Source: a virus. Taken from it: 64,000 bases of DNA. The stretch covers positions 11,537 through 75,536 of the IMG/VR virus record IMGVR_UViG_3300017605_000678; one strand, given 5' to 3'. The translations under genes were made by a program, and so were the position numbers. This document shows positions 1 through 64,000 of this stretch, piece by piece (within the stretch, counting starts at the first letter, position 1; every line of letters starts with the position of its first letter). The notes under the pieces were generated by a model. The model was not told the origin of the DNA. It saw only the letters and a program-made list of their open reading frames with translations, and searched no databases.

Positions 1-1434
1 GATCACGGCGATTGGATTGACCGCGACGTTCGCCGAGACAATGCAGTCCTCCAACACCACGAAGTTGGTCGAACTCGACACAAAAGGGTAGTAGCTCGTG
101 TAATGCTGGCCATCCGTTGCCGCGTCTCCCTGGGCTCGGAAAGCGTAATCCCCGTTGGCAAAAGAGGATTTATAGATCACGCCGAACGGCCCCTTGCAAT
201 AGACCATCCCGTTAATGAATTGGCAGTTGTGGATCCTGAACCAGTCGCCTCCGGGCGCCATGTTCAAGTGAACATTATGAATGCTCCCGTCCGCGTGATT
301 GTCAGAAGTTCCAACGAAGCGCACGCCGTCGAACTCGATCGCAGGCGCGCTGATCGTGCTTTGGCTCACCACGCCGTCTCCAGTAGTCGTGATCGTCGTG
401 AAGTTTGTCCCGCGCGGCGCCGAGATGTGAAGGAGCGACTTATTGAACGTCACCCCGCTGCTCCAGGTCGCGCTGCCGGCCGGCAGCCAGATCGTTTCTC
501 CGCCCGCGGTCGCCGCCGTCACTGCTGCTTGCACGTCTGCGGTTGCCAGCGAGGCGGCGCGCCAGATCGAGCCAGGGAACATCGGGAAGTTTGCGCCCGT
601 GTCGTCAATCACGACGTTGTCGATCCAGTGGAAAGAGTTTGGCGGCGCCAGCTGGTGCGCGTCATAGCGGCCGATTGTCAGATCCGCACAAGTCACGTTC
701 GCGATCTGGAGAGTCACGCGCGACCCAATAATGGTCCAGGTCGAGGGCTCCCAAACTTCCATACTGGCCGTGAGCGCGGCCTTGTCCCAAAGGCAAGTTA
801 CCCAGTAAAGGTGGTCCCGAGCCAGCACTCCGACCGTTGAAGTGAGACTTGGGCCGTTGCCGCCCACTTCAAGGTTGACCTCGATTCCTCCTGAGATGTT
901 GTAAAACTGGAAGCCGGCATACTGGCCGCCCCCGGTCACTTCCTCAGCGAACACCAGATCGTAAGACTGTCCGTCCGGGCTCCAGTTCCCGACCTTCACG
1001 TAAAAGCCCCAGCTGACCTTGGCCTTTGCTCCGCCATTGAAAGAGTATTGCATGGTCTCTTCCGTCTGCCCCGTGTTCGCGCAGCATGTAGAATCGTCCA
1101 TCTTGAGCGACCGCTTTGATCCGTCGTCGAGCACGAGCGTTCCGTTGGGCAGCCGCGTGCGCCACATCCGCGCCGCGATCGGGTTGTCTAGCGTCATGTG
1201 ACCGCCGTGCGTCGCCCGCTTGAGCGTCCAGGTACCGGCCGCGCTGCTCTGGGTGAATCCGTCCCAGATCTGGGCGGCCGTCGGCGTGCCGGAAGTCGGA
1301 TCGACCACGTCGCCGACGTTTCCATTTTCGAAGCGGATCACGGTCTGAATTCGCGCGCTCGAATTAAGCGGAGCGGCCGCACGGACGGAGCCGGCGGCCA
1401 GGAGGAGAGCCAGGAGGGCAAAAAGGATCTTCAT
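1..1434 (-). CDS. Secreted lectin-like + parallel beta-helix (pectin-lyase-like) protein, possible depolymerase/tailspike; runs off the left edge
   Basis: Not in the ORF track (no stop in window). Manual translation from ATG 1434, which overlaps the upstream stop as ATGA: MKILFALLALLLAAGSVRAAAP..., then ...ADVQAAVTAATAGGETIWLPAGSATWSSGV...FRIHNCQF...VVLEDC, a typical beta-helix cap and rungs. Confidence 0.7.
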   Translation of the reverse strand, partial: MKILFALLALLLAAGSVRAAAPLNSSARIQTVIRFENGNVGDVVDPTSGTPTAAQIWDGFTQSSAAGTWTLKRATHGGHMTLDNPIAARMWRTRLPNGTLVLDDGSKRSLKMDDSTCCANTGQTEETMQYSFNGGAKAKVSWGFYVKVGNWSPDGQSYDLVFAEEVTGGGQYAGFQFYNISGGIEVNLEVGGNGPSLTSTVGVLARDHLYWVTCLWDKAALTASMEVWEPSTWTIIGSRVTLQIANVTCADLTIGRYDAHQLAPPNSFHWIDNVVIDDTGANFPMFPGSIWRAASLATADVQAAVTAATAGGETIWLPAGSATWSSGVTFNKSLLHISAPRGTNFTTITTTGDGVVSQSTISAPAIEFDGVRFVGTSDNHADGSIHNVHLNMAPGGDWFRIHNCQFINGMVYCKGPFGVIYKSSFANGDYAFRAQGDAATDGQHYTSYYPFVSSSTNFVVLEDCIVSANVAVNPIAVI

Positions 1435-2027
1435 TTCCGGAAAAGTAGAAAAGGCGAGAGCGGTCTTGGCTCCTGGGGCTTCATGTAGCGCATTGGCTCA
1501 ACGGGGTGCGGCGCCCAGGCGAGTGTTACGGTCCCGGTCGGGCCGGCGCCCACGAGGATCAGGTCGGCCTTCGTCCAGTCCGTCACGCTGCGCGAGACGA
1601 GCGCCACGCCCGGCACTGGCACGGTGATCGCGCCCAGCTGGACGGCCCGAGGCGCCACGGGCTCGGGCGCCACTTGGAAGAGGACCCAATTGGTCAACGG
1701 CGATTCCTGGACCGCGTTCGTGCTCGTCACGGTGATCCAGTGACTCGATGCCAAGTCCCAATTGGTCAGCGTCACGCCAAGCGATTGGAAGACAAAACCG
1801 CCATTCGTGAACGTCTGGATGTTCGTCGAGGCAATGGCCCGCAGGAACACGCCCGAAACGGCGTTGCTCTCGTAAACCGTGTAGCCCGTCGGCACCATGA
1901 TCCCGGGCCCGCGCGGGGGCGCGTTCCAATACAGGATCAGCTGGCCAGGGACGGGCGCGGCCGCCGTCGTGAGGAGGAGGGTTTGCGCGAGTCCAACGAC
2001 GGCCACGCCGAAGAGTTTCTTGATCAT
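1431..2027 (-). CDS. Secreted fibronectin-III-like protein
   Basis: ATG 2027 in ATGA overlap; signal peptide MIKKLFGVAVVGLAQTLLLTTAAA; Fn3-like LILYWNAPP..GYTVY..WITVTSTNAVQESP. Confidence 0.6.
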   Translation of the reverse strand: MIKKLFGVAVVGLAQTLLLTTAAAPVPGQLILYWNAPPRGPGIMVPTGYTVYESNAVSGVFLRAIASTNIQTFTNGGFVFQSLGVTLTNWDLASSHWITVTSTNAVQESPLTNWVLFQVAPEPVAPRAVQLGAITVPVPGVALVSRSVTDWTKADLILVGAGPTGTVTLAWAPHPVEPMRYMKPQEPRPLSPFLLFRK

Positions 2028-2803
2028 GATGGGTTGCTCCCGAGGTCGCCCGTGTTGCCCAGGCGGATCTTGTCGTAAACGATCTTCCCGCTGCCAGAGT
2101 TTCCGAACGCGTCGAGGATCTCGATCTTGTCGATCGTTCGCTGCCCCGTGCCCGTCGCCGCCTTGGCGTGGTTGTTCGAGCCGTCCGCCGGCTTGGTCGC
2201 GCTCGTGTTGAACCAAATCTCGGAAATGTCCTCGCCCGCATTGGCGCCTTGCTTGTAGTGGAACCAAAGATGGTAGGTCGTGTCCGGCGAGACCGTCGCT
2301 ACTGTCGAAACGAGCGGGCTCCCGCCGTCTCCGTACACGCGAAAAAGGTTCCCGTTCAGATCCACCGTGAAAGCCGGGTTTCCGCTGGAGTCGAGCAGCT
2401 CGAGCAAGGTCGTTCCGCCGTCCGCAATGGTCACGAAGCGGATCATCATGTAACCCCAGACTTCCGGATTGTTGCCGAGGCTGCTCTTCGTGACGATCGA
2501 GTTATTCGCAGCCGGCATGCTCAAACTTTGGCTGCCAGCCAGCGGCGCCGGCGCCGCCGTGTCGTCCCAATTGGCCGCTCCGGCATCCAGCGTCCAGCCG
2601 CTGGGCGTGCCCGTGCCCTCGGCGTCCTCGCTCACGAGGTTTGCCGTCCCGTTGCCGCCGCCTCCGCCCGTGGGCGCGGCGCCTGGGCTCGGCAAGAGAC
2701 GATTGATAAAGAGGCCGCCCGATCCCGCGGCAGCTCCGCGCACGCGCTGGAGAGGAACGAGCGCAAAAGCCAAGAGAAGGGCGGCGAAAAGTAGGCGATT
2801 CAT
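2024..2803 (-). CDS. Secreted beta-sandwich (concanavalin/LamG-like) protein
   Basis: ATG 2803; signal peptide MNRLLFAALLLAFALVPLQRVRG; G-rich linker, then EDAEGTG..W..YDKIRLG lectin-like pattern. Confidence 0.6.
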   Translation of the reverse strand: MNRLLFAALLLAFALVPLQRVRGAAAGSGGLFINRLLPSPGAAPTGGGGGNGTANLVSEDAEGTGTPSGWTLDAGAANWDDTAAPAPLAGSQSLSMPAANNSIVTKSSLGNNPEVWGYMMIRFVTIADGGTTLLELLDSSGNPAFTVDLNGNLFRVYGDGGSPLVSTVATVSPDTTYHLWFHYKQGANAGEDISEIWFNTSATKPADGSNNHAKAATGTGQRTIDKIEILDAFGNSGSGKIVYDKIRLGNTGDLGSNPS

Positions 2804-2807
2804 ACGA

Positions 2808-5800
2808 TCAGAATTTTCGGACTTCGACCTTGAAGGTTCCACTGGCCGGATTCTGTGACGCGGCCACCGGGATGAAGCGTACCCAGACAAAATCGTTGCT
2901 CGCCCAGGCCATATACGACCCAAGGATCGGCATCACGGCCACGGGCGGAACGCCGAGCACGACCGGATCCCCGGGCAGAGCGCCAGTGACGGCGATCGAT
3001 AGATCGGCCACAGCTCCGGAGCTTGTGATCGGGAAGTCGAGCGCCGCGGAGGCCGTCAAGTTGGTTGTGGTCAGCAGCAGGGTTGCCGAGGCCGTCGCCG
3101 TGTTTGTCACGATCGCCAGCCCAGGATTCACTTGCAGCGCCAAGTCCGGGATCGCCTCCTCCCAGGCGTTGGTCCACGTTCCGCGCTTGACGAAATGGTA
3201 GCGGCTGACCGCGTTCGTGGGAACGAGCGCTTGCGTGAGCGGATGATTGATCCAGGAGGCCGCCGCGATCGGCTGCCAGACAACGGCGTTCTGCCCGCTG
3301 TTCGTGATTTCAAGGGTTACGTCCACGTTGGGCGAAAAGTTGGTCAGGACGATCGTCGTATTGGCCGAAATGGCGATTGAGTAAAAGTTGTTCGTGCCGT
3401 TCAGCTGAACGACGTTCGCATCGTTCTGCGGCGTGACGACCTTGTTACTGATCGCGCCGTCGGCGAAGAACCAGCCCTCGTTGAAAATGTTAGTGACCAG
3501 CGCATTGGCCTTGATGTTCGTTTGGCTGCCGCTGGCGTCGAACTGGTTCAAGTTGAACGGACCGCCGCCACCGCCGCCTCCGCCGCTGCTGGCAATTGTC
3601 GCCGTGCCCGCGGCCGTGTTAGTCGTGATCGTGATGTTCGGTCCGGCCACGAGCGCCAGACTCGGAGTCGCCTCTTCCCAGGCATTGGTCCACGTCCCAC
3701 GCTTCACGAAGTGATAAAAGCTGGTCGCGTTCGTAGGAACGCTTGCCTGCGCGTTCGGATGAGTCACCCAGGAGGAGGCGCCGATCGGCTGCCACGTCAC
3801 GACAAATTGCCCTGAATTTGTGATCTCCAGGTAGAGATCTACGTTTGGCGACAGATTGGTCAGGACGATCGTCGCGTCGGCTCCCAGCACGATCCGCCAG
3901 TTCTGATTCGTCCCATTGACCTGATACACGCTCCCGTTGAGCGTCGGCAGAAAGAGAGAATTGCTCAGCGCGCCGTCGAGCGTGATGAATCCGGCATTGT
4001 GAATGTTCGTGAGCAGCGGGCCGTTGCGGATGTTGGTCAAGCTGCCGGATCCGTCGAAGACGTCGGTATTGAACGAGCCCCCGCCGCCTCCGCCTCCGCC
4101 CGTGGCCCACTTAATGCCGGCCGGTTGCGTTGAGTCCGCTTGCAACGTCGTTCCATTGGCGCCCACGGCCACGCGGACCAAATGCGCGCCGTCATAGGCG
4201 AAGAGGTCGCCCTTGGAAAGTCCGCTGAGGGCCGCCATGTCCTGCAGGATCATCGCGTCGGCGCTCATGTTCCAACCGTAAATCGTGCCGGACAGCTGCG
4301 CGAAGCGGAACCACGTAACATAGTTAGGCGTCTGATTCGCTTGGCCAGGATCGACTTGGTTCGTTGCCGTCACCCACTTGATCCCGCTCGGCCACGTCAC
4401 GCTTCGGCCGCCCGTGCCGTCCTGGACGAGGAGAACATCGATCTGCTTGCCATTGCCGGCGTTGTTGAAAGTAAAGGTCGTGTTCACCCCAAGCGTTTTC
4501 GACCGCATGCTCGAGAGCGCCCAATCGATCGCAGTGCCCGAGATCGCCGCCTCTTGCCGATTGATCGGCCCGGAGAAAGTCTGCTCGAGCGAGAAGTTGT
4601 TTGCAGCATCCTGATAGGCCGTCGCCGCCGCCACGTTCCCGCGGGCAAGGATCCCGCTCACGGCGTTTGCGCTCGAAAGATCGATCGCGCCCCATGCCAG
4701 GGCGGAGGCCGCTCGGCGCAGCACTTGACCGTCCGCGCTCGAGGACATGTCTCCAGGCACTCCGGTCGAATTGGCCGCCCGACCGATCACGGAGAGCGCC
4801 GCGGAGTTTCGCAGCTTCGTGTCCGTCACGACGCCGGTATCAATCGTAAAGATCGTTCCGGAACTTGAAACCGTGATGTCTGTCTTGTCGCCGTCCGTGA
4901 GCGTGCCGGCGTTCACCCAGCTCACGTCCGCCCCCGTGCCGCCAGAGCGCAGCAGTTGGCCGAGCGTGCCCGGCCCCAGGGCGGTCCAGCCGGAGGCGCC
5001 GCGGAAGAGGACCGTGCCCTGGGCGCTCCCGGCCCAGTCGAGCAGCTGCGAGAGCGTGACCTCCTCAGTCACGCCGGCGGCCGCCGTGTTGCGGCCCAAG
5101 ACGCGCTGGCTAGCCGAAATGTTCTGCAGCTTGGAATAGCTCACGACGCCCGGATCGATCACCCAGGTCGCCCCGCCGCCGCTGACCGTGATGTCGGTCT
5201 TGTCGCCGTCCGTCACTCCGGCGCCCGAGGCCCAGCTCGGGTCCGCGCCGGCGCCGCCCGTGCGCAGGAAGTTTCCAGCCGTGCCCGGCGCCAATGCCAC
5301 CCAGCCACCCAGGCCGCGGTAGAGCACGCTTCCGCGCACGCTGGAAAGCCATTCCAGCAGCTGGCCAGGGTTGAGCGCCTCTGGCGGCCCGCTGCCGGCC
5401 GTCTGGCGCCCGAGGAACGTCTGGTTGGCAATGTTCGCGATCTTGCCCAGGCTCACGGCGCCGGCGTCAATCGTCCACGTCGCGCCGCCTCCTGAAACCG
5501 TTATGTCGGTCTTGTCGCCGTCCGTCACGGGCGAGACGGTCAAGGGCACAATGTTTGCCGAGGCGTCGAATCCAAGCACCTTGCCGGCGGCCCATGACGT
5601 CGCCGGCCAGTTGAAGAGCGTGGTCGGCGCAATCACAAACTGCTCGAAAATCTGCGCGTTCGTGAGGTTCACCCCGTTCTTGAGCGAGATCAGGCCCATA
5701 GTCGGTCCGAATCCAAGCGGAGAATAGAATTGGTCGGAGTTCAGCATTGTCCACTGGATCCCGACCTCTGTGCCCTGCAAGAACCAACCGTTGTGGTTGG

Positions 5801-6371
5801 CCGGCGGGTCCAGAGTCTCCCAGACGACGCCGTCGGAGAACAGGACGGAGCCCGCGGGCGCCTTGGCCCCAGTGAGCGAGTAAATCATGTTTAGGATATC
5901 GGAGGCAGCGATTGCCTCAGGGGCGCCAGTGCCGACCGAATAGCGGCCGAGGATCGTATTGCGCGCTTGGCTTTGCATTTTGGCCAGCGTCACGGCCGAG
6001 TTATTGATCGTCCAGGTCGAGCCGCCTCCGCTGACCGTGATGTCGGTCTTGTTTCCGTCCGAGACGCCGCCGCCGGTGCCCACCCCGCCGTGCGTTTCCC
6101 ATCCGGTCGTCGTGGCCGTGCCGTTTGTCTTCACGAAGAGCGTTCCAGCGCCCACGCTATTGGTCCGGATCCAGATGTCGCCAACGGAGCCGCTGATCGC
6201 GCCCTCGGGCGCCACGTTGCCGGCTTGAATCGTCCCGGGCTTGCCCAGCTTGACCGAAAGGTTGGCGTCGGAGTTTGTCGTGTTCCGGTTCTTGAGGATG
6301 GGCGGCCCGAACTGGGCCGCGGCCGGAAAGCAGATCGAAAGGAGGAGCGCGAGGCGCAAGATCGTCTTCAT
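2808..6371 (-). CDS. Large modular phage fibre protein with N-terminal signal peptide (1187 aa)
   Basis: ATG 6371, MKTILRLALLLSICFPAAA-QF; PEG..GS..LFVK..TGW domain; four DG(D/N)KTDITVS repeats; LVQDGTGGRSVTWP..KW fibre domain; duplicated ~170-aa C-terminal module. Confidence 0.75.
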   Translation of the reverse strand: MKTILRLALLLSICFPAAAQFGPPILKNRNTTNSDANLSVKLGKPGTIQAGNVAPEGAISGSVGDIWIRTNSVGAGTLFVKTNGTATTTGWETHGGVGTGGGVSDGNKTDITVSGGGSTWTINNSAVTLAKMQSQARNTILGRYSVGTGAPEAIAASDILNMIYSLTGAKAPAGSVLFSDGVVWETLDPPANHNGWFLQGTEVGIQWTMLNSDQFYSPLGFGPTMGLISLKNGVNLTNAQIFEQFVIAPTTLFNWPATSWAAGKVLGFDASANIVPLTVSPVTDGDKTDITVSGGGATWTIDAGAVSLGKIANIANQTFLGRQTAGSGPPEALNPGQLLEWLSSVRGSVLYRGLGGWVALAPGTAGNFLRTGGAGADPSWASGAGVTDGDKTDITVSGGGATWVIDPGVVSYSKLQNISASQRVLGRNTAAAGVTEEVTLSQLLDWAGSAQGTVLFRGASGWTALGPGTLGQLLRSGGTGADVSWVNAGTLTDGDKTDITVSSSGTIFTIDTGVVTDTKLRNSAALSVIGRAANSTGVPGDMSSSADGQVLRRAASALAWGAIDLSSANAVSGILARGNVAAATAYQDAANNFSLEQTFSGPINRQEAAISGTAIDWALSSMRSKTLGVNTTFTFNNAGNGKQIDVLLVQDGTGGRSVTWPSGIKWVTATNQVDPGQANQTPNYVTWFRFAQLSGTIYGWNMSADAMILQDMAALSGLSKGDLFAYDGAHLVRVAVGANGTTLQADSTQPAGIKWATGGGGGGGGSFNTDVFDGSGSLTNIRNGPLLTNIHNAGFITLDGALSNSLFLPTLNGSVYQVNGTNQNWRIVLGADATIVLTNLSPNVDLYLEITNSGQFVVTWQPIGASSWVTHPNAQASVPTNATSFYHFVKRGTWTNAWEEATPSLALVAGPNITITTNTAAGTATIASSGGGGGGGGPFNLNQFDASGSQTNIKANALVTNIFNEGWFFADGAISNKVVTPQNDANVVQLNGTNNFYSIAISANTTIVLTNFSPNVDVTLEITNSGQNAVVWQPIAAASWINHPLTQALVPTNAVSRYHFVKRGTWTNAWEEAIPDLALQVNPGLAIVTNTATASATLLLTTTNLTASAALDFPITSSGAVADLSIAVTGALPGDPVVLGVPPVAVMPILGSYMAWASNDFVWVRFIPVAASQNPASGTFKVEVRKF

Positions 6372-6432
6372 GTTATTTCGTTCGGCCGGTCCAGAGCGGA
6401 GCGCGCTCCCGGCCCAGCGCGCGCAAAAAGAA

Positions 6433-6687
6433 TTAAGCCTGCAAGACGAGGTTCCACCCCGTGTTCCCGGAACCGCCCGAAAACTTGAAGTAAAGGAACC
6501 CGGTCGCCGTGTCGCCGTACCACGATCCTTGCGCAGCAGCGACCACGCCCTCGGGCGCGCCCGAGCCAGTGAGATTGCTCCCGCTGCCCGTGATCGTCGT
6601 CCCGCCGGCGCCGGTCGTGCCATGCCGGATCATCATGGGGATCGACCGGCCGACTCTAACTCTCGACGGACGATGGATGTAGGCCAC
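6433..6687 (-). CDS. Small virion protein with GAPEG..GSWY..LYFK..GNTGW domain
   Basis: Probable GTG 6687; shares its domain with the N-terminus of the 2808-6371 fibre but has no signal peptide. Confidence 0.55.
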   Translation of the reverse strand: MAYIHRPSRVRVGRSIPMMIRHGTTGAGGTTITGSGSNLTGSGAPEGVVAAAQGSWYGDTATGFLYFKFSGGSGNTGWNLVLQA

Positions 6688-6871
6688 GGGCTCCTTTCCG
6701 GCGCCCAGGGCGCCAGGGCTTGGATTGCTCGGGCTCAGGCGCGGCCGCCGGCGCAGAGGGCGCCGTTGCCACGGCCGGGACCACGACAATCGGGATCGGG
6801 AAATGACGTTCCCGCCGGCCGACGTGCTCGGCGAGCGGGATGCGTACGCGGCGAATGAATTGCAGAGGCAT
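6656..6871 (-). CDS. Hypothetical protein
   Basis: ATG abuts the stop of the upstream gene; fills the operon gap. Confidence 0.4.
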   Translation of the reverse strand: MPLQFIRRVRIPLAEHVGRRERHFPIPIVVVPAVATAPSAPAAAPEPEQSKPWRPGRRKGARGLHPSSVES

Positions 6872-7087
6872 TTAGATGGCGTTCGCGCCGATCGCGATCT
6901 GCTTCCAGTTGGTCCCGTCGCTCACTGCCAAGCAGGCAACGGAGCCAGTGCCGCCCGCAGTCAGCTTGATGATCCGGTTTTTGTTCGTCTTGGCCGGAGG
7001 CGCATTGGCAACCACACTGAACTCTGCCACCGGAGCGTTGAGGGTCCCTTTGTAAAGGCCCGCGTCGCGTGCTGTTTTGTTGGCCAT
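6872..7087 (-). CDS. Putative head decoration/head-fibre protein
   Basis: Immediately after MCP; CLAVSDGTNWKQIAIG motif resembles small capsid-associated beta-proteins. Confidence 0.55.
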   Translation of the reverse strand: MANKTARDAGLYKGTLNAPVAEFSVVANAPPAKTNKNRIIKLTAGGTGSVACLAVSDGTNWKQIAIGANAI

Positions 7088-7166
7088 AAGAGATCGTTTT
7101 TGATTCTGCGCCCCAGGCCGGCCCCACCGGCCCAGGGCTTTGTTTTAGAAACTCGCGAGCCCGGTC

Positions 7167-8240
7167 CTAGTTGTTATGCGTGATGCCGACAAACCGGATG
7201 TTCTTGTAAACGTAAACCGGAGGCGTGGCCGCGCCGTCGTAGCCCGTCACCCAGATCGGGGTCCAACGGGCCGCCGTGGCCAGCTGCGCGTCGGTCGCGC
7301 CGCCGTCGGCAGTCGCGCCGCCCGTCGTGTCGTTCCACTGGAAGCCGCGCGGATGCTTGATCCAGCGGCGCCGATTGATAAGCACGTCGTCGTGAGCCAG
7401 CGAAACGCGGCTCAACTCGACGCCCTTCGTACCGAACCCGCCGGACAGCGGCTCATTCAAGCGCTGATTTCCGAACCCGAACACGCCCGGCCCGTAGAGG
7501 ACCGAAGTGTAAACCACGCCGTCGGTCGAGCCGGCACGCGTCGGCATCTGGTCGGTGATGATCACGCGCCGGCCCTGGAAGACCGCGATCGTCGGCTTGC
7601 CTTCAGAGTCGGGCAAGTAGTCGATCAAATCCTGCTTCTTAAGCGCCGCCTCCGTCGCCGAGTGCATGGAGATCGCCACGAGGTCGCGGTTGGCGTCGCC
7701 CAGCTTCTGGACGGCGTCCACGAAGGTCGAGCCGTTCAGCTTCGTCGCCGACGTCTGCGCGGCAATCGATTCCGAATGAATGGCCAGCAAGTTGGGGTCG
7801 CCAGTCACGGCGTCGAGCGCGCCAATGATCCCTTTGACGGAAGCGATCACGATCGATTGGTCGATCTCCGTCCAGTAAGTGGCGACGAAGTCGGCGATCG
7901 CCATCATCGGATCGTCGCCGGCCAGCAGCGCGGCCAGGAGGGTCACGCTCCAGGCGTTGCCGTCATTGTGAATCCGCGCCACGTCGGTCGACGTGTTGAT
8001 CGAATTCACAGAGAACGAGCCGGAGTCCGAGATCAACTGCCGGGCCGCGAGCGAGACCGTGCCCTGCTTCCACGCGGGCATTGAAACGATCTTGCCGCCG
8101 TCGGAGATGAGCGCGTCGTACTGCGGGCCGACCTCGATAATGTCGGATTGCCCGAAAGAAGTATTGATGACCGATCGCTCGATCACGTAGTCCTCAAAAA
8201 TGCTCGGGACGAGGACGTCGGAAACCAGTGTTTTCGCCAT
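7167..8240 (-). CDS. Major capsid protein (HK97 fold, SPP1 gp13-like)
   Basis: 357 aa after scaffold; MAKTLVSDVLVP, LAGDDPM..IA, KLGD..MHS, FQGRRVIITD, HPRGFQW motifs. Confidence 0.9.
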   Translation of the reverse strand: MAKTLVSDVLVPSIFEDYVIERSVINTSFGQSDIIEVGPQYDALISDGGKIVSMPAWKQGTVSLAARQLISDSGSFSVNSINTSTDVARIHNDGNAWSVTLLAALLAGDDPMMAIADFVATYWTEIDQSIVIASVKGIIGALDAVTGDPNLLAIHSESIAAQTSATKLNGSTFVDAVQKLGDANRDLVAISMHSATEAALKKQDLIDYLPDSEGKPTIAVFQGRRVIITDQMPTRAGSTDGVVYTSVLYGPGVFGFGNQRLNEPLSGGFGTKGVELSRVSLAHDDVLINRRRWIKHPRGFQWNDTTGGATADGGATDAQLATAARWTPIWVTGYDGAATPPVYVYKNIRFVGITHNN

Positions 8241-8301
8241 AAAATCCGCAATTTGCTGTTATGGCGAAGGTCCGCTTTTTGGGTGCGTGGCCCGCGCCGG
8301 T

Positions 8302-9126
8302 TTACGCGATCCGGGCTTCCCGCTGCGCCTGTTCTTTCATGCGTCGGGCCAGTTCCGGATTCTCTTTCGTGATCTTCCCTTGCAGCGTCAAGTTGAAGGT
8401 CTTCTTAGACCATGGATTGACGTTGGGGGTTCCGGATCCGCTGGACCCGCTTCCGCTCGCTCCGGCGCCGGAAGACTCTTTGGCAAGATACGTGTGCTGC
8501 TTCAGCAGCTCATCCTGCAACCACTCGGTGATTCCAAGATTGCTCGTGCCGTCACGATTGGAGCGAGGGTTGCCGTTCCTGTCAAGCGCCACGAGGTTTC
8601 CATCCTTCAGGCTCCACACGCCGTCCGCGAAACGTAGGATCGCCATTTCCGCCCCAGGCTGGAGCGACAGCTGCCGGCACGCGTTCAGGATCGAGTTTTC
8701 GATCGTCGTCTTTTCCAGCTTCGCCTGGGCCGCGTCGGCCCTGGAATTGGCCTGTTTGAGCTTGTTCTCCATGTCCTCTTTGATCGCCTTCGTGCGCTCG
8801 ACGATCATCGCGTCCACGCCGCCCTTGCGGAGGTACTGCTCGGCGTCATCCAGCTCGACGCCCTTAGAAACATTCAGCAGCGCGCGCGCTCGGTCCGGGT
8901 CTTCGATCCCCTTGAATTTTTCCTTGAGCGAATCGTTTTCGGATTTCAGAGCGCGGTTGTTCTCGCGGAACTCGACGAAGCGCCCCTTGGGGACCACGTC
9001 TTCGACGTCAAGCACCCACATCTTCACTTTCGTTCCGTTGGCCAGCTCGACCTCGCGTTCGTGGTAAAGGCTCTTGTGTTCGGCTGGAACCTCGGTCTCC
9101 TTCTCAACGTGATATTTCAGGGGCAT
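8302..9126 (-). CDS. Capsid scaffolding protein
   Basis: Coiled-coil, G/S-rich tail ending NPW..TFNLT.QG.I.KENPELA; directly upstream of MCP. Confidence 0.8.
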   Translation of the reverse strand: MPLKYHVEKETEVPAEHKSLYHEREVELANGTKVKMWVLDVEDVVPKGRFVEFRENNRALKSENDSLKEKFKGIEDPDRARALLNVSKGVELDDAEQYLRKGGVDAMIVERTKAIKEDMENKLKQANSRADAAQAKLEKTTIENSILNACRQLSLQPGAEMAILRFADGVWSLKDGNLVALDRNGNPRSNRDGTSNLGITEWLQDELLKQHTYLAKESSGAGASGSGSSGSGTPNVNPWSKKTFNLTLQGKITKENPELARRMKEQAQREARIA

Positions 9127-9192
9127 AAACAAGCGGTTCTCGCCAGCTCGACGGAGCCAGCGGCCCGGCGCTTCGGCGCCCAGGTCTTTCTT

Positions 9193-9750
9193 TCAGTGAC
9201 GTTGCCGATCGTATTTCGGGCGCAGCAGCGCCAGAACGTCGGCCCCGGGGGCAACCTCCCGAGGCAGTAAATTGTCCATGCGAGCCAGGATGGCCTCTTG
9301 GATCGCCGTGGCATGCTCGACGGGCAGGCCCATTTCGGAGGAGTCCAGCAAGCGGATCTTGCCGTGGTCGCGGCGCGCTTTCTCCTGGGCCACCATGAGG
9401 AGCGCGAACACGAGCGAGGCCGTGTCATCCCGCAGGCGCACGACCTCGGGCCGCTGCGCCAAATAAATAACTTCCCACCACGCTCGGTACTTCGCCGCCT
9501 CGCGGCCGTTGATCTGCTTCGCTATGGCCCACCATTTCTCAGTCTGGGTCCATAAATCCCAGGTTGGGATCAAGTGGGCCACGCGAAAAGTCCGCTGATC
9601 CCGACAAATGATCGGCAGCAAATGGCTTTCGTTTCCGATGATCGTGTGCCAGTCCTGCCGGAGGCCTTTGTTGATCGCGGCCGCCGTGTGAAGGCTCGTC
9701 GAGAGATCGGAGGCGACGTTGACGCGCTTTTTCTGATAGTTCTCGCTCAT
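9193..9750 (-). CDS. Hypothetical protein
   Basis: ATG 9750 (MSENYQKK) coupled to upstream stop. Confidence 0.55.
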   Translation of the reverse strand: MSENYQKKRVNVASDLSTSLHTAAAINKGLRQDWHTIIGNESHLLPIICRDQRTFRVAHLIPTWDLWTQTEKWWAIAKQINGREAAKYRAWWEVIYLAQRPEVVRLRDDTASLVFALLMVAQEKARRDHGKIRLLDSSEMGLPVEHATAIQEAILARMDNLLPREVAPGADVLALLRPKYDRQRH

Positions 9751-10019
9751 CGCTTGCGCGCTTCGTGCTGGATCTTTTCGGCCTCTTTGTTCAAAGCGAC
9801 CATGCTCTCGTGCTCGGCGCCCAGGCAACTGGTGCAGACGCGAACCCCGGGCTGGCCGGGCCGGCCGTGCACGATGTGGCCCTCGAACTCGCTCCGGGAT
9901 TTCTTGCAGCGCGGGCAAATGAACTGGTCCTTGCCGACTGCGCGCATGATCGAGACGACGACCGCCACCATGCCGGCCAGGAGCGCCCCCAGGATCACGA
10001 GTGAAACCTTCAGCGTCAT
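9747..10019 (-). CDS. Membrane-anchored zinc-finger protein
   Basis: N-terminal TM helix; CPRC...CTSC. Confidence 0.55.
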   Translation of the reverse strand: MTLKVSLVILGALLAGMVAVVVSIMRAVGKDQFICPRCKKSRSEFEGHIVHGRPGQPGVRVCTSCLGAEHESMVALNKEAEKIQHEARKR

Positions 10020-10381
10020 TTGCCGTAGGCTTTCGAGAGCGCTTGCTCCTCGCGCTCAAAGGCCGCCTTGGCTTTGTCGATCTTCCGCTGCGATCCAAGT
10101 GTGCCGTAGGAATGCGAGCCCATGAGCGCGACCGGGGGCTGAGTGCTTCCGGAGAAAATGTCAACCCAGACGCGGCCAAAGAACAGGATCGAGAGCCGCT
10201 CGCGCCAGCTCGGGCGCCAACAGGAAATACAGCGCTTGCCGTCGGCCGTCCGGTGCACGACCAGCGCGCCGCAGTTGTTCATTCCGGGCGGAGCGTGCAA
10301 CGTCATATTGCTACCAGCCCATTTCGGGACCGTAGTCATAGGCTCAGGAGTGACCGTCCAAAACTTGTCGTGAGCGAACAC
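10016..10381 (-). CDS. Hypothetical phage protein
   Basis: APPGM..CGAL.V...CISCWRPSWRERL.ILFFG.VW, a pattern recalled from phage hypotheticals. Confidence 0.6.
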   Translation of the reverse strand: MFAHDKFWTVTPEPMTTVPKWAGSNMTLHAPPGMNNCGALVVHRTADGKRCISCWRPSWRERLSILFFGRVWVDIFSGSTQPPVALMGSHSYGTLGSQRKIDKAKAAFEREEQALSKAYGK

Positions 10382-10384
10382 GGT

Positions 10385-11098
10385 TCAGAGTTTGATCGTG
10401 AGGCGCGGGCCCGCGAAGAAACGGCCGAACGCGGCGCCGGCCTTCCCGTTGCCGGACACGTCGAAGGCGTACGCAACGAAGATATCCCCAGAAACGTATT
10501 TGCTCTTCAGGAGGTTCACGGAGGCGCCCAGGGGCACGCGGCAGAACACGGAAAGATCGGTGCCGTGATTGGCGCTCGAGGCGCCTTCTATGTCGTAACC
10601 CAGGCCGATTCCGGCGTTGAGGCGCACGCGCGGTCCGACCGGCGCTTCCAGGCGCAGGCCGCCGCCGGCACGATCGATCACAGCGTGGGCCGTGTTGTCG
10701 CTCTCGCCAAATCCCCAGAGCGACAGATACCCGGTCAAGTGCGCGACCACGTTCGCGCCGGCGCCCGTGACGGCCCGGCCGTCGAGCCCGCTCCAGCTTA
10801 CGGTCCCGTATGGCTCCAGCGAGACGTCGGCCAGGAACGGGTTTGCCTTCTCGTCGCGCGTCGGCGCCTTGGCCTTTGGCGCGGCCGTCAACTCCTCCGG
10901 CTTGCCCTGGGGCGGAGCGCCCGCGGGCGCCTGGGCAATGTCAAATTCGGAGCCGCCGCGCAGTGTCACATCGCCTTTGTCGCCGTCGCTCAAGACGTCG
11001 TGAAACGTGGGAAGCAGGTTCGGAGTTTGGGTTTGCGCGGGCGCGAGCCGAACGAAGGAAAGCGCCGCGATGGTAGCCAGCAGGAGGATTTTGCGCAT
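10385..11098 (-). CDS. Secreted outer-membrane beta-barrel protein
   Basis: ATG 11098; signal peptide MRKILLLATIAALSFVRLAPA; about 8 amphipathic G/aromatic strands ending FFAGPRLTIKL. Confidence 0.65.
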   Translation of the reverse strand: MRKILLLATIAALSFVRLAPAQTQTPNLLPTFHDVLSDGDKGDVTLRGGSEFDIAQAPAGAPPQGKPEELTAAPKAKAPTRDEKANPFLADVSLEPYGTVSWSGLDGRAVTGAGANVVAHLTGYLSLWGFGESDNTAHAVIDRAGGGLRLEAPVGPRVRLNAGIGLGYDIEGASSANHGTDLSVFCRVPLGASVNLLKSKYVSGDIFVAYAFDVSGNGKAGAAFGRFFAGPRLTIKL

Positions 11099-11142
11099 AT
11101 TGGAGCCAGTCTCTACACCCAGGGCCGTTTGGCCTTCAAGAC

Positions 11143-11196
11143 AAAAAGCGGACGGGCGACAGCGCGAAGCGAAACGCGAATACCGCCACCCGCCGC
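11143..11196 (-). terminator. Putative intrinsic terminator
   Basis: Minus-strand hairpin GCGGCGGGTGGCGG...CTGTCGCCCGTCCGC followed by TTTTT. Confidence 0.5.
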
Positions 11197-11239
11197 GCCC
11201 TTCCGCGTCCGGACAGCCCACACGGGCGCCGGCACAGCG

Positions 11240-11292
11240 AAAAAATAAACGAGGCCGCCCCTTCCCCCTGGACGAAAGGTCGAGACGGCCTC
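11240..11292 (-). terminator. Putative intrinsic terminator
   Basis: Minus-strand GAGGCCGTCTC...GGGGCGGCCTC followed by GTTTATTTTTT. Confidence 0.5.
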
Positions 11293-11356
11293 TCGCGGCG
11301 CCGGGCAAGTCGGAAAAGTCTGCATTCCCCCGAAAAGCCGTTGAGCATCCGCAAAT

Positions 11357-12139
11357 TCAGTATTGGCCGGCATCTGGATCGCGCGGAACGCTGACCTTCA
11401 GCGGCTCGGCCTCCGCCGCCTGGGGCTTGCGCACGATCCGCTTGTAAAACGCGCAGGCACCGGTGCCACGGCGATCGATCTTTCCGTTGCGCGCCAAGTC
11501 GATCAGACGCACGCGCAGATCCTGTTCCTGAGTCTGGCGCGCCACGAGCGCGGGATGCCTCTCCTTCAGCCATACGATCAGCTCGGTCACTTGGAACCAA
11601 TCGGCTTCGGATTCCAGGAACTCGAACACGGCGCCCACTTGAGGAGAGATTGGCCCGGCATGGTGGCCGTTCAGCCGGATCGGAGCAGCCGGCGCCGGCG
11701 GCGCCTTGGGCTCCTGGGCCGGCTCCTTCGTCGGCTCCTTCGTCGGCTCGGGATCCGGAGCAGCCGCCGAAGGCACCCCATACGTCCCTGTGCCGAGGCG
11801 CACGGCCTCGCCGCGCGAGACCATCGCGTTCAGCGCCGAGTAAGCGGTCCCCAGCTTCAGCCCGGTCAGCTTGGCGACCTCGTTCAGGCGCCGCGGTACC
11901 GAAAGGATCTTGAGCAGGTCCTCACGCGAAACGCGCGGAGGCCTCCCGGAGGAACCGCCGGCAGGCTTGGACTTACCGGGCTTGCTAGTCGCCGCCTTGC
12001 TCTTCGGCCCGCTGGCGAGCGTGCCACGATCGACCAGGGTATCGATCATGCCGTCCAGGCTAGTGAGCACTCCTTGCAACTCTTCAAGTCGAGCCGCCAC
12101 TTCGGCCCGCGCGTGTCGCAGTGCTTCAATCATGGTCAC
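11357..12139 (-). CDS. Putative winged-HTH DNA-binding protein
   Basis: LNEVAKLTGLKLGTAYSALNAMVSRGEAVRLGTGTY plus a second wHTH-like unit. Confidence 0.6.
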   Translation of the reverse strand: MTMIEALRHARAEVAARLEELQGVLTSLDGMIDTLVDRGTLASGPKSKAATSKPGKSKPAGGSSGRPPRVSREDLLKILSVPRRLNEVAKLTGLKLGTAYSALNAMVSRGEAVRLGTGTYGVPSAAAPDPEPTKEPTKEPAQEPKAPPAPAAPIRLNGHHAGPISPQVGAVFEFLESEADWFQVTELIVWLKERHPALVARQTQEQDLRVRLIDLARNGKIDRRGTGACAFYKRIVRKPQAAEAEPLKVSVPRDPDAGQY

Positions 12140-12330
12140 TTTCGCTTGCGGTTCGCCTTGCGCGCATTCAAAGCAGCCTGGGCTTCATGCTGGAGCCGTC
12201 GATTGTGGGAGTGTGCTGCTTTCCGGAGTTTGCCGGCCGCGATCGGCTGGCCTTTCTTGGCCCCCAGTTTGCGCCGAAGTTGGCCGTGAGCGTTCGCGAA
12301 GGCTTTGCCCATCCAGTTTTTCTTGGCCAT
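12136..12330 (-). CDS. Small basic virion-associated protein
   Basis: K/R/A-rich, HGQLRRKLG...IAAGKLRKAA; in the head module. Confidence 0.55.
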   Translation of the reverse strand: MAKKNWMGKAFANAHGQLRRKLGAKKGQPIAAGKLRKAAHSHNRRLQHEAQAALNARKANRKRK

Positions 12331-12366
12331 GACGATCGCCGTTGTCGCATGCTCGATACCCACGCG

Positions 12367-13383
12367 TCAAGCGGGAAGCGGCAACGGCGCCTTGGCCAGC
12401 TTCGCGAAGTCGTCCAGAGAGAGCGGCCGGCCCGCTTGCCGAATCAAATCCGTGTCCCCGAGTTTCTTTGCGCGCCACAGCCGCACGCGCTCGGCTCCGA
12501 ACAGTTCATCGCGGACCGCGGGCGCCAGTCGGTCGAGCAGCTGGCCCAGGTTGATCTGCTCGGGCGCCGGCTCGTCGAGGTCGAGCATCACGACACGGCT
12601 CCTGCAGTTGTAATGAAGCGGGGGCTGTTCAAACTTCAGCTTGTGCCCGATCGGCTTGTACTCGGCGTCCCAGCGCTTCCAGGCGCGCGCGCGACAGATC
12701 TCCGTCGTCCGGTTGTCCAGGACGGAAACGTGTTGCCATCCGTAGTTGAAGCCGTCGGAGGAGCCGAGCAGGACCGCGCTGTTTGCCGCGTCGTCAACGG
12801 AGGTACGGATCACGGTCTCCAGCTGACCGGCGGAGCGCTCCACCGCCCCCGGGCGCTTGACTTTGCCCGGCTCCTCGCCGCGGAGGATCGCTCCTATTTC
12901 CGAGGCCGTCTGGCCGCTGCGGGTCCCGCTCGACACTGTCGAGGTCGTTCGGTAGACCAAATCTTCGTACACTTTATCGAGCGCGTCGCGCACGCGCGTT
13001 CCGAGCACTGTCGGCTTGCCCACCACGCCGGCGGGAACGTCCGCCAAGTCGATCACGCGGTCCGCCACGGCCAGCCATGCAGCTTTCTCCATGTCGCCGG
13101 AGGCAGAGCGAAGCAGCGCAAGCCAGCCCTCCAGGTCGCCGGACATGTCGCGGAACACGCCCCGCAAGAGGGAAGCCAGGGCGGCCGAGAAGTCGTTAAT
13201 CCGAGCGGCCCGGGTCGAGGGCCGGACCGGAGCGGTTGGGTCGAAGCGAAAGAGCAGGCCGACGATCTCGGCGTCGAGGCCTTCCAGCTGGGCCAGCAGC
13301 TGCGCCGTCATCCAGGTCGCAACACGCTGCAGCTGGGCTTGACGCACGAGGGCCAGCAGGACGATCTGGTCCGCGTCGCTCAC
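12367..13383 (-). CDS. Minor head (MuF / SPP1 gp7-like) morphogenesis protein
   Basis: GTG 13383; VIRT...SVLDNRTTEIC...PPLHYNCRS. Confidence 0.85.
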   Translation of the reverse strand: MSDADQIVLLALVRQAQLQRVATWMTAQLLAQLEGLDAEIVGLLFRFDPTAPVRPSTRAARINDFSAALASLLRGVFRDMSGDLEGWLALLRSASGDMEKAAWLAVADRVIDLADVPAGVVGKPTVLGTRVRDALDKVYEDLVYRTTSTVSSGTRSGQTASEIGAILRGEEPGKVKRPGAVERSAGQLETVIRTSVDDAANSAVLLGSSDGFNYGWQHVSVLDNRTTEICRARAWKRWDAEYKPIGHKLKFEQPPLHYNCRSRVVMLDLDEPAPEQINLGQLLDRLAPAVRDELFGAERVRLWRAKKLGDTDLIRQAGRPLSLDDFAKLAKAPLPLPA

Positions 13384-13796
13384 TTCGACTTGTCGAAGCG
13401 CCGGGCAAAGTCCGCCGGCTTGACCAGCTCGCAAGAGCCGTCGCCGAACGTGACGATCCAGTCCCCTGGGCACACGCGCAGCGTCCCGGCCTTCGTGTCG
13501 ACCCAGCCGTGCGCATGGAGCCGAAAGCCCTTGTGCGTGTTCGCCTCGTTCGGCTGGCTACGTGCGTGATTGCGAGCCGCCTTCTCGCGCTGGGCGGGAT
13601 CCGCGATCCCCGAGAAGTCCGGCGCCGGCTCCGGAGCATAGTCCGGGTCGAGGCACAAATTGCAGCGCACTTGCGGATCCTGATCGGGCTTGTCCTTGCG
13701 CATGAGCCGCACGGCCGGGACGAACCCGTGCGCCGTGAATAACTCGGCTTTGACTTTTTCCGGCTTGGTTTGGAAATAGGAGGGTCCGGTCGGCAT
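13380..13796 (-). CDS. Hypothetical protein (PGDWI-motif family)
   Basis: HGWVDT..G..RVCPGDWIV...KP..F...F. Confidence 0.6.
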   Translation of the reverse strand: MPTGPSYFQTKPEKVKAELFTAHGFVPAVRLMRKDKPDQDPQVRCNLCLDPDYAPEPAPDFSGIADPAQREKAARNHARSQPNEANTHKGFRLHAHGWVDTKAGTLRVCPGDWIVTFGDGSCELVKPADFARRFDKSK

Positions 13797-13802
13797 AGGA
13801 TT

Positions 13803-15299
13803 TTATTGGTTCGCAGGATTGCCGTTGCCTGGGCCAGGAGGAGGAGGCTCGCCCGGCAAAGGCGAGCGTTGCGCCCGGATCATGTCGGTCAGCATCGGCA
13901 TTTCGTCTTCGATCAATTGCCTTTCCTCGTCGTCCGTCAAGTCCGGAGGATACAGCTCGCCGCGGCGCAAGTTGAAATTCAGGGTCGTCCGGCTGATCGC
14001 CCCCTGCAGCCACGAGGCCACGAGCGCGGTCAAGACGTCGCTTCCCATTTGGCTCTCGATGAAATCCTTGTTGATCCGCACGCTGGCCGCGTCGTCTGAA
14101 ACGTCGGTCGGCTCTCCCATTGTGCCAGCCCACCAACCGGCCATTTTCCACGCGCGCGTCAAAGTCTTCGACAAGTTGTCCGAAATGTTCACGAGGATGC
14201 TTGTCTCTCCGGTCTGGCGCAACCGCACGGTCTCCGTTGCCTCCGTGTCGCGCTTCTGCTCCTCGAGGAGCCGCGCGCCGAGGATCGCCATCTCCGATTT
14301 GTCGTCGTTGAGCGCTTGGCGGATCGGCTCGATCCCTTGGCCCGAGTATTCGAGATAACCCGCTTTCGCGGCCACGTTCTCAGAGACCCACGCCACGGAC
14401 GAGCCGACGGCCAGCTTCGACTCTTTCGGGAAGCCGGCCACCCAGGCAGTCGGGCAGGCCGAGAAGTGCAACGCGTGGTTGTAGTCAGCGCTCACGCGGT
14501 AATGGTGGAGGTTGACCGTGATGATGTCGTCGAGCGGCGGAGGCGCGCAACACTCGTCGGTCGTGGTCGCGTTGTGAAACACGAAGGGAATAAACGTGAG
14601 CGCCTTCCCGCGGCGCTTGGGCACGCGAACTTCGGCCAGCATCCAATCGGCCAGCTCCTCGCCCGTCGCGCCGGTCTTCGTCCAGATCTGAACCTCGTAA
14701 AAGCCCTGGGCGTTCATTTGGCAAACGAGGATCCGCTCGTACGGCTCCCGGTCCGGCGGGTCGTTCGGATTGAACACGGCCACGGGCGGAGGCACGCACT
14801 CGCGCAGGACCACCCGAGTGAGCGTCATTGCCCCGCCGATCCGGCGCATTTCCCAGTCCACGATGTCTTCGGCGCAGTAGAAAATCAGGAACGGCCTCAG
14901 CTCGTCGTCGCTCCAGTCGACCAGCGTGCCGGCCCGGCCGACGTCCAGGATTTCCTTGGCCGTGTCTTTGGCGTACTCGCCCAGGCTCTTGCCGCCCAGG
15001 TCGCAATCGGGCTCGAACTTTGCCAGCTCGGCCAGGGATTTGATCTCGGGCGCCTTGCGGAAGAGCAGCCCGTTCAGGCCGGCGCTCGTGCGCGCGGTCG
15101 CGCCGAAAAACTTCGCGCGCGTTTTATAGGCTTGGTAGTCCTCCTCCGACTGCTCCGGCAGCTTTGGCAAGTATTCGATCCCGGCCGCTTTGATCCTGTC
15201 CTCGCCGGCGATCACGTCCCGGGCCCGGCGCCATTTGGCGCAAGTGTCGTTGTACTCATCGTGTCGGGCGTAGGAAGTAGTTGAGGCTTCAGTCGGCAC
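13803..15299 (-). CDS. Portal protein (DUF4055 family)
   Basis: YLP....YQAYKTRAKF, IPFVF, PPL..I..VNLHHYR.SADY...LH, LGARLLE; upstream of MuF. Confidence 0.9.
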   Translation of the reverse strand: MPTEASTTSYARHDEYNDTCAKWRRARDVIAGEDRIKAAGIEYLPKLPEQSEEDYQAYKTRAKFFGATARTSAGLNGLLFRKAPEIKSLAELAKFEPDCDLGGKSLGEYAKDTAKEILDVGRAGTLVDWSDDELRPFLIFYCAEDIVDWEMRRIGGAMTLTRVVLRECVPPPVAVFNPNDPPDREPYERILVCQMNAQGFYEVQIWTKTGATGEELADWMLAEVRVPKRRGKALTFIPFVFHNATTTDECCAPPPLDDIITVNLHHYRVSADYNHALHFSACPTAWVAGFPKESKLAVGSSVAWVSENVAAKAGYLEYSGQGIEPIRQALNDDKSEMAILGARLLEEQKRDTEATETVRLRQTGETSILVNISDNLSKTLTRAWKMAGWWAGTMGEPTDVSDDAASVRINKDFIESQMGSDVLTALVASWLQGAISRTTLNFNLRRGELYPPDLTDDEERQLIEDEMPMLTDMIRAQRSPLPGEPPPPGPGNGNPANQ

Positions 15300-15333
15300 G
15301 CTTGGCTTTCTAACCAGAGCGGGTCGCGCGCAC

Positions 15334-15374
15334 AACAAAAAACGGCCCCCAGGCTCGCGAAAGCCTGAGGGCCG
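15334..15374 (-). terminator. Intrinsic terminator closing the accessory island before the portal gene
   Basis: CGGCCCTCAGGCT-TTCGCG-AGCCTGGGGGCCG-TTTTTTGTTG. Confidence 0.75.
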
Positions 15375-15391
15375 AGAGGACCGCTCTGCTG

Positions 15392-15625
15392 TTAAGTTGA
15401 AGCCTCGGTCAAGATCCCGAGCACTTTCGAATCGATCAGCCTCCAGGACACGGGCGCAGAGATCTGCGCGCCGCTGTTGTTGAGTTTCCGCCTCACTTCA
15501 CCAATCGCATCCTCGGCGCCTTGCTTGTGCAATTGGCCGATCGTGCAATTGTCGCCCCAGGTCGTAGCCAGCTCGACCTCGATCGTGAGTTGAACCCTCG
15601 CTTTGCCTGTGATCTTTGCGCTCAT
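15392..15625 (-). CDS. Hypothetical protein
   Basis: ATGA-coupled ORF MSAKITGK. Confidence 0.55.
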   Translation of the reverse strand: MSAKITGKARVQLTIEVELATTWGDNCTIGQLHKQGAEDAIGEVRRKLNNSGAQISAPVSWRLIDSKVLGILTEAST

Positions 15626-15996
15626 GGCTTGGTCATGTCGGGGCGGAAACAATGCGCAGAATCACGCGGCAGATCTCCGCACGCCCTCAGATGCGCATGA
15701 TAGTTGTCGCGCCAGCGCGCCGCGGCCTCGCGCCACTCCGGGCTCTCTTTCTCCCAGTTGCCGCCGCCGGCATTGGCCAGGATCGCCCAGGCGTCGGCCA
15801 GCTGGTCGCCGCGCTCGTGCTTCAGCAGCTCGAGCCGTTGAATGTAGGCCTCCACGTATCGCGCTTCAGGATGATCGTCCGCCTCGATCCCGCGAAGGAC
15901 CGCGCGCGCCGCCTCCTGGACTTGCGCCAGCGTCCTGGGCTCTCCGTGAATTACGGTCGGCGTGCCGACCGACAGTTGCGACGGGATGCCACTCAT
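15622..15996 (-). CDS. Hypothetical protein
   Basis: ATGA-coupled; AWAILANAGGGNW..ES.EW..AA.RWRD. Confidence 0.55.
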   Translation of the reverse strand: MSGIPSQLSVGTPTVIHGEPRTLAQVQEAARAVLRGIEADDHPEARYVEAYIQRLELLKHERGDQLADAWAILANAGGGNWEKESPEWREAAARWRDNYHAHLRACGDLPRDSAHCFRPDMTKP

Positions 15997-16805
15997 ACGG
16001 GGATCTGCTGAAGTGAGATCTCCAGGACGTCTCGCAGCCCCTGATACACGACGCGCGGGCAGGCTGCAGGATGACTCTCCCAGTTGCGCTTGCGCTCCTC
16101 CCAAGCGGCGTCGAACGCGTCCAGGATCGGATGGCTCTCGCCGGCGCCGTTCTCCGTGCGCGGCATTGGCGCGCTCGGGCGCTCCGCCTCTTTGGCGATC
16201 TCGGCCAGCCCGCCTCTAGGCTTGTGCCCCATCTGCGCGGCCTTGCGCTGGAGCGCGCGGCCTCCTTGCTTGGCCAGCTTGTCCTGCTGCGCCTTGGGCA
16301 GCTTCACGATCCGCTCTGCGGCCTTCAGCTTCAGCTTGCCGGCCTTCACGGCCGCGACCACTTTCTTGGATCCCTTGGCCTTGACCTTGCGGGCGCGTTG
16401 GATCGACCTCTTCGACACTTCCATCTTGTTTGCAACACTTTCGGTCGAAAAGGTGCCCGCGGGCACCTTTTTCTTGTCGCTCGGCCGGCCGGCCAGCAGA
16501 GCGTCGAACTCGGCCGCGCACATCGCCGCCTGGGCCGGCGTCAAATGACGTCGCTTCGTGTTGCGCGAGATCACGAACCCGAGCGGGTCCGGCCCTTCGT
16601 ACGTTTCGAAGTCGCCCTCGGCCAGGACCGCTCCGGCGACCGCGGCGCCCAGGTAGCGATTGCGTCCGTCGAGGATCTTCCCCTCGAACATGGTGATCGG
16701 CTCCAGCAGCCCTTTGTCCTTTATGTCGGCGCCCAGGGCGTCGATCTCTTCTTGCGTTGCCTGAGGCAGGACAAGGCAAAACTTGTGGAACTCCAGCTTT
16801 TTCAT
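15993..16805 (-). CDS. ParB/Srx N-terminal domain + HTH protein
   Basis: FH....LP..DI...GLLEPI...GKILDGRNR, FVISRN..RRHLT, HTH. Confidence 0.8.
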   Translation of the reverse strand: MKKLEFHKFCLVLPQATQEEIDALGADIKDKGLLEPITMFEGKILDGRNRYLGAAVAGAVLAEGDFETYEGPDPLGFVISRNTKRRHLTPAQAAMCAAEFDALLAGRPSDKKKVPAGTFSTESVANKMEVSKRSIQRARKVKAKGSKKVVAAVKAGKLKLKAAERIVKLPKAQQDKLAKQGGRALQRKAAQMGHKPRGGLAEIAKEAERPSAPMPRTENGAGESHPILDAFDAAWEERKRNWESHPAACPRVVYQGLRDVLEISLQQIPV

Positions 16806-16951
16806 CGTGACCTTTCGTTCTAGTTGCCCGCCCCGCTCGACACGGGTGCAGCAAGCGGGCGCGAACACGCCGCAACTCGAAAACCCAACGGGGCAGGCAA
16901 GGATCGTTTCATCGTTCGTTGTGCTTCGGCCGGTCGAGGCCTTCGCCCAGG

Positions 16952-16980
16952 ACCTTGCCCGCGGGCGCCGGGCTTGTAAA
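16952..16980 (-). promoter_or_regulatory. Variant promoter TTTACA-N17-CAAGGT
   Basis: Same spacing and conserved -11A/-7T as the repeated early promoters. Confidence 0.4.
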
Positions 16981-16989
16981 GCGGTCAAA

Positions 16990-17169
16990 TCACCGTTTCG
17001 GGCTCAACTTGTCCAGCCCCATGCCGGCGCCCTCGATCTTGTCGGCGCTCGATTCAATGGTCCGGACCGTGCCGTCCGTGCTCGTGATCGTTTCTTTGAC
17101 ATAGGGGCGCTCGATCCGCGCGACGCAACCGGCCAGGAGGAGGAACGGGAGAAGCAAAAAGATTCGCAT
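16990..17169 (-). CDS. Small lipoprotein
   Basis: MRIFLLLPFLLLAG-C lipobox. Confidence 0.65.
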   Translation of the reverse strand: MRIFLLLPFLLLAGCVARIERPYVKETITSTDGTVRTIESSADKIEGAGMGLDKLSPKR

Positions 17170-17201
17170 GGGGCAAGTTGTGACCACGGGCGCGCTGTCG
17201 G

Positions 17202-17405
17202 TCAATGATGGAAAAAGCCGTACAGCGTAAACGTGAGAAAGATCCAGAGGCCGAGCCAGAAGAGCCCCCAGCTGATTTGCTCGCCCGCATGCGCGATCGC
17301 GTCCTCCAGCGTGCGCGGCGCACGGCCGGACCGCCGGCTGCGCCGCTCCTCCTCCGCCTGCGCCTCGATCCTCTTTCGGAACTCGCTCTTGTCGTCGTCG
17401 CTCAT
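17202..17405 (-). CDS. Small protein with C-terminal TM helix
   Basis: Charged N-terminus, WGLFWLGLWIFLTFTLYGFF. Confidence 0.5.
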   Translation of the reverse strand: MSDDDKSEFRKRIEAQAEEERRSRRSGRAPRTLEDAIAHAGEQISWGLFWLGLWIFLTFTLYGFFHH

Positions 17406-17629
17406 ACCTGTTTCACACAATGACTGTTGCCTTCCGCTCGGAAATCGATCCCGCAGATCGGGCAGAGGATCGGCTGGCTCGGGCCGCTCGGGTACGGCTG
17501 GACCACAAGCTGGATCTGGCAGCGGCAGCTGTTGCACGTTATTTTCCAGACTGAGACCATGGTCAAATAACCGCTTCGCACGGTCTCTTTGCCAGTGGAC
17601 AAGTCTGAACTTCGTGTTTTCTGGTCCAT
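17402..17629 (-). CDS. Zinc-ribbon protein
   Basis: CNSC...CPICG. Confidence 0.45.
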   Translation of the reverse strand: MDQKTRSSDLSTGKETVRSGYLTMVSVWKITCNSCRCQIQLVVQPYPSGPSQPILCPICGIDFRAEGNSHCVKQV

Positions 17630-17640
17630 GGGTTTCCTTT

Positions 17641-18429
17641 CTACATTGTCCAGCTTTGCACGTTTTTCGGTTCGTAGCCCGAAGCGATCGCCTCCTGGAC
17701 TTCGGCGATCTTGAATCCGTTCCGGAACGTGTGCCCGATCTTTTGCTCGACCGCCACGTACTGCGCCAGCAGCTCGGGATTGGCCCGCCCGGCGATCACG
17801 AGCGCATCCTTGGGAGCGAACACGCAAAAGCAACAGGAGAGCCGCGGCATGCCCAGGTCATAGGCCGCGTGGTGACGGACGCCCGAGGCGCGGATCGCGG
17901 CCCAGACTTGGTCCACGCTCCAGGAGAGGATCGGATGCCACTGAGTGACCGCCCGCTTGCCGTTCGAGGCGCGGGTGTTCGGGGCAATCTCGGGCAGCTT
18001 GGCGCGCGCGGTCGATTCCTGGGCGCGCATGCCCAGGCAATTGAGGATCCGCACGGGCCGGCCCAGGCCGGCGAACTCGCGGCCGAACTTCGTGAACAGC
18101 TTTGCGATCTGGTCGCGCTTCTGATCGCTCGTGCAATAGCGGTTGCCCTGATCGGGCCACATCCCGCGCTCCTCGACTTGCTGGAGCAAGTCGCCCTTCT
18201 CGCGGCGCACGACGGTCAGCGCAACGCCGTAGTGGGCGCATTGCTCCTCGGCCAGCTCGCGGGTCCCGCGCCACTCGACGCGGCCGAGGTCGGCATGCAC
18301 TGCGCGCACGCGGTCGAGCACCCCGGCCTCGCGCGCCAGCCGGCAGACGTAGTCCAGCATTGCCTGCGAGTCCTTGCCGGCGCTCGTGTTCACGACGATC
18401 ACGTCAAATTCAGCAAGGTTCGGGATCAC
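17641..18429 (-). CDS. PAPS-reductase-family (PP-loop) protein 2
   Basis: SAGKDS PP-loop, HADLG..EW, RYCTSDQK, GMRAQES..R, HPILSW, GMPRLSC.FC. Confidence 0.85.
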   Translation of the reverse strand: MIPNLAEFDVIVVNTSAGKDSQAMLDYVCRLAREAGVLDRVRAVHADLGRVEWRGTRELAEEQCAHYGVALTVVRREKGDLLQQVEERGMWPDQGNRYCTSDQKRDQIAKLFTKFGREFAGLGRPVRILNCLGMRAQESTARAKLPEIAPNTRASNGKRAVTQWHPILSWSVDQVWAAIRASGVRHHAAYDLGMPRLSCCFCVFAPKDALVIAGRANPELLAQYVAVEQKIGHTFRNGFKIAEVQEAIASGYEPKNVQSWTM

Positions 18430-18671
18430 AGCGCGCCTCCTCGGTAATCGCCCAGCGCTTGGTCCGGCTGCTCTGAATTAATAAAAAAAGCGCCCTCCTC
18501 CATGCCTGCTCCGAATCCGAGAGCCTCAATCGCCGCGCGCTCCGCGTCGCTCAAGTTGCGCGACCATGCGGCCCAGTACTCGTCCGCCTCGATCAGGGGC
18601 ACATCCGCGCCCGTTGCGAAACCGCGGAGGAACTCCAGGAGGCTGCCGTTTTTGGGAAAGTTGTTGTTCAT
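18426..18671 (-). CDS. Hypothetical protein
   Basis: ATG 18671, coupled to the downstream gene. Confidence 0.5.
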   Translation of the reverse strand: MNNNFPKNGSLLEFLRGFATGADVPLIEADEYWAAWSRNLSDAERAAIEALGFGAGMEEGAFFINSEQPDQALGDYRGGAL

Positions 18672-18679
18672 GGCTCGCC

Positions 18680-18898
18680 TCAAAACATCACACTGGTTGC
18701 GGTTTCCAGCCCATAGTTCCGGATCACTTCGACGCCGTGCCCGGGGAAGCGCACGACCATCACGCTGGCGATCACCGTAGCTTTGTGGCACGTCACGATC
18801 CGCGCGTCCGGAAACTCAGGCGAGAAGTTAAAGGAGCCAGTCCAAAAACCGAAGGTTCCATCCGGAGAGGTTTTTACCACCACAGAATTTTCTTTCAT
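18680..18898 (-). CDS. Hypothetical early protein
   Basis: First gene after regulatory cassette copy A. Confidence 0.6.
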   Translation of the reverse strand: MKENSVVVKTSPDGTFGFWTGSFNFSPEFPDARIVTCHKATVIASVMVVRFPGHGVEVIRNYGLETATSVMF

Positions 18899-18995
18899 TT
18901 TTCGTTCGCCGGGCGGACTTACGGGGTCCGCCGCTCTTTCTGACCAGACTGTCGGCGATCCCCCGTAAGAAGTAAAGAGCTTTTTTGCTCTTTTT
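18899..18995 (-). promoter_or_regulatory. Repeated early cassette, copy A
   Basis: AAAGAG-N8-CTCTTT; TTTACT-N17-GACAGT; hairpin GGCGGAC-CCCGTAA-GTCCGCC; CGAACGAAAA-ATG. Confidence 0.85.
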
Positions 18996-20000
18996 TCACT
19001 TTTCTTTTGAGGCCTCGATCAGGCCATGAATCCAGGCTTGCCAGTCGCTCGCGCCCAGGGTTTCGGCCGTCAACGTCTCCGTGGGCGTCGCCTCGATCAG
19101 CCGGGCAATGTCAGCCGCCGGCAGCAGCTGCTTTTCCCGGATAAACTCCGTCATGGACCCGGGCTTGGGCGTGGCCCCGCGGAAGCCCTTTACGCGCTTG
19201 CGCCAGAGGCCCTCCGTAATCGGCTTGCCGACACCAGCCGGCCAGCCCTTTGACTCCGCGTAGGCCAGATTGCGGCGCGCCACGCGTGCTTCCAGGATGA
19301 CAATGCGGCGCAGCTTGTCGTCCTCCAGGTCGAGCACTTCGGCCGGCTTCATCGCCGTGCAAAAGTAGCAGCTGGACTTGGGCGGTACCGGGAGGCCGGC
19401 CGCGTCGATCTCCGCTTCGCAGCGCTCGCGGTTCCAGCCCCAATCTTGCAGCGGGAACCAGAGGTCGGCCTTGGACGCCTCGTCGGCTGCCATGGCGAAC
19501 GTGTCGCAGTTCCGCTTTGCCCGGCCGCGCTCGTGCGCGGAGTCCTCGAACCCGATCGCCTTGCGGATCTTCACGCCGCGGCGGAGGGCGGCCACGGCCG
19601 GCGCCCAGGTGTCGAGGTAGCGGCTGATCGGCGCGATCTTCCACTTGGCCGAGCACGTATGCGAGCCGTAGGCGATCGAGGGCAAGGTGACGTTCGTTAG
19701 GAGGTTCTCCTCCAGGGTCCGGTACGGCGGGAAATGCTTGAAGTTTTTAGGCTCATACCGAACGACCGTGACGAGCGGCCAGCCGCGCTCGGCAAGCCAT
19801 GCGTTGATCGTCGCCAAGTAGGCCATCGTCGCCGTGCGCTCGGCGCCCACGTCGGCGAAAATGATCAGGTCCGGCCGGATCCCGCGGGCGTAGAGGCCCA
19901 CGAGCACAGCGGTCGAATCGACGCCCAGCCCGTAGCAGACCACGAGCGGGGAAGGAGGCGGAGGCAAAACCTCCGCCCGGTATTCAAGAGACAATTCCAT
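18996..20000 (-). CDS. PAPS-reductase-family (PP-loop) protein 1
   Basis: YGLGVDS, IFADVGAE, CS.KWKI.P, FPL.DWGW.RE.C, PPKSSCYFC. Confidence 0.8.
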   Translation of the reverse strand: MELSLEYRAEVLPPPPSPLVVCYGLGVDSTAVLVGLYARGIRPDLIIFADVGAERTATMAYLATINAWLAERGWPLVTVVRYEPKNFKHFPPYRTLEENLLTNVTLPSIAYGSHTCSAKWKIAPISRYLDTWAPAVAALRRGVKIRKAIGFEDSAHERGRAKRNCDTFAMAADEASKADLWFPLQDWGWNRERCEAEIDAAGLPVPPKSSCYFCTAMKPAEVLDLEDDKLRRIVILEARVARRNLAYAESKGWPAGVGKPITEGLWRKRVKGFRGATPKPGSMTEFIREKQLLPAADIARLIEATPTETLTAETLGASDWQAWIHGLIEASKEK

Positions 20001-20002
20001 AA

Positions 20003-20671
20003 TCAGGCTTGGTAGAAGTAGCCCAGCTCGCGAAGCGAGGAGCGCTTGCCCTCGCCGACCACGACGTGATCCAGCACTTCGATCTTGAGCAGTTGCCCGC
20101 CGCGGATCAAGTCCCGCGTCACTTTGATGTCAGCCTCGCTCGGCGTCGGATCGCCGCTGGGGTGATTGTGCATGAGGATCACGGCCGCGGCATTGTCCAC
20201 GATCGCCGCGCGGAAGACTTCGCGAGGATGAACTAGGATCGTGTCGAGCGTGCCCGTCGAGACGAGCCGGTGGGAGATCGCCCGGCGGCGCGTGTTCAAG
20301 TGGATCACGGCGAAGGATTCCACGTCCGCGTTGAACCACGGAGCGGTCGCGATCTGCTCGCGCCAGTAGGCCGCGGCCTTGTCGGGCGTGTCGATCGTGA
20401 GCGCGTCCGGCGTGCTCGGCGTTTCGCGCAGCGTGACCAGCTTGACCTCGACGGCGTAAGCCGGGCGCGCGGCCTTCGCCGGCTTGGCAACGGGCGCCTC
20501 GAGGGAAACAGGCGCCGGGCTCTCGCTCACCGTCGCCGCGCTCGAGCGACGGACCAGCGTGCGGACCGCGTTGTGAGTGACGCCCGGGAAAAGCGCCAGC
20601 GTGCGCTCGATCAAACCCAGGGCATGGCCGGCGGCGATTTCCGCTCGGATGTAGGAAACGTGAGGCTTCAT
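20003..20671 (-). CDS. radC: RadC-family JAB domain protein
   Basis: VHPREVFRAAI...HNHPSGDPTPSEADI...LDHVVVG, intact JAB metal site; ATG 20671 directly after cassette B. Confidence 0.9.
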   Translation of the reverse strand: MKPHVSYIRAEIAAGHALGLIERTLALFPGVTHNAVRTLVRRSSAATVSESPAPVSLEAPVAKPAKAARPAYAVEVKLVTLRETPSTPDALTIDTPDKAAAYWREQIATAPWFNADVESFAVIHLNTRRRAISHRLVSTGTLDTILVHPREVFRAAIVDNAAAVILMHNHPSGDPTPSEADIKVTRDLIRGGQLLKIEVLDHVVVGEGKRSSLRELGYFYQA

Positions 20672-20771
20672 TTTCGTTCGTTCGTTGGAGCGCCTTACGG
20701 GGGCGGCCCCTCTGTCTGGTCCGACCATCGGCGATCGCCGGCCGGAAGTAAAGAGTTTTTTTGCTCTTTTT
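20672..20771 (-). promoter_or_regulatory. Repeated early cassette, copy B
   Basis: TTTACT-N17-GATGGT; CGCC-CCCGTAA-GGCG hairpin; AACGAACGAACGAAA-ATG. Confidence 0.85.
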
Positions 20772-20803
20772 GAAGATTTCTTTTTGGGCGCTAAGCAGGC
20801 ACT

Positions 20804-20840
20804 AAAAAGGCGGCCACCAGCCCGAGGCCAGCGGCCGCCC
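20804..20840 (-). terminator. Intrinsic terminator between cassettes C and B
   Basis: GGCGGCCGCTGGC-CTCG-GGCTGGTGGCCGCC-TTTTT. Confidence 0.7.
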
Positions 20841-20852
20841 TGGGCCAGCCCC

Positions 20853-21407
20853 CTATGGGGCGAACTCGGCGCCGGGGGCGAATTTGCCGCCCGGGCGGAG
20901 CGCCTTAAGCAGCCATTCTCGGCCCGAGGCGCCGGAGTTATTGAACAGCCATTCCACTTGATCCAGGAGAGTGAGCGCCGCGCCCGTCTTGCGATCCACG
21001 AAACCCCGGGGGTGCGGGCTCGACTGGAGCCATGCACGGGCGTTCGAGTCGGCCAGCAGGGTCTTCAGCGCTTCCGTCACGGCCGCGGCCTTGGCGGCCC
21101 GTTTCTGCGCCTGGGCGGCCCGGTATTCAGGGCTGGTCCGGTAGGCCTTCAGGATCCCCTCGTCCCCGACCTTCTCGATACAGTTGCAGCCCACTTTGGA
21201 GCAACGGCCGTCCGCGCTCTTGATGTGGAATTCCCACTGGATCCCGTTGCCGCAGTAGTCGCAAGTCCCGCCGGGCTTGCGTACGCTGCCGTCTCCGGAG
21301 ACCCAGACGTTCTCGCGGATCCCTACGTAGCGGAAGGGCGCCTTGCCCAGGCCCGCGGCCTCGAACTTGTGCACGCCCACCAGTGTCGCGTCGTCGGTTT
21401 TGCTCAT
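20853..21407 (-). CDS. Zinc-finger early protein
   Basis: AGLGKAPF...CDYCG.GI...VGCNC. Confidence 0.65.
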   Translation of the reverse strand: MSKTDDATLVGVHKFEAAGLGKAPFRYVGIRENVWVSGDGSVRKPGGTCDYCGNGIQWEFHIKSADGRCSKVGCNCIEKVGDEGILKAYRTSPEYRAAQAQKRAAKAAAVTEALKTLLADSNARAWLQSSPHPRGFVDRKTGAALTLLDQVEWLFNNSGASGREWLLKALRPGGKFAPGAEFAP

Positions 21408-21414
21408 AAATGCC

Positions 21415-21630
21415 TTAGTTGTTCTCGATGAACAGGACGTTGCTCACGCTCTTGGACCGGTAGCTTGCGCCGGCCTTCGTGGCCCAACGGCGATCGAAAG
21501 TGACTCCGGACAGCTCGATCTGAGTCGGCCATTGCTCCGGGCTCTTGGGGAACTCCAGATTCGAAGCATGGGCCAGGAGGCTAAAATCTTCGCGCACGCT
21601 GACCTCTTCTTTGGGAATCGTGACTTTCAT
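21415..21630 (-). CDS. Hypothetical early protein
   Basis: First gene after cassette C. Confidence 0.6.
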   Translation of the reverse strand: MKVTIPKEEVSVREDFSLLAHASNLEFPKSPEQWPTQIELSGVTFDRRWATKAGASYRSKSVSNVLFIENN

Positions 21631-21731
21631 TTTTTCTTTCGTTCGTGGGGCGCCTTACGGGGGCGGCCCTTTGTCTGAGAAGACCATCGCCTATTTGCGA
21701 CCAGGAGTAAAGAGCTTTTTTGCTCTTTTTT
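21631..21731 (-). promoter_or_regulatory. Repeated early cassette, copy C
   Basis: TTTACT-N17-GATGGT; CCCGTAA hairpin; ACGAACGAAAGAAAAA-ATG. Confidence 0.85.
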
Positions 21732-21963
21732 CAAATTTCTTTCTGGCCGACAAAACAGCCTCTAACCCAGTAGTTTTGAAGCGACCCGGAGGCCTTCCAC
21801 GGCCACCCGGGCGCCATGACTTAAAGCCATTCTTTAGCCTCTTACGCTCCATAAACTTCCCGTGACAACTCAGGCAATGATTCGCCGTGACGCGCGGTTG
21901 TCCGCATTGCGCGCAGAGTCCGTTTTTAACTTTCTTCAACTGCCACCTTCGTTGTCTCGTCAT
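21691..21963 (-). CDS. Basic zinc-finger protein
   Basis: GLCAQCG...CLSC; follows TerL and its 3' end runs into cassette C. Confidence 0.5.
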   Translation of the reverse strand: MTRQRRWQLKKVKNGLCAQCGQPRVTANHCLSCHGKFMERKRLKNGFKSWRPGGRGRPPGRFKTTGLEAVLSARKKFEKRAKKLFTPGRK

Positions 21964-21967
21964 AAGT

Positions 21968-23434
21968 TTAACCCCGCAGTTTGCGCATTTCTACTCGGCC
22001 AGGAGCCGAGGCAACGAAGTAGCGGAGCGCGTCCGCGGCGTCATCGCCGCCTTCGCCCTCCTCATCCACGTCGACCTTTAGCACGTCCTCCGGATGCTTG
22101 GGGTCGTGCTGCATGAGCGGAAGCTGTTCGAGGAGCAGCTTGCAGCGCTCGTGAATAAAGAGCCGAGGCCGGATCCCGCGGTCCTGATCGCCCAGGCGTT
22201 CTAGGATCGCGCTCCAGCCGTTCACCCGCTCCGTGTTCGCCGGCGTGAGCGGAATCCCGGCCGCGTCGAACTGCTTCGCGACGCTCGTCCCGCTGGTCGG
22301 GTCGTCGGCGAAAACGTCCGTGCCGGCCACGAAGGACCCGAGGTTCGCGCGAGTGAGCAGCGCGCCCGCGGGCGTCTTGTGCCGGGCAATGGCAACGTGG
22401 ATGTGGGCCGCTTGCTGGCTCGGCAGCAGCTCGGCCGCCGCGTGCTCGTCCAGGATCCATTCGTTGCCGTCGGAGTCTTCGCCGCCCAGGAGCGCGACCG
22501 TGAAATGCTTCCGGCCCCAATCGAGCGAGCCGCGCCAGCCCAGGACCCGCTTGTCTTGGTCGCCCGTCACGACGTGCACGTCTTGGCGGAACGTGGTGAA
22601 GTATTGGCCGGCCGCAATGTCCCAATCGCCAAGGCGCCACGCGCGGTGCTTCCAGCCGACCAGCCCGTCGAGGACCCGAACGTAGTCGCGCCGGATGAAC
22701 CGATTGTCGTCGACCGTCGAGGGAATGAAGCGGGTCGTTGTCTCGCGGCCGGCCCGGAAGGGCAGAATGAACTTTGCGCGAAAGTGGGCGTGCCCAACTC
22801 CGCCGGGGTTGGTCGAGTAGTAGATCCGCGCGCGCCAGCCGTCCTTGCTCGTGCGGCAAGTCGTCGTGATGTCGCGGATCTTTCCGCTCGTGAGCGTGGT
22901 CGCCTCCTCGATCAGGATCAGGTCGTATTCCAGCCCGAGGTAAGTATCAATGTCCCGCTCGTGCTGGAAGTGGCCGGCAAAGATTTTCGAGCCGTTGGCG
23001 AAAGTCAGCTGGCCCCCGCCGCGGTTCGTGAAAGTATGCTCGAGCGAGGAGAACAGGCGCAGCCGAAGATCTTGGAAGTGCTCCAGGTTGGCCTTGCCGA
23101 CTTTGCGCAGCAGCAAAACCTTCAACCCCGGGAAGCGCTGGCAGTCGTCGGCGCCGGCCTGGGCCAAGAGCACGTACGACTTGCCTCCGCCGCGCGCGCC
23201 GCCAAAGCCAATCTCGAAAGGGCCGTCTGGCCGATCGCACGCGCGAGCCGCCGCGGCAAACTTCAGCTGCTTCGGTTGGAGCGCCAGCCCGGCCCGAGTG
23301 AAGTTTTGGATTTGCTCGCGCGGACAGCCGGCCGCGTGGATCGCCCGGATGTATTCAGCCTCCAGCCGCGCTCGCAGGGCCGGATCAATTCCGGTCGGCC
23401 GCACCGGCGGCTGGAGCGTCGTCTCTTGGGGCAT
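21968..23434 (-). CDS. terL: Terminase large subunit
   Basis: Walker A GGARGGGKS, Walker B LILIEEA, STNPGG, nuclease SLDWG and DDAADALRY. Confidence 0.95.
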   Translation of the reverse strand: MPQETTLQPPVRPTGIDPALRARLEAEYIRAIHAAGCPREQIQNFTRAGLALQPKQLKFAAAARACDRPDGPFEIGFGGARGGGKSYVLLAQAGADDCQRFPGLKVLLLRKVGKANLEHFQDLRLRLFSSLEHTFTNRGGGQLTFANGSKIFAGHFQHERDIDTYLGLEYDLILIEEATTLTSGKIRDITTTCRTSKDGWRARIYYSTNPGGVGHAHFRAKFILPFRAGRETTTRFIPSTVDDNRFIRRDYVRVLDGLVGWKHRAWRLGDWDIAAGQYFTTFRQDVHVVTGDQDKRVLGWRGSLDWGRKHFTVALLGGEDSDGNEWILDEHAAAELLPSQQAAHIHVAIARHKTPAGALLTRANLGSFVAGTDVFADDPTSGTSVAKQFDAAGIPLTPANTERVNGWSAILERLGDQDRGIRPRLFIHERCKLLLEQLPLMQHDPKHPEDVLKVDVDEEGEGGDDAADALRYFVASAPGRVEMRKLRG

Positions 23435-23990
23435 AGGATTTTAAAAGCGCCTCTTCGAAGGAATGCACGAGCACGGGCCCGCCCTGGGGACCGCTGATCT
23501 CCGTGCGGACCGGAGTGTCGAGGCCCAGCAGCTCGCAGCGCCGCTTGATACACTGAAGAATAATCTGCAAGTAAATGGCCGCGCCGCCCGTGTCACGGAC
23601 CACCATCGCCCGCTTCAGCTCGGCGGCCGCCGCGCGCTTGGCTTTGCGCGGAAGCGCGCCCGTGCGTTGCTCCGTCGTCGTGCGAACGCGCTCCTTCAGA
23701 AAGGCATCGTGCGCGAGGCGCTCGACGTTATTGATCGCCATGACCTCGCGGGCCCGTTGCGTGACCAAGTGATCCTTCTGCTCCTCCTGCAGCCGGCCGA
23801 TCAACTCCTGGACGTCGAGGTACACTTGCGAGCGTGAGATCGAATAGTCGCGCGTCGCGCTCACTGCCTCGGCGATCTGCTGGAGCGTCTTGCGCTCGCA
23901 GTAGAGGCGCGCGATCAAGGTCAGGTCGACCTCGCGTTGCACGACGTTTCGCTTGTGCGCAAATTTGGACGGACCACCCAGCTTGGCCAT
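23385..23990 (-). CDS. terS: Terminase small subunit
   Basis: HTH, R.ELLGLD.P...EISGPQGGP; directly upstream of TerL. Confidence 0.75.
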   Translation of the reverse strand: MAKLGGPSKFAHKRNVVQREVDLTLIARLYCERKTLQQIAEAVSATRDYSISRSQVYLDVQELIGRLQEEQKDHLVTQRAREVMAINNVERLAHDAFLKERVRTTTEQRTGALPRKAKRAAAAELKRAMVVRDTGGAAIYLQIILQCIKRRCELLGLDTPVRTEISGPQGGPVLVHSFEEALLKSYAPRDDAPAAGAADRN

Positions 23991-23994
23991 AATT

Positions 23995-25326
23995 TCAGGA
24001 TTTGAGTTTAGGTACCAACAGCTCCGGCTCTTGTCCCGTGTGCTCGGCCCAGCGCTCGAGCACGACCGCAACGTAGGCCGGGTCGATCTCGACGCCGTAG
24101 CAGACGCGGTCGAGGTTCTCGCAGGCGATCAGCGTCGAGCCCGAGCCCAGGAATCCGTCGAACACGAGGGCGCCCGGCTTGCTGCTGTGCCGGATCGCGT
24201 GCGCCGGAACTTCGATCGGTTTCTCGGTCGGGTGCTCCGTCTCGCGAGTCTTGGCGATCGTCCAGACGGACAGCGCGTGGCCCTCGTCCGGGAAATTGAA
24301 CGTGTGCTTTCCGCGCGTGGCGTAAGCGATCAACTCCGTGCTCCAGGTCCAATGACGTTTCGTGAGCGAGGGCATCGGCGCCGGCTTGCTGAAGACGCAA
24401 TACGAGAAGTGATCGGACCAAGTGGCCATCCATGCCCAGATCTCGCCGGCCAGATGATGGCTCGTGCAAACGTAGACCGTCACGTCGTCGGCCATTGGCA
24501 GCGCGCGCATGAACTGGCCGGGCTTGAAATCCTTGTCCCACTTGGCCGCCTTCAGGCCGGCCATGGCCGGACTCCAGGCCGCGGCGATCAGTCCGTTTTT
24601 CCCTGCGAGATTGTATGGCGGGTCCGTGAACACGATGTCGGCCTTGTTGCCGCGCATGAACGCGTTCAGCTCCTCGGGCTTGCTGGAATCGCCGCACCAG
24701 ACCCGGTGCTGCTCGAGGGCCCAGACTTGGCCGGGCTTTGTGCGCCACTTCTTTTGCAGAGCCAGCGCCTCGGCCGTGCGCGGCTCCGTCTCTTTCTCGC
24801 AAGTGCGCGCGTCGTGGGCGTCGGCCAGGAGCCGGCGCAGCTCGTCGCCGGAGATCCCCGTGATTGGGTCCATGTCGGCCACTTCGGCGAGCAGCTGGGC
24901 CAGCAGCGCGTCGTCGTCGGCGCCGTTCTGGTAGTTGCCGCTCACGAGGCGCGCCAAGTGGGTCGGCTCGTCATAATTCACCACCACGCAATCGGCCGAA
25001 GAAAAGCCCAGCTCCGCCAGCACTTTTGCGCGTAAATGCCCAGAAACTAGGAGCCCGTTGCGCCGGTTCCACACCAGGGGATCGAAGTAATCGTGCTGGA
25101 GTGAATCTCGCAGGGCGCTCCATTCCGGCGAGCCGGGCTCGGGGTGCTGGCGCGGATTGCGAGGGTGAGGCTTGAGCCGGGCCAGCTCGAGGCGCTCGAT
25201 CGTGAGCGTTGCAGATTTGGATTCCGGCCGCGCGCGCCGGACGCGGCCGGGAGGAGTAGAAGGCCGCGCGGCGGTCCCGTTGGCGGAGCGGCCGGCCGAA
25301 CGGAGCGAGGGTTTCGAGCGAGGCAT
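23995..25326 (-). CDS. ParB-like N-terminal domain fused to DNA methyltransferase
   Basis: PHPRNPR..LVSGHLR; HRVWCGDS, TDPPY, HPTEKP, DGFLGSGSTL. Confidence 0.9.
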   Translation of the reverse strand: MPRSKPSLRSAGRSANGTAARPSTPPGRVRRARPESKSATLTIERLELARLKPHPRNPRQHPEPGSPEWSALRDSLQHDYFDPLVWNRRNGLLVSGHLRAKVLAELGFSSADCVVVNYDEPTHLARLVSGNYQNGADDDALLAQLLAEVADMDPITGISGDELRRLLADAHDARTCEKETEPRTAEALALQKKWRTKPGQVWALEQHRVWCGDSSKPEELNAFMRGNKADIVFTDPPYNLAGKNGLIAAAWSPAMAGLKAAKWDKDFKPGQFMRALPMADDVTVYVCTSHHLAGEIWAWMATWSDHFSYCVFSKPAPMPSLTKRHWTWSTELIAYATRGKHTFNFPDEGHALSVWTIAKTRETEHPTEKPIEVPAHAIRHSSKPGALVFDGFLGSGSTLIACENLDRVCYGVEIDPAYVAVVLERWAEHTGQEPELLVPKLKS

Positions 25327-25431
25327 TGCGCCGCCCGTTGTATCGGGCCAGGGCCAGCCGGTCAAGGTCGCTCGCGCAGGCGCCAGAAACGGCGCACGCC
25401 CCAGGCGTCGCCCTCCGTGTAGCGGAGCCCG

Positions 25432-25683
25432 TCACGGTAAGGGCCCGTCGTCGTCGAAATTATCCTCATCCCTTTCGCAGTCCTCGCAGCCTGGGCATTC
25501 AACTTCTCCGTGATTATGGCAGACGCAAAAGTCGCCACCGCAATAACAGGCAATTGAGCCAAGACCGCCGCACGAGCCGCGAACGGGCTGGAATAATTGG
25601 GCAACTGTGCCACTCGCCCCGCACCAGCATTGCACCACGTCGTTGCAGGGATCCTTCTCTTCGATTTTCTTGTTCTCGCTCAC
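25432..25683 (-). CDS. Cys-rich hypothetical protein
   Basis: CWCG..CGGLG..CYCGGDFCVCHNHGEVECPGCEDC. Confidence 0.55.
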   Translation of the reverse strand: MSENKKIEEKDPCNDVVQCWCGASGTVAQLFQPVRGSCGGLGSIACYCGGDFCVCHNHGEVECPGCEDCERDEDNFDDDGPLP

Positions 25684-26024
25684 TTGAAAGCCTCGGCGCG
25701 CAGCCGCTGGAGCCCGTCGCGCAGCTCCTCGACCCGCTCCGTGATGATTGAGTGCGGACGCTCGACGGCGGAGGCTCGGAATGCTTCCAGCGCGCCCAGC
25801 GCATAGATCAGCACGTCCAGGTCCTCGACGGTGGCCAGGATGGCCACCTTGCTTTTGTCTTCCAGAGAATTGAGCAGCTGCCGTTCAATCACTGGGCGCG
25901 TTGTCTTTTCGATTTTCATAGAGTTTTCGCGTGCCTGATCGCCGAGACCACTTGCTACCTTAGAAAGCCACCAGATCAGGAGTAAAACAAACGCTGCCGG
26001 ATAAAGGAAATCGGCCGCGCTCAT
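25680..26024 (-). CDS. Hypothetical membrane-anchored protein
   Basis: ATGA-coupled start, N-terminal TM. Confidence 0.45.
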   Translation of the reverse strand: MSAADFLYPAAFVLLLIWWLSKVASGLGDQARENSMKIEKTTRPVIERQLLNSLEDKSKVAILATVEDLDVLIYALGALEAFRASAVERPHSIITERVEELRDGLQRLRAEAFK

Positions 26025-26215
26025 GGCGTTAGAGAAGTGAGCAGTCCCGCAAAAGCGACCCACTTCGTGGTTCGTGCACTTCCCTCCCAATAGCTGACCA
26101 GGAGGGCTTTCTTTCTCTCGTTCTTGGCGACGACGAACCAAAGCCGGCCGTCGAACTGGAAAGAGTCGCCGAGTTTGATCTCGTGGAAAGTCGGCAGGCT
26201 GTATTTTTCGCTCAT
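26021..26215 (-). CDS. Hypothetical protein
   Basis: MSEKYSLP, coupled stop/start. Confidence 0.45.
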   Translation of the reverse strand: MSEKYSLPTFHEIKLGDSFQFDGRLWFVVAKNERKKALLVSYWEGSARTTKWVAFAGLLTSLTP

Positions 26216-26219
26216 GGCT

Positions 26220-26441
26220 TCAATTGCCAGGATTTGCCGGCGGAGAGTTTTTGAAATAGTCGATCCGACGCGCGTGCCTCGCCTTGTAAGCCAGGAAAAT
26301 TTCCCGCTGTCCATGCTCGCCTGAGGACCAGCGGCTCCAGCACTCGGCACAAAGCAAAAGACCGTCCTGGCCAGCGCAAGGAACTTTCAAAATGTACGTC
26401 CCAGGGCGGTCCGGATGTTGAAAGCAAAGTTTCGCGCTCAT
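26220..26441 (-). CDS. Hypothetical zinc-binding protein
   Basis: C..HP...LCAEC. Confidence 0.45.
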   Translation of the reverse strand: MSAKLCFQHPDRPGTYILKVPCAGQDGLLLCAECWSRWSSGEHGQREIFLAYKARHARRIDYFKNSPPANPGN

Positions 26442-26956
26442 GGCTTGTGCCTCATTTGCCAGGGCTGAGAGTTTGAGCCGTTCGGATCTGGGCGCCATTC
26501 CCATTTCTCGACGTCGAAGAACCAGCCCGGAGGATACGGTACCTCGTGCGGCGTCCGCAGCTCGCCCGGGTCGCGCCCGAGGACCGTGCCCGCGGGCAAC
26601 GGCGGAATAGGCGGATGTCGCTCGATCGGCAAATCGGGGATCCCATTGTCGAGCGCCTCGATTTTGAACTGGGAATGATTTAAACGATTCGAATACGTGA
26701 CGGAGTTTGAGGAGCGCTCGACCCACACGCCGGGCCCGACCATGACGTGGTCCCCGGGCCGGCAGAGAAATAGCGCGTTGCTCATGCCCACGGCGTCCGA
26801 GGAGTTGACGTGGATCACGCGGAACGGCTCGGTCGACTCCTTGGCAGAATCGACTTGTGAGCGCCAGCCTAGGAACACGCCGGCGCCGAGGCCGAACAGG
26901 ACAAGGCCAAGACCCAGGCAGATCCAGAAAACGTCTTTTGCATGATTGTGGTTCAT
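26438..26956 (-). CDS. Hypothetical membrane protein
   Basis: TM FWICLGLGLVLFGLGAGVFLGW. Confidence 0.5.
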   Translation of the reverse strand: MNHNHAKDVFWICLGLGLVLFGLGAGVFLGWRSQVDSAKESTEPFRVIHVNSSDAVGMSNALFLCRPGDHVMVGPGVWVERSSNSVTYSNRLNHSQFKIEALDNGIPDLPIERHPPIPPLPAGTVLGRDPGELRTPHEVPYPPGWFFDVEKWEWRPDPNGSNSQPWQMRHKP

Positions 26957-27168
26957 TTTGTTTTCCCTTCGTTTCCGCACATCCAGCAGCGTTTTTGCCG
27001 CGGTCGGCCCGCGCTCTGTTTGGCGACCAGCTCGTGGCCGCATTCCAAAAAATAGCGCCTGCTTCCGCCCCAACTCCATGGACCGACCTTTCTGTCGTGA
27101 TCCACTGTCTTGACGATTTTGCGGAGCGGGTGCGGCGTCGGCCGCCAGATAGTTTCTTGGTCAGTCAT
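26953..27168 (-). CDS. Hypothetical zinc-finger protein
   Basis: LECGH...RCWMC. Confidence 0.55.
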   Translation of the reverse strand: MTDQETIWRPTPHPLRKIVKTVDHDRKVGPWSWGGSRRYFLECGHELVAKQSAGRPRQKRCWMCGNEGKTK

Positions 27169-28490
27169 AAAAGGAGGCCGGGCGTCACGGCGCAACGGGC
27201 GCGCGCTTGCTCGGCATAGTCGGGGTTCAACTCCAGGAGGAGCGCAGAGCGGCCCAGCTCGAGCGCTACGGCGCCGGTCGTGCCGCTCCCGGCAAATGGG
27301 TCCAGGACGATCGCCCGGCCCGTGGGCGCCCCGCCGGAGCACTTGCAGGTCGGGCGCCAGCCCACGGTCTTGCGCTCGCGCATGCCGGCCAGGATCCGCG
27401 CCTTCGTCGCGCTGGCATCCTGGGCGCCGGCGGCGCCGAAGTCTTTGGTCGCTTTGCCGGAGTATTCGCCGTTGGCGTCGCCGCCGCACGCGCGCTGGTG
27501 CTCCAGGTCTGGCTTGCCCTTGCGCACGATCCGAACGTACGGCGCCGCGCAGACGGAGCAGCAGCCTCCGGCCGACGTGCCGGCCAGGATGCACGGTTTG
27601 ACCAAGTCCGGCGGGAACGTCGCGAAATGGGCGCCGGGGTAAGCGTAAGTCGTGATCGTCCACACGCTCCGCTTGTTTCGGTCAGGAACAAGATCGATCA
27701 CGGCCGCGCTGAAACTTGAATTCTGTTTTGAGCCGTTGGCGCCGTTATTGGCCGCCGCCTTTGGATTCAAGCCGGCGATCCGCGAGTAAGCCGATTGTTC
27801 CGGAGCATGGTACCCGCGCCCGCGGGCGGCGCGCGCGTGCGAATCCGGGCTGCTAGCCTCTTTAATCGCCTCGCCATCGTAAAAGTAGCGCGCGGACTTC
27901 GTGAGCAGAAACACGTACTCGTGCGCCTTCGTCGGCCGGTCCGTGACACTCTCCGGCATCGGGTTTGGCTTGTGCCAAATGACGTCCGCGCGCAGCACCC
28001 AGCCGGCCGCCTGGAGCGCGAACGCCACGCGCCAAGGAATGCCGATCAAGTTTTTCGTCGCGAGCCGTCCGGCGCCCTTGTGCTGTTCGTCCTGCCGAGG
28101 AGCACGGTCGCGCCGGAACGAAGACCGGTGGCCGACGCGCGGGCCACTGCTGCGCAGCTTGCGAGCGGCGCGCTCCTGGGCGTGCTGGGTGCCGTCGAGC
28201 GCGCTCTTCGTGCCCACACTGCCGCCCCAGCCGCTCGCCGTGTAGCAGTCCCCGAGGTTCAGCCAGAGCGTTCCATCATCCCGGAGCACGCGCGCCACTT
28301 CGTCGAAGATCTCGACCAGCTTTTGCACGTAGGCCTCGACCGTCCGCTCGCGCCCGATCTGCCCTGGATGATTGTAGTCGCGGACCGCCCAGTAGGGTGG
28401 AGAAGTGACCACGCAATGCACGGAGGCCTCGGGCAGCGCGCGCAGCAGGGCCAGGGCGTCGCCCACGCGCAGATCAAGGGTTGGGCTCAT
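27165..28490 (-). CDS. DNA methyltransferase (N4-C/N6-A, beta class)
   Basis: VTSPPYW, WHKPNPMPESV.DR, HFATFP..L, LDPFAGSGTT. Confidence 0.92.
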   Translation of the reverse strand: MSPTLDLRVGDALALLRALPEASVHCVVTSPPYWAVRDYNHPGQIGRERTVEAYVQKLVEIFDEVARVLRDDGTLWLNLGDCYTASGWGGSVGTKSALDGTQHAQERAARKLRSSGPRVGHRSSFRRDRAPRQDEQHKGAGRLATKNLIGIPWRVAFALQAAGWVLRADVIWHKPNPMPESVTDRPTKAHEYVFLLTKSARYFYDGEAIKEASSPDSHARAARGRGYHAPEQSAYSRIAGLNPKAAANNGANGSKQNSSFSAAVIDLVPDRNKRSVWTITTYAYPGAHFATFPPDLVKPCILAGTSAGGCCSVCAAPYVRIVRKGKPDLEHQRACGGDANGEYSGKATKDFGAAGAQDASATKARILAGMRERKTVGWRPTCKCSGGAPTGRAIVLDPFAGSGTTGAVALELGRSALLLELNPDYAEQARARCAVTPGLLL

Positions 28491-28741
28491 TTCGATTTCG
28501 CGATGAACTCGATCCGCGGGAAATAGCTCCCGGAGATCGTGACCGTATTCGTCTTGCAGCTCGTGCAACGGTGGGGATACTGCGCCGGGCTGCTCGTGAG
28601 CACGACGCCGTCGTGCACCATTTCGCCGCCGCACTTCTCGCAGCGCAAGGTCAGGCGCACGGCCTGGACTTCGTTTGTGATGACGGTCTGGCCAGGAGCG
28701 GCCAGAGCGGTAAGAACAAGGATCGGAAGTAATGGTTTCAT
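28487..28741 (-). CDS. Zinc-ribbon protein with signal-like N-terminus
   Basis: MKPLLPILVLTALAA; CEKCGGEM...YPHRCTSC. Confidence 0.55.
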   Translation of the reverse strand: MKPLLPILVLTALAAPGQTVITNEVQAVRLTLRCEKCGGEMVHDGVVLTSSPAQYPHRCTSCKTNTVTISGSYFPRIEFIAKSK

Positions 28742-29685
28742 GTAATTTTCGGAAACTCGCGCACGCGCAGATCGGCCGGCCACTCCAACGGATCTCCGCC
28801 TTTCTTGTCCATCCAGGCGCCGCGCTCGCGCGCGAAATCACTGTGAATTGACTTTCCGTTGTCGTGGCGGTTGCTGCCCAATTGCTTTACGAAAGGAGCG
28901 ACGCCCGCGGCCCGGCACTGGCGTACGCCGTCGCGGATCCACTCGACATTGCACGGGCGCGCCCCTGGGCCACTTTCGCCGCCGAAAATAACCCAATGAA
29001 TGCCCGGCATGCTGCCGAACGAATCGGCTCCGTTGAAAGCAGCAGCCGCAAGATCGATCGGACCCAGCATTGGCTCGACGGAGAGGAACCGCACGCGCGC
29101 CGGGATCCGGACCAGCTCCGGGATCCGCTCGTCCGCATATTTTTGGTTTCCAGCGCTGGCGCCCATCCAGACGTGCGGCGGAGGATTCCCCTCAAGCCAT
29201 TGCGGAACCATGTCTTCGCGGCTGAAGATCTTCGGCACAGCGTCGGCCAGCAGTTTGTACCAACTCTGCGGACGTTTCGAAAGCAAGAGCCAGTCGAGGT
29301 TTCGGGTCTTGTCGATCAGGTTCAGCAAGTCGGCGCGGATGTTCTTGTCGACCTCCTCGTCGAGCCAGTCAGCCATCGAAGCGCAGAAGACACGCGGACG
29401 GTTTGGAAGATTCGAGTGCTCGCAGCTCGGGCAGTCCTCATATAGGCACGGCCCGTGCACTGGACAACGGAAAGGATACCGTGCCGCCGTACGGTTCCAA
29501 TTGATCGGCCCTCGCCAGTTGTCCTCACTCGTCCGCCTCCGCGGCGCGCCCTTGCCCCAGTTGCCGCCGCCGAACCGTTCGTTGAACGTCTCGGCATAGC
29601 AATTAAGGCACTCGGTAGAAACTTTAGTACAACCGATCCAGCCGTTGAACGTGTGATCGGTCCATTCGATGTTGCTGTTTTGCAT
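28738..29685 (-). CDS. DUF5131 (phage Gp37/Gp68) family protein
   Basis: IEWTDHTFN.W.GCTKVS..C.NCYA, RVFC.SM.D, RFLS.EP.LG, WVI.GGESG, F.KQ.G. Confidence 0.9.
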   Translation of the reverse strand: MQNSNIEWTDHTFNGWIGCTKVSTECLNCYAETFNERFGGGNWGKGAPRRRTSEDNWRGPINWNRTAARYPFRCPVHGPCLYEDCPSCEHSNLPNRPRVFCASMADWLDEEVDKNIRADLLNLIDKTRNLDWLLLSKRPQSWYKLLADAVPKIFSREDMVPQWLEGNPPPHVWMGASAGNQKYADERIPELVRIPARVRFLSVEPMLGPIDLAAAAFNGADSFGSMPGIHWVIFGGESGPGARPCNVEWIRDGVRQCRAAGVAPFVKQLGSNRHDNGKSIHSDFARERGAWMDKKGGDPLEWPADLRVREFPKIT

Positions 29686-30111
29686 TTATCCTTTCAGCAC
29701 GTCGATCCCGGCGGCGCGCGCCAGTTCAAGGATGTTCTCCCATGACAAGGTGAACCATTGGCCTGTCTGGCAACTTTGAACTACCGGAGTGCCAATCATC
29801 AGCGTGCTCATCTTGTAACTGAGTTTCCCACGGGTCGCCTCGCCGACGTGGTTCCGCAGAAACAAGGTCCTGGGCTTGTGGATCTCGCCAATTGACTTGG
29901 ACGCGGCCGGACTCGAACCGGCTTTCGGGTCTCCTCGATTCGAAGTCGAGGGCCGCAGACTGGATTCCGTCCCGGGACGTTTACCCAGCGCTGACTGCTT
30001 CCGCGCAGCTGTCGCGCCCTTCAGAGGCGCGGCTGCCCCAGCCTGGGGCGCTTCCTCCGGTCCGTAATTCCGGAGGCGGCCAGAGCAACCGCGAGATTGT
30101 TTGCGTTTCAT
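29686..30111 (-). CDS. Hypothetical protein whose N-terminal half overlaps the tRNA-like element
   Basis: ATGA-coupled; protein-like C-terminus (RTLFLR.HVGEA...WFTLSW..I..LA..AGID). Confidence 0.5.
   Translation of the reverse strand: MKRKQSRGCSGRLRNYGPEEAPQAGAAAPLKGATAARKQSALGKRPGTESSLRPSTSNRGDPKAGSSPAASKSIGEIHKPRTLFLRNHVGEATRGKLSYKMSTLMIGTPVVQSCQTGQWFTLSWENILELARAAGIDVLKG
29898..30019 (-). ncRNA. tRNA-like RNA (Ala-type acceptor, UCG anticodon loop, D-region insertion)
   Basis: Acceptor GGGCGCG/CGCGTCC+A; T-arm GCCGG-TTCGAGT-CCGGC; anticodon arm CTCGA-CTTCGAA-TCGAG. Confidence 0.55.
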
Positions 30112-30572
30112 GGGAGCAGCGCCGCGGGCACGTCGAGGCGAAAGATCCCTTGCAGGCCGCCGGCGAAGATCGGCGCGTCGAACTGCTGCGCCGCCTCCAG
30201 GAGCCAAGCAAAGCGAAGCGCCGAGTAGTCGCCAAGCGATCGCTCTTCGTAGGAAACTCCGCGCTTCAAAGCGTCCTCGGTCGTGCGAAAGCCGGTCAAC
30301 CGGACCGTGCCGATCAGCGCTCCGAACTCCATTGCGTAAGCCTCGACGCGACGGAACGGCTCCAGCTCCATGAGTTTCTTTTGTTCAGGGCGCCAGACTT
30401 TGGCCGCGTGGATCCCGATCGTCTTGCCGATCAATTTCGACGGCGGGCGCCAGTTGCGGGTCTCGATCTTCTTAATCCCCAGGACGACCAGCAACGCCCA
30501 GGGCTGCCAGAGCGTGAGGCAGGGCAGAGCAACGGTCTCGCTCGGCGCAGGAGGCTGAGGCGCGGCGCTCAT
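30108..30572 (-). CDS. ASCH domain protein
   Basis: LTLWQPWA.L...G.K.IETR.W, IHAAK, G.QGIF. Confidence 0.88.
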   Translation of the reverse strand: MSAAPQPPAPSETVALPCLTLWQPWALLVVLGIKKIETRNWRPPSKLIGKTIGIHAAKVWRPEQKKLMELEPFRRVEAYAMEFGALIGTVRLTGFRTTEDALKRGVSYEERSLGDYSALRFAWLLEAAQQFDAPIFAGGLQGIFRLDVPAALLP

Positions 30573-30988
30573 CCGTTCCCCCTCGGGCTCGTCTCATTGT
30601 GCAACGGAAGCACTCCGTGGGAGGCAATTTCCTCGGCCTTGTCCATGGCTTCCCGCTGAAACCAATCGACAAACTCGCCGACCTCGAACTCCAGGCGGTC
30701 GGCCGCGGTCAGCACAGAGAGGCGCCACGGCGCCCCGACCAGCCCGTCCTCGGCATAACGGTCGCGCGCCCGTGAGGCCACGATCCGGCCGTAGTTCTGG
30801 AGCGCCAACACGTCGCCGGCATCCCACTCGCCGCAAGTGATCCGGTTGTAGGCGGTACGGAACGGGTCCTTTTCTTTGGCGTCGCGCAGCTCGGGCGCGA
30901 ATGTCTCCAGCATGTTAAAGGCCTCGCCGAGCCGCTTTTCCCAGCAGGGATCGTCCGCTTCGTGTCTGTAGATCGTTCGTGATGTCAT
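30569..30988 (-). CDS. Hypothetical protein
   Basis: ATGA-coupled ORF. Confidence 0.5.
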   Translation of the reverse strand: MTSRTIYRHEADDPCWEKRLGEAFNMLETFAPELRDAKEKDPFRTAYNRITCGEWDAGDVLALQNYGRIVASRARDRYAEDGLVGAPWRLSVLTAADRLEFEVGEFVDWFQREAMDKAEEIASHGVLPLHNETSPRGNG

Positions 30989-31200
30989 AGGGTTTTCTCC
31001 ACTTTCGGAAACACAAATTTGCCGTTGCTGCAGTCCGTTCCGGTATAGCACAGCCAGCCGGACTCCACAGCCCGGTCCAGGCTCTTCCACGGGCGCAGGC
31101 CGGCCTTGCCCAGGGCGGCCAGGATCTCGCCGCGGCTGAACTCGGTCCGGCCCGTGGCGCGCAGCTTGGCCAGGACGGCATCGATCGCAGGAGTGCTCAC
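30985..31200 (-). CDS. Small winged-helix-like protein
   Basis: FSRGEIL...LDRAVESGWL. Confidence 0.45.
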   Translation of the reverse strand: MSTPAIDAVLAKLRATGRTEFSRGEILAALGKAGLRPWKSLDRAVESGWLCYTGTDCSNGKFVFPKVEKTL

Positions 31201-31421
31201 TCTTGACCTCCTGCTTCCAGATCAGCGCGCGCCGCATTGGCAGAGTACGGCTCATCAAAATACGGACCGTCGTCATGGTAGCTCGCGATCGCGACAAGAG
31301 CGCGGACCAATCGTCGCACTTGCTTTGCTGAATACCGGCCTCCGAACCTCAGCTTGCCGCCGGCGCATGTTCGCACGCTCCTGATCTCGACCGTCTGTTC
31401 TTTCTTAACTTTGGATTTCAT
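31197..31421 (-). CDS. Hypothetical protein
   Basis: ATG preceded by a GC hairpin and ACGAGCGAAC. Confidence 0.5.
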   Translation of the reverse strand: MKSKVKKEQTVEIRSVRTCAGGKLRFGGRYSAKQVRRLVRALVAIASYHDDGPYFDEPYSANAARADLEAGGQE

Positions 31422-31470
31422 GTTCGCTCGTTTGGAGCGGCCCACGAAAGGGCCGCCCCGGTTCAATGAT

Positions 31471-31836
31471 TCAAAACGGGATCCCGTGATCCGGGCCGGA
31501 CAGCTCTGGCGCCGGAGCGAGCACGGGCTGGCTCGGCCAGATTTCGATCCGAACCTCAGGGTCGATTTGTTCCGGCCGCAAAGAGTTGACGGCGGAGCGG
31601 ACGATCTCGGGGCTGGATCCGGAGGAAATAATCCGGAGCCCCTCGCCGAGTAACCCATCAGTGATCGGGCAGTATTCCGGGAACAGCGCGACCGCGACCG
31701 TGTAACCATCCTTCACGAGGGCCATCGCGCGGGCGCGTTGGCTGTTGTCGCGGCGCATGGAGGAAACCGCGTGCGCGCGCTGATAGTCGTTCCGGTACCC
31801 GTCGTCCTCCGCTTCCAGTTCAAATCGTTCGTTCAT
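31471..31836 (-). CDS. Hypothetical early protein
   Basis: A-rich start context after a hairpin. Confidence 0.55.
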   Translation of the reverse strand: MNERFELEAEDDGYRNDYQRAHAVSSMRRDNSQRARAMALVKDGYTVAVALFPEYCPITDGLLGEGLRIISSGSSPEIVRSAVNSLRPEQIDPEVRIEIWPSQPVLAPAPELSGPDHGIPF

Positions 31837-31885
31837 TTGGTTTTTGAAGTTTGGGGCGGCGCAGGCCGCCCCGGTTGTCGTCGAG

Positions 31886-32182
31886 TTACAGTCCCGGGTC
31901 CGCGTCGCTCGTCACGCTGAATCCGTCGAACACGCCGCCGCAGTCGGCCTCGTTGAATGCCACCGGCGCCGGCCGCTGGTCCCAAGTGACCTCCGCGCTC
32001 AGCGGCAGGCCGTCCGCCGACTGCCGGCGGTTGGTGCCCGTGATGTAGGCCCAGCCGGGCGAGGAGTTGATCACGCGGCCGCCGATCTTGGCCACGACAG
32101 CGCGGAGGGTTTCGCCGACCACGGTCAGCTCTTCGCGGAAAAAGCCGGCCGACGCCTGGAAGGTTACGTTGAAGGTTTTCAT
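31886..32182 (-). CDS. Hypothetical early protein
   Basis: First gene after cassette D; ends DCGGVFDGF.V.SDADPGL. Confidence 0.65.
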   Translation of the reverse strand: MKTFNVTFQASAGFFREELTVVGETLRAVVAKIGGRVINSSPGWAYITGTNRRQSADGLPLSAEVTWDQRPAPVAFNEADCGGVFDGFSVTSDADPGL

Positions 32183-32284
32183 TTTCGTTCGTTCGTGGGG
32201 CGCCTTACGGGGGCGGCCCCTCTTTCTGGTTGTGACCATCGTCGATTTCCGCCGCCAAGTAAAGAGTTTTTTTACTCTTTTTTT
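32183..32284 (-). promoter_or_regulatory. Repeated early cassette, copy D
   Basis: TTTACT-N17-GATGGT; CCCGTAA hairpin; ACGAACGAACGAAA-ATG. Confidence 0.85.
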
Positions 32285-32777
32285 AGGCCCCAGAATCTGG
32301 CCGTTTATGGCCGTTTCTGAACTTCAGCAGCCTCTCGGCCGCCATTTTCAAAGGTCCCCCAGACAGCGCCTTGGCCGCGGCCTTCTCCAGCCAGCCCTTG
32401 CGCTTTGGGTCCCGTGCGCCGGCGGCGCGGTCGATCGCCTCGACCCAGCGGATCGCCACGGCCGCCACTTGCAGCAGCTCGGCCCGGCGCTTCTGCGGGT
32501 CTGGCTCCGTGATGGCCTCGAAATGCTCCTCGCTCAAGATCATTGCCCAAGTCTGCTCGCCCGCCTGCATGAGCCGGTTCACTTCGGCCTTTAGTGCGGC
32601 CATCTCCTCGAGCAGGTCCAGGCGCACGCCGTCGGCGTTTTCGTTTCCATGGAGCGAACTCGCGCGAGCAGCCTCCGCCGCCACGTCATGGAACACGCGG
32701 GTCCGAATCGACAGGAAACGGTCCGCGTTCCCGAGCCGGCCAGGACGGCTCCGATCTGGTAGCTCGCCATCGCTCAT
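32283..32777 (-). CDS. MazG-like nucleotide pyrophosphohydrolase
   Basis: TW..IL.EE..EA...R.ELLQVAAVA..W.EAID. Confidence 0.65.
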   Translation of the reverse strand: MSDGELPDRSRPGRLGNADRFLSIRTRVFHDVAAEAARASSLHGNENADGVRLDLLEEMAALKAEVNRLMQAGEQTWAMILSEEHFEAITEPDPQKRRAELLQVAAVAIRWVEAIDRAAGARDPKRKGWLEKAAAKALSGGPLKMAAERLLKFRNGHKRPDSGA

Positions 32778-33913
32778 TTGCTTTTCCATTTGAATCCTTG
32801 CTGGCGCTCGGATCGCTCGCCGTCGAATCCGACCGAATAGCCGAGCCGGCGGTAAAACTCCATCCTGGCCAATGAATGCTTCGTCATAAGCGGGTGCGCC
32901 GTGTCGTGGAAATCGTAGATCAAACCGTGGTTCTTGCCTACGTTTCCGCGCAGCACGCGGCCCGTGCGTTGCTCCGTTTTTGCGCTCGAGCGACCACCGC
33001 ATGCCAGGATCAGCACGTTCGCGTTTGGCAGGTCCAGGCCCTCGTCGGCGAGGCTGGTCGCCACGAGGCACTGTATCGCCCCGGCCCGGAAGCCGTCCAT
33101 TGCCGCGCGGCGCGCCTTGGCTCCCATCTTCGAAAAGCAGACAACGGCGCCCGGGATTCTCTCTCCGAGAAACTGGCCGTGCTCGACCTTATTGACGAGG
33201 ATCAGCACTTGGTCGGTAGCATGCTGTAGCGCCTTCGTGATCACGTAGCCATTGCGGCCGACGTTCTGGACAATGCCGACATCGATACAGACGCGGAACG
33301 CAATTTGCCCCCACAGCTCTTGCTCCGGGATCTGGGAGAAACGGCGCCGCCGGCTCAGCTCACGGTTGATCAACTTGTCCATGCCAGCGGTCAAACTCTG
33401 GTCCGAAGTGGCGATCATGCGCACGAAAGCCGGCACCATCATTTCCTCGACCTCCTCGCGCTCGACCCAGAGCGCCTCACTGAACAGCTCCAGCAGCCGA
33501 GCCAGCTCGTCCTTGTCCTCCGGAGGCGTCGCCGTAAAGCCCCAGCGGGCGCCCTGGGCCGCGGCGATCTGGCCAGCCCAGGAGGGCGCCAGGGCGTGGT
33601 GCGCCTCGTCCACGATCAAGACGTCGGCGGACGTCCAGTCCTGGCAGCCGGCCGCGCAAGCAACCGTGCACTCGGCCTCAACTCCGACGCGCGCGATCGC
33701 TTCGCGCGCTTGCTCGACCTGCTCCTGGGTATTGGCGATCCAGCCCACGCGCACGGCTCGCGCCCGAAAGCGCGCTTCGATCACGCGGCGCAGGGCGGCC
33801 GCGGCAATGATCGTCTTGCCGCTCCCGGCCGGAGAGACCACGAGGCCACGCCGGCGCCCCGCCAGCCATTCCACGGCCTCTTGCTGGTGGGGCTTCAGCT
33901 CGAGAGCATTCAT
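32774..33913 (-). CDS. Superfamily 2 (DEAH) helicase
   Basis: PAGSGKT, IVDEAHH, GFTATP, EGLDLP, QRTGRVLR. Confidence 0.92.
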   Translation of the reverse strand: MNALELKPHQQEAVEWLAGRRRGLVVSPAGSGKTIIAAAALRRVIEARFRARAVRVGWIANTQEQVEQAREAIARVGVEAECTVACAAGCQDWTSADVLIVDEAHHALAPSWAGQIAAAQGARWGFTATPPEDKDELARLLELFSEALWVEREEVEEMMVPAFVRMIATSDQSLTAGMDKLINRELSRRRRFSQIPEQELWGQIAFRVCIDVGIVQNVGRNGYVITKALQHATDQVLILVNKVEHGQFLGERIPGAVVCFSKMGAKARRAAMDGFRAGAIQCLVATSLADEGLDLPNANVLILACGGRSSAKTEQRTGRVLRGNVGKNHGLIYDFHDTAHPLMTKHSLARMEFYRRLGYSVGFDGERSERQQGFKWKSK

Positions 33914-34095
33914 GCTTCGATCAATTTCGTAAGGTCGCGCCATGCGCCGTCGTCCAGGTCCGCGTCGTAATCGACATTCAAAAGCGCATTGCAGTTTGGA
34001 CAGCGGACGTGCTTTGGCGATTGTTCATAGTCGACCGGAACGTCTGATCCGCAGCAGGGACACTCGTGTTCCACGGTGGTAGTTCTGGCGCTCAT
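33910..34095 (-). CDS. Small zinc-ribbon protein
   Basis: CPCCG...CPNC..LL. Confidence 0.55.
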   Translation of the reverse strand: MSARTTTVEHECPCCGSDVPVDYEQSPKHVRCPNCNALLNVDYDADLDDGAWRDLTKLIEA

Positions 34096-34499
34096 CGATA
34101 GCCCTTGCTCTTCATCCAGGCTTGTTTTTGCTGGGCGACATGTCGGCACGTCGCGCGCAAAGTTTCAAGAGAAACGGTGCCGGCCCTGAATCCGTCCAGA
34201 GCGGTGATCATCTGATCGTCCCACTTGCTCAAATAAGCCTTGCCGCGAGCCGCCTTCATTTTCTTTTCGAGCGCTCGCTCGCATTGCACGGCGCAGAAGT
34301 CCCGCGCGAAACTGTTCAGGCATCCCTTCATCATGCCCTTGGTCGTCCCGTCCGACATAAGCGCAGTGAAGACGTAGCGGCCCTCTGCGCCGCAATGCGG
34401 ACAGCGCGCACTCGGCTCCGGATCGCAGGGCCCGAAGTCTTCGCAGCCGAGGACCGCAATTACCGACGGACGCGGGGTTGTGTTCAGCGTGGTCGTCAT
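34092..34499 (-). CDS. Zinc-finger early protein
   Basis: CPHCG..GRYVF...GC, loosely similar to 20853-21407. Confidence 0.55.
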   Translation of the reverse strand: MTTTLNTTPRPSVIAVLGCEDFGPCDPEPSARCPHCGAEGRYVFTALMSDGTTKGMMKGCLNSFARDFCAVQCERALEKKMKAARGKAYLSKWDDQMITALDGFRAGTVSLETLRATCRHVAQQKQAWMKSKGYR

Positions 34500-34512
34500 G
34501 GCGCGCTCTGAG

Positions 34513-34785
34513 TTAGTTATTGTCCCACGCATCCTCACGCGCCAGCACGATCTCGCGCATGACCGCGGCCTCGATCTCCGCCTCGCCCTCGTCGGACTTC
34601 ATCCAGGCCAGCGCGGCCTCTCGGGAGCAGCCCTCGACGGTGCGCAGCTCCGGGTCGATCTCCAGCTCGTCGGCCGTGCCCGGGCTCCAGCGCGTTTGCC
34701 GTTCGCCGGGGAAAAAGCGGACCTCGGTCTCCAGGTCAATGATCACGTCTTCGCCGCCGATCGTGGGTTCCAGTTGGATTTTCAT
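34513..34785 (-). CDS. Acidic hypothetical early protein
   Basis: First gene after cassette E; PGE..T...PG motif. Confidence 0.6.
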   Translation of the reverse strand: MKIQLEPTIGGEDVIIDLETEVRFFPGERQTRWSPGTADELEIDPELRTVEGCSREAALAWMKSDEGEAEIEAAVMREIVLAREDAWDNN

Positions 34786-34885
34786 TTTCGTTCGTTCCGG
34801 GCGCCCTTACGGGGGGCGGCCCTCTTTCTGAGAAGACAATCGGCGATCGGCCTCCGGAAGTAAAGAGCTTTTTTACTCTTTTTTT
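34786..34885 (-). promoter_or_regulatory. Repeated early cassette, copy E
   Basis: TTTACT-N17-GATTGT; CGCCC-CCCGTAA-GGGCG; GAACGAACGAAA-ATG. Confidence 0.85.
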
Positions 34886-35187
34886 GAGGCGGTTTTCCTG
34901 GGCTTTTTGCTGCTTTTTGGCGACCTCAGCGCAACGTCTGCCTCTGGCACTCCGGACATTTTCCGGTAAATCTCCAGGAGCATGAGGCCGACGCCCAGGC
35001 GCGGCTCGGCCCGCTGGCAGTAGTCCGGGAAAAGCCATTGGCGGATGTTCCCAGGGTACTGGCGCCGGCCCGTCATCCTGGACAGTTCCGAGCATACGTA
35101 AGCCATGGATCCGCGGTTGGCCCGCACGTACTCAGCCAGCGGCGCAAGGGCCGCGTCGCTCCGTTCTTGTGTTGGGTCTTTAGTCAT
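34873..35187 (-). CDS. Putative HTH protein
   Basis: V..ELS..TG.....NI.QWL...EP. Confidence 0.5.
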   Translation of the reverse strand: MTKDPTQERSDAALAPLAEYVRANRGSMAYVCSELSRMTGRRQYPGNIRQWLFPDYCQRAEPRLGVGLMLLEIYRKMSGVPEADVALRSPKSSKKPRKTASKKE

Positions 35188-35238
35188 AAATCGTTTGTGG
35201 CGCTCTGGGTCTCGTGGTCCTCTGGCGCTCTATCTTTC

Positions 35239-35454
35239 TCAGCCGACAGCCGGCAGAGGCCACGCTCCAGGCTGCTGGAGAAAGGCCGCGATGTTGTTCT
35301 CTGCCTTGTCGATCGCGCGGACGTATTCGACCCGCGCTTCCGCTCTTGCCCAGGCGTCGCCGCCTCGCTCTTGGTCGAGGAGCGCGACCCTGGCCGTGTT
35401 CTCGGCGATCAGTCGGACATTTTCCGCGATCCCTTTTGCGAACTTTGATTGCAT
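35239..35454 (-). CDS. Hypothetical protein
   Basis: Minus-strand ORF filling the operon. Confidence 0.4.
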   Translation of the reverse strand: MQSKFAKGIAENVRLIAENTARVALLDQERGGDAWARAEARVEYVRAIDKAENNIAAFLQQPGAWPLPAVG

Positions 35455-35463
35455 GTTTTCCTT

Positions 35464-36009
35464 TCATTCCCCCTCAGTCCAGCGGCCCCGCGGATGAGCC
35501 TGGGGCGGAGCGGACGCGTTCGCGTTCAGCGTCCGGTCCTCTGCTCGCATAAACAGCTTCTCCTTCAGAAAAATTGCCTCATATGCGGATCCGACGGTCC
35601 ACGACTTATTGCCAGCCGGGTTCTTGACAGGGATCGAGTAAGAGCCGCTGCTGTTACGTAGAATCGGCCGGCTCCTGTCCAGGAACAGCAGCCCGTCGTC
35701 GCTCGTCCAGGGCTTGCCAGCGCGCGCGCTCCAATCGCTCAGCGCGATCTCGTCGTCCATGTCGTTGGAGTAGTAGCGGTGGCCCTCCTCCTTGATCAGC
35801 TTCCACATCCGAACGGGAAGATCGCCATGCATGCGAGAGGAAGCAACCGACGCCAAGTGATCGTGCGCCTTCTCGATCCACAGCTGCCGATCCCGTTTGA
35901 AACAAGCCAGGATGAATTCCGCGGCGGCCGCCCGGCCGACTTCGGCCGAGCGCTCCGCGTTCGCCTGGGCGCAAATCGTGCGCGCCAGCTCTTCGATTCG
36001 CTCGCTCAC
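35464..36009 (-). CDS. Hypothetical protein
   Basis: GTGA-coupled ORF. Confidence 0.5.
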   Translation of the reverse strand: MSERIEELARTICAQANAERSAEVGRAAAAEFILACFKRDRQLWIEKAHDHLASVASSRMHGDLPVRMWKLIKEEGHRYYSNDMDDEIALSDWSARAGKPWTSDDGLLFLDRSRPILRNSSGSYSIPVKNPAGNKSWTVGSAYEAIFLKEKLFMRAEDRTLNANASAPPQAHPRGRWTEGE

Positions 36010-36257
36010 TTGGCGCCTCCTTCGAAGCGCACACACGGCGCAAAGTGGATCTCGCTCAGGCCCTCCGCGGCAGTCATAGACCCGTCGGAAATAAAGTCGG
36101 AATTGAGATCGGCGGAAACCTCTAGCTCGCTTGCCGCGTCGATCTCAAAATTCTGCTCGCCCTTCAGCTTCTCGCAATCGGCGCAGTCGGCCGCATGCAC
36201 CACAAACTGGCCCTTGCTCTGGTCCCGCAAGTTGGGTCCGAAGATTTTCAGCTTCAT
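36006..36257 (-). CDS. Hypothetical early protein
   Basis: GPNL.DQSKG.F.VHAA.CADC...FAPCV. Confidence 0.6.
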   Translation of the reverse strand: MKLKIFGPNLRDQSKGQFVVHAADCADCEKLKGEQNFEIDAASELEVSADLNSDFISDGSMTAAEGLSEIHFAPCVRFEGGAK

Positions 36258-36661
36258 CGGGCACCTCCGATCCAGCGATCGACGCTCGGCGCGCTCGGCA
36301 GCGCAACGGCCCAGTGAGTCTCGCGCCGGCACTTGCCGTCCACGATCCCGGCCTCGGCGCGCAGCGCGTATTCCAGCTGATCAAGGTCGTTTGAGTTGAA
36401 GTCACGGCACGCGGCGAAAGAGCGGACCAGCTCGCCGGCCTTCATGCCCACGGACATCGTGCCCGAACCGCTCTTGACGTAGAAGCAAACGAAGTCGGCC
36501 CCGTGCACGTCCGTTCCGCGGGCGAAGATCTCGGTCACTTCAGAGAGCCCGAAGCAGCTCGGGACAACGTCGCCGACTTTCAGGTTCGCGACGTCGGAGG
36601 CCTCGGGCAGATACAGCGTGACGCTCTCGTACCGTTTGTTCTGGTAGGTTTTGGTTTTCAC
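36254..36661 (-). CDS. Hypothetical early protein
   Basis: GTG directly after cassette F. Confidence 0.6.
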   Translation of the reverse strand: MKTKTYQNKRYESVTLYLPEASDVANLKVGDVVPSCFGLSEVTEIFARGTDVHGADFVCFYVKSGSGTMSVGMKAGELVRSFAACRDFNSNDLDQLEYALRAEAGIVDGKCRRETHWAVALPSAPSVDRWIGGAR

Positions 36662-36760
36662 TTTCGTTCGTTCCGGGCGCCTTACGGGGGCGGCCCTCTT
36701 TCTGGTGAAGACCATCGGCGATCTGGCGCCGGAAGTAAAGAGTTTTTTTACTCTTTTTTT
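36662..36760 (-). promoter_or_regulatory. Repeated early cassette, copy F
   Basis: TTTACT-N17-GATGGT; CCCGTAA hairpin; GAACGAACGAAA-GTG. Confidence 0.85.
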
Positions 36761-37149
36761 GAGGCCGTTTTATTGGGGTTTTCAGCGATTTTTGGAACGT
36801 CTCCCAAATGAACGGCCACGAGCAAACCCGCGACCAGCTCGGCCCGCACGAATGTCCCGGCCAATCGGCCGCAATAAACAAACTCTCCGGAGGCAGACAG
36901 CGACAGGGAAAAAAGACGGTGGTCGCCAAAGTACCACTCGAAAGAGATGTCGCCGTCCGGATCAGCTGCCAGCGACGGGCTCGGAAATAGTGGCGAGAGG
37001 CCTTGCAGGAATGCGCGCGCCGCGGCCACCGTCTCCGCCGAGATCGCGACCGCACTATGGGCATCCCAGCCCGGGAGCGAGCACTCGTCCGCGAGCCGCT
37101 CCAGCTCGAGGAACGCCTCGGATCGATCTGCAAAGTTTGGTTCGATCAT
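36748..37149 (-). CDS. Hypothetical protein
   Basis: GWD...A.AIS...P.....PDG.I.FEW pattern. Confidence 0.6.
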   Translation of the reverse strand: MIEPNFADRSEAFLELERLADECSLPGWDAHSAVAISAETVAAARAFLQGLSPLFPSPSLAADPDGDISFEWYFGDHRLFSLSLSASGEFVYCGRLAGTFVRAELVAGLLVAVHLGDVPKIAENPNKTASKKE

Positions 37150-37667
37150 AACGATTCCAGCATTGTCTCGCGAAAGTCCCAGGGCACTTTGGCTTGGTTG
37201 TCGCCGCGAGGAACCGGCCAGCGCACATCGCGAAAATGAAGCGTTCGCGTTCCTTCGCCGTTTTGGGCCCGCCGGCGTAAGTCGGCAATGTCCCGGCCCG
37301 TGAGCAACGCGCAGCCATTGGGGCAGCGCCAGAGCACGAAGGCCACGGCGCCGGCGATCCGCCAGTGGATGATCGCGTCCGCTTGTTTCTCCGTGACGCC
37401 GCCGTCGCGGTCGACCGCAAGTTTCGGCTCCGTCGTGGACTTGGCCTCGATGAACACGGCCCGGCCGTGGCGCTCCGTCCAGACGCCGGCGAAGTCCAGC
37501 CAGGGGTTCTCCAGAAAGATCACGCGCCGGCCGGCGCCGCCGCCGATCACGCGCGAGGGCGGGTCCACTTTGCGGAGGCGCATCCAGCCGCGGTAAAGAT
37601 ACTCGTTTGCGGAACGCTGGATCTCAGCCTGGAAGTCGCGCCCGTCGTTGTTTTGGTTCGTTCTCAT
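37146..37667 (-). CDS. recU: RecU-like Holliday junction resolvase
   Basis: G..F...I......Y, K..PP, DF.G...GRAVFIEAKST. Confidence 0.75.
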   Translation of the reverse strand: MRTNQNNDGRDFQAEIQRSANEYLYRGWMRLRKVDPPSRVIGGGAGRRVIFLENPWLDFAGVWTERHGRAVFIEAKSTTEPKLAVDRDGGVTEKQADAIIHWRIAGAVAFVLWRCPNGCALLTGRDIADLRRRAQNGEGTRTLHFRDVRWPVPRGDNQAKVPWDFRETMLESL

Positions 37668-37876
37668 TCGTACTTGCTCCCGGCCATGACGGCCAGTACC
37701 GCTTTCAGTAGCGGGATTCGGTAGATCCGGCGCCGCTTCAGGAGCCGAAAGTGTAGTGCGTTTTTGGTCATCCAGAGCGTGCCGCGGCAAGCCCCGTCCA
37801 CGTAGTCTCCAATCTCGACGCGCACGCGGCCGAAAACTTTCCGGGCCCGAGTCTTGGGTTTTTTCTTCTCGCTCAT
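37664..37876 (-). CDS. Hypothetical basic protein
   Basis: ATGA-coupled ORF. Confidence 0.45.
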   Translation of the reverse strand: MSEKKKPKTRARKVFGRVRVEIGDYVDGACRGTLWMTKNALHFRLLKRRRIYRIPLLKAVLAVMAGSKYE

Positions 37877-38430
37877 GTGATCGAAAGCATGATCCGGCGC
37901 AGGCCCTCCGTGTGCTGATCGCGCGGCGGCCGGTTCCATTCGCCGGCAGCGCACAGCCAGCCGGCCCGGCGAGCCTGGAGCGGGTGATCGTCGATCCAGC
38001 GGTGGGCAGCGCGCGAGACGGGAAGCCAAAAGCGCTCGTCCAGGAGCAAGGTACCGGCGCGCCCGCGGGCGTGGTGAATGTCGGTCGCCGGCTTGCTGGG
38101 GAAGACGACGCAACGGGGATGGAGTGCCAGGAACACAAGGCGCCGGTGCAAGTAGATCCGCATTTGGCCGGACCGGAGTTTGGAGCGCGCGCGGAGCGGC
38201 CGCCTCGGCCACTGTCCTACCTTCTTGAAACCGGCCGAAGTTTTGACCCAGCTGTTTCCAAATTTGTTCGTGAAGATTGCCCCAATTGGAGCGGCGTCGA
38301 AAACTTGCTTTGTCCATTTTTCCTTGCTCGATCGTGCTGGCGAAAATGGACACGCCTCTGTCTTGAGCGCCTCGTCGCGGGCTCGCACCCAGGGCGCCTT
38401 GGGCCAGGGCGTCTTGCGGCGGCGGCTCAT
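37873..38430 (-). CDS. HNH-like protein
   Basis: C...ATDIHH.RGR.G.LL...W..V.R..H.WI..HP. Confidence 0.6.
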   Translation of the reverse strand: MSRRRKTPWPKAPWVRARDEALKTEACPFSPARSSKEKWTKQVFDAAPIGAIFTNKFGNSWVKTSAGFKKVGQWPRRPLRARSKLRSGQMRIYLHRRLVFLALHPRCVVFPSKPATDIHHARGRAGTLLLDERFWLPVSRAAHRWIDDHPLQARRAGWLCAAGEWNRPPRDQHTEGLRRIMLSIT

Positions 38431-38714
38431 AAGCCAATGGCGGAGCGCAGGAGGCTGCGCACTTCGCGCTTCCCGTCGGCCAGCCCGGCGGCATAGATCC
38501 GGACCACAAGATCGCCGACCGTCTCGACCGGGTCGTTTGCGCTCGTGAAGTCCAGCAAGCAACGGTCGCCGAGATCCTCGTGCCACCACTTTCCGTCGAC
38601 CTTAGACTCTCGAAAGCCCAGCTTGCGCGCCAGCGCCTCGGCCTTGGCTTGCGCCGCGGCCCGCCGGCGCCGCTCGCCCGCGTCCAGTTCCTTCAGCGTG
38701 ATCGGAGTGTTCAT
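38427..38714 (-). CDS. Hypothetical protein
   Basis: ATGA-coupled ORF. Confidence 0.5.
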   Translation of the reverse strand: MNTPITLKELDAGERRRRAAAQAKAEALARKLGFRESKVDGKWWHEDLGDRCLLDFTSANDPVETVGDLVVRIYAAGLADGKREVRSLLRSAIGL

Positions 38715-39247
38715 GCTGGGTTGGTGCAAGAGCAGGGCTTGAAGCGCCGACTGAAGAGACCGCGCTTCAGGTACCCACGCCCCAGGCAGATCGGGCACGT
38801 CGCGGCCGGCAGGTTGCCGACAGGCACGAGCCGCGCGGCCGGCACCTTGAATTGCTTCTCTATCTCGACTGGCGTTCCCTCGTAAAACTTTCCGGTTCTT
38901 GTGTCCATGTTTCCTTTGGTTGAGACGGCGCAGATAGTGCCGCGCCGCCATCCTTTGAACTCCACCCCGCCGTCCCAGGCCTTCAGGAACTCCGGGACAT
39001 AAGCCGGGCATTCCCACGAAGGATCCCCGATCATGTCAAAGCACGGAGACCAGCCCTCGCACTCCAGCGCTAAAGTCATGCGCGAGAATCCAGCTCGCAG
39101 CACGATCACGGTCCCGAACATCTTCAGCAGCGCAGCGCCAGCCCTTGGCTCCTTTAGAAGGAACTCGCCCACGACGAAACGACCGGGCCGCTTGGAAAGC
39201 TCGTTCCACTCGCTCACTTTTTCCTCCAAGGTTTTTCCCGAGCCCAT
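38711..39247 (-). CDS. Hypothetical protein with C-terminal Zn finger
   Basis: CPICLGRG...PCSC. Confidence 0.5.
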   Translation of the reverse strand: MGSGKTLEEKVSEWNELSKRPGRFVVGEFLLKEPRAGAALLKMFGTVIVLRAGFSRMTLALECEGWSPCFDMIGDPSWECPAYVPEFLKAWDGGVEFKGWRRGTICAVSTKGNMDTRTGKFYEGTPVEIEKQFKVPAARLVPVGNLPAATCPICLGRGYLKRGLFSRRFKPCSCTNPA

Positions 39248-39537
39248 TCCAAATAATCTCCGTACAGCTTACGGTCGCGGGCTTTCGGATCCGTTTCAGG
39301 ATAGGGCGCTAACACCCACGCTCGAACGATCTCGACCAGCTTCTCCAAACTCTGTCGCAACTCCGCGTTCGTGCAACGCGGCTCGCTTGCGATCTTGCCG
39401 AGCGGACACGGGGTGGAACAATCGCAGCTACATTCCGTCTCCTTCCACTTCTCGCGCCATTTGGCCAGCTCGGCCGCCTGCTTCTCCAGCTGCGCCCGCT
39501 GCAGGTCGATCACGTCCTCGAACGGCAGCTTGCTCAC
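39214..39537 (-). CDS. Hypothetical protein
   Basis: GTGA-coupled ORF. Confidence 0.45.
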   Translation of the reverse strand: MSKLPFEDVIDLQRAQLEKQAAELAKWREKWKETECSCDCSTPCPLGKIASEPRCTNAELRQSLEKLVEIVRAWVLAPYPETDPKARDRKLYGDYLEWAREKPWRKK

Positions 39538-39896
39538 GTCCGGCCCTCCTGGGGCTGGCGCCCGTGCATGACCAGCACGCGCAGGCACAGCTCGCCGTGA
39601 TACTCCAGGGCCCGCCGGATGTGCTCGCAGCGGTGTTTCCTGGGGTGGACCGCGCCGCGCGCCTCGGCCAGGAACGCGGGGTGGCAGCGATACTCGAACT
39701 GCTCGCAGCAGCATTGCCCGTTAAAGCCCAGCTCGGTCAGGTCCACGATATGGCGCACGTTCGGCCGGCTCTTGCTTTGCACGTAGTAGCGGCCGGGCTC
39801 GCCGGGGATCGGCGCCACGCCCCAGGGCAGCGCCACGTCCCGGTCGAAGGAATTCGTGCGCGGCGCCGCCGGCGCCGAGCGCATTACGTAGTCCAT
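39534..39896 (-). CDS. SWIM-type zinc-finger protein
   Basis: V.S.S...H.VD.....C.CE.F...C.HI. Confidence 0.6.
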   Translation of the reverse strand: MDYVMRSAPAAPRTNSFDRDVALPWGVAPIPGEPGRYYVQSKSRPNVRHIVDLTELGFNGQCCCEQFEYRCHPAFLAEARGAVHPRKHRCEHIRRALEYHGELCLRVLVMHGRQPQEGRT

Positions 39897-40108
39897 AGGT
39901 CCTTCACAAGTTTGAGGATCTCTTCCGGGGTTTCTTTGACGTGGATCTTTCCGTCTTCAAACTCGCTTTGTGCGGAAAAAAGAACCGTGCACTCGCCGTG
40001 TATTGTCCCGAACCGGCCGCGGCTCATAAAGCGGATCCGATCCAGGTTTACAAAAATCGTCGCGCTTCCGTGCGTCGGCTCCAGCCGTGTGAGTTCAAGC
40101 CAGTGCAT
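39884..40108 (-). CDS. Hypothetical protein (FlbD-like)
   Basis: IFVN.D.I....V.ETPEEI. Confidence 0.55.
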   Translation of the reverse strand: MHWLELTRLEPTHGSATIFVNLDRIRFMSRGRFGTIHGECTVLFSAQSEFEDGKIHVKETPEEILKLVKDLWTT

Positions 40109-40113
40109 AAAGG

Positions 40114-40569
40114 TCAAAACGGCACATCGTCCTCATCGTCCGGAGGCGGCGCCTTGCTGCTCGCGGCCACGCCCGCGGGCGCCGGTTGTCCTCTGCGCGG
40201 CGCAGGCTCCGACCCGCCGCCGTCTTTGCCTTTGCCCTTGCCATCGCCGCAGAAGTGGAACTTTTCCACGATGATCTTGATCTTGTATCGGGGCTTGCCT
40301 GTTTGCTTGTCCTCCCAGCTTTCTTGCTTCAGCCGGCCCTCGACGCAAATCGCTCCGCCCTTGCCGAAGTATTGGCTGATCGTCTCGGCCGGCTTTCCGA
40401 AGGCCACGCAATCGAAGTAATTGACCTCTTCTTGCAGATCTCCGGCCTCGTCGTACCAGTTGCGATTGTTGGCCACTCCGAAGTCAGTCACGGCCGTTCC
40501 CTTGGGCGTGTAGCGCAGCTCCGGGTCGCGCGTGAGATTCCCGCCGACTGAAACGTGGTTCATGTTCAT
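40114..40569 (-). CDS. ssb: Single-stranded DNA-binding protein
   Basis: GNLTRDPELRYTP.G, VEGRL...W.D, acidic tail DDVPF. Confidence 0.95.
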   Translation of the reverse strand: MNMNHVSVGGNLTRDPELRYTPKGTAVTDFGVANNRNWYDEAGDLQEEVNYFDCVAFGKPAETISQYFGKGGAICVEGRLKQESWEDKQTGKPRYKIKIIVEKFHFCGDGKGKGKDGGGSEPAPRRGQPAPAGVAASSKAPPPDDEDDVPF

Positions 40570-41162
40570 CGGTCAACCTCCCCAGTGTAGCGGCCGCGCG
40601 CGCTGTCGGGCTGAGGCCGGGCGGCCAGCAGCTTGGTAAAGGAAATCGAAATGCTCGTGCGGTTGTTCGTGCCGATCGCCGTGAACAACGTCTTGATCGA
40701 GGCCTCCGCCTGGGTCCGGACCGCGTCGTCGGCGATCCCCAGCTCGGCCATCAACCCGTCGTCGTCCACGACCTCGACCACCCAGGCCCCGGGCTCCAGC
40801 TCGCAGACAGCTTGCACGCAACGCACGAGCAGAGCGGAGATCTCCTCCGGCGACATCGGGTTGTTCTTGCGCCCGCGGAGCGGCGCCTCGGCCACGCCGC
40901 GCTCTGGCTCCAGGATTGGCGCCAGCGAGACCAGATCGCTTGCCCGGGCACTGGCCAGGGCCACGAGCCCCTCGAGCGCGCGAAAGTTGCGGCCGCCCTT
41001 GCCGATCAATACGCGCGTGTCGGCCGCGTGGGCTCGCAGTGAAACGACGTGTGAGGCCGGCAGCTTGCGCAATTCGGTCTCTACCAAATCTGTCCGCTCG
41101 ACCAGCGCCCGCGCAAGATCGCCGATCAGCAGTTCAATATCTTTGGGAGTTAATTTGTTCAT
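40566..41162 (-). CDS. KhpA-like KH-domain RNA-binding protein with a second degenerate unit
   Basis: LA.ALV...D.V......V.LR....D...LIGKGGR...AL. Confidence 0.7.
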   Translation of the reverse strand: MNKLTPKDIELLIGDLARALVERTDLVETELRKLPASHVVSLRAHAADTRVLIGKGGRNFRALEGLVALASARASDLVSLAPILEPERGVAEAPLRGRKNNPMSPEEISALLVRCVQAVCELEPGAWVVEVVDDDGLMAELGIADDAVRTQAEASIKTLFTAIGTNNRTSISISFTKLLAARPQPDSARGRYTGEVDR

Positions 41163-41234
41163 TTGAGTTTTTGTAAAGTCGCGCCGGCCGGCTCCGTGCG
41201 CGCTGTCGAGCCGGCCGGCCTTGTTTTGTAAGAA

Positions 41235-41660
41235 TCACTCGTCGTTTCGCGCAGCCGCCGCCTTGCCGTCTTTCTTGGCACGGCCGCGACCCTTGACCTT
41301 GGGAAGCACGCGCTCGGTCACGGCGCCGACGTGCTCGGCCTCGCCGTTGGCGTCGCCTTCCAGGGGCAAGCGCGGCTCGCGCGGGTCGTCGAGTTTCACC
41401 CGCGCTTTGTCCGAGTAGTTTTTCGTCACGTCCATTCCGTCTTCAACCGTCACGTCTTTAAATCCGATCCGAGTCGTCACCACTGGCGCGTTGTCCGAAA
41501 GGTCCAGCGTCACTCGGAAATTGAGCATGAGGGTTTTCTTGTCGTTGGCCTCTAGGGCGTCCATAAAGCGGCGCTCGTGCGCGGTGTATAGCTGTTCAAC
41601 GTGCCGGGCGACGACTTCGAACACCTCGGCATTTTCGATCTCTTTTTCTTTTTTGCTCAT
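41235..41660 (-). CDS. Hypothetical protein
   Basis: ATG 41660, coupled. Confidence 0.55.
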   Translation of the reverse strand: MSKKEKEIENAEVFEVVARHVEQLYTAHERRFMDALEANDKKTLMLNFRVTLDLSDNAPVVTTRIGFKDVTVEDGMDVTKNYSDKARVKLDDPREPRLPLEGDANGEAEHVGAVTERVLPKVKGRGRAKKDGKAAAARNDE

Positions 41661-42130
41661 GATGGGTTTGAGTTCTCGGACCCGGCCGGGAGCAAGGATG
41701 GCTGGCCCGCGGGCGCACACGCGACCGCGGGTAATAATAGGTCAGCACTTCCAGACTTTGCCCGACCGGGTTCCGAAAATTTTCTTGCCAGGTACCGGAA
41801 GACGTAGTCCGGAACGGAGTCGGCCCAGGGCAGCTCCGGATTGATCGTGAAGCCGTACGGCTGAAATTTCTGGCCCTCGAATTTGGAAGCAAGGACCGAC
41901 AAGGGAACGCCACTTTGAAAGGCCACGCTGGCCAGGATGGCGATCCCATCCATGAGACCGCTAATCGTCGAACCGGCCTTGCTCATTTCGATAAAGATCT
42001 CGCCGGGCGTTCCGTCTTCGAACAAGCCGACGCGCAGATATCCCTCGTGATCGCCAATGCGGAACTTGTGCACGAGCGCGGCCCGGGTTGTTGGCAGGCG
42101 TCGGCGGCGGGCTTGGTATTTCTCGATCAT
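41657..42130 (-). CDS. Stand-alone TSCPD-type domain (class II ribonucleotide reductase C-terminal-like)
   Basis: RRRLP..R....HKF.I...EGY..VG.FEDG.PGEIFI.MSK.GST..GLMD...KF....F.P.G...S..DY.FR.L; start preceded by GCGAACGAACG. Confidence 0.8.
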   Translation of the reverse strand: MIEKYQARRRRLPTTRAALVHKFRIGDHEGYLRVGLFEDGTPGEIFIEMSKAGSTISGLMDGIAILASVAFQSGVPLSVLASKFEGQKFQPYGFTINPELPWADSVPDYVFRYLARKFSEPGRAKSGSADLLLPAVACAPAGQPSLLPAGSENSNPS

Positions 42131-42168
42131 CGTTCGTTCGCTGGCAGGATTAAAAGCAGGAGCGGGCA

Positions 42169-42462
42169 TCATGGTAAAGCGTTTTTTTGCTTTTTTTCCA
42201 GTTCCTCCTGTAGGCCGCGCAGCCCTGGAATGTCCTTGGCTGCCGCCGCCGCTCTTGCCTTTCCTGCAAGCGTGCGCCGGATGCCCTCCTGTAATCCGAT
42301 CTCGTAAGCGCACAGCAAGAGCCGCGCTTCGTTCGTTTCGCCACTCAGCCAGAGATTGACCAGCCGAGTTTGACTTTCCTCCACTGAATCCGGCGGCAGT
42401 CCGTCGGATCCAGTTAAGTCCCGGAACATGTCAAAGTTCAGGTCGCGCAATTTGGTACTCAT
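42169..42462 (-). CDS. Hypothetical protein
   Basis: Coupled ORF. Confidence 0.5.
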   Translation of the reverse strand: MSTKLRDLNFDMFRDLTGSDGLPPDSVEESQTRLVNLWLSGETNEARLLLCAYEIGLQEGIRRTLAGKARAAAAAKDIPGLRGLQEELEKKQKNALP

Positions 42463-42815
42463 CGTTCACAGTTCCCATCGCATTTGTGGATCCGCGCCCA
42501 CTCCTCGGGCGAGTAGCCAAACTGAGGGTCTCGCGCTTGCAGAGTGCGGATTATTTCCGCAGCAATGTACTCGCCCAGCTGCCGAGACCAGTGCATCCGA
42601 TCGTTGGCCATGCGAGCGGCGCGATCCTGCGCCTCAACTGCAAAGGGCACCTCGCGCTCGCGCGGCAGCGGCGCAAAAGTTTTCGCCCATTGCTCCGGGC
42701 TGATCGTGACCTCGTGCACAGCGGTTCGAACTGACTCCGACCAATCGGCGCCGACGCCAGTGCGGCTCGGCGGCCGCAACTCAACCCGAAGTATTCCGAA
42801 GGCTCCTCGGCTCAT
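42459..42815 (-). CDS. Hypothetical protein
   Basis: Coupled ORF. Confidence 0.5.
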   Translation of the reverse strand: MSRGAFGILRVELRPPSRTGVGADWSESVRTAVHEVTISPEQWAKTFAPLPREREVPFAVEAQDRAARMANDRMHWSRQLGEYIAAEIIRTLQARDPQFGYSPEEWARIHKCDGNCER

Positions 42816-43030
42816 AATTTTTCCCTTTCAGCGATCCAAAGGTCCATCTCGACCGTGCACGGCACCCAGCCATTGGCCAGGGGCGCCTCGCGCGAAACGT
42901 GGTGAAGAGCCGAGCGCGGGATCCAGACGCGGCGCGCCGTGACGTCCTCCTGGGGCATTGTCGAAAACTGGATCGCCTTTTCAGTCTGCCGAATCTGCCA
43001 GAGGCGCTCGCGGGTCGTTTCGTTTCTCAT
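42812..43030 (-). CDS. Hypothetical protein
   Basis: TEKAI...VWIPRS...W.AE pattern. Confidence 0.55.
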   Translation of the reverse strand: MRNETTRERLWQIRQTEKAIQFSTMPQEDVTARRVWIPRSALHHVSREAPLANGWVPCTVEMDLWIAEREKL

Positions 43031-43470
43031 GCTTCCCCCATCCTCGCCGACTGGCACGCCGGGCAGCAGCGCTCCGAACTGGGCCGCCCGCAGCTCTCGC
43101 AAAGTTTGCTCGCTTCGACCGGCTCCGAGTGCGTGCGGATCCATTCAAGGAAACGGCACGCTGGGCAGCCTCCGCCGAGCGCGATTCTCTCCGGCTCCAT
43201 GAGCGGGCCGTGATTGTGCGGAACGCGAGCCAGGATGTTGCACAGCTCTGCCACTTTGGTGTCGTCGGAATTGCCATTGATAAAGATCTGCTCCGGGCCA
43301 GCCGGCGCCCGTTGCTTGTGCACTTCTTCCCGGTCGACCACCACGTCGCGCGGCGCTTCGACATCCAGGACGGCGCAGCCGCTGCGCGGGTCGAACCGGA
43401 CAAATTCAACAAACGACTTGCCGTCAATCACGAAGCGCTGCCCAGGCTTACGCTTAAAAACGAGTCCCAT
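43027..43470 (-). CDS. CsrA/RsmA-like RNA-binding protein with C-terminal Cys-rich extension
   Basis: LV.KRK.GQ..VI....V........L.VEAPRDV.V.REEV. Confidence 0.7.
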   Translation of the reverse strand: MGLVFKRKPGQRFVIDGKSFVEFVRFDPRSGCAVLDVEAPRDVVVDREEVHKQRAPAGPEQIFINGNSDDTKVAELCNILARVPHNHGPLMEPERIALGGGCPACRFLEWIRTHSEPVEASKLCESCGRPSSERCCPACQSARMGEA

Positions 43471-43499
43471 ATTTGTGTTCCTTTCCTTGTTCCGTTATT

Positions 43500-44222
43500 T
43501 CACGCCGGCGGCGCCGACCAGCTTGGCGCCCCGCTCAAGTCGAGCAGCTCGGTCTGGCGCCAGAAACGATCCGACACGCGCGGATCGAAGCGCCGCGCCC
43601 AATCGTCTGGCCCGTAATTCATGCTGATAACCGTCCAGCGGCCCTCGCGCCGGGAGAGCAGCTGGCAAATCGCATCCACTGTTTCGCCCGTCTTGAACTT
43701 GTCGCTTTCCGCGCCCACGTCGTCCAGGAACAGCAGGTCCGCGGTCATGCTCTCCTCGAGCACGTCGGCCATTGGCGTACGGCCCTCGACAATGCGCCGC
43801 GCCATTTCCGGCCACTGCCCCCACCAGATCTGCGCCGGCCACCGCCAGTAGGCGCGCTCTGCCGCGGCCACGGCGGCCGCTACGGCGAAACGGTGGGCGC
43901 CGAGCATGCCACGAGTTTTCCCGCAGCCTGGGTCGCCGGCCAGGAGGAGCGTCCGGCGATCGCGATTGCGGAACCAATCCATGCAGAAGCGCTGCAGGCC
44001 CTCGGCCAGCTCGTCAACGACCGGCCCGTTAGGCTCCAGTCGGAGCCACTTCTCCCGCCACCCCACTGGCCCCGCTTGCCGCGCGCCTTGCTTCTCGTTT
44101 GGCTTTCCAGGCTGCAACGCCGGCTTGGTACCGGGCGTCGTCGTAGAGCATGCCTGCGCCCCGGTCAGGACCGCCGCCGCGAGCGTCGCGACCGAAGCCG
44201 TTTTGAGTGTTTGATTTTTCAT
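43500..44222 (-). CDS. DnaC/IstB-like AAA+ helicase loader
   Basis: GDPGCGKT, LLFLDDVGAE, T.IS.N, R..DR; follows the initiator; true start may be later. Confidence 0.8.
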   Translation of the reverse strand: MKNQTLKTASVATLAAAVLTGAQACSTTTPGTKPALQPGKPNEKQGARQAGPVGWREKWLRLEPNGPVVDELAEGLQRFCMDWFRNRDRRTLLLAGDPGCGKTRGMLGAHRFAVAAAVAAAERAYWRWPAQIWWGQWPEMARRIVEGRTPMADVLEESMTADLLFLDDVGAESDKFKTGETVDAICQLLSRREGRWTVISMNYGPDDWARRFDPRVSDRFWRQTELLDLSGAPSWSAPPA

Positions 44223-44958
44223 TGTGTAGTTCCGCTACGATGTCGTTGTAAGCACTGCAAAATCCCGCGATCGTCTTCGTCTTGTTCTCGCACGCCCAAA
44301 AGCCGCGCCCGCGGACATTCCAGGCCCGTTGAACGATTGCCATCAGCTCCTCGGCATTTTTTCCGGCCGAGCCCAGGAGGCGCTTCAAGCCGGCAGCGTC
44401 CGGACCGCTCACAGCGTATTTCGCGCCGAAGCGCGCGCCCCAGGCGTTGAAGAAAAGGTCGATAAACTTGTTGTGCTCCGGGTTTTTCGGCGCCTCGGAT
44501 TTCTTCGCCTTGGGCTTGCTTGGCTTTCGGCTCTTTTCCCCAGTGCATTCCGCGCCAGCGGAAAGGGGTACTGTACTATCTGAAAGGTTAGTGACCTCCC
44601 CGTTTGGGCAGCTCTGAGGTTCCGGTTCGGGCTCCTCGACCTTCCCGTTTGGGAAGATCGAGTTTTGTTGAAGAAACTCATCGGTCAGAGCGTAGCTTTT
44701 TGTCCGATCCCAGCGGTTGCTGTTCTGTTCGGAAACGATCACAACGCCGGCCTCGACAAGCCCGGCCAGGATCCTGCGCACTTGTTTCTCGGTCCAATAG
44801 GGATACGTCGCCTGGACTTGCTCCGCGCTCATGCGGACCCACTTCGTGCCTGGGCCGACATGCCGTCCGCTCATCACGCCCAAGTAAGTCAGCAGGATCG
44901 CGCCGTCCACGCCGTAGCGGGCCGCATGCTCGACGGAAAAGGCGTGAGAAAAACTCAC
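44029..44958 (-). CDS. Phage replication initiator (wHTH)
   Basis: F.VE.A..YG...AILL, YPYW...Q.RR.L..L...G, N..DRTK.Y; paired with the DnaC-like gene. Confidence 0.75.
   Translation of the reverse strand: MSFSHAFSVEHAARYGVDGAILLTYLGVMSGRHVGPGTKWVRMSAEQVQATYPYWTEKQVRRILAGLVEAGVVIVSEQNSNRWDRTKSYALTDEFLQQNSIFPNGKVEEPEPEPQSCPNGEVTNLSDSTVPLSAGAECTGEKSRKPSKPKAKKSEAPKNPEHNKFIDLFFNAWGARFGAKYAVSGPDAAGLKRLLGSAGKNAEELMAIVQRAWNVRGRGFWACENKTKTIAGFCSAYNDIVAELHNEKSNTQNGFGRDARGGGPDRGAGMLYDDARYQAGVAAWKAKREARRAASGASGVAGEVAPTGA
44593..44659. repeat. Two 22-bp imperfect direct repeats (candidate iterons)
   Basis: GACCTCCCCGTTTGGGCAGCTC at 44593 and GACCTTCCCGTTTGGGAAGATC at 44638. Confidence 0.5.
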
Positions 44959-45206
44959 GCGATGCCCTCCAGAATTCCGCTCCGACTTGCGCAGACTAAA
45001 AGATCCTTCTCTTGCCAGGATCGGCAATGCTTAAGGTGCAGTGAATTACTTAGAACCGAATAAATCGCCCTAGATTCGACCGGCTTTTGGCACACAAAAA
45101 GGAAGGCGGCTCGAACGTCTGAAGCGGTAAATCCTCGCCCATGCATGGAGATCAAGGCGTCTAGAAAATGGCGATCTTGAAGGATCTTTTTTGCCCGTGG
45201 GTTCAT
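44955..45206 (-). CDS. Hypothetical (wHTH-like) protein
   Basis: Coupled to the initiator; lower GC. Confidence 0.45.
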   Translation of the reverse strand: MNPRAKKILQDRHFLDALISMHGRGFTASDVRAAFLFVCQKPVESRAIYSVLSNSLHLKHCRSWQEKDLLVCASRSGILEGIA

Positions 45207-45316
45207 TTGTCAGGGACGGAGATCCGGCCGAGCCGCGGAGCGGTGAAAGTAGGGAATCAGCTCGCCCTTGCCGCCCGTCACCGGGAAGCGCCGCTCCGCG
45301 ATCGACCGAAAGTTAC

Positions 45317-45751
45317 TCATTGCCTGATTTTTTTCGTGTCGGCCCCTTTCAGAAGGCCGGCGCCCGGGGGCGCGTTGGAGACCGTAGCCAAAGACAGCGG
45401 CGCACGTCCAGGACTTTTCCAGAAACAATCTCCGCACTGCAAAACGCCGCCCTGGAGCGCGCCCAGCACGCCCAGGTGAGTGCTCCCGCACAGCGGGCAC
45501 GCCAGATAGTTGCAAGCCGGGCACACGAGCGCTCCGATCGGCGGCTCAACGACGAAGAGGCAGCGGCAGCGCGGGCAATTGGCGGGCAGGCCGGCCGCGC
45601 GCTTTGCCTTGGCCTCCAGGCGCCGGGCCAACCGGGCGCGCAGCACGTCAAGCCGTTGCTCCAGGCGCTTGATCGCCGCGTCCAAGTGTTTGTTGGCCGG
45701 CAGCTGTCGGGCCGCGTCGATCACGGTTGAGGTTGCGTCCAGGAGTGTCAT
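45317..45751 (-). CDS. Double zinc-ribbon protein
   Basis: CPRC..CPAC..CPLC..CGDC. Confidence 0.55.
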   Translation of the reverse strand: MTLLDATSTVIDAARQLPANKHLDAAIKRLEQRLDVLRARLARRLEAKAKRAAGLPANCPRCRCLFVVEPPIGALVCPACNYLACPLCGSTHLGVLGALQGGVLQCGDCFWKSPGRAPLSLATVSNAPPGAGLLKGADTKKIRQ

Positions 45752-46026
45752 CGCTTCAGGGCTTTCTGTGCTTCTTTGAACGCCTGCAGGGGAAACGGCA
45801 CACTTACCAGCGTTCCGCCGCCCACGCTGTCGAGCGGCCCTTCGAAGTGCGAAGCGAACGGTCTCAAAGCATGCTCCAGCTCCGCGATCCGGCTCGATCG
45901 CCACAGCTCGATCTCTTGCTCGAGCAGTTCCTCGATTGCGTTCTCGATCGCCGCGCGGCCCCAGTTTCCGCTGCCGATCCCGCTCTGGATGTCAGCGGCC
46001 AGCTCCGCGATCTTTTTGTTGCTCAC
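45748..46026 (-). CDS. Hypothetical protein, paralog 1
   Basis: C-terminus RIAELEHALRPFASHF...AQKALK. Confidence 0.55.
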   Translation of the reverse strand: MSNKKIAELAADIQSGIGSGNWGRAAIENAIEELLEQEIELWRSSRIAELEHALRPFASHFEGPLDSVGGGTLVSVPFPLQAFKEAQKALKR

Positions 46027-46289
46027 TGGCACCCCTTCAGCGCTTTTTGAGCGTCCTTGAAAAACTGCATCGGGAATGGCCGGCTGACCAGCGCTCCGCC
46101 TTCCAAATTTTGGAGATTTCCAGCAAAGTGTTTGGCGAACGGAATCAACGCGTCCTCCAGCTGTGCGATGCGCTTAGCCTGCATGCGCAACAGCTCCACC
46201 GCCTCCTCGAAAGCCTCGCAGCGCTCGGTCTCTGTGCGAACAGCGGATCGCATTTCGTCTGCCATTGCAGCGATCTGTTCAATAGTCAC
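46023..46289 (-). CDS. Hypothetical protein, paralog 2
   Basis: C-terminus RIAQLEDALIPFAKHF...AQKALK. Confidence 0.55.
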   Translation of the reverse strand: MTIEQIAAMADEMRSAVRTETERCEAFEEAVELLRMQAKRIAQLEDALIPFAKHFAGNLQNLEGGALVSRPFPMQFFKDAQKALKGCQ

Positions 46290-46600
46290 TGGTCGCCCCT
46301 CCATTCCGGCGGCCGCTCGCCGCGTTTCCACCACTCGTCGTCCGCCCTGGGCGGCTCCGCCAGAGGCGGCAGCTCCTCCGTCGGCACGGTCCCGCCCTTC
46401 GTCGCCTCCAGGCAGCGCAACTGCCATGCCGCGGCGGCCTCGTTCGCCTCCTGGGCCAAATGCTTTTGAACTTCCAGGTCGGCGCGCAGCATCCAAACTC
46501 GGACCCGCCAATAGCCAGTTGCCACGCCAGAGCCGATCGAGAATCCAAGCCAGAGCAGCGCGACCGTCGCGACGCCCCCGTAAATGCCAAGCCAGATCAT
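46286..46600 (-). CDS. Hypothetical membrane protein
   Basis: N-terminal TM; DEWWKRGE.PP. Confidence 0.5.
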   Translation of the reverse strand: MIWLGIYGGVATVALLWLGFSIGSGVATGYWRVRVWMLRADLEVQKHLAQEANEAAAAWQLRCLEATKGGTVPTEELPPLAEPPRADDEWWKRGERPPEWRGDQ

Positions 46601-48291
46601 ACCTTGTTCCCTTTCATTTCCACGACGAACCGGCTCGGCCACAGTTCCGAGCCCATCTTGTCCCACGCGCTAAGCTGGCGCCGTTTCACTGTCGAGACGA
46701 TCAGGCTCCGCCGGGCGCGCGTGACCGCCACGAAGCACAGCCGGCGCTCCTCCTCCGGATCCGTCTCTTTCAGCGTCGAGGGCAGAAGGCCGTCCTCGGC
46801 GCCGGCCAGGATCACGACGTCCCACTCTCGGCCCTTGGCGCGATGAATTGTCCCGCACCAGACGGACCCGGGAGTCTCCTCCGGGGGCGCGCTGGCCTCC
46901 GGCCGCGCCATGGCCAGCGAAAGGTCCTCCATGCTCGCCCCAGGCCCCAGAGCGACGACCAGGGCCCGCACAGCCCGGGAAGCGTCGGTAGCGCCTCCCA
47001 TTGCGCGCAGGACGGCCTCAGGAGCGGCCGACGGCGGCAGACCGCTCTCTACCTGCAGGAATGCCTTGTTGATGCTGGTAAAGGCCTCGCCGGCCTTCAG
47101 CGCCAGATCGTTCGCCACAGCCTGTCCGCGAGTCAGCTCGAGGAACCAGCGCGCCGAGGAGTCGCGCTCCGGGTCGGCCAGGAACGCCACGAGGGCGCGG
47201 GCAATTTGCCAGCCGTCCGGAACGTGCCAGCGATCCGTTTCCGTGAGGCGTCCGGCCGCGCGAAGCGCCTCGCCGAGTTTGTCGGCCACGAAGTTGGTCC
47301 GCGCCAGGACGGCCACGGAGAGCGAGCACAAGACCGCGTCGTTTACTGCTGCGATCACTTTCGTTGCCTCCTGGGCTTCATTGTCGCTCTGTAAGAACGT
47401 GACGGCGCCGATCGTTTTCAGGGCCGGCTCGACCGCCTTTGGAATCCGGCGCCGATTGTGAGTGATCAGGTTCGAGGCCGCCGTGCACACGTTGATCGGA
47501 CAGCGATAGCTTTTGGACAGGACAAAGCCAGCGCGGTTCGCGTTGCGCATGGGCCCAGGCCACAGCGAGAGCAGCGCCGACGGGTTTCCGCCGGCAAAAG
47601 CCATGATGCTCTGATCCAGGTCGCCGACGTAAAACTTCGATCGCGCCCGGGCAGTCGCGCACAGCCGGTGCGTGTCGCTTCCGCAATCTTGGTACTCGTC
47701 CACGAGGATCGCGCCGGCCACGGGCCGGCCCAGCTGCGCCAGCGTGTCGACCACGAGGATCGCCGCCTTAAGGATCATTGCATACGACAGGAACCCGTCC
47801 CGCAGCATGGACCGTTGAGCGTCGGCCACGACCGCGCGTTCCATGTCGTAGCCTCCTGGGGACGTGGGCAGCTCGGCCTCTGCCGCCTGCCGGGAGAGGT
47901 CGCGCACGGATCCGCGGTAGCCCATCGTCATGGCCGAACGGCGAAGTATCGTCTCCGCCTGTGCCTCGTCGATCACGACCCAGTGGCGCGCGTCGCCCAT
48001 GCCGATCTCGGCGCCGAACCGGCGAACCAGCTTCAGCGCCCATGAATGGATCGTGCCGCAGTGGCCGAGCATCACGCCTGGGCGGAGCCGGCGAGAGATC
48101 TCGCCGGCGGCCGCGTTCGTGTAAGTGACGGCCACGATGTCCTCTGGAAGCATTCCGCCATCGATCAGCCAGTGAATCCTCGCCACGAGCACGCGGGTCT
48201 TGCCCGAGCCGGGCCCGGCCAGGACCACGGTCGATTCCGCATGCGAGGCCACGGCGGCAGCCTGCTCTGGGTCTAGTGATTGATTTTCCAT
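46597..48291 (-). CDS. UvrD/Rep superfamily 1 helicase
   Basis: AGPGSGKT, TYTNAAA, GTIHS, VDEYQD, VGD.DQSI, SYRC, TIH.AKG.EW, EEERRL.FVA.TRA. Confidence 0.92.
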   Translation of the reverse strand: MENQSLDPEQAAAVASHAESTVVLAGPGSGKTRVLVARIHWLIDGGMLPEDIVAVTYTNAAAGEISRRLRPGVMLGHCGTIHSWALKLVRRFGAEIGMGDARHWVVIDEAQAETILRRSAMTMGYRGSVRDLSRQAAEAELPTSPGGYDMERAVVADAQRSMLRDGFLSYAMILKAAILVVDTLAQLGRPVAGAILVDEYQDCGSDTHRLCATARARSKFYVGDLDQSIMAFAGGNPSALLSLWPGPMRNANRAGFVLSKSYRCPINVCTAASNLITHNRRRIPKAVEPALKTIGAVTFLQSDNEAQEATKVIAAVNDAVLCSLSVAVLARTNFVADKLGEALRAAGRLTETDRWHVPDGWQIARALVAFLADPERDSSARWFLELTRGQAVANDLALKAGEAFTSINKAFLQVESGLPPSAAPEAVLRAMGGATDASRAVRALVVALGPGASMEDLSLAMARPEASAPPEETPGSVWCGTIHRAKGREWDVVILAGAEDGLLPSTLKETDPEEERRLCFVAVTRARRSLIVSTVKRRQLSAWDKMGSELWPSRFVVEMKGNKV

Positions 48292-48380
48292 ATTTCCTTT
48301 GACACAAGCCAGACGAGGATCGACGCCGTCGCCAAGGCGAAAGAGAGGAACCAAGTCTGAATTTTGATCCGGGTTTTCAT
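48273..48380 (-). CDS. 35-aa single-TM protein
   Basis: MKTRIKIQTWFLSFALATASILVWLVSKEIWKINH; preceded by AACGAACGAACGAACG. Confidence 0.45.
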   Translation of the reverse strand: MKTRIKIQTWFLSFALATASILVWLVSKEIWKINH

Positions 48381-48407
48381 CGTTCGTTCGTTCGTTTTTG
48401 TTCGTTC

Positions 48408-50357
48408 TTAGGCCACGTCGATCATGGCCGTGCTCGGCGTCTTTTTTCGCAATTCGCGGGAGGCTCCGAGCAGTTGCGACCACCATTTAGACGAGCGGAC
48501 GTCACAGCCAATAAATTGATCGATGTGGCCCTTGTCGACCAGCTCAATCATGCGTTCCACAACACGCACGCGGACTAGCTCGTCCATGATCCCCAGCTCG
48601 TCGATCAGCACGAGCCGGAACGGAGCGCCCAGCGTGAGCGCCACTGCAAGCCCCGCGTACGTGATCGCTTTCTCCGTGCCCGAAAACGTCTCGTGACTCA
48701 CCCAGGTCCCGGTCTCGTCTTCGTAGCCGAACTCGCCGTTGCGATACTCCAACGGCCGGTCCAGGATCCCGTCGGTAAACCGGTTCGCGGCCTCCATGAC
48801 GGTACCCACGGCCCGGGCAATCGCCTCCTGCTGCGCAGCCTGGATCTCTTCGACGACCGCCCCGTAAACGGCCGCCAGCTCGCGAGTCTTCTCCAGCAGC
48901 TCCGCCGCGCGGTTGCGCGCGTTGACCTGGGCTTGCTCGGCGATCCAGCGCGTATGCGTGGCGTTCAGCTCCTCGACGCGCTCGCGCGCCTTGGCCATCG
49001 TGGCCAGGAGCAAATCGATCGGAGCAGGCTCGCCCAGCTCAGTCAGCCGGGCTTGCAGCTGCGCCCGGTCCTTCTGGACATCGACACGGGCCAGTAGGTC
49101 GGCCAAATCCTCGTGAGCCTGCGCGATCTGCGCGCCCATGTTTCCGACCTTTTGAACGCGTGCGAACTCGGCTTGCTCGGCCTTGCTCGCAGCCTCCAGT
49201 TCCTTGGCCAGCTCCTTCTCGCGTTTCACAAGCCCATGGCGCACGAGCAAGAGAGAATCCAGCTCCTCCGTCAAATGGCCCTCGATTTTCTTCCGCCAGC
49301 CTGGAGCCGAGGCCATGCAATGCGGGCAACACTTTTCGGCCTTCAGCCCTTCAATGTCTTCGCGGATCTTGGTCGCCTTGTCGAGGTTGTCGCGCGTGTC
49401 GGCCCGGGCGCCCTCCAGCGCAGAGGAGGCCTTGCGCGCCGCCGCCACGATCTTTGCGTCGATCTTGCTGGATCCCAGCTTCGTCTGCTGGGCTTCCAGG
49501 TCGGACAGCCGGCGCTTCGCTTCGTCGAGCGCGCCCGCCGGCGGGGGCAAGTTTGGCATCCGCTCCAGCTGCGCCAGTAATGACTTGCGCGCCTCGATCA
49601 CGTTCTGGGCCCGGTCGTGTTCGAGGATCACGCTGGAGAGCCCCTCTCTGGCCATGGCCAGCTCTGCCGCGCAGTTGCGCGCCGGGAAGGCTCCGAACTG
49701 TCCGGTCAGAGCGGCCGTCGTGGCCGACCCTTCGCTGGCCCGAGCCGCCGCCAGCGCCTCCTTACGCGCCGTGGCGAACGCTTTATGCAGCGCCTCGGCA
49801 AACTCCTGGGGCGTTGGCTCTTCGTCGTCCTCCAGATAACTCTTCAAAATGTTCTCGACGTCGGTCCGGATGTGTTCCGGCCGGCCCACCGCAATGCCAC
49901 GCACGCGCGCCGCCAGCCCTTGCGGCGTGAGTTTGGTCAGCTCCGGGCTCACGCGCCCGAAAATGTAGTTGAGCCGCTGGGCGGCCGTGAGGCTGAAAAA
50001 CTCTCGGATGTCCAGCGAGAGCGCCGGCAGCATGGTAGGCAGGTCGGTCCCGACCCGAACGGAGCCGCCTTCGCGCGTCCAGGAACGATCGATGCGTTGC
50101 CCGCTCGGCTCTCCGATCATGGACAGGGTCGCGCGCTCCAGCGTCACGCCCAGGACGGAGCCCGAGCACAGCCGGAACGTGTCGCCAGCTCGCTTGCCCA
50201 GGGCCGGGTGGTAGCCCAGCAGGCCCAAGCGGATCGCGTCGAGCACTCCGGTCTTGCCGGAGAAGGAGGGCCCACAAACGATCGTGACGGGCGCAAGGTC
50301 GTAGTCGAAGCAGCGGCCTTTCAAGTTGCGCGCTGCGATTTTGGTGATGTGGTTCAT
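48408..50357 (-). CDS. Rad50/SbcC-like ABC ATPase
   Basis: Walker A GPSFSGKT, coiled coil with CPHC zinc hook, signature FSGTE, Walker B LIDELG. Confidence 0.85.
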   Translation of the reverse strand: MNHITKIAARNLKGRCFDYDLAPVTIVCGPSFSGKTGVLDAIRLGLLGYHPALGKRAGDTFRLCSGSVLGVTLERATLSMIGEPSGQRIDRSWTREGGSVRVGTDLPTMLPALSLDIREFFSLTAAQRLNYIFGRVSPELTKLTPQGLAARVRGIAVGRPEHIRTDVENILKSYLEDDEEPTPQEFAEALHKAFATARKEALAAARASEGSATTAALTGQFGAFPARNCAAELAMAREGLSSVILEHDRAQNVIEARKSLLAQLERMPNLPPPAGALDEAKRRLSDLEAQQTKLGSSKIDAKIVAAARKASSALEGARADTRDNLDKATKIREDIEGLKAEKCCPHCMASAPGWRKKIEGHLTEELDSLLLVRHGLVKREKELAKELEAASKAEQAEFARVQKVGNMGAQIAQAHEDLADLLARVDVQKDRAQLQARLTELGEPAPIDLLLATMAKARERVEELNATHTRWIAEQAQVNARNRAAELLEKTRELAAVYGAVVEEIQAAQQEAIARAVGTVMEAANRFTDGILDRPLEYRNGEFGYEDETGTWVSHETFSGTEKAITYAGLAVALTLGAPFRLVLIDELGIMDELVRVRVVERMIELVDKGHIDQFIGCDVRSSKWWSQLLGASRELRKKTPSTAMIDVA

Positions 50358-50380
50358 TCGTTCGTTCAGAGTTGAGGGTT

Positions 50381-51184
50381 TTACTTTTTCGCAGTCTCGG
50401 GCGCCGGTGCTGGATCGACGTTCGCGCCGTCGTTGTCGCTCGGCTCGGGCTTTGGATCCGCCGGTGCCGAAGTGCGCAAGCGTAATTGCAGCACAGAGGT
50501 CGGCATGAACCGGTGCATACCGTCCTTTTCAAGCTGGATCAAGATCGTTGTCGCCAGCGCCTGAAATTGTGCATCCGGCAGCTCGTAACCGAACTGGAGC
50601 CGCACAGCGTCTTTGGCCTGGAGCGCAGCCGCAAAGGCCACAAGGAAAGCGTTGCCGACTTTCATCGCGTGCTTTTTGGCGCGCAGGATCTCGTCCGGGT
50701 TGGGTTCCTCGCCGGCAGCCAGGGCGCCTTGCCGCGCCGCGTCTTGGCCGGGCCGGGCCGGAGGATTCTGTTGCTGGCGCTGGGGCTGTTGCTGCTGAGG
50801 AGGCGCCGCGTTGCGGGCCGGAGGAGGAGCGGTGTTGCGCGCCGGAGGCTTGGCGGCCGCCGGCTTGCGCCCACGGGCCGGAGGATTGGCCGTGTTACGC
50901 TTGGCCGGCTCGGGCTCCGGTTCCGCCGCGCTCTCGCCACAATAGCCAAGCGTTGCATCCTCCTTCGTGCCCTCGGCAGACAGCGTGAAAGTTTGCCCCT
51001 CTTGGCCGCGGAAAAAGTCGGCGCACCGATCGTTCTCTGCTGAATAAGTCCGCTCTTGCCCGTCGATCTCCAGGATAATGTACGGCGGACGGTTTGGGTA
51101 TTTGGATTCCCTTACGTCGGACTTGACCGTCACTTCAACTGGGCCCATGTGACGAAGTTCCGAGTGATACAGTGTTTTTCCCAT
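50381..51184 (-). CDS. Hypothetical protein (possible ssDNA-binding/recombination accessory)
   Basis: OB-like N-terminus, P/A/Q linker, helical C-domain; first gene after promoter G. Confidence 0.55.
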   Translation of the reverse strand: MGKTLYHSELRHMGPVEVTVKSDVRESKYPNRPPYIILEIDGQERTYSAENDRCADFFRGQEGQTFTLSAEGTKEDATLGYCGESAAEPEPEPAKRNTANPPARGRKPAAAKPPARNTAPPPARNAAPPQQQQPQRQQQNPPARPGQDAARQGALAAGEEPNPDEILRAKKHAMKVGNAFLVAFAAALQAKDAVRLQFGYELPDAQFQALATTILIQLEKDGMHRFMPTSVLQLRLRTSAPADPKPEPSDNDGANVDPAPAPETAKK

Positions 51185-51330
51185 AACGGTTCTCTTTCGT
51201 TCGCTCGGGTCCGTCGCCCCGCTTCTACGTTCGTCGGAAGCTGCCGGGCCGACCCGTTTTGTGTGCCCGCTTCACGGGCCACAGCCAGACCATCGGCAAT
51301 CGTCCTCCAGAAGTAAAGAGTTTTTTTGCT
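51185..51330 (-). promoter_or_regulatory. Early promoter copy G with a different structured leader
   Basis: AAAAAAACTC-TTTACT(51312-17)-N17-GATGGT(51289-94); leader hairpins; GCGAACGAAA. Confidence 0.75.
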
Positions 51331-51338
51331 TCTAAACT

Positions 51339-51415
51339 CAATTGGGAATAAACCTGGGGAAAAGTTGGGCCGCGGGCCAATTGGGAATAAACCTGGGGAA
51401 AAGGTGCCCGCGGGC
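51339..51415. repeat. 39-bp-period tandem repeat
   Basis: CAATTGGGAATAAACCTGGGGAAAAG exact at 51339 and 51378, each followed by ..CCGCGGGC. Confidence 0.85.
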
Positions 51416-51416
51416 G

Positions 51417-51785
51417 CTATTTCGGCGGAAGGTCCTCGTGCGGAGCCGTGTGCAATTTTTCGAACGCTTCGGCGGCGTCCTCGCGCACGCGCGGATTGTA
51501 GTCTTTCCAGTTGCCTTTATGGCCGAGCCGAAAATGGTCGTTGCCCTCGGCCTTCTGCTCGCAAAGGGAAATCAGATTCGCGTCGACCAGCTCCAGCTCG
51601 GGCCACAAATGAAAGGGCCGAACGTGGTGCACTTGGACGTGATCGGCCTGTCCGCAGGCCGCGCAGTTTGGATTTTTCTGGAGATGTTCGCGCCGCTTCG
51701 CGGGCCAATGCGGCGAGCGCAGCGGATGAAAGATCGTCTTGTTTCTCCAGGCGTCCTTAGTCCATTCCGCGAGTCGCGCGATCAT
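51417..51785 (-). CDS. HNH endonuclease
   Basis: CAACG....QVHH..P....ELEL...NLI.LC...H...GH. Confidence 0.85.
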   Translation of the reverse strand: MIARLAEWTKDAWRNKTIFHPLRSPHWPAKRREHLQKNPNCAACGQADHVQVHHVRPFHLWPELELVDANLISLCEQKAEGNDHFRLGHKGNWKDYNPRVREDAAEAFEKLHTAPHEDLPPK

Positions 51786-52039
51786 TCCGGTCCCTTCAGC
51801 GCTTCGTGTCGGGCGATCTCTTTCTGCTCTTGCAGCCAATGGCTCACTTGCCCGAACTGGGCGAACCAATTGCCAATGCCCTGCGAGATGTGCCAAGTGC
51901 CGCGGCCGCCGTCCGTGCGTTTTTTCGTCACGAAGATCAGAACAGAATCGACGTGCTCGCCGATCTCTTGGACCGCGCGCTCGACCGCGCGTTTGGCTTC
52001 TTCGCAGTCCTCCGGAAGTTCAGGCGTGACCTCGCTCAT
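51782..52039 (-). CDS. Hypothetical protein
   Basis: IGEH.DSV.IF.T...G.GNWFA..G pattern. Confidence 0.6.
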   Translation of the reverse strand: MSEVTPELPEDCEEAKRAVERAVQEIGEHVDSVLIFVTKKRTDGGRGTWHISQGIGNWFAQFGQVSHWLQEQKEIARHEALKGPE

Positions 52040-52287
52040 TAGTTTTTCGAGATCGAGGCCTCCACGCGCACGAGGATACCGCCCTGCATTGGCAGACGAG
52101 CCGCAACCGTGATCTCAGGAAAGCGTTCCGTGAGTTTGGCGCAGTAGCGATCGGCCTTGGCGTCGTCGTCGACCAGGAATCCGACGGACTTTCCAAGCTG
52201 CAGCACGGTCCGGGCAATGGTCGCGATCCGATCATCTTCGGCAAGGGCTTTCAAATCGCAGTAGGGAATCACTTTTGGCGTGTTCAT
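52039..52287 (-). CDS. Hypothetical protein
   Basis: Coupled ORF. Confidence 0.5.
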   Translation of the reverse strand: MNTPKVIPYCDLKALAEDDRIATIARTVLQLGKSVGFLVDDDAKADRYCAKLTERFPEITVAARLPMQGGILVRVEASISKN

Positions 52288-53213
52288 ATATTCATGGTGA
52301 TCGTTGGCCAGTCTGCTCCGACTTCGCCCGCTTGGGCTTCACTGCCGATCCGGTAGGCAATGCCAGCCCGCTGCAGGGCCGGGGGCGTGCCGTTGCGCAT
52401 GAGCGCGCGCGGGAAGGAGAGCCGGAGCAGCTGGCCGGCGGCCGGAGTGACGTCGAACTGTTGGGCGCGCTCGATCAGGTTGCGCGCGTCTCCGGCCACG
52501 CGGTCGCCCTCGGCGCTCGTGTCCCCCATCCACTCCGAAACCTCGGCCGAAAACTGGGCGCCGCCCGCGGGCGCGTGACGCGTCGGAGCGGAGTCCTCCC
52601 CAAACTGTTTGAACTGGGTCCGGGCCACGATCGAGAGGGCCAGCTCGTACGCGCGATCCATGGCCGCTCCGTTGTAAAGCGCCGAGGATTTCCAGCCGGC
52701 AGCCGGCGCTCCGTCCGGCGTGACCGTCGCCGCCACCGCGCCGCTCGTGTCGAGGCGCCCGGCGGAAAACTCCATTTTGAACGTGACGATCCCGCGTGCG
52801 CGGATCGTGAGGTCGAGCCGCTGGGCCAGCAGCCCGCGCAGTACCCAGGTCGGCCCGGAGGGCGCGAACGTCACGGAGAGAATCAGCGAGCGGCGCGCCG
52901 CCCCGGGGCGGGCGAAAGTGTAGTTGGGTGAGACGCCGCTCCGGGCCAGGAGGCTGGACAGCAAGAGCGCCGTTGCCTCGCCCTGGGCCCATTCCGCCTC
53001 GAGCGAGGCCTCGAACCAGCGCGCGGCATAGGCCTCGCCGTCTTGACCGCGCCATGCTCCGGTCCTGGGCGTCGTCGCTTCCAGCCTGGGGCTTACCACG
53101 AGGCCGGTCTTGCCGGGGAACGCGTAAGCCGGGCCAGTGCCGGCGCCCAGGAAAGCGCTCTCCGCCTGGACCACGACCGCGGTCCCGATGCCTTCATTGA
53201 TTCCAAGGCTCAT
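52284..53213 (-). CDS. Tail-tube-like protein
   Basis: ~310-aa beta-rich two-lobe pattern (.E..F, Y.F, G......L.I...G, L.L..P) resembling siphovirus tube proteins. Confidence 0.5.
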   Translation of the reverse strand: MSLGINEGIGTAVVVQAESAFLGAGTGPAYAFPGKTGLVVSPRLEATTPRTGAWRGQDGEAYAARWFEASLEAEWAQGEATALLLSSLLARSGVSPNYTFARPGAARRSLILSVTFAPSGPTWVLRGLLAQRLDLTIRARGIVTFKMEFSAGRLDTSGAVAATVTPDGAPAAGWKSSALYNGAAMDRAYELALSIVARTQFKQFGEDSAPTRHAPAGGAQFSAEVSEWMGDTSAEGDRVAGDARNLIERAQQFDVTPAAGQLLRLSFPRALMRNGTPPALQRAGIAYRIGSEAQAGEVGADWPTITMNI

Positions 53214-53401
53214 GCTTTGCCGTGCAACGCACGCCAGCAGGGGTGACAAACGAGCGCCGGTTCGGAGGCCACGGAGGAGAGCCGCACGACGTGGGCCGTT
53301 GCCGGCTCAAACGCGCAGGAACAGCGGGCGCACAAGGCGAATCTGGGCTGCTGCTGCTTCCAACCGAGCCAGCCCCGCACGACGTAGATCACAAAGCCCA
53401 T
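53210..53401 (-). CDS. Small zinc-finger protein
   Basis: CARC...VCHPCW. Confidence 0.4.
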   Translation of the reverse strand: MGFVIYVVRGWLGWKQQQPRFALCARCSCAFEPATAHVVRLSSVASEPALVCHPCWRALHGKA

Positions 53402-54123
53402 TTTGGCTGAAAGTAGGTGTTGTAAAGCGCCGCCACTTCGACGGCCGACCGCTTGGCCGAGTAGATAACGACCTCGTGTAGATAGCCAGAAAAGTTTGCG
53501 CCGACGGCCGCCGCGATCCGATCCAGTGTCACGGAGAAGGTCGCCACCGTGAAGGTCCCGCGCGAAGTCGCGCCCTCGTAAAAGTCGGCATTGTTGCTCG
53601 CGCCGTTGTCGATCGCCAGCCCCGCGCACATCGGGGTCGAGGAGGAGGCGCTAAACTGGTTACAGATCGCCGTGTCGTTGCCGGCGTCCGTGATCCGATA
53701 CTTCACTTCCAGGAGCGTGCCAAGGTCCAAGCGGAAATCGCCGTTGCCCCCGGAGTTTTTCAAGATCCCGAGCGTGCCCTGTCCGATCGCCGTGTTCTTG
53801 AGGACCGCCAGGATGGTCAGCGCGGTCGCTCCGGAAATGGCCGTGAAGTTTAGCTCATCGTCCGTTCCGTCGAACAGCACGCCGCGCAGCCCGTTCTGGA
53901 TTCCCGTCTTGACCAGAGGCTGCAGGCCTCCAGTCGCCTGATTGGCGTGGGCCGCGCTGGCGCTTCGATCCGTCCATTTGTTCGACCCGTTGTCGATCGC
54001 CGTGTTGTCGGCATAACTCAGGAACGAAGCATCCCACCAGCGGATCAGTCCGCTGTAACTCGTCGGCGTCACGCCGGCGCCAGAGGCAGCCATGAACGCC
54101 AGATCGCGAGGGCAAAGATTCAT
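53389..54123 (-). CDS. LamG/concanavalin-like tail-associated protein
   Basis: L..WWDAS, W.DRS, QP......NG...V.FDG.DD, F.G...EV.IY, Y...KW. Confidence 0.8.
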   Translation of the reverse strand: MNLCPRDLAFMAASGAGVTPTSYSGLIRWWDASFLSYADNTAIDNGSNKWTDRSASAAHANQATGGLQPLVKTGIQNGLRGVLFDGTDDELNFTAISGATALTILAVLKNTAIGQGTLGILKNSGGNGDFRLDLGTLLEVKYRITDAGNDTAICNQFSASSSTPMCAGLAIDNGASNNADFYEGATSRGTFTVATFSVTLDRIAAAVGANFSGYLHEVVIYSAKRSAVEVAALYNTYFQPKWAL

Positions 54124-54950
54124 TTCAAGCGGAGGATGCAGTTTTTGCAGATGTCGAGCAAGGCCACGCCGCGGCGCAGGTTCTCGCGCACGGTCCGGAA
54201 GCGCTGGCCGCGCCAAATCTCCTCGAGGTTTTTGTCGCGGATGTTTCCGAATTTGTTCGCGTGAAAGTAATCACAGCAGCAAAGCAACACGTCGCCGTTG
54301 CGGTCGATCGTGATCGCGCCCTCGGGCGCCCGGCAGCTCTTGACCTTGAATTCCTTCTCCACTTTCACGAGACCGGCCCGGTTCCATAGCCCGACCTTGC
54401 GCTGTACTTCCATGATGTCCATCACCGTGATGTGCCGAGGCCAGCGCCGGCGCAGCGCCTCGATCCGCTCATCCCAGCCGGGCTTTACCGGAACGTGCCG
54501 CGTCACGTAGAACGCCACAACTCCGGCCTCGAGCAAGTCCTCAGCGAGCGCGGCAGTGAGCGCGTCGCCGTTCGTCGTGATCCGCGGCAAACAATCGGGA
54601 GCCGCCTGCTTCACCCTCCGAACCTTTTCAGGCAGGGACGGATCCAGGAGCGGCTCGTTGTAAAAAATGAAATCGACGATCCCGTGCCAGCGCAGCTCGG
54701 TCAACCGCTTCAAAGCCAGCTCGAACACGTCCGGCGCCATGAACTCGCGCGGCGTCGCGTGATCCGTGTTCGGGCAGTACGTGCACGTCCGGTTGCAGAA
54801 CACGGAGATCTCCATTGTCACGGACAGAAAGAAGAACCGATCGCCGTAGCGGAGCCAGTTGCTTGCCTGCTGGTAGGACACGCGCAGCCGGTCTCGCACG
54901 AGTTTCGGCAGGAAGGGTTTGACCGCTTGAAAGAGCGTTGCGCGGTTCAT
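54120..54950 (-). CDS. Radical SAM protein with SPASM/twitch domain
   Basis: CNRTCTYC, NEPLL, TTNG, C..P...I...G.V.LCC.D...GNI...L.EIW...C..C. Confidence 0.9.
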   Translation of the reverse strand: MNRATLFQAVKPFLPKLVRDRLRVSYQQASNWLRYGDRFFFLSVTMEISVFCNRTCTYCPNTDHATPREFMAPDVFELALKRLTELRWHGIVDFIFYNEPLLDPSLPEKVRRVKQAAPDCLPRITTNGDALTAALAEDLLEAGVVAFYVTRHVPVKPGWDERIEALRRRWPRHITVMDIMEVQRKVGLWNRAGLVKVEKEFKVKSCRAPEGAITIDRNGDVLLCCCDYFHANKFGNIRDKNLEEIWRGQRFRTVRENLRRGVALLDICKNCILRLK

Positions 54951-55063
54951 TGGCCGAGGCGTTGCAGCAGTTTTGAGAAGATCCACATCCCGCCCCATGC
55001 GACGTAATAGGCCGCGACCATCCAGAGAGCAACCTTGCCAAGGATCTTAAGGACCGGCTTCAT
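54947..55063 (-). CDS. Small membrane protein
   Basis: MKPVLKILGKVALWMVAAYYVAWGGMWIFSKLL; coupled on both sides. Confidence 0.45.
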   Translation of the reverse strand: MKPVLKILGKVALWMVAAYYVAWGGMWIFSKLLQRLGQ

Positions 55064-55407
55064 GTTCTGGCCCTCCAGCGCTGGGCCCGCCACCGGGGCG
55101 CCGATCGGAAGTCGAAGCGCCGGAAGACCAGGATCGCCGGCGTGAGCGCGCGCTGCGCCAGATCGCGGATTCGTCCCAGGGCCGCCTTCGTCGCCTCGCG
55201 GTCGCGCCGATCGCGATCCTCGTCTTCGCTCGGGCTGCGCCACAAGCTGGCGTTGAACTCCCACGCGTTGAGGTTTGAAATGAAACTTGGCGCGCTCGTC
55301 GTGCTCGTCCGGATGTGCTGCGAGGCGCCGCAATTCCAGCAGCGATCCTCGTCGTCCCAGGTTGAGGTTCCCGGCCAGCCGTTGCTCGCTTGGATCGCCA
55401 TGCCCAT
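55060..55407 (-). CDS. Hypothetical protein
   Basis: Coupled ORF with CWNCG. Confidence 0.4.
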   Translation of the reverse strand: MGMAIQASNGWPGTSTWDDEDRCWNCGASQHIRTSTTSAPSFISNLNAWEFNASLWRSPSEDEDRDRRDREATKAALGRIRDLAQRALTPAILVFRRFDFRSAPRWRAQRWRART

Positions 55408-55452
55408 ACGGAATAATTTAGAGAATAATTGCCGGCCGCTTTGCCGATGTAA

Positions 55453-56349
55453 TTAGGCTTCAACCGCCCAGACCGCAACAACGTCGGAATCATTTGTCCC
55501 GAAACAGGTCAACGACAGCACGCCGGTCTTGTTCGCCGCGATGCTCGCCGGCGCCGTGTTGTTCAGCCATTTCCAGGTCCCCGGCCACGTTAGATTGCGC
55601 GTCGTGCCGTCGCACACGATCCGGATCGACTGCTGCCGGCCGGCCGCGCGGTTCGACGTCGAAAAAGTGGCATTCGCCGCTAGCGTGTTGATCGAGCGCA
55701 GGCCCTCGAGCAGAAAGTCGATCGTGATCGAGGAGCCGCTGGCGAGCGTCGCGTGAGTGAACTCGTAATTTTTCGCGATCGTCCGGCCCGCCAGTGTCAA
55801 AGTCTTCGCCGTGTTGTCCCAGAGCAGGTCCGCCGAGCTTGTCGCGTCGGCGCCGGCGCCAGCCCCATAAAGAATCTGCCCGAGGGTCGCGCCGTAGCCT
55901 GGGCGCGTGATCAGGGCGAACTTCAGGTTGGCATGGTCCCAGACCAGGATCTTGGCGTCGTCGCCTGAGACGAATCGAACCTTCTTGACGAGCCCACGCG
56001 GCAAGACCGTCTTGTCGCTCTGGTCCGTGCGGTAAATCTCGAACGCCTGGGCTGTTTCAAGTTTGCTGTCCGTCGCCGTGACCACCGTTGAAGACGTGAA
56101 GGCCGAGATCTGGGCCGTGGCGCCGTCGGCAAACCGGACCGTGGCGCCGACGTCGTCGGACGTGAAGATCGCGCCATTGGCCCGCAGCTGGTTCCCGGCC
56201 ACGCCGGCCACGCCCGAGTCTTGGCTGCAAGTCAGCCCGTGCGCCGGGTTGAACCAGTTGGCAATATGTTTCCAGTTGCCATTGAAAATAGCGTTCAGGT
56301 CGCCGACGCCGCTCGGGTGATTCTCAAGATCGCAGTAGGGGAATAGCAT
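55453..56349 (-). CDS. Tail fibre / adaptor protein
   Basis: After the central tail protein; C-terminal IRIVCDGTTRNLTWP..WKW...P fibre domain. Confidence 0.7.
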   Translation of the reverse strand: MLFPYCDLENHPSGVGDLNAIFNGNWKHIANWFNPAHGLTCSQDSGVAGVAGNQLRANGAIFTSDDVGATVRFADGATAQISAFTSSTVVTATDSKLETAQAFEIYRTDQSDKTVLPRGLVKKVRFVSGDDAKILVWDHANLKFALITRPGYGATLGQILYGAGAGADATSSADLLWDNTAKTLTLAGRTIAKNYEFTHATLASGSSITIDFLLEGLRSINTLAANATFSTSNRAAGRQQSIRIVCDGTTRNLTWPGTWKWLNNTAPASIAANKTGVLSLTCFGTNDSDVVAVWAVEA

Positions 56350-56352
56350 AGG

Positions 56353-59289
56353 TCAAGGCACGTAAATAACGCAGTCATCCACACTTTCAAGGTTGTTCTC
56401 CAACGGGATGATCCGGATCTGTTTCCAAATGCCGGTAAAATTTGTGAAGGCCCGGCTTTTCGGGATGCCGGTGATCGTTAGTACTCCACTGTCCGGGTTG
56501 TCGTCGTCTCCAGGAGTGAAGGCTCCGGCCACGCCGAGCGCTCCGAAAGCATAAGTGAATCCGGCGCCGTCCGGAAGGTTCACGGTCGGATCGCGCGTGC
56601 GGATCTGCCAGGAGGAAATCTGCGCCGCGTCGCCGGCCTGGGTAAGGAATTGGAACAGACCCAGGCTCGGGCCAGTCTCGGCGCCCCGGTCGAAGAAACG
56701 GATCCGCACTTGCACGGTCCAGGTCGAGCCCGCGTCCGTGAGGCTGCGAAACTCGGGCGCCAACGGCGAATTTGTCAGCCGCCGAAACCGCGTGTCGTCC
56801 GGCACTCCGACATCGTCGATCGCGCCGGGGTATTTGATCTGAGTGTGATGGATGAAGAAATCCGCGCCGCCCTCCAGGTTGACGGTCTGCTGGCCGGCCG
56901 TCGCGAAGGCCCGCCACTTCACGATCTGATTCGTCGAAATGGCCGAGCCAGCCGCGGCGAAGGCAGCCGGCAGCCGCTGCACGAAAAAAATCCGCTGCCC
57001 GATCGAGATCGGTCGGACGTAGCTTCCGAACCGGCCGCGCACAATGTTCCGCGCTCTGTAAAGGTTGCTCGAAACTTTGGTCACTTTGCCGACCTGGATC
57101 AGCTCCTCTGCCGTCACGAGGAACGGGCCCAAGTCATCAATGATCGTCTCCAGGTCCTCCGATTCCTTGTCCACGAGCGAGAAGGCCGAAAGGATCCCGG
57201 CCTCGTCATCGGCGTTGAACAGGCTGAAGAGCAGCCCCGTTGCCGAGCGGTCCCACGGCTCGACCGACAGAAAGTCCGCCTGGGCCGTTGCCGCGGAAGC
57301 GAACTCTGAGATCTGAAACTCGTCGTGATACGTCGAGGCGACCGCCCATAGCAAGTGAAGCGAGCTAAAGTACGGAGCCGGCTTTTCGCCGAAGATCCAA
57401 ACGTGCCCGATCGGGCTCGGCAAGTAGCGGCGGTAAAGCGCGGGCACTTCCATCACCATCGCCGGCGTGCTCCCAGGCGTCGGAGGCTCGCCGTTCCACA
57501 GCGTGACGTCGTCGTCCGGCAAGTCCGGGATCCGCTCCCAGGGATGCTCGATCGGGATCGTGGGCGGGAACTCATGCCCGGGCACGCCGATCAAAACCTG
57601 ATCCTCCAGGGCCGTGATTTTGATCGAGTCTTGGTCACTGTCGGAGTCCTCGACCTTCGTGACCATGGCAAAGACCGTGCTGTCCGTGTCGTACTCGTCC
57701 CAGAGCAGCCGGAAGACGTCGCCGACCTCAAGTTGGGAATGGAAGCGGTTGACCTCAAACTCGAAAGCCGCCATGGGGTAGGATTTCTCCGACAGAATCC
57801 GGAACGCCTGCCGGCGGGCCGTGTTGAAGTCCCCGAAGGCCGACAGCTGGATCCGAGACGTGGTGATCCGGCCGACCATGGCCCAGTTGCCCGGCGCCCG
57901 AACGTGCACAGCGTCCGTGCGAAAGTTTTTCCGGCGATTGACAAACTCCGCGCGCACTTCGTTGACCGTCGAGTGCCAGAGCGGCCGCGTCACCGTCAAT
58001 TCCTTCAGGTCGGCTCGCGTGAGCGTCTGGATGTGGCCGTGCGTCGTCGGCAGGTCCAGCAGGCAGCGAAGTTTCAGGAACTCGCCATCCCACAAGGCCA
58101 CGGTCTTGACGTGCAACCGGATCCCGTCCATGACCGCGGACACTTTGTCCGGAGTGTCAAGCGTGAGCGACATCCCGATATTGCGCGCGTAAAAGTACTG
58201 GCTCACGTAGGTCCAGCTTGGTTCATCGACGATCGCCGGGTCCAGGCCGGCGCCCCACACATCGTTAGTCAGCGCCTCGTAAAGGATCGCCGCCGGGTTG
58301 GCCATGAAGTAACCCGGCTTGGTCGGGTCCGCGCTGCCGCGCACTTTGAAGCCAACGATCGGCGTGCCGTTGGGCCGGAGCATGTGATAGTCCAGGTCAT
58401 GAACCGGGAAGCGGCGCAGGACGAAGTGGTACGATTTTGGCTGAGGGAAGCGGCCGATCTTGAAATCGCAGAAGACCGCCCAACAAATGTTTCGGTAGTT
58501 CATCCCCGTGAACTCGGTCACTTTGTCGAACTGGCTCAGGATGTCGGTCGTCGTGTTGTTCGAGACGAAGATCGTTCCGACCGCGTTGGACGAGGCGCCG
58601 AACGGGATGAAGTTGACCGACGTGCGCAGCTCGATCCGGTAGAGATAGCCTCGGCGCAAATGGCCGGCCGAAAGGACGGTCCCAAACTGGTAAGGGTCGG
58701 CAGCCGGCACGCGGACTTGCGTTGCATTCCCACGATACACGCGAGCCAGTCCGGATTCAGATCCGCCGGCGGTCTGCGGGTCGAGCGAGTCCAGGGTCAG
58801 CTCTTTAAAGTCGTCGGGCGGCCCATAGAGCACAGCAGCCGGATTGCTGCCCATCATTTTGCGTTCGCCAGGAGTGCCGAACACTTGGACGATCTCGTCA
58901 ATCGGCCCCATGCAAAGCCCGTACTCGAACGACAGGAAATAGTCGAAACCGATCGTCGAAGTGGGCGGAGCGTCGCCGCCCTTGCCGGCCGAACGGCCAG
59001 CGACGCGCACACTCCGGAAGTGATTGGCGTCGTAATTCATAAAGTTTCCGACCACGCGCTGCTCGCCGAAGATGACCGGGAGCGGCACGCCGGAGGCCGC
59101 GGTCGCCGCCTGAAAATCCTGGGCGCGCTGCTGGCCTTGGCTGGATCCTTTGGGGCTTGCGAAGAGGCCGATCGCGCCGCCGGCGATCAGCAGGGCGCCG
59201 GAAATAATGGCGCCTGGGTTTCCGCCTGAGAAAGCGATCAGCGCGATGCCCAGGGCAATGGATGCTCCGCTTCCTACTTTGGCGCTCAT
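56353..59289 (-). CDS. Central tail / baseplate (tip attachment J-like, Phage-tail_3) protein
   Basis: G.P.PV.FG..RV.GN, GLC.GPI, ANPA.I.YE.LT...WG.G, N.V...F, LEVGDV. Confidence 0.88.
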   Translation of the reverse strand: MSAKVGSGASIALGIALIAFSGGNPGAIISGALLIAGGAIGLFASPKGSSQGQQRAQDFQAATAASGVPLPVIFGEQRVVGNFMNYDANHFRSVRVAGRSAGKGGDAPPTSTIGFDYFLSFEYGLCMGPIDEIVQVFGTPGERKMMGSNPAAVLYGPPDDFKELTLDSLDPQTAGGSESGLARVYRGNATQVRVPAADPYQFGTVLSAGHLRRGYLYRIELRTSVNFIPFGASSNAVGTIFVSNNTTTDILSQFDKVTEFTGMNYRNICWAVFCDFKIGRFPQPKSYHFVLRRFPVHDLDYHMLRPNGTPIVGFKVRGSADPTKPGYFMANPAAILYEALTNDVWGAGLDPAIVDEPSWTYVSQYFYARNIGMSLTLDTPDKVSAVMDGIRLHVKTVALWDGEFLKLRCLLDLPTTHGHIQTLTRADLKELTVTRPLWHSTVNEVRAEFVNRRKNFRTDAVHVRAPGNWAMVGRITTSRIQLSAFGDFNTARRQAFRILSEKSYPMAAFEFEVNRFHSQLEVGDVFRLLWDEYDTDSTVFAMVTKVEDSDSDQDSIKITALEDQVLIGVPGHEFPPTIPIEHPWERIPDLPDDDVTLWNGEPPTPGSTPAMVMEVPALYRRYLPSPIGHVWIFGEKPAPYFSSLHLLWAVASTYHDEFQISEFASAATAQADFLSVEPWDRSATGLLFSLFNADDEAGILSAFSLVDKESEDLETIIDDLGPFLVTAEELIQVGKVTKVSSNLYRARNIVRGRFGSYVRPISIGQRIFFVQRLPAAFAAAGSAISTNQIVKWRAFATAGQQTVNLEGGADFFIHHTQIKYPGAIDDVGVPDDTRFRRLTNSPLAPEFRSLTDAGSTWTVQVRIRFFDRGAETGPSLGLFQFLTQAGDAAQISSWQIRTRDPTVNLPDGAGFTYAFGALGVAGAFTPGDDDNPDSGVLTITGIPKSRAFTNFTGIWKQIRIIPLENNLESVDDCVIYVP

Positions 59290-59765
59290 CTGCTTGGGAG
59301 TGTCGCTTGTTCTGGGCGCACGAGAAAGCCCAATTCACGGAGGCGCACGGCGCCGGCAAGTTCCTTGTGCCAGAGCACGAGATCAGACTCGGTCACGCAC
59401 CGGCCGGAAAGCGAGTGCCAAACTTTGTCGCCGACAATGATCCCGCAGTGAGCGGAGCGCCGGCCCGTGGTGAGGACAACGACGTCGCCGAACTCCCACG
59501 GCCCAGGCGCCGGGATCCAGTCGCCGCGAACGCACTTCAGGATCATTTCCTGTAGCGCGCTGCTCTCTTTCCACATCCCGGCCGTCGTGTCGTAGCCTCC
59601 GAAACTGGCCCCAGGAACGACCCCTGTCTCCTCGAGCACAGCGTGCACGAGTCGAATACAATCGACGCCCACGCCGCGCTCGCAGAGTCGATTGTGGTGG
59701 GGCGTTCCGCGCCAGCGCTCAAGCGCTTGGCGCAGCAGCTGGCGCCGTGCTTCGTCCCAGATCAT
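59286..59765 (-). CDS. NlpC/P60 tail-associated peptidase
   Basis: W.GTP......G.GVDC, GDV, HCGI, H. Confidence 0.85.
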   Translation of the reverse strand: MIWDEARRQLLRQALERWRGTPHHNRLCERGVGVDCIRLVHAVLEETGVVPGASFGGYDTTAGMWKESSALQEMILKCVRGDWIPAPGPWEFGDVVVLTTGRRSAHCGIIVGDKVWHSLSGRCVTESDLVLWHKELAGAVRLRELGFLVRPEQATLPSR

Positions 59766-60673
59766 AGGTTGATCCCGTCCACGGCCGGGTTATTGACCGG
59801 GATGTAGGGGTGCCCGCCGAAGTTTGGGAGGTTGCTGAAAAGAACGTCGCACGTCCGCTTAATGTGAAGGCAGCCGCAATCGACGTTGACGGTCTGGCCC
59901 GGCTGCATGCCGCGCGCCATCCATTCCATGTAAAGCCGCACTCCGCCGGTGATGACCGTACACGCTAACACGCCCATGTCTTCGCCGGCGGCCGTGCGCA
60001 CGGTTCCGCCCTCGAAAGTTTCTTGTGTGACCGTCACGGCCCGCGGCGGAGTGTCCACGTTGATCGAGGAGACCGGAACCTCGACGAAGCGCCCTGGATA
60101 ATTCACAGCGGACAAAGAGACCGACACGGTGAACAAGTCGCGGTTCGCCTTGCAGTGCGGCCCATAGAGGATGTGATTGCACACGGGCTGGTAGTTGAAG
60201 CGCGGAACGACCCGATCCTCGCGGAGGATCCGTTGCACGCACGCCGCGGCGATCGTGACGTCGTCAAAGGAGAGGCTGTCCGCGATCCCGCTGAACACGT
60301 TGCGCAGGGCGTCGGCGTACTCCACGGGCCCAGGCAGGAGCGAGGAGGCCACGCGCCAGATGTCCACGTCGATCTCTTTGGGGCTGACCGTGAGGAAATA
60401 CTTGCGCAGCTGCTGATCGATCGCCCCCAGGCGCACGGTCGCGCCGCGCTCGTCACTGTCCACGCTCTCGACGATCCGACTATGGGCCACCGGGGCGGCC
60501 GTGAAGATCTGGTTGGAACTCATTTTTGCCGGCGGGCCGTTGCCGACGAAAAGGTCCTTGTCTAGCGACGTGTAAAAGAAGGCAGACGCGCCGTAGGCGA
60601 AGCGGTAAACGTATGCGCGCTTGGATTCCTGGAGCCGCTCCTCGGAACGAAAGGCCGCGGGCTGTGTCTTCAT
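59762..60673 (-). CDS. DUF2163 / BR0599-family baseplate hub protein
   Basis: Q..C.H.LY...C, GC......C...F.N..NFGG.PYIP..NP. Confidence 0.88.
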   Translation of the reverse strand: MKTQPAAFRSEERLQESKRAYVYRFAYGASAFFYTSLDKDLFVGNGPPAKMSSNQIFTAAPVAHSRIVESVDSDERGATVRLGAIDQQLRKYFLTVSPKEIDVDIWRVASSLLPGPVEYADALRNVFSGIADSLSFDDVTIAAACVQRILREDRVVPRFNYQPVCNHILYGPHCKANRDLFTVSVSLSAVNYPGRFVEVPVSSINVDTPPRAVTVTQETFEGGTVRTAAGEDMGVLACTVITGGVRLYMEWMARGMQPGQTVNVDCGCLHIKRTCDVLFSNLPNFGGHPYIPVNNPAVDGINL

Positions 60674-61323
60674 GCGATATCGGTCTCTGGCGTCGAGGTC
60701 AAAACCTGAGTGAAGTTTAACTCCGCCGTGGCATTGCCTGGGCCGGAGTAATTGAGCACGAGGTCATCATCCCCGAACCGAACCTTGTGCGCAAAGCCAA
60801 CGATCGATCCGTCCCCCGGGACAAGCTGGGCGTGCAACTCTTGGTTCGTGTCCAACCAATCGTAGTCGCCGACGGCGGTCGCGCTCACGCCCACGACTTC
60901 CGACACGCTCAAGATGCCCGCGGGCGAGAGCACGAAGACGAAGCGCCCGAGCCGGCCCGGGTCCCCGAGGGCAGGCTTGAAGTTGTTGGCATAGTCGCAC
61001 CAATCGATTACGACGTTGTTAACTCCGACCGGCGTCGTGATCGAGTTTGTCGCTCCGTTCGACAGGTCACTTTGCCAGCTGGGCACCAGGAACGCGCCCC
61101 AGCGGCCCGCGCGCGCCTCGTGGAACGCCTGCAGCTGGGCAATTTGTGTTCCACGTAGAACATACGTGAACCCCAGGACGTGGATCGCGTCCTTTCCGGG
61201 GAATCCGGCATAGCGGCGCGCCTGTCCGAACTCAGTCCGCGAATTGAGCCGGCCGGCGGCCGTGCGGAACTCGGACGAGAAGTCCGGGCGCAGATCCAAA
61301 ACTTCCAGGCCTCCGGCTGTCAT
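60670..61323 (-). CDS. Distal-tail-like protein
   Basis: ATG 61323; F..AR.GR..AF.VPSW..D, RF..D.L. Confidence 0.65.
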   Translation of the reverse strand: MTAGGLEVLDLRPDFSSEFRTAAGRLNSRTEFGQARRYAGFPGKDAIHVLGFTYVLRGTQIAQLQAFHEARAGRWGAFLVPSWQSDLSNGATNSITTPVGVNNVVIDWCDYANNFKPALGDPGRLGRFVFVLSPAGILSVSEVVGVSATAVGDYDWLDTNQELHAQLVPGDGSIVGFAHKVRFGDDDLVLNYSGPGNATAELNFTQVLTSTPETDIA

Positions 61324-63194
61324 AGTTCCTCGACCTCCACGGTTTGGTCTTGGCTCTCCGGATGAGACGAGACGAAGCGGAAGAGCCCGTCCGGAAACAT
61401 GCCCAGGACACACGGATACACGCGCGAGCCCACGGGCAGGGTCGCGACGTTGAAGCCGGCCGGATCCGCGTCGTCGGCCGCTGTCCCCAGAGCGAACACG
61501 CTTGCCGTAATGGAGAGCACGCGCCGGAAGCACGCGGTCGAGCCGTTGCGGACATAGATCCAGCTTCCGGCCTTGAAACGGGCGCTCGGCGGCCCGTCGA
61601 CCTGGACACTGTTTGCCGAGACGACCAGGAGCGGCAGGTACTCGGTCCAGAGAGGCACTACGACGGGCAGCCCCGTGTCCCTGATGGCCTTGGCGCGCGC
61701 CTGGACAAACTCCAGGGGTGTGAGGGCCCGGCGCTCGTACGCAATGCGGTAGCGGGCAGCGGAGCGAATCCTCTGCCGCTGCTCGCCGGCCTCTCGGTTT
61801 TGCACGATCAGAGTCTGCCAGCCGCCCGTCACGGTCACGGGCCGGCCCCAATCTGGGTCGTAGGCAATGAAGGATGGCCGGCGGGCGCTCGTCGGCCAGG
61901 GCTCGCGCGCCTCGGGCGTGCCGCAAGCCGAGTGCGGCGCAATGCCGAACCCGGCCATAACGACCGTGATGTCGCCGGCGCCGACAAAGCCAAAGGCCGT
62001 CGCGACCATGGTCCCGAAGGCCTCGCCCGAGGAAATGCCCACCGGCCGGGCCGGGCAAGTGGCCGTGAGATTGCCAAAAGCCTCCTCGGATCCAAGGCCG
62101 GCAATCGGCACGGAGAGATTGACTTGCAGCAGGCCGAACGCCTCGCCGCTGTCGATCCCGGCCGGCTGCGCGTGCGCGCCCGTGGGCGGGCCCAGCGCTT
62201 CGCCACTAGCGATCCCGTCCGGCGTGACCGTCGTGATTCCGCCCGTGACCTCGAGCGTGCCGAACGCGCCCGCAGACACGATTCCGGTCGGGCTGGCCGT
62301 CTGAGGCTGTCCGACCTGGACAGTGCCGAAAACTTCCTGAGTCCAAATCCCTTGGGGATGAATCGTTTGATTGACCTGGAGCGTGCCGAACGCCTCGCCG
62401 CTGTCGATCGTGATCCCGTCGGCGCCCCCGGCCGTCGGAGACCCGAAAGCCTCGCCGGAGGCAATGGCCGTCGGCGTGACTGTGACTGGCCCAGGCACGG
62501 CCGACAGCGCTCCGAACGTCTCGCCGCTGGAAAGTGCCGCTGGGTAGATGACAAGGTCGGCATGGAGCACGCCGAACGCCTCGCCGCTGGCTATCCCAGT
62601 GGGCGCAGCGTTCAAGTTGACTTGCAGCGTTCCGAACGCCTCGCCAGAGGCAATGGCATCCGGAGTCGAGGAAAAGAGGGCTGCCAGAGTCCCGAAGGCC
62701 TCGCCCGAGGCAATGCCGGCGATCGGCACGTTCAAATTGACCTGGGTCGTTCCGAACGTCTCGCCGGAGGCAATGGCCGTCGGCGTCGCGTTGAGGTTCG
62801 CCTGCAACGTCCCGAAGGCCTCGCCGCTGGCGATTCCGTCGGGGCTCGCGTTGAGGTTCGCTTGCAGCGTCCCGAAGGCCTCGCCGCTGGCGATCGCCGT
62901 TGGCGTCACAGTCACGGGCCCGGGAACCGCTGCCAGCGCTCCGAACGTCTCGCCGCTGGAGATCGCGGTCGGAAAGATCGTGAGGTTGACCTGGAAGGCT
63001 CCGAACGTCTCGCCGCTGGCGATTGCGTCCGGCGTGACCGTGACGGCCCCAGGCTGGACGACCAGCGTTCCGAAAGTTTCCCCGCTGGCGATTCCGTCTG
63101 GAGTGACGGTTTGGTTCGCCGTTGACGAGGTAAACGGAAACGGCGGCGATTGCGGTGGCGGATCCGGCGGCCGCCTAAAGGTCCAGCTGTTCAC
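61320..63194 (-). CDS. Tail protein with 18 (G/A)IxSGE(A/T)FG repeats fused to a distal-tail-like domain
   Basis: Repeats of roughly 16-23 aa counted in the translation; C-domain PDW...G.EQR..R...R..I.Y...VPLW. Confidence 0.7.
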   Translation of the reverse strand: MNSWTFRRPPDPPPQSPPFPFTSSTANQTVTPDGIASGETFGTLVVQPGAVTVTPDAIASGETFGAFQVNLTIFPTAISSGETFGALAAVPGPVTVTPTAIASGEAFGTLQANLNASPDGIASGEAFGTLQANLNATPTAIASGETFGTTQVNLNVPIAGIASGEAFGTLAALFSSTPDAIASGEAFGTLQVNLNAAPTGIASGEAFGVLHADLVIYPAALSSGETFGALSAVPGPVTVTPTAIASGEAFGSPTAGGADGITIDSGEAFGTLQVNQTIHPQGIWTQEVFGTVQVGQPQTASPTGIVSAGAFGTLEVTGGITTVTPDGIASGEALGPPTGAHAQPAGIDSGEAFGLLQVNLSVPIAGLGSEEAFGNLTATCPARPVGISSGEAFGTMVATAFGFVGAGDITVVMAGFGIAPHSACGTPEAREPWPTSARRPSFIAYDPDWGRPVTVTGGWQTLIVQNREAGEQRQRIRSAARYRIAYERRALTPLEFVQARAKAIRDTGLPVVVPLWTEYLPLLVVSANSVQVDGPPSARFKAGSWIYVRNGSTACFRRVLSITASVFALGTAADDADPAGFNVATLPVGSRVYPCVLGMFPDGLFRFVSSHPESQDQTVEVEEL

Positions 63195-63204
63195 GGAGCG
63201 GGGA

Positions 63205-63687
63205 TTATCCGCCGACTTCTTCGAACCAGACGGTCCCCGAGATGTTCATTGTGTCGGCCGGCGTCGTCGCCAGCTCGATCGTCAAGCGGTTCCCGGGGCT
63301 TATGTTCGGTCGAAGTTCAGGGATGAAAGTCTTGTTGAACGGGACCCGTTCATTCCAGGACCAGGAGGCCAGCTGCTCGATCGAGCCCGAGCCCGTCGCC
63401 ATCCGCGTGGTGTTGTTGGCCTCGACCGTCCCGCCGAAAGCCGTGTCGCCGTCCTCGACGGGTTGGGCCGTGGGCGTAGTTCCCCCGGATCCACTGGTCA
63501 CGGAGCCGACGCCGCGCTTGAGCAGGATCTGCAACATCTCCTCCTGGGCGTCCCCGACCTCGGTCGATTGCTCGATCTCGATCGCGTGGACAAGGACCAC
63601 GGAGTCCGTTGGCGCCAGGATTTCGAAAAAGTCCTGTTGCGCCGTGACGGTCACAGCTTGGAAGTGTGCGGAGTATTTTCGGCCCAT
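63205..63687 (-). CDS. Putative virion structural protein
   Basis: MGR.Y...F..V..TA.QD.FEI...SG...FEE.G beta-sandwich pattern; in the tail module. Confidence 0.6.
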   Translation of the reverse strand: MGRKYSAHFQAVTVTAQQDFFEILAPTDSVVLVHAIEIEQSTEVGDAQEEMLQILLKRGVGSVTSGSGGTTPTAQPVEDGDTAFGGTVEANNTTRMATGSGSIEQLASWSWNERVPFNKTFIPELRPNISPGNRLTIELATTPADTMNISGTVWFEEVGG

Positions 63688-63690
63688 AGT

Positions 63691-64000
63691 TCACCTATTA
63701 AGTATCGCCGGCATCTGCGCAGGCAAGAAAGGAATCATGCTGCGCGTTCCGGGAGGAACGGAAAAGCCAGCGATCACAAACTTGACCGCCCCGTGCGTCC
63801 AGTTGCTCGTCGTCGAGGAGGCGGCCCCGTCCACGGTCGATGATGATTGAGTGCGGAACCCGCCAATGTTCAGCTCCTGAGTTAGTAGCGTCTGCGCCGC
63901 CGTCGGCGCCGTGGTTTGATCGACATAGACGACGCCCATCACAAGATCGCCAACGGCCGAGGTCACGCTGACCGAACTGCTGCTTGCGTTGCCGCTCGAG
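63691..64000 (-). CDS. S/T/G-rich virion protein, 5' end outside the window
   Basis: Frame open to the window edge (..SSGNASSSSVSVTSAVGDLV..). Confidence 0.55.
   Translation of the reverse strand, partial: SSGNASSSSVSVTSAVGDLVMGVVYVDQTTAPTAAQTLLTQELNIGGFRTQSSSTVDGAASSTTSNWTHGAVKFVIAGFSVPPGTRSMIPFLPAQMPAILNR

Follow-up and report, generated by a model that had tools for sequence, protein, structure and literature searches.

The window analysed here, a stretch of 64,000 nt, belongs to the 75-kb metagenomic genome of an uncultured tailed phage without cultured relatives (CheckV completeness 100%), with weak hints at Verrucomicrobiota as the host. Between the capsid gene and the head-tail joining gene, in the late structural operon, lie four consecutive, tightly packed minus-strand genes whose products of 1187, 259, 198 and 684 aa (SP1187, SP259, SP198 and SP684) begin with a basic, then a hydrophobic, then a small-residue stretch, as the initial annotation had described. 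SP1187 (2808-6371) carries the leader MKTILRLALLLSICFPAAA, with predicted cleavage before QFG, and a fibre-like, multi-domain body. SP259 (2024-2803) has the leader MNRLLFAALLLAFALVPLQRVRG, cleaved before AAA, and a ConA-like jelly roll, whereas in SP198 (1431-2027) the leader MIKKLFGVAVVGLAQTLLLTTAAA is followed by an Fn3-like domain. The leader of SP684 (1-1434) is MKILFALLALLLAAGSVRA, cleaved before AAP; the window holds the first 478 of its 684 residues, and the gene extends 620 nt past the window start (full-genome coordinates 10916-12970). On the same strand, the small leaderless p67/p84 (6433-6636) opens the inserted block, and the small protein p71 (6872-7087), conserved in relatives, comes right after the SPP1 gp13-like major capsid protein (MCP; 7167-8240). 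The match of the latter to phrog_247 (4.8e-72) bears out the capsid assignment made beforehand.

The longest ORFs of three of the cassette genes start 84, 40 and 80 codons upstream of the leader ATGs. With the leader ATGs as starts, the gene junctions consist of one 4-nt gap and two ATGA overlaps, one of which joins the SP198 ATG to the SP259 stop; a start picker based on codon usage agreed independently, so the view that these ATGs are the true starts was upheld. The cassette lies within the late structural operon with neither gap nor terminator, and no sigma-70-like promoter was found in 1-11500, a consensus that may not be the host's. A moron, i.e. an independently transcribed accessory gene, was rejected as a description, given that no promoter of its own was found and the genes overlap or are 4 nt apart.

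Leaders were called by a simple rule, which combined charge in the n-region, 8-18 uncharged hydrophobic residues and small residues at -3/-1. Ten of the 107 called genes were leader-bearing, and a run of at least four such genes had a permutation P of ~0.004. All four cassette proteins, as well as the barrel protein OMP237 encoded nearby, fit this Sec/signal peptidase I rule, with predicted cleavage sites such as AAA↓Q, VRG↓A, VRA↓A and APA↓Q. In two AF2 models, the leader stood apart as a single helix at the N-terminus, connected to the body by a disordered linker. As to the conservation of leaders in homologues, every homologue in a second, unrelated viral contig kept them, but the relatives sharing the head module lacked the block. 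Orthologues in the L017 cassette retained their leaders, with bodies 42-62% identical over the aligned stretches, and leaders recurred in diverging homologues from contigs of 39-63% G+C. Twin-arginine variants occurred in the SP259 family and lipobox variants among its neighbours. Moreover, mature SP1187, SP259 and SP198 contain no cysteine, whereas the remaining proteome has 13 per 1000 residues. The conserved leaders, the twin-arginine variants, the cysteine-free mature parts of these three proteins and the outer-membrane barrel that accompanies the cassette all speak for the export that had been proposed. Because all four proteins bear export signals that look genuine in sequence, they almost certainly act in the cell envelope. 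NCBIfam searches of the cassette proteins were negative for a T9SS C-terminal domain and for other sorting signals, and there was no autotransporter barrel either; no path by which these proteins could move on from the periplasm to the surface was detected.

SP1187 is composed of the leader (residues 1-19, AAA↓Q), a small N-domain (~45-91), four DUF5907-type repeats starting at 105, 284, 388 and 493 with DG[DN]KTDITV heads, and a tail-fibre-tip-like domain (601-700), followed by two more ~165-aa copies with poly-Gly linkers and a C-terminal domain of ~85 aa. In hmmscan, the match to Pfam DUF5907 (PF19264) reached 2.4e-5 and 24.8 bits against a family cut-off of 27, while a precomputed table assigned PF19264 to SP1187 and most of its homologues. 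The domain at 611-670 is shared with the C-terminal domain of the phage's own leaderless tail fibre (55453-56349, minus strand, 298 aa), with 41% identity over 61 aa (E 3e-8), in agreement with the initial annotation. A second domain, said to be common to SP1187 and the small 6433 protein, is weakly supported: BLASTP gave E 0.21, and the Smith-Waterman score with p67/p84 was 63 vs. 34 ± 6 for shuffled sequences, equalled by one of 2000. This small protein, for which the ATG at 6636 is a likelier start than that at 6687, resembles the N-terminal module of mature SP1187. About 70 of the 89 SP1187 homologues are without a leader. Leaderless DUF5907 tail fibres of uncultured phages have the repeat units and the tip-like domain in common with SP1187, but start with particle-attachment-type N-termini (T7-fibre or Mtd-type) where SP1187 has its leader. 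The context of leader-bearing DUF5907 relatives yielded short repeat matches only. A PDB sequence search with SP1187 returned chance-level matches only, 50,697 phage records contained five short matches, and a literature search found no paper on DUF5907. Bacteroidota-type O-glycosylation of SP1187 by the host was also considered and rejected; the sequons are not enriched (one observed vs. 4.4 expected).

In SP259, a Gly/Pro-rich disordered linker (17-51) separates the leader from the jelly-roll domain (55-259). The AF2 model had a mean pLDDT of 84.9, with values above 90 for 168 residues, and Foldseek returned at least 500 matches at E ≤ 0.001, of which the best had TM scores of 0.45-0.64. The top matches were PL20 and PL36 lyases, calreticulin, L-type lectins and the CBM2 of the phage J-1 Dit. 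According to the model, SP259 has the concanavalin A-like lectin/glucanase fold. The family is unnamed and comprises at least 912 representatives, nearly all of them here on small or viral contigs; leaders were present in 97 of the 150 listed members, the query's own record included, and twin-arginine leaders (RRxF[LIV]K) in 12 of 149 representatives. In an alignment of 40 members, only Trp180 and Asp244 were invariant, and Gly65, Trp70, Asp80, Leu88, Gly90, Gln92, Ser93 and Pro205 were nearly so. The same alignment contained no invariant Tyr, His, Lys or Arg and no catalytic residues were identified in it; therefore, the domain may only bind sugar. Pfam recognised no family in these 40 members, the PDB sequence search with SP259 gave composition-type WD40 matches only, and the 50,697 phage records held one weak match. 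Among 401 Verrucomicrobiota genomes, one, a Verrucomicrobia MAG, encoded a member of the family, beside rfbC-type genes, and an exact-pattern scan of 185,579 species genomes found it in one record.

An atlas search with SP198 led to Fn3 clusters (score 0.90, 171 shared features). The L017 cassette has a leader-bearing 137-aa gene in the SP198 position, with no similarity to SP198 detected by BLASTP. In SP684, the leader appears to be followed by a ConA/DUF1080-like N-domain and then a probable right-handed beta-helix; this lead comes from atlas comparisons (language model and ESMFold, moderate quality) with feature scores of 0.86-0.91 and TM of 0.34-0.45, and searches of Pfam, PHROG, NCBIfam and PDB sequences gave no match. 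Among 5.8 billion proteins, SP684 had just two homologues, each ~50% identical, of which the full-length one keeps the leader; none occurred in the 50,697 phage records. Thus, of the appendage-like bodies expected from the initial annotation, the fibre is backed by homologues and the lectin by a fold model, while the depolymerase stays at the level of a lead. Just outside the window, a 123-aa holin-like gene overlaps the end of SP684. In its product, three hydrophobic helices precede a charged tail, with weak matches to PF16079 (0.0069) and phrog_1129 (5.4e-4), which points to a possible link with lysis. A 199-aa gene also lies just outside the window.

OMP237 (10385-11098, minus strand, 237 aa) is encoded 4 kb from the cassette. 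Its leader (APA↓Q) is followed by a 70-aa disordered extension with one DGDKGDVT fibre-repeat head, and eight strands were modelled over residues 91-236. Foldseek matched the model to OmpA, OmpW, OprF-N, NspA, OmpX and Ail; by its predicted structure, OMP237 is an 8-stranded outer-membrane beta-barrel of the OmpA-TM/OmpX/Ail-Lom type. Neither Ail_Lom nor another Pfam or NCBIfam family matched the sequence, nor did any PDB sequence. All 12 homologues have leaders and end in Trp, Phe or Leu (Trp or Phe in 10); OMP237 itself ends in Leu. In the second cassette-bearing phage (G001), an OMP237 homologue closes the cassette. The barrel resembles lambda Lom and the Ail/OmpX barrels of phage late operons, which are likewise 8-stranded, leader-bearing and located among late structural genes, but differs from them in its 70-aa, presumably periplasmic extension with the fibre-repeat head and in its partnership with a multi-gene exported cassette.

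The cassette is distributed differently from the genes around it. Relatives that have the portal, scaffold, MCP, p71 and adaptor in common with this phage were searched by tblastn at 15 loci, without a match to any cassette gene, and relatives with capsid proteins 47-54% identical lack the whole block. The nine relatives that match p71 are 40-89% identical in its C-terminal half; on its left side, the conserved head module ends with this gene. In contrast, p67/p84 belongs to the insertion and not to the conserved head genes; as a candidate docking partner on the head it was rejected, as it is not conserved with the head module. The phage also has its own complete, lambda-like, leaderless tail tip, in addition to the leaderless fibre. 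In G001, which has an MCP of a different family, the cassette is preceded by the tape measure gene and four small genes. No leaderless fibre was visible there between the tail genes and the cassette, an arrangement that fits virion fibres as well. In these comparisons, the cassette genes did not accompany the head or tail module from relative to relative, as genes for virion structural proteins would. The cassette looks like a mobile accessory module, inserted relative to its kin and placed differently in the second phage. Since the relatives do without the block and the leaderless tail tip is complete, it looks accessory and envelope-acting.

The explanation that we favour, at about even confidence, is a mobile cassette in the late operon whose Sec-exported products act in the periplasm, the outer membrane or at the cell surface. 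It would comprise the four leader genes and the leaderless 6433 gene, with the holin-like gene and the 199-aa gene just outside the window and the barrel gene 4 kb away, and would be translationally coupled to the late structural operon. The host Sec pathway would carry the products across the inner membrane, and the module may bind or cut a surface polysaccharide of the host around the time of lysis. Its likeliest purposes would be either to hide or strip away the receptor that the phage itself uses, both on the dying cell and on its debris, or to loosen an outer sugar layer for release. With a domain that recurs in the phage's tail fibre, SP1187 could bind the same target, and the barrel, through the fibre-repeat head on its periplasmic extension, could anchor the fibre to the outer membrane. 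Phage proteins with such a role are known: Llp of T5 and Cor of T1, phi80 and N15 are receptor-blocking lipoproteins encoded beside receptor-binding genes, and proteins of this type protect against superinfection and the loss of progeny on debris. Like them, the cassette products would be phage-encoded, exported and active on the phage's own receptor. However, Llp and Cor are single lipoproteins of 60-80 aa, whereas the cassette encodes four large soluble-type proteins (198-1187 aa) without lipoboxes, and SP1187, unlike Llp and Cor, is built from tail-fibre modules.

The initial annotation had offered two interpretations, virion appendages exported to the periplasm or a fibre coat on the infected cell. 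Export stands in both, but assembly of the virion in two compartments is disfavoured by the absence of the block from the 15 loci of relatives, by the place of the 6433 gene in the insertion, by the leaderless tail tip and fibre and by the different place of the cassette in G001; action on the envelope of the infected cell fits better. We regard it as rather unlikely that the products are exported, fold outside the cytoplasm and dock at lysis as head or side fibres. Such appendages would agree with the uninterrupted late operon around the cassette, the receptor-binding-type bodies and the domain common to SP1187 and the tail fibre, and leader-bearing runs fill the tail-fibre slot in G001 and in a further locus (L023). 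Attachment once the cell has lysed is feasible chemically, since P22 and T4 particles accept tailspikes and fibres in vitro. Nevertheless, relatives with the same head module manage without the block, the leaderless tail tip and fibre are already present, no known particle-binding N-domain was recognised (the leaderless homologues have one where SP1187 has its leader), and the companion outer-membrane barrel cannot belong to a virion. A cultured comparison is provided by Cellulophaga phage phi18:3 (NC_021794), a podovirus of Bacteroidota. Its gp085, gp086 and gp087 are three consecutive large leader proteins with cleavage before Gln, encoded just ahead of small membrane proteins and lysis genes, including an endolysin, and their annotation as virion or tail proteins in that record derives from MS/MS. 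These annotations favour appendages, but the cassette proteins bear no sequence resemblance to gp085-087, and detection by MS in a virion preparation is also compatible with co-purifying envelope proteins. It seems doubtful that the exported fibre, lectin, Fn3 and beta-helix proteins fold in the periplasm and dock on finished particles at lysis, with phi18:3 as the first cultured case.

A role as exported lysis or egress enzymes, replacing a missing endolysin and released or activated by the holin-like protein, appears improbable. Eight common endolysin Pfam families were silent in the complete genome, although two of these searches were uninformative (their controls were silent too) and a divergent endolysin may hide among the ~70 unannotated genes. 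The overlap of the holin-like gene with SP684 would suit this role, and leader-bearing proteins followed by small membrane proteins also occur in G001, in locus L021 and in phi18:3, but the last has its own endolysin beside the leader-bearing genes. Signal-peptide and SAR endolysins, such as Lys44 of Oenococcus phage fOg44 and Lyz of P1, are likewise late, Sec-exported before holin action and encoded beside the holin. In contrast, no muramidase, amidase or peptidase fold, nor any other peptidoglycan-hydrolase fold, was found in the cassette, and it is hard to see what a fibre of 1187 aa with tail-fibre domains would do in lysis. We give still less credence to secreted carbohydrate-active auxiliary metabolic genes that would feed the host from external polysaccharide, unrelated to receptor or release. 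SP684 resembles, as a lead, secreted pectate-lyase-family architectures with a DUF1080-type N-domain, and polysaccharide lyases are among the best fold matches of SP259. However, translational coupling to late virion genes would come too late for feeding the host, the near-absence of the ConA-like family from the 401 Verrucomicrobiota and the 185,579 species genomes makes it look virus-specific, and the fibre and the barrel do not fit. Finally, that the hydrophobic N-termini are start-codon artefacts or hydrophobic assembly helices and not export signals is very hard to credit. The leader calls rest on a simple rule and the longest ORF begins upstream of the leader ATG in three genes, but the leader starts are those that give the ATGA overlaps and match the codon-statistics choice, leaders recur across the 39-63% G+C contigs despite diverging sequences, twin-arginine and lipobox variants exist in the family and its neighbours, and the mature parts of SP1187, SP259 and SP198 are free of cysteine.

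Most of the exported proteins known from phages are the products of lone small genes, e.g. Lom, Bor, Cor and Llp. Our literature search found no paper describing exported tail fibres. Matrishin et al. (2023, PMC10367356) reported leaders with cleavage before Gln on unknown genes of Porphyromonas phages. Here, several genes together encode large proteins resembling fibres, lectins and enzymes, and the entire set appears to be exported and to move between unrelated phages. The set includes an unnamed ConA-like family of at least 912 clusters, almost only on small or viral contigs. Cultured phi18:3 is an existing system for the question of virion vs. envelope. If the virion parts were built in the periplasm, tailed phages would have a second assembly compartment, so far undescribed for them, and the textbook picture would change. 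If the cassette acts in the envelope, as we favour, phages would remodel the doomed cell's surface, or strip it, using copies of their receptor-binding parts, which would bear on superinfection, the loss of progeny and host range.

The four cassette genes were located in the late region of a single source contig of 75,536 bp, of which the window covers bases 11537-75536. The two ends of the contig overlap by 141 bp; IMG/VR classes it as bearing direct terminal repeats, and its completeness according to CheckV is 100%. With few exceptions, the called genes are encoded on the minus strand. In transcription order, the late region begins with terminase, portal, a MuF-like head protein and several unknown genes, followed by a leader-bearing 237-aa protein (10385-11098, minus strand), scaffold and the major capsid protein (phrog_247, 4.8e-72). 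Next come a 71-aa protein (p71), a small leaderless 67/84-aa protein at 6433 and the minus-strand cassette, comprising SP1187 (2808-6371), SP259 (2024-2803), SP198 (1431-2027) and SP684 (1-1434, running off the window). Beyond SP684 lie genes for a membrane protein of 123 aa with three helices and for a 199-aa protein. The head-tail adaptor (DnaT_2, 4.9e-31) comes next, then a response-regulator protein and the tail genes, which encode terminator, tube, tape measure and a lambda-like tip. The response-regulator gene (receiver domain PF00072 at 1e-15; full-genome positions 8834-9442, minus strand, 2.1 kb before the window start) is inserted between the adaptor and the tail genes and has no match in relatives.

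All four genes, leader sequences included, match the initial annotation exactly. In three of the four, the longest ORF begins 40-84 codons upstream of the leader ATG. With the leader ATGs as starts, neighbouring genes are 4 nt apart in one case and overlap by ATGA in two, and the same ATGs were selected independently by a start picker based on codon usage. A leader was defined by a net positive n-region, 8-18 uncharged hydrophobic residues and small residues at -3 and -1; this rule marks 10 of the 107 called genes, and the permutation probability of a run of at least four is 0.004. AlphaFold modelled the leader of both SP259 and the 237-aa protein as an isolated helix, with a disordered linker after it. 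Cysteine is absent from mature SP1187, SP259 and SP198, compared with 13.3 per 1000 residues in the remaining proteome. The homologue search also bore out conservation of the leaders: on a second viral contig, the SP1187, SP259 and SP684 homologues all start with one, and the leaders of its cassette genes differ in sequence and share the same form. Together with the homologues of the 237-aa protein and the SP259 family, both described below, the second contig, the models and the lack of cysteine make it well supported that the leaders are real export signals. Cleavage before Gln is predicted in two of them, in accord with the Bacteroidetes Q rule (PMC10367356). Two further exported-looking proteins are encoded in the early/middle region, a 59-aa lipoprotein with an LLLAGC lipobox (16990-17169, minus strand) and an 84-aa protein with a CxxC motif and a leader cleaved before Gln (28487-28741, minus strand).

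SP1187 is fibre-like. A small N-domain is followed by four DUF5907-type repeats, a tail-fibre-tip-like domain, two copies of ~165 aa set off by poly-glycine linkers, and a C-terminal domain. Among its 89 homologues, ~70 have no leader and begin as tail fibres do, for example with a T7 fibre or Mtd_N N-terminus, and ~19 have a leader. The domain said to be common to SP1187 and the leaderless 298-aa tail fibre (55453-56349, minus strand) was confirmed, with 41% identity over 61 residues (E 3e-8). The module likewise said to be shared with the 67/84-aa protein is weak: the BLASTP E value is 0.21, and the local alignment score of 63 was reached by 1 of 2000 shuffles (34 ± 6). SP1187 has more Thr-Asn dipeptides than expected (22 observed, 9.0 ± 2.7 expected), as does SP198 (5 and 0.7 ± 0.8), and N-x-S/T is mildly enriched in SP1187 (23 and 15.4 ± 3.4). 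Directly downstream of the tail fibre lies a radical SAM and SPASM-domain enzyme (54120-54950, minus strand; PF04055 at 2e-12, PF13186 at 1.6e-14), neighboured by a 115-aa Cys-containing protein (55060-55407) and a 48-aa membrane peptide (54947-55093); the enzyme may serve within the tail-fibre region as a maturase of peptides or proteins.

SP259 was confidently modelled as a ConA-like jelly roll (mean pLDDT 84.9), with polysaccharide lyases PL20 and PL36, calreticulin, L-type lectins and a phage Dit carbohydrate-binding module as best structure matches. Because the family alignment contains no invariant Tyr, His, Lys or Arg, sugar binding would be as likely a function as catalysis. The family has 912 representatives at E ≤ 0.001. 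By the leader rule, 97 of the 150 members listed, including the query's own record, carry leaders, and classic twin-arginine RRxF[LIV]K leaders in 12 of 149 listed would be hard to read as anything other than export signals. On further contigs of 39-55% G+C, the SP259-family gene sits within runs of several leader- or lipobox-bearing genes, one of them starting one gene after a gpJ-like central fibre. Such runs, of four to nine (nearly) consecutive genes, surround it on the unrelated viral contigs L021 (4205-11574), L022 (5121-13890), L023 (5150-13844) and L027 (5108-11251), where some genes bear leaders of Tat-lipoprotein type. The domain also occurs in leaderless proteins of other contigs, as at the C-terminus of a 685-aa fibre-like protein on contig L024. 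The sole cellular-genome match is in a Verrucomicrobia MAG (QHRI01000400.1), where the domain lies N-terminally in a protein whose open frame spans 881 aa or more (919 aa by genome search), adjoining dTDP-sugar epimerase and nucleotidyl-transferase genes. Weak hints point to a Verrucomicrobiota host; Bacteroidota O-glycosylation sequons are not enriched, and all relatives are metagenomic.

For SP198 and SP684 the assignments are leads. SP198 is probably Fn3-like. SP684, with only two homologues among 5.8 billion proteins, may combine an N-domain of DUF1080/ConA type with a right-handed beta-helix C-terminal to it. The 237-aa protein was modelled as an 8-stranded barrel matching OmpA, OmpW, OprF, NspA, OmpX and Ail; its homologues have a leader in 12 of 12 cases and a C-terminal W or F in 10 of 12. 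It also carries, in contrast to all its homologues, an extension of 70 aa that contains a single DGDKGDVT repeat head. Both termini of barrels of the OmpA/OmpX type are periplasmic, so the extension should be periplasmic as well.

The capsid protein identified 15 related viral loci (34-54% identity), in most of which portal, scaffold, capsid, a p71 homologue and adaptor follow in close succession. In these loci, tblastn gave no match to the 67/84-aa protein, SP1187, SP259, SP198, SP684 or the barrel. The conserved edges of the insertion are p71 and the adaptor, each found in nine relatives. The second carrier, a 33-kb contig (IMGVR_UViG_3300017605_000811), encodes homologues of SP1187, SP259 and SP684 with 42-50% identity over the aligned parts (residues 304-761 of SP1187). 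In the place of SP198 it has a leader-bearing 137-aa gene, with no similarity to SP198 by BLASTP. Its capsid family differs (phrog_212), and its cassette follows the tape measure and four small genes, includes in addition a leader-bearing YadA-like protein and others, and is succeeded by two small membrane proteins and then a homologue of the barrel. By sequence comparison, the cassette is an apparently mobile accessory insertion. As a separate observation, p71 (6872-7087, minus strand), a small head-associated protein without a family match, is unusually conserved: its C-terminal ~35 residues share 73-89% identity with six relatives, whose major capsid proteins share only 47-49%.

The initial annotation had proposed that the cassette products are exported appendage proteins that either dock on virions at lysis or form a fibre coat on the infected cell. 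Its export part is well supported, whereas virion parts routed through the periplasm seem unlikely to us. What keeps that reading alive is Cellulophaga phage phi18:3 (NC_021794), in which gp085, gp086 and gp087 bear leaders ending GYSQ/V, VSAQ/T and LNAQ/T and are recorded as virion structural or tail proteins "based on experimental MS/MS proteomics analysis". They are encoded just ahead of small membrane proteins and the endolysin of that phage. They show no sequence similarity to the cassette products, and envelope proteins may have co-purified with the phi18:3 particles. Moreover, the phage studied here already has a complete leaderless tail tip (a gpJ-like protein of 978 aa, phrog_1101 at 1.1e-62) and a leaderless fibre, and the cassette is accessory among loci that share the head genes. 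On these grounds, and with export well supported, we favour an exported, envelope-acting module.

Translation of the cassette is coupled to that of late genes; the region yielded no sigma-70-type promoter, nor was a terminator seen between the cassette genes. The 123-aa gene after SP684 is holin-like. A search of the complete genome for eight canonical endolysin families detected none: PF00959, PF01510, PF01464, PF01183, PF13539 and PF01520 gave no match where their controls did, and PF00182 and PF05838 were silent together with their controls. No route was found by which the products would pass from periplasm to cell surface. The envelope-acting module would operate towards the end of infection. 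Since a domain of the phage's own fibre recurs in the exported one, the latter may bind the phage's receptor, and the lectin and helix proteins would act on surface polysaccharide, by binding or by cutting it.

What the first reader, a model, noticed from the sequence alone, without database searches (positions are those of the whole stretch)
29898..30019. 122-nt tRNA-like RNA with Ala identity, Arg(UCG) anticodon loop and a large D-region insertion, nested in a CDS
Seen (minus strand): GGGCGCG pairs with CGCGTCC, giving G1-C72, G2-C71, G3:U70 and discriminator A. There is a perfect T-arm GCCGG-TTCGAGT-CCGGC and a canonical anticodon arm CTCGA-CT[TCG]AA-TCGAG (anticodon 29943-29941). GCTGC can pair with GCGGC as a D-stem enclosing a structured loop of about 48 nt. 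U8 is absent, CCA is not encoded, and the element is read in frame within ORF 29686-30111, right after the ASCH gene. Established: G3:U70 + A73 specify AlaRS charging (also in tmRNA), and UCG reads Arg codons. Inference: a mistranslating or allo-tRNA-like species, a decoy for anticodon nucleases, or an RNase P/Z processing signal. A decayed tRNA is the null explanation.
Basis: partly seen in the sequence, partly recalled or inferred. Interest (0 to 1): 0.72.

Follow-up and report, generated by a model that had tools for sequence, protein, structure and literature searches.

The report
Orphan tRNA-Arg relic inside phage ORF
A stretch that clearly descends from an arginine tRNA gene sits in frame in the floppy front end of a small phage gene, but it fails every tRNA detector, has no relatives anywhere, and is most likely a broken tRNA gene that the neighbouring gene now reads through rather than a new kind of working RNA.

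Summary
The sequence features are real and at the stated coordinates. On the minus strand, 29956-29898 holds a perfect 6-bp anticodon arm (loop CUUCGAA, anticodon UCG), a perfect 5-bp T arm with a consensus loop, a 3' acceptor strand and A73. This 3' half is far beyond chance: it is the only perfect T arm in 151 kb, with an anticodon arm at the right distance.

The 5' half is much weaker. A full 7/7 acceptor partner is expected 0.18 times per 150 nt. The tRNA covariance models prefer another 5' strand, GGACG at 29972, which removes the G3:U70 pair. ARAGORN calls nothing. RF00005 gives 17.3 bits (cut-off 29) and tRNA-Sec gives 23.7 bits (cut-off 47).

The variable region is an unstructured 10-11 nt. 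U8 and A14 are missing. About 36-40 extra nt lie between the D arm and the anticodon arm, possibly a tandem duplication.

The phage is a complete 75.5-kb orphan with no integrase, no other tRNA and no CCA enzyme. No look-alike turned up in viral, genome or metagenome scans, so covariation cannot be tested.

Protein homologs match only residues about 72-137 of the 141-aa ORF. The element therefore lies in a non-conserved, poorly codon-adapted N-terminal tail.

Best reading: a decayed tRNA-Arg(UCG) gene overprinted by an extended ORF. A functional tRNA-like RNA is not excluded.

The parts
29898..29956 (-). Well-supported tRNA-derived 3' half. It comprises a 6-bp anticodon arm (loop CUUCGAA, anticodon UCG at 29943-29941), an unstructured 10-11-nt variable region, a perfect 5-bp T arm with loop UUCGAGU, the 3' acceptor strand CGCGUCC and discriminator A (29898).
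   Evidence: Sequence. Only perfect T arm in 151 kb. RF00005 17.3 bits and RF01852 23.7 bits, the only tRNA-clan hits in the genome. The anticodon-arm 17-mer is shared with real tRNA-Arg(TCG) genes in L033 and L098.
30013..30019 (-). Candidate 5' acceptor strand (a), GGGCGCG. It pairs 7/7 with 29905-29899 and gives G3:U70.
   Evidence: A chance partner is expected 0.18 times per 150 nt. It can also pair with the upstream CGCGCC.
29994..30009 (-). Hairpin 1, GCUGC-GCGGAA-GCAGU. It is D-arm-like, with GG followed by A at the place of G18, G19 and A20.
   Evidence: A D-like hairpin next to a 7/7 partner is expected 0.011 times per 150 nt, by a criterion set after seeing the sequence.
29956..29993 (-). 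Hairpin 2, about 38 nt, the extra segment between the D arm and the anticodon arm. It contains the 10-nt palindrome GUCCCGGGAC. CAGUC direct repeats flank 36 nt, which may mark a diverged tandem duplication.
   Evidence: Fold. Internal similarity of CGGAAGCAGTCAGCG to CGGAATCCAGTCTGCG, shuffle p about 0.08. Deleting core positions 28-63 gives an ARAGORN-callable tRNA-Arg.
29968..29972 (-). Alternative 5' acceptor strand (b), GGACG. The covariance models use it, giving a 75-nt reading with A3-U70, two acceptor mismatches and a stunted D arm.
29686..30111 (-). 141-aa ORF that contains the element in frame. Residues 1-71 are a non-conserved basic tail. Residues about 72-137 are a conserved small phage protein core (IGxIH..FLR..W.TLSW..AGID).
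   Evidence: 232 homologs match only residues about 72-137. Alignment A1. ATGA overlap with the ASCH stop, and no canonical start between 30111 and TTG 29865. The tail has non-coding-like GC3 and codon usage.
30108..30572 (-). Upstream ASCH-domain gene.
   Evidence: PF04266 match just below its cut-off, and phrog_3193 at 2e-24.
28738..29685 (-). Downstream DUF5131 (Gp37/Gp68) gene.
   Evidence: PF07505 at 1e-67.

Best explanation
The element is the relic of a tRNA-Arg(UCG) gene that once lay between the ASCH gene and a small conserved phage gene. It is no longer a working tRNA. It carries about 36-40 extra nt between the D arm and the anticodon arm, possibly from a tandem duplication. Its variable region has swollen to an unstructured 10-11 nt, and it has lost U8 and A14.

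The small gene has no canonical start codon of its own in front of its conserved N-terminal motif. Its codon K72 (AAG, 29898-29896) aligns with the initiator Met of short homologs. The gene is therefore most likely translated from ATG 30111, coupled to the ASCH stop. That reading runs straight through the relic, which now encodes about 40 residues of a basic, disordered N-terminal tail.

Shown: tRNA ancestry of the 3' half, the in-frame position, lack of conservation of the tail, and failure of the tRNA membership tests. Inferred: the order of events, the duplication, the use of ATG 30111, and the loss of RNA function.
For: - tRNA ancestry. It is the only perfect T arm in the genome, with an anticodon arm at the correct distance. 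It gives the only RF00005 and RF01852 hits in the genome. The anticodon arm is identical to that of genuine tRNA-Arg(TCG) genes.
- Not a working tRNA. ARAGORN finds 0 and Rfam gathering finds 0. Scores of 17.3 and 23.7 bits fall below the cut-offs of 29 and 47. The sequence shows A8, no A14, an 11-nt unpaired variable region and a 38-nt insert.
- Duplication hint, shuffle p about 0.08.
- ORF structure. Homologs cover only residues about 72-137, and nobody matches residues 1-70. The conserved SIGEIHKPRT lies upstream of the first alternative canonical start, TTG 29865. The start overlaps the ASCH stop as ATGA. Family members often carry variable basic N-terminal tails.
- The tail is not codon-adapted. 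GC by codon position is .64/.69/.61, against .53/.44/.74 for the core. Its CAI-like index is 0.51, against 0.69 +/- 0.085 for in-frame windows and 0.45 for open out-of-frame windows.
- No support system. There is no CCA-adding enzyme and no other tRNA. CGA makes up only 8% of Arg codons.
- Precedent. A tRNA remnant inside an ORF is described for selC in selB (PMC8124441).
Against: All 18 base pairs of the acceptor (in reading a), the anticodon arm and the T arm are intact, with a single G:U. That is cleaner than expected for a gene old enough to have collected three indels. In isolation the 122 nt fold into a compact five-way junction that keeps all the tRNA helices. No relative with an intact tRNA at this position was found, so the ancestral state is inferred rather than observed. 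Translation from ATG 30111 is unproven: there is no Shine-Dalgarno sequence.
Confidence: 0.5

Rival explanations
1. It is a functional tRNA-shaped RNA module embedded in the polycistronic mRNA. It would fold as a five-way junction and be recognised by RNase P and RNase Z/E as a processing signal, like a plant mitochondrial t-element. Alternatively it would be released as a stable tRNA-like RNA, like phage T4 species 1/2 or T5 RNA2, or serve as a decoy for anticodon nucleases that target tRNA-Arg. Processing would then compete with translation of the 141-aa ORF.
For: The acceptor, anticodon and T helices are intact, and the T and anticodon loops match the consensus. The tRNA-like 3' end (29898) falls exactly where the conserved protein core begins. 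The tail shows no coding adaptation, so something other than coding may be shaping it. Nested tRNAs are proposed to work this way in selB (PMC8124441).
Against: There are no homologs and hence no covariation. The z-score is only -1.8, and the cloverleaf is lost in the 236-nt context fold. The 5' strand is statistically weak and ambiguous. There is no promoter, terminator or CCA enzyme.
Confidence: 0.2
2. Only the 3' half (29956-29898) is tRNA-derived. It would be a tRNA gene fragment picked up by recombination, as at the attachment sites of integrating elements, and the upstream 'acceptor strand' and 'D arm' would be fortuitous GC-rich complements.
For: The tRNA-like block starts at the 5' side of the anticodon stem and runs to the discriminator, which is the typical extent of att-type tRNA fragments (my own knowledge; fragments of this sort are reviewed in PMC9897764). 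A random upstream sequence gives ARAGORN calls as readily as the real one. A 7/7 partner is expected 0.18 times per 150 nt.
Against: There is no tyrosine or serine recombinase in a complete genome with terminal repeats. No genome of 185,579 species holds the T arm plus acceptor 25-mer, or the anticodon arm plus T arm. The 11-nt unpaired variable region is not that of any normal donor tRNA. A D-like hairpin with GGAA adjacent to the 7/7 partner is expected only 0.011 times.
Confidence: 0.15
3. It is a working elongator or mischarging tRNA, charged by AlaRS through G3:U70/A73 or by ArgRS through A20/C35/G36, that reads CGA codons.
For: G3:U70 and A73 are present in reading (a). C35, G36 and a GGAA D-loop fit the known ArgRS determinants (identity rules from my own knowledge and PMC9976931). 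Irregular tRNAs with extra loops and G3:U70 allo-tRNAs do exist (PMC7609411, PMC5389517).
Against: It fails ARAGORN and Rfam. U8 and A14 are missing. The 38-nt extra helix and 11-nt loop sit at the 26/44 hinge. No CCA is encoded and there is no CCA enzyme. CGA is not enriched in the phage. Inserting Ala at Arg codons would damage the phage's own proteins.
Confidence: 0.04
4. It is a chance resemblance in GC-rich DNA.
For: The fold z-scores are modest and the covariance-model scores are sub-threshold.
Against: The joint expectation of a perfect consensus T arm with an anticodon arm at the right distance is about 1e-4 for this genome (plus a composition estimate). It is also the only tRNA-model hit in 75.5 kb.
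Confidence: 0.02

Closest known systems
tRNA-Sec gene (selC), and its remnant, nested inside the selB ORF of Alphaproteobacteria (Mukai 2021, PMC8124441)
   Same: A tRNA-derived sequence is read in frame as part of a non-conserved terminal extension of a protein ORF, with the start and stop of neighbouring ORFs overlapping. A 'remnant' version is also described.
   Different: That case has a complete, canonical tRNA, conserved across many genomes, in a C-terminal extension. Here a non-canonical, orphan, Arg-type sequence lies in an N-terminal extension of a phage gene.
tRNA gene fragments and pseudogenes in prokaryotic and phage genomes (van der Gulik et al. 2023, PMC9897764)
   Same: A partial or non-canonical tRNA sequence with an intact 3' portion that detectors score low.
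   Different: Those fragments are tied to integrated elements or CRISPR activity. No integrase and no donor tRNA were found here.
Phage tRNA-like stable RNAs (T4 species 1 and 2; T5 RNA2). Cited from my own knowledge and an earlier scan note, not tested here.
   Same: An RNA of tRNA shape with an extra domain, encoded by a virulent phage, of unknown function.
   Different: Those are conserved and known to be expressed and processed, and they lie in tRNA clusters rather than inside a CDS.
Allo-tRNAs and other irregular tRNAs (Mukai 2017, PMC5389517; Krahn 2020, PMC7609411)
   Same: An unusual cloverleaf. Some carry G3:U70 with unrelated anticodons, and some have an extra loop.
   Different: Allo-tRNAs have an 8/4 or 9/3 acceptor/T branch and a long paired variable arm. 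This element is 7/5 with an unpaired variable region, and its extra helix is at position 26.
tmRNA tRNA-like domain and TLD-only mini-tmRNAs of phages
   Same: G3:U70, A73 and a consensus T arm, in reading (a).
   Different: tmRNA has no anticodon arm, whereas this element has a complete Arg-type one. The ARAGORN tmRNA search was negative.

Membership tests
Canonical tRNA (Rfam RF00005 / ARAGORN) | Score at or above the family threshold, or a detector call | tested here: not met
   RF00005 gives 17.3 bits against a cut-off of 29. ARAGORN finds 0 genes. Rfam at gathering thresholds finds 0.
Canonical tRNA (Rfam RF00005 / ARAGORN) | T arm with G53-C61 and a UUCRANY loop; 7-nt anticodon loop with U33 and a purine at 37 | tested here: met
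   GCCGG-UUCGAGU-CCGGC and CUUCGAA.
Canonical tRNA (Rfam RF00005 / ARAGORN) | U8, A14 and a normal D arm one nucleotide from the anticodon stem | tested here: not met
   A at position 8, C at position 14, and about 38-40 extra nt between the D-like hairpin and the anticodon stem.
Canonical tRNA (Rfam RF00005 / ARAGORN) | Variable region of 4-5 nt, or a paired long arm | tested here: not met
   10-11 nt without a stem.
Canonical tRNA (Rfam RF00005 / ARAGORN) | 7-bp acceptor stem | tested here: inconclusive
   7/7 with the distal strand at 30019, which has a chance expectation of 0.18. 5/7 with the strand at 29972 that Infernal prefers.
Alanine identity (AlaRS substrate) | G3:U70 wobble pair in the acceptor stem | tested here: inconclusive
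   Present only in reading (a). Reading (b) gives A3-U70. Charging cannot be tested with these tools.
tRNA-Sec (RF01852) | Family score, 8/5 branch, UCA anticodon and a long variable arm | tested here: not met
   23.7 bits against a cut-off of 47. The anticodon is UCG, the branch is 7/5 and there is no variable arm.
Allo-tRNA | 8/4 or 9/3 acceptor/T branch and a long variable arm | tested here: not met
   7/5 branch and an unpaired 11-nt variable region (definition from PMC5389517).
tmRNA / TLD-only mini-tmRNA | tRNA-like domain without an anticodon arm; detector call | tested here: not met
   A complete anticodon arm is present. ARAGORN finds no tmRNA and there is no Rfam tmRNA hit.
att-type tRNA 3' fragment of an integrating element | Integrase in the element and identity to a host tRNA 3' end | tested here: not met
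   No PF00589 or PF00239 match in the complete genome. There are 0 exact matches in 185,579 species genomes.
Nested tRNA gene inside an ORF (selC-in-selB type) | tRNA sequence in frame within a terminal, non-conserved extension of a real ORF | tested here: met
   The stretch is in frame with no stop. Homologs cover only residues 72-137. The start overlaps the ASCH stop as ATGA. Translation of the tail itself has not been shown.
Nested tRNA gene inside an ORF (selC-in-selB type) | The nested tRNA is complete, canonical and conserved among relatives | tested here: not met
   It fails the detectors. None of 232 family members matches the tail. None of the members with long N-terminal tails that were checked carries a T-arm-coded peptide there.
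RNase P/Z processing signal (t-element-like) | Cleavage at the 5' and 3' borders of the tRNA-like fold | not testable with these tools
   No sequencing run was listed, so read laying could not be used.

The most novel reading that the evidence does not exclude
The 122 nt are a living, dual-use element. The same DNA would encode the disordered tail of a phage protein and also a processed five-way-junction tRNA-like RNA. That RNA would have an Arg anticodon arm, a possible Ala-type acceptor and an extra helix at the 26/44 hinge. It would act as an mRNA processing switch or as a decoy for tRNA-Arg-targeting defence nucleases.
Probability: 0.12. Interest if true: 0.75.

Novelty: new member of a known kind. 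Interest (0 to 1): 0.3.

Why it matters
If it is a relic, it is a tidy example of a phage gene extending its reading frame over a dead tRNA gene. It also warns annotators that tRNA-shaped motifs with a freely chosen distal 5' strand easily look complete.

If instead the RNA is made and processed, it would be a phage case of a tRNA-like module nested in a coding sequence. So far that situation is predicted only for selC in selB. It would give a handle on how phages couple mRNA processing, or anti-defence decoys, to protein coding.

Tried and rejected
- Integration-site reading. No integrase was found, and no matching tRNA 3' end in the genome collection.
- Exact-pattern scans for look-alikes. 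Viral contigs gave 0 three times. The metagenome scan for anticodon arm plus T arm gave 0. Nearly all are unrelated coding or repeat DNA, and two are ordinary tRNA-Arg(TCG) genes. These scans can find only near-identical copies.
- Related phages found through neighbouring proteins. ASCH relatives are at 31-34% identity and DUF5131 relatives at 38-52% (57% at best in the 5.8-billion-protein set). Relatives of the small protein are at 41-61%. None has a tRNA, a T-loop motif or an Rfam hit, and none shares the gene order.
- TerL has no relative in IMG/VR and is below 33% identical to any deposited phage.
- A 38-nt match to a Burkholderia gladioli plasmid (E = 7e-4) lies inside an unrelated CDS and lacks the T loop. 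I rejected it as chance.
- There are no repeats of the element elsewhere in the phage.
- No promoter-like or terminator-like site is near the element.
- The look-up of sequencing runs listed no run, so read laying was not used and expression is untested.
- The deletion-scan 'rescue' by ARAGORN was rejected as evidence for the 5' half after the random-upstream control.

Full report
**What is there.**
On the minus strand the stretch 30019-29898 reads, in order:
- GGGCGCG, then ACA;
- hairpin 1, GCUGC-GCGGAA-GCAGU;
- hairpin 2, about 38 nt, containing the palindrome GUCCCGGGAC;
- a 6-bp anticodon arm, CCUCGA-CUUCGAA-UCGAGG (anticodon UCG at 29943-29941);
- AGACCCGAAA;
- the T arm, GCCGG-UUCGAGU-CCGGC;
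- CGCGUCC and a discriminator A.

Folded alone, the 122 nt give a five-way junction that keeps the acceptor, anticodon and T helices (-56.1 kcal/mol). The z-score is only -1.8. In a 236-nt mRNA context the minimum-free-energy fold pairs the 5' strand with an upstream CGCGCC and dissolves the T arm (z = -2.3).

**Is it more than chance?**
The 3' half is.
- It is the only perfect 5-bp T arm with a TTCRANY loop on either strand of the 75.5-kb genome.
- Anticodon-arm-like hairpins occur at 6.6e-5 per nt. With my composition estimate of about 0.1 chance T arms per genome, the joint expectation of both at the right spacing is about 1e-4.
- It is the only place in the genome where the tRNA covariance model rings (17.3 bits). 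The tRNA-Sec model gives 23.7 bits. Both are below their cut-offs of 29 and 47.
- The 17-nt anticodon arm is identical to that of two ordinary tRNA-Arg(TCG) genes found in metagenomes. The ancestry is therefore an arginine tRNA.

The 5' half is weak.
- A 7/7 partner for CGCGUCC (G:U allowed) is expected 0.18 times in 150 nt. Requiring an adjacent D-like hairpin with GG lowers this to 0.011, but I set that criterion after seeing the sequence.
- Both covariance models choose a different 5' strand, GGACG at 29972-29968. That gives a 75-nt reading with A3-U70, two acceptor mismatches and a stunted D arm. The 'alanine identity' therefore depends on which 5' strand is chosen.
- ARAGORN calls nothing in the native sequence. 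It calls tRNA-Arg(tcg) after about 36-48 nt are deleted.
- The control was sobering. The true 3' half joined to random 150-nt pieces of the same genome, scanned the same way but with a 6/7 acceptor partner allowed, gave calls in 103 of 120 cases. The rescue therefore says nothing about the 5' half.

**Departures from a working tRNA.**
- Position 8 is A and position 14 is C.
- Three nucleotides instead of two separate the acceptor from the D stem.
- About 38-40 extra nt lie between the D arm and the anticodon stem.
- The variable region is 10-11 nt without pairing.
- No CCA is encoded.
- The extra segment is flanked by CAGUC direct repeats 36 nt apart. It shows a weak internal similarity (13 of 15 positions, shuffle p about 0.08), consistent with a diverged tandem duplication inside the D region.

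**Genomic setting.**
- The window belongs to a complete 75,536-bp virus record with direct terminal repeats and 63% G+C.
- It has no tyrosine or serine recombinase, no CCA-adding enzyme and no other tRNA.
- CGA is 8% of Arg codons, so there is no obvious demand for this anticodon.
- The element sits in a tightly packed minus-strand operon. In order: the ASCH gene (30572-30108), the 141-aa ORF (30111-29686, start overlapping the ASCH stop as ATGA), DUF5131 (29685-28738) and an N6/N4 methylase.

**Coding or not?**
A full phmmer search of 1.84 billion representatives found 232 relatives of the 141-aa ORF. All match residues about 72-137 only, and none matches residues 1-70. The conserved core begins with IGxIH. 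In the window, SIGEIHKPRT starts two codons after the tRNA-like 3' end.

There is no ATG, GTG or TTG in frame between ATG 30111 and TTG 29865, and that TTG lies inside the conserved motif. Codon K72 (AAG, 29898-29896) aligns with the initiator Met of short homologs such as P0153 (MSIGKIH). Many family members carry variable, basic N-terminal tails of 20-110 residues. The annotated 141-aa ORF, with the element in frame, is therefore the most economical gene model.

The tail is nevertheless not shaped like coding sequence.
- GC by codon position is .64/.69/.61, against .53/.44/.74 for the core.
- Its codon-adaptation index is 0.51. That is lower than 97% of in-frame windows of this phage and typical of open out-of-frame windows.
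- An open 71-codon frame occurs in 37% of random draws from this genome, so openness itself carries no weight.

**Conservation.**
None could be found.
- Exact-pattern scans found nothing in 2.9 million viral contigs, in genomes of 185,579 species or, for the anticodon arm plus T arm, in JGI metagenomes. These scans detect only near-identical copies.
- Related loci reached through ASCH, DUF5131 and the small protein (31-61% identity) hold no tRNA, no T-loop motif and no Rfam hit, and they do not share the gene order.
- The closest DUF5131 homolog among 5.8 billion proteins is 57% identical. TerL is below 33% identical to any deposited phage and has no relative in IMG/VR.
No sequencing run was listed, so expression is untested.

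**Interpretation.**
Most likely (about 0.5) this is a decayed tRNA-Arg(UCG) gene that lay between ASCH and the small gene, over which the small gene's reading frame now extends from ATG 30111. This matches the 'tRNA remnant inside an ORF' described for selC in selB (PMC8124441) and the general class of tRNA gene fragments (PMC9897764).

The main argument against simple decay is that all helices of the anticodon and T arms, and of the acceptor in reading (a), are still perfect. That keeps open a functional tRNA-shaped RNA, such as a processing signal, a stable tRNA-like RNA or a decoy (about 0.2). A captured 3' fragment with a fortuitous 5' complement is also possible (about 0.15). A translating or mischarging tRNA is unlikely (about 0.04). 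Pure chance is effectively excluded.

Earlier notes of this scan describe tRNAs nested in frame in other phage genes. I used them only as a lead to the selB paper. None concerns related DNA.

**Verdict.**
The 3' half is real and tRNA-derived. The 122-nt boundaries and the G3:U70 pair are not established. Interest is modest (0.3). It would rise sharply if a processed RNA or conserved relatives were found.

Noticed in passing
window 29686-29898 (-): The conserved core of the 141-aa ORF belongs to a widespread family of small phage proteins, about 65-90 aa long (consensus IGxIHPxxSMFLR...GK.KYEM...P.V.S.QTGKWFTLSW.DIL.LA..AGID). It has 232 relatives but no Pfam or PHROG family. Members carry very variable basic N-terminal tails.
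   Followed up: partly
window 29896-29898 (-): Codon K72 (AAG) aligns with the initiator Met of short homologs (for example P0153, MSIGKIH). It is one base away from ATG, and its first base is the tRNA-like discriminator A. This suggests a lost start codon that abutted the former tRNA gene.
   Followed up: partly
window 29969-29978 (-): A perfect 10-nt palindrome, GTCCCGGGAC (which contains CCCGGG), forms the tip of the extra hairpin.
   Followed up: no
window 18917-36689 (mostly - strand): The motif CCCCGTAAGG, the loop of the 'leader hairpin' cassettes noted by first readers, occurs 7 times with up to 1 mismatch, against 2.9 expected. The copy at 32203-32212 (-) lies about 2.1 kb upstream of the element on the same strand and may mark the start of its transcription unit.
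   Followed up: partly
window 30020-30107 (-): The first 90 nt of the ORF tail also hold GC-rich hairpins: CUCCGG...CCGGAG, CCCCAG-GC-UGGGG, and CGCGCC-UCUGAAG-GGCGCG. The last of these competes with the proposed acceptor stem.
   Followed up: partly
window 23995-25365 (-) and 27165-28481 (-): Two separate N6/N4 DNA methylase genes lie within about 5 kb, one directly downstream of DUF5131 (Gp37/Gp68).
   Followed up: no
L098:3075-14202: A metagenome contig that happens to share the anticodon-arm 17-mer carries five tRNA genes (Pro, Ser, Arg-TCG, Leu, Leu) within 11 kb. It is unrelated to the window.
   Followed up: no
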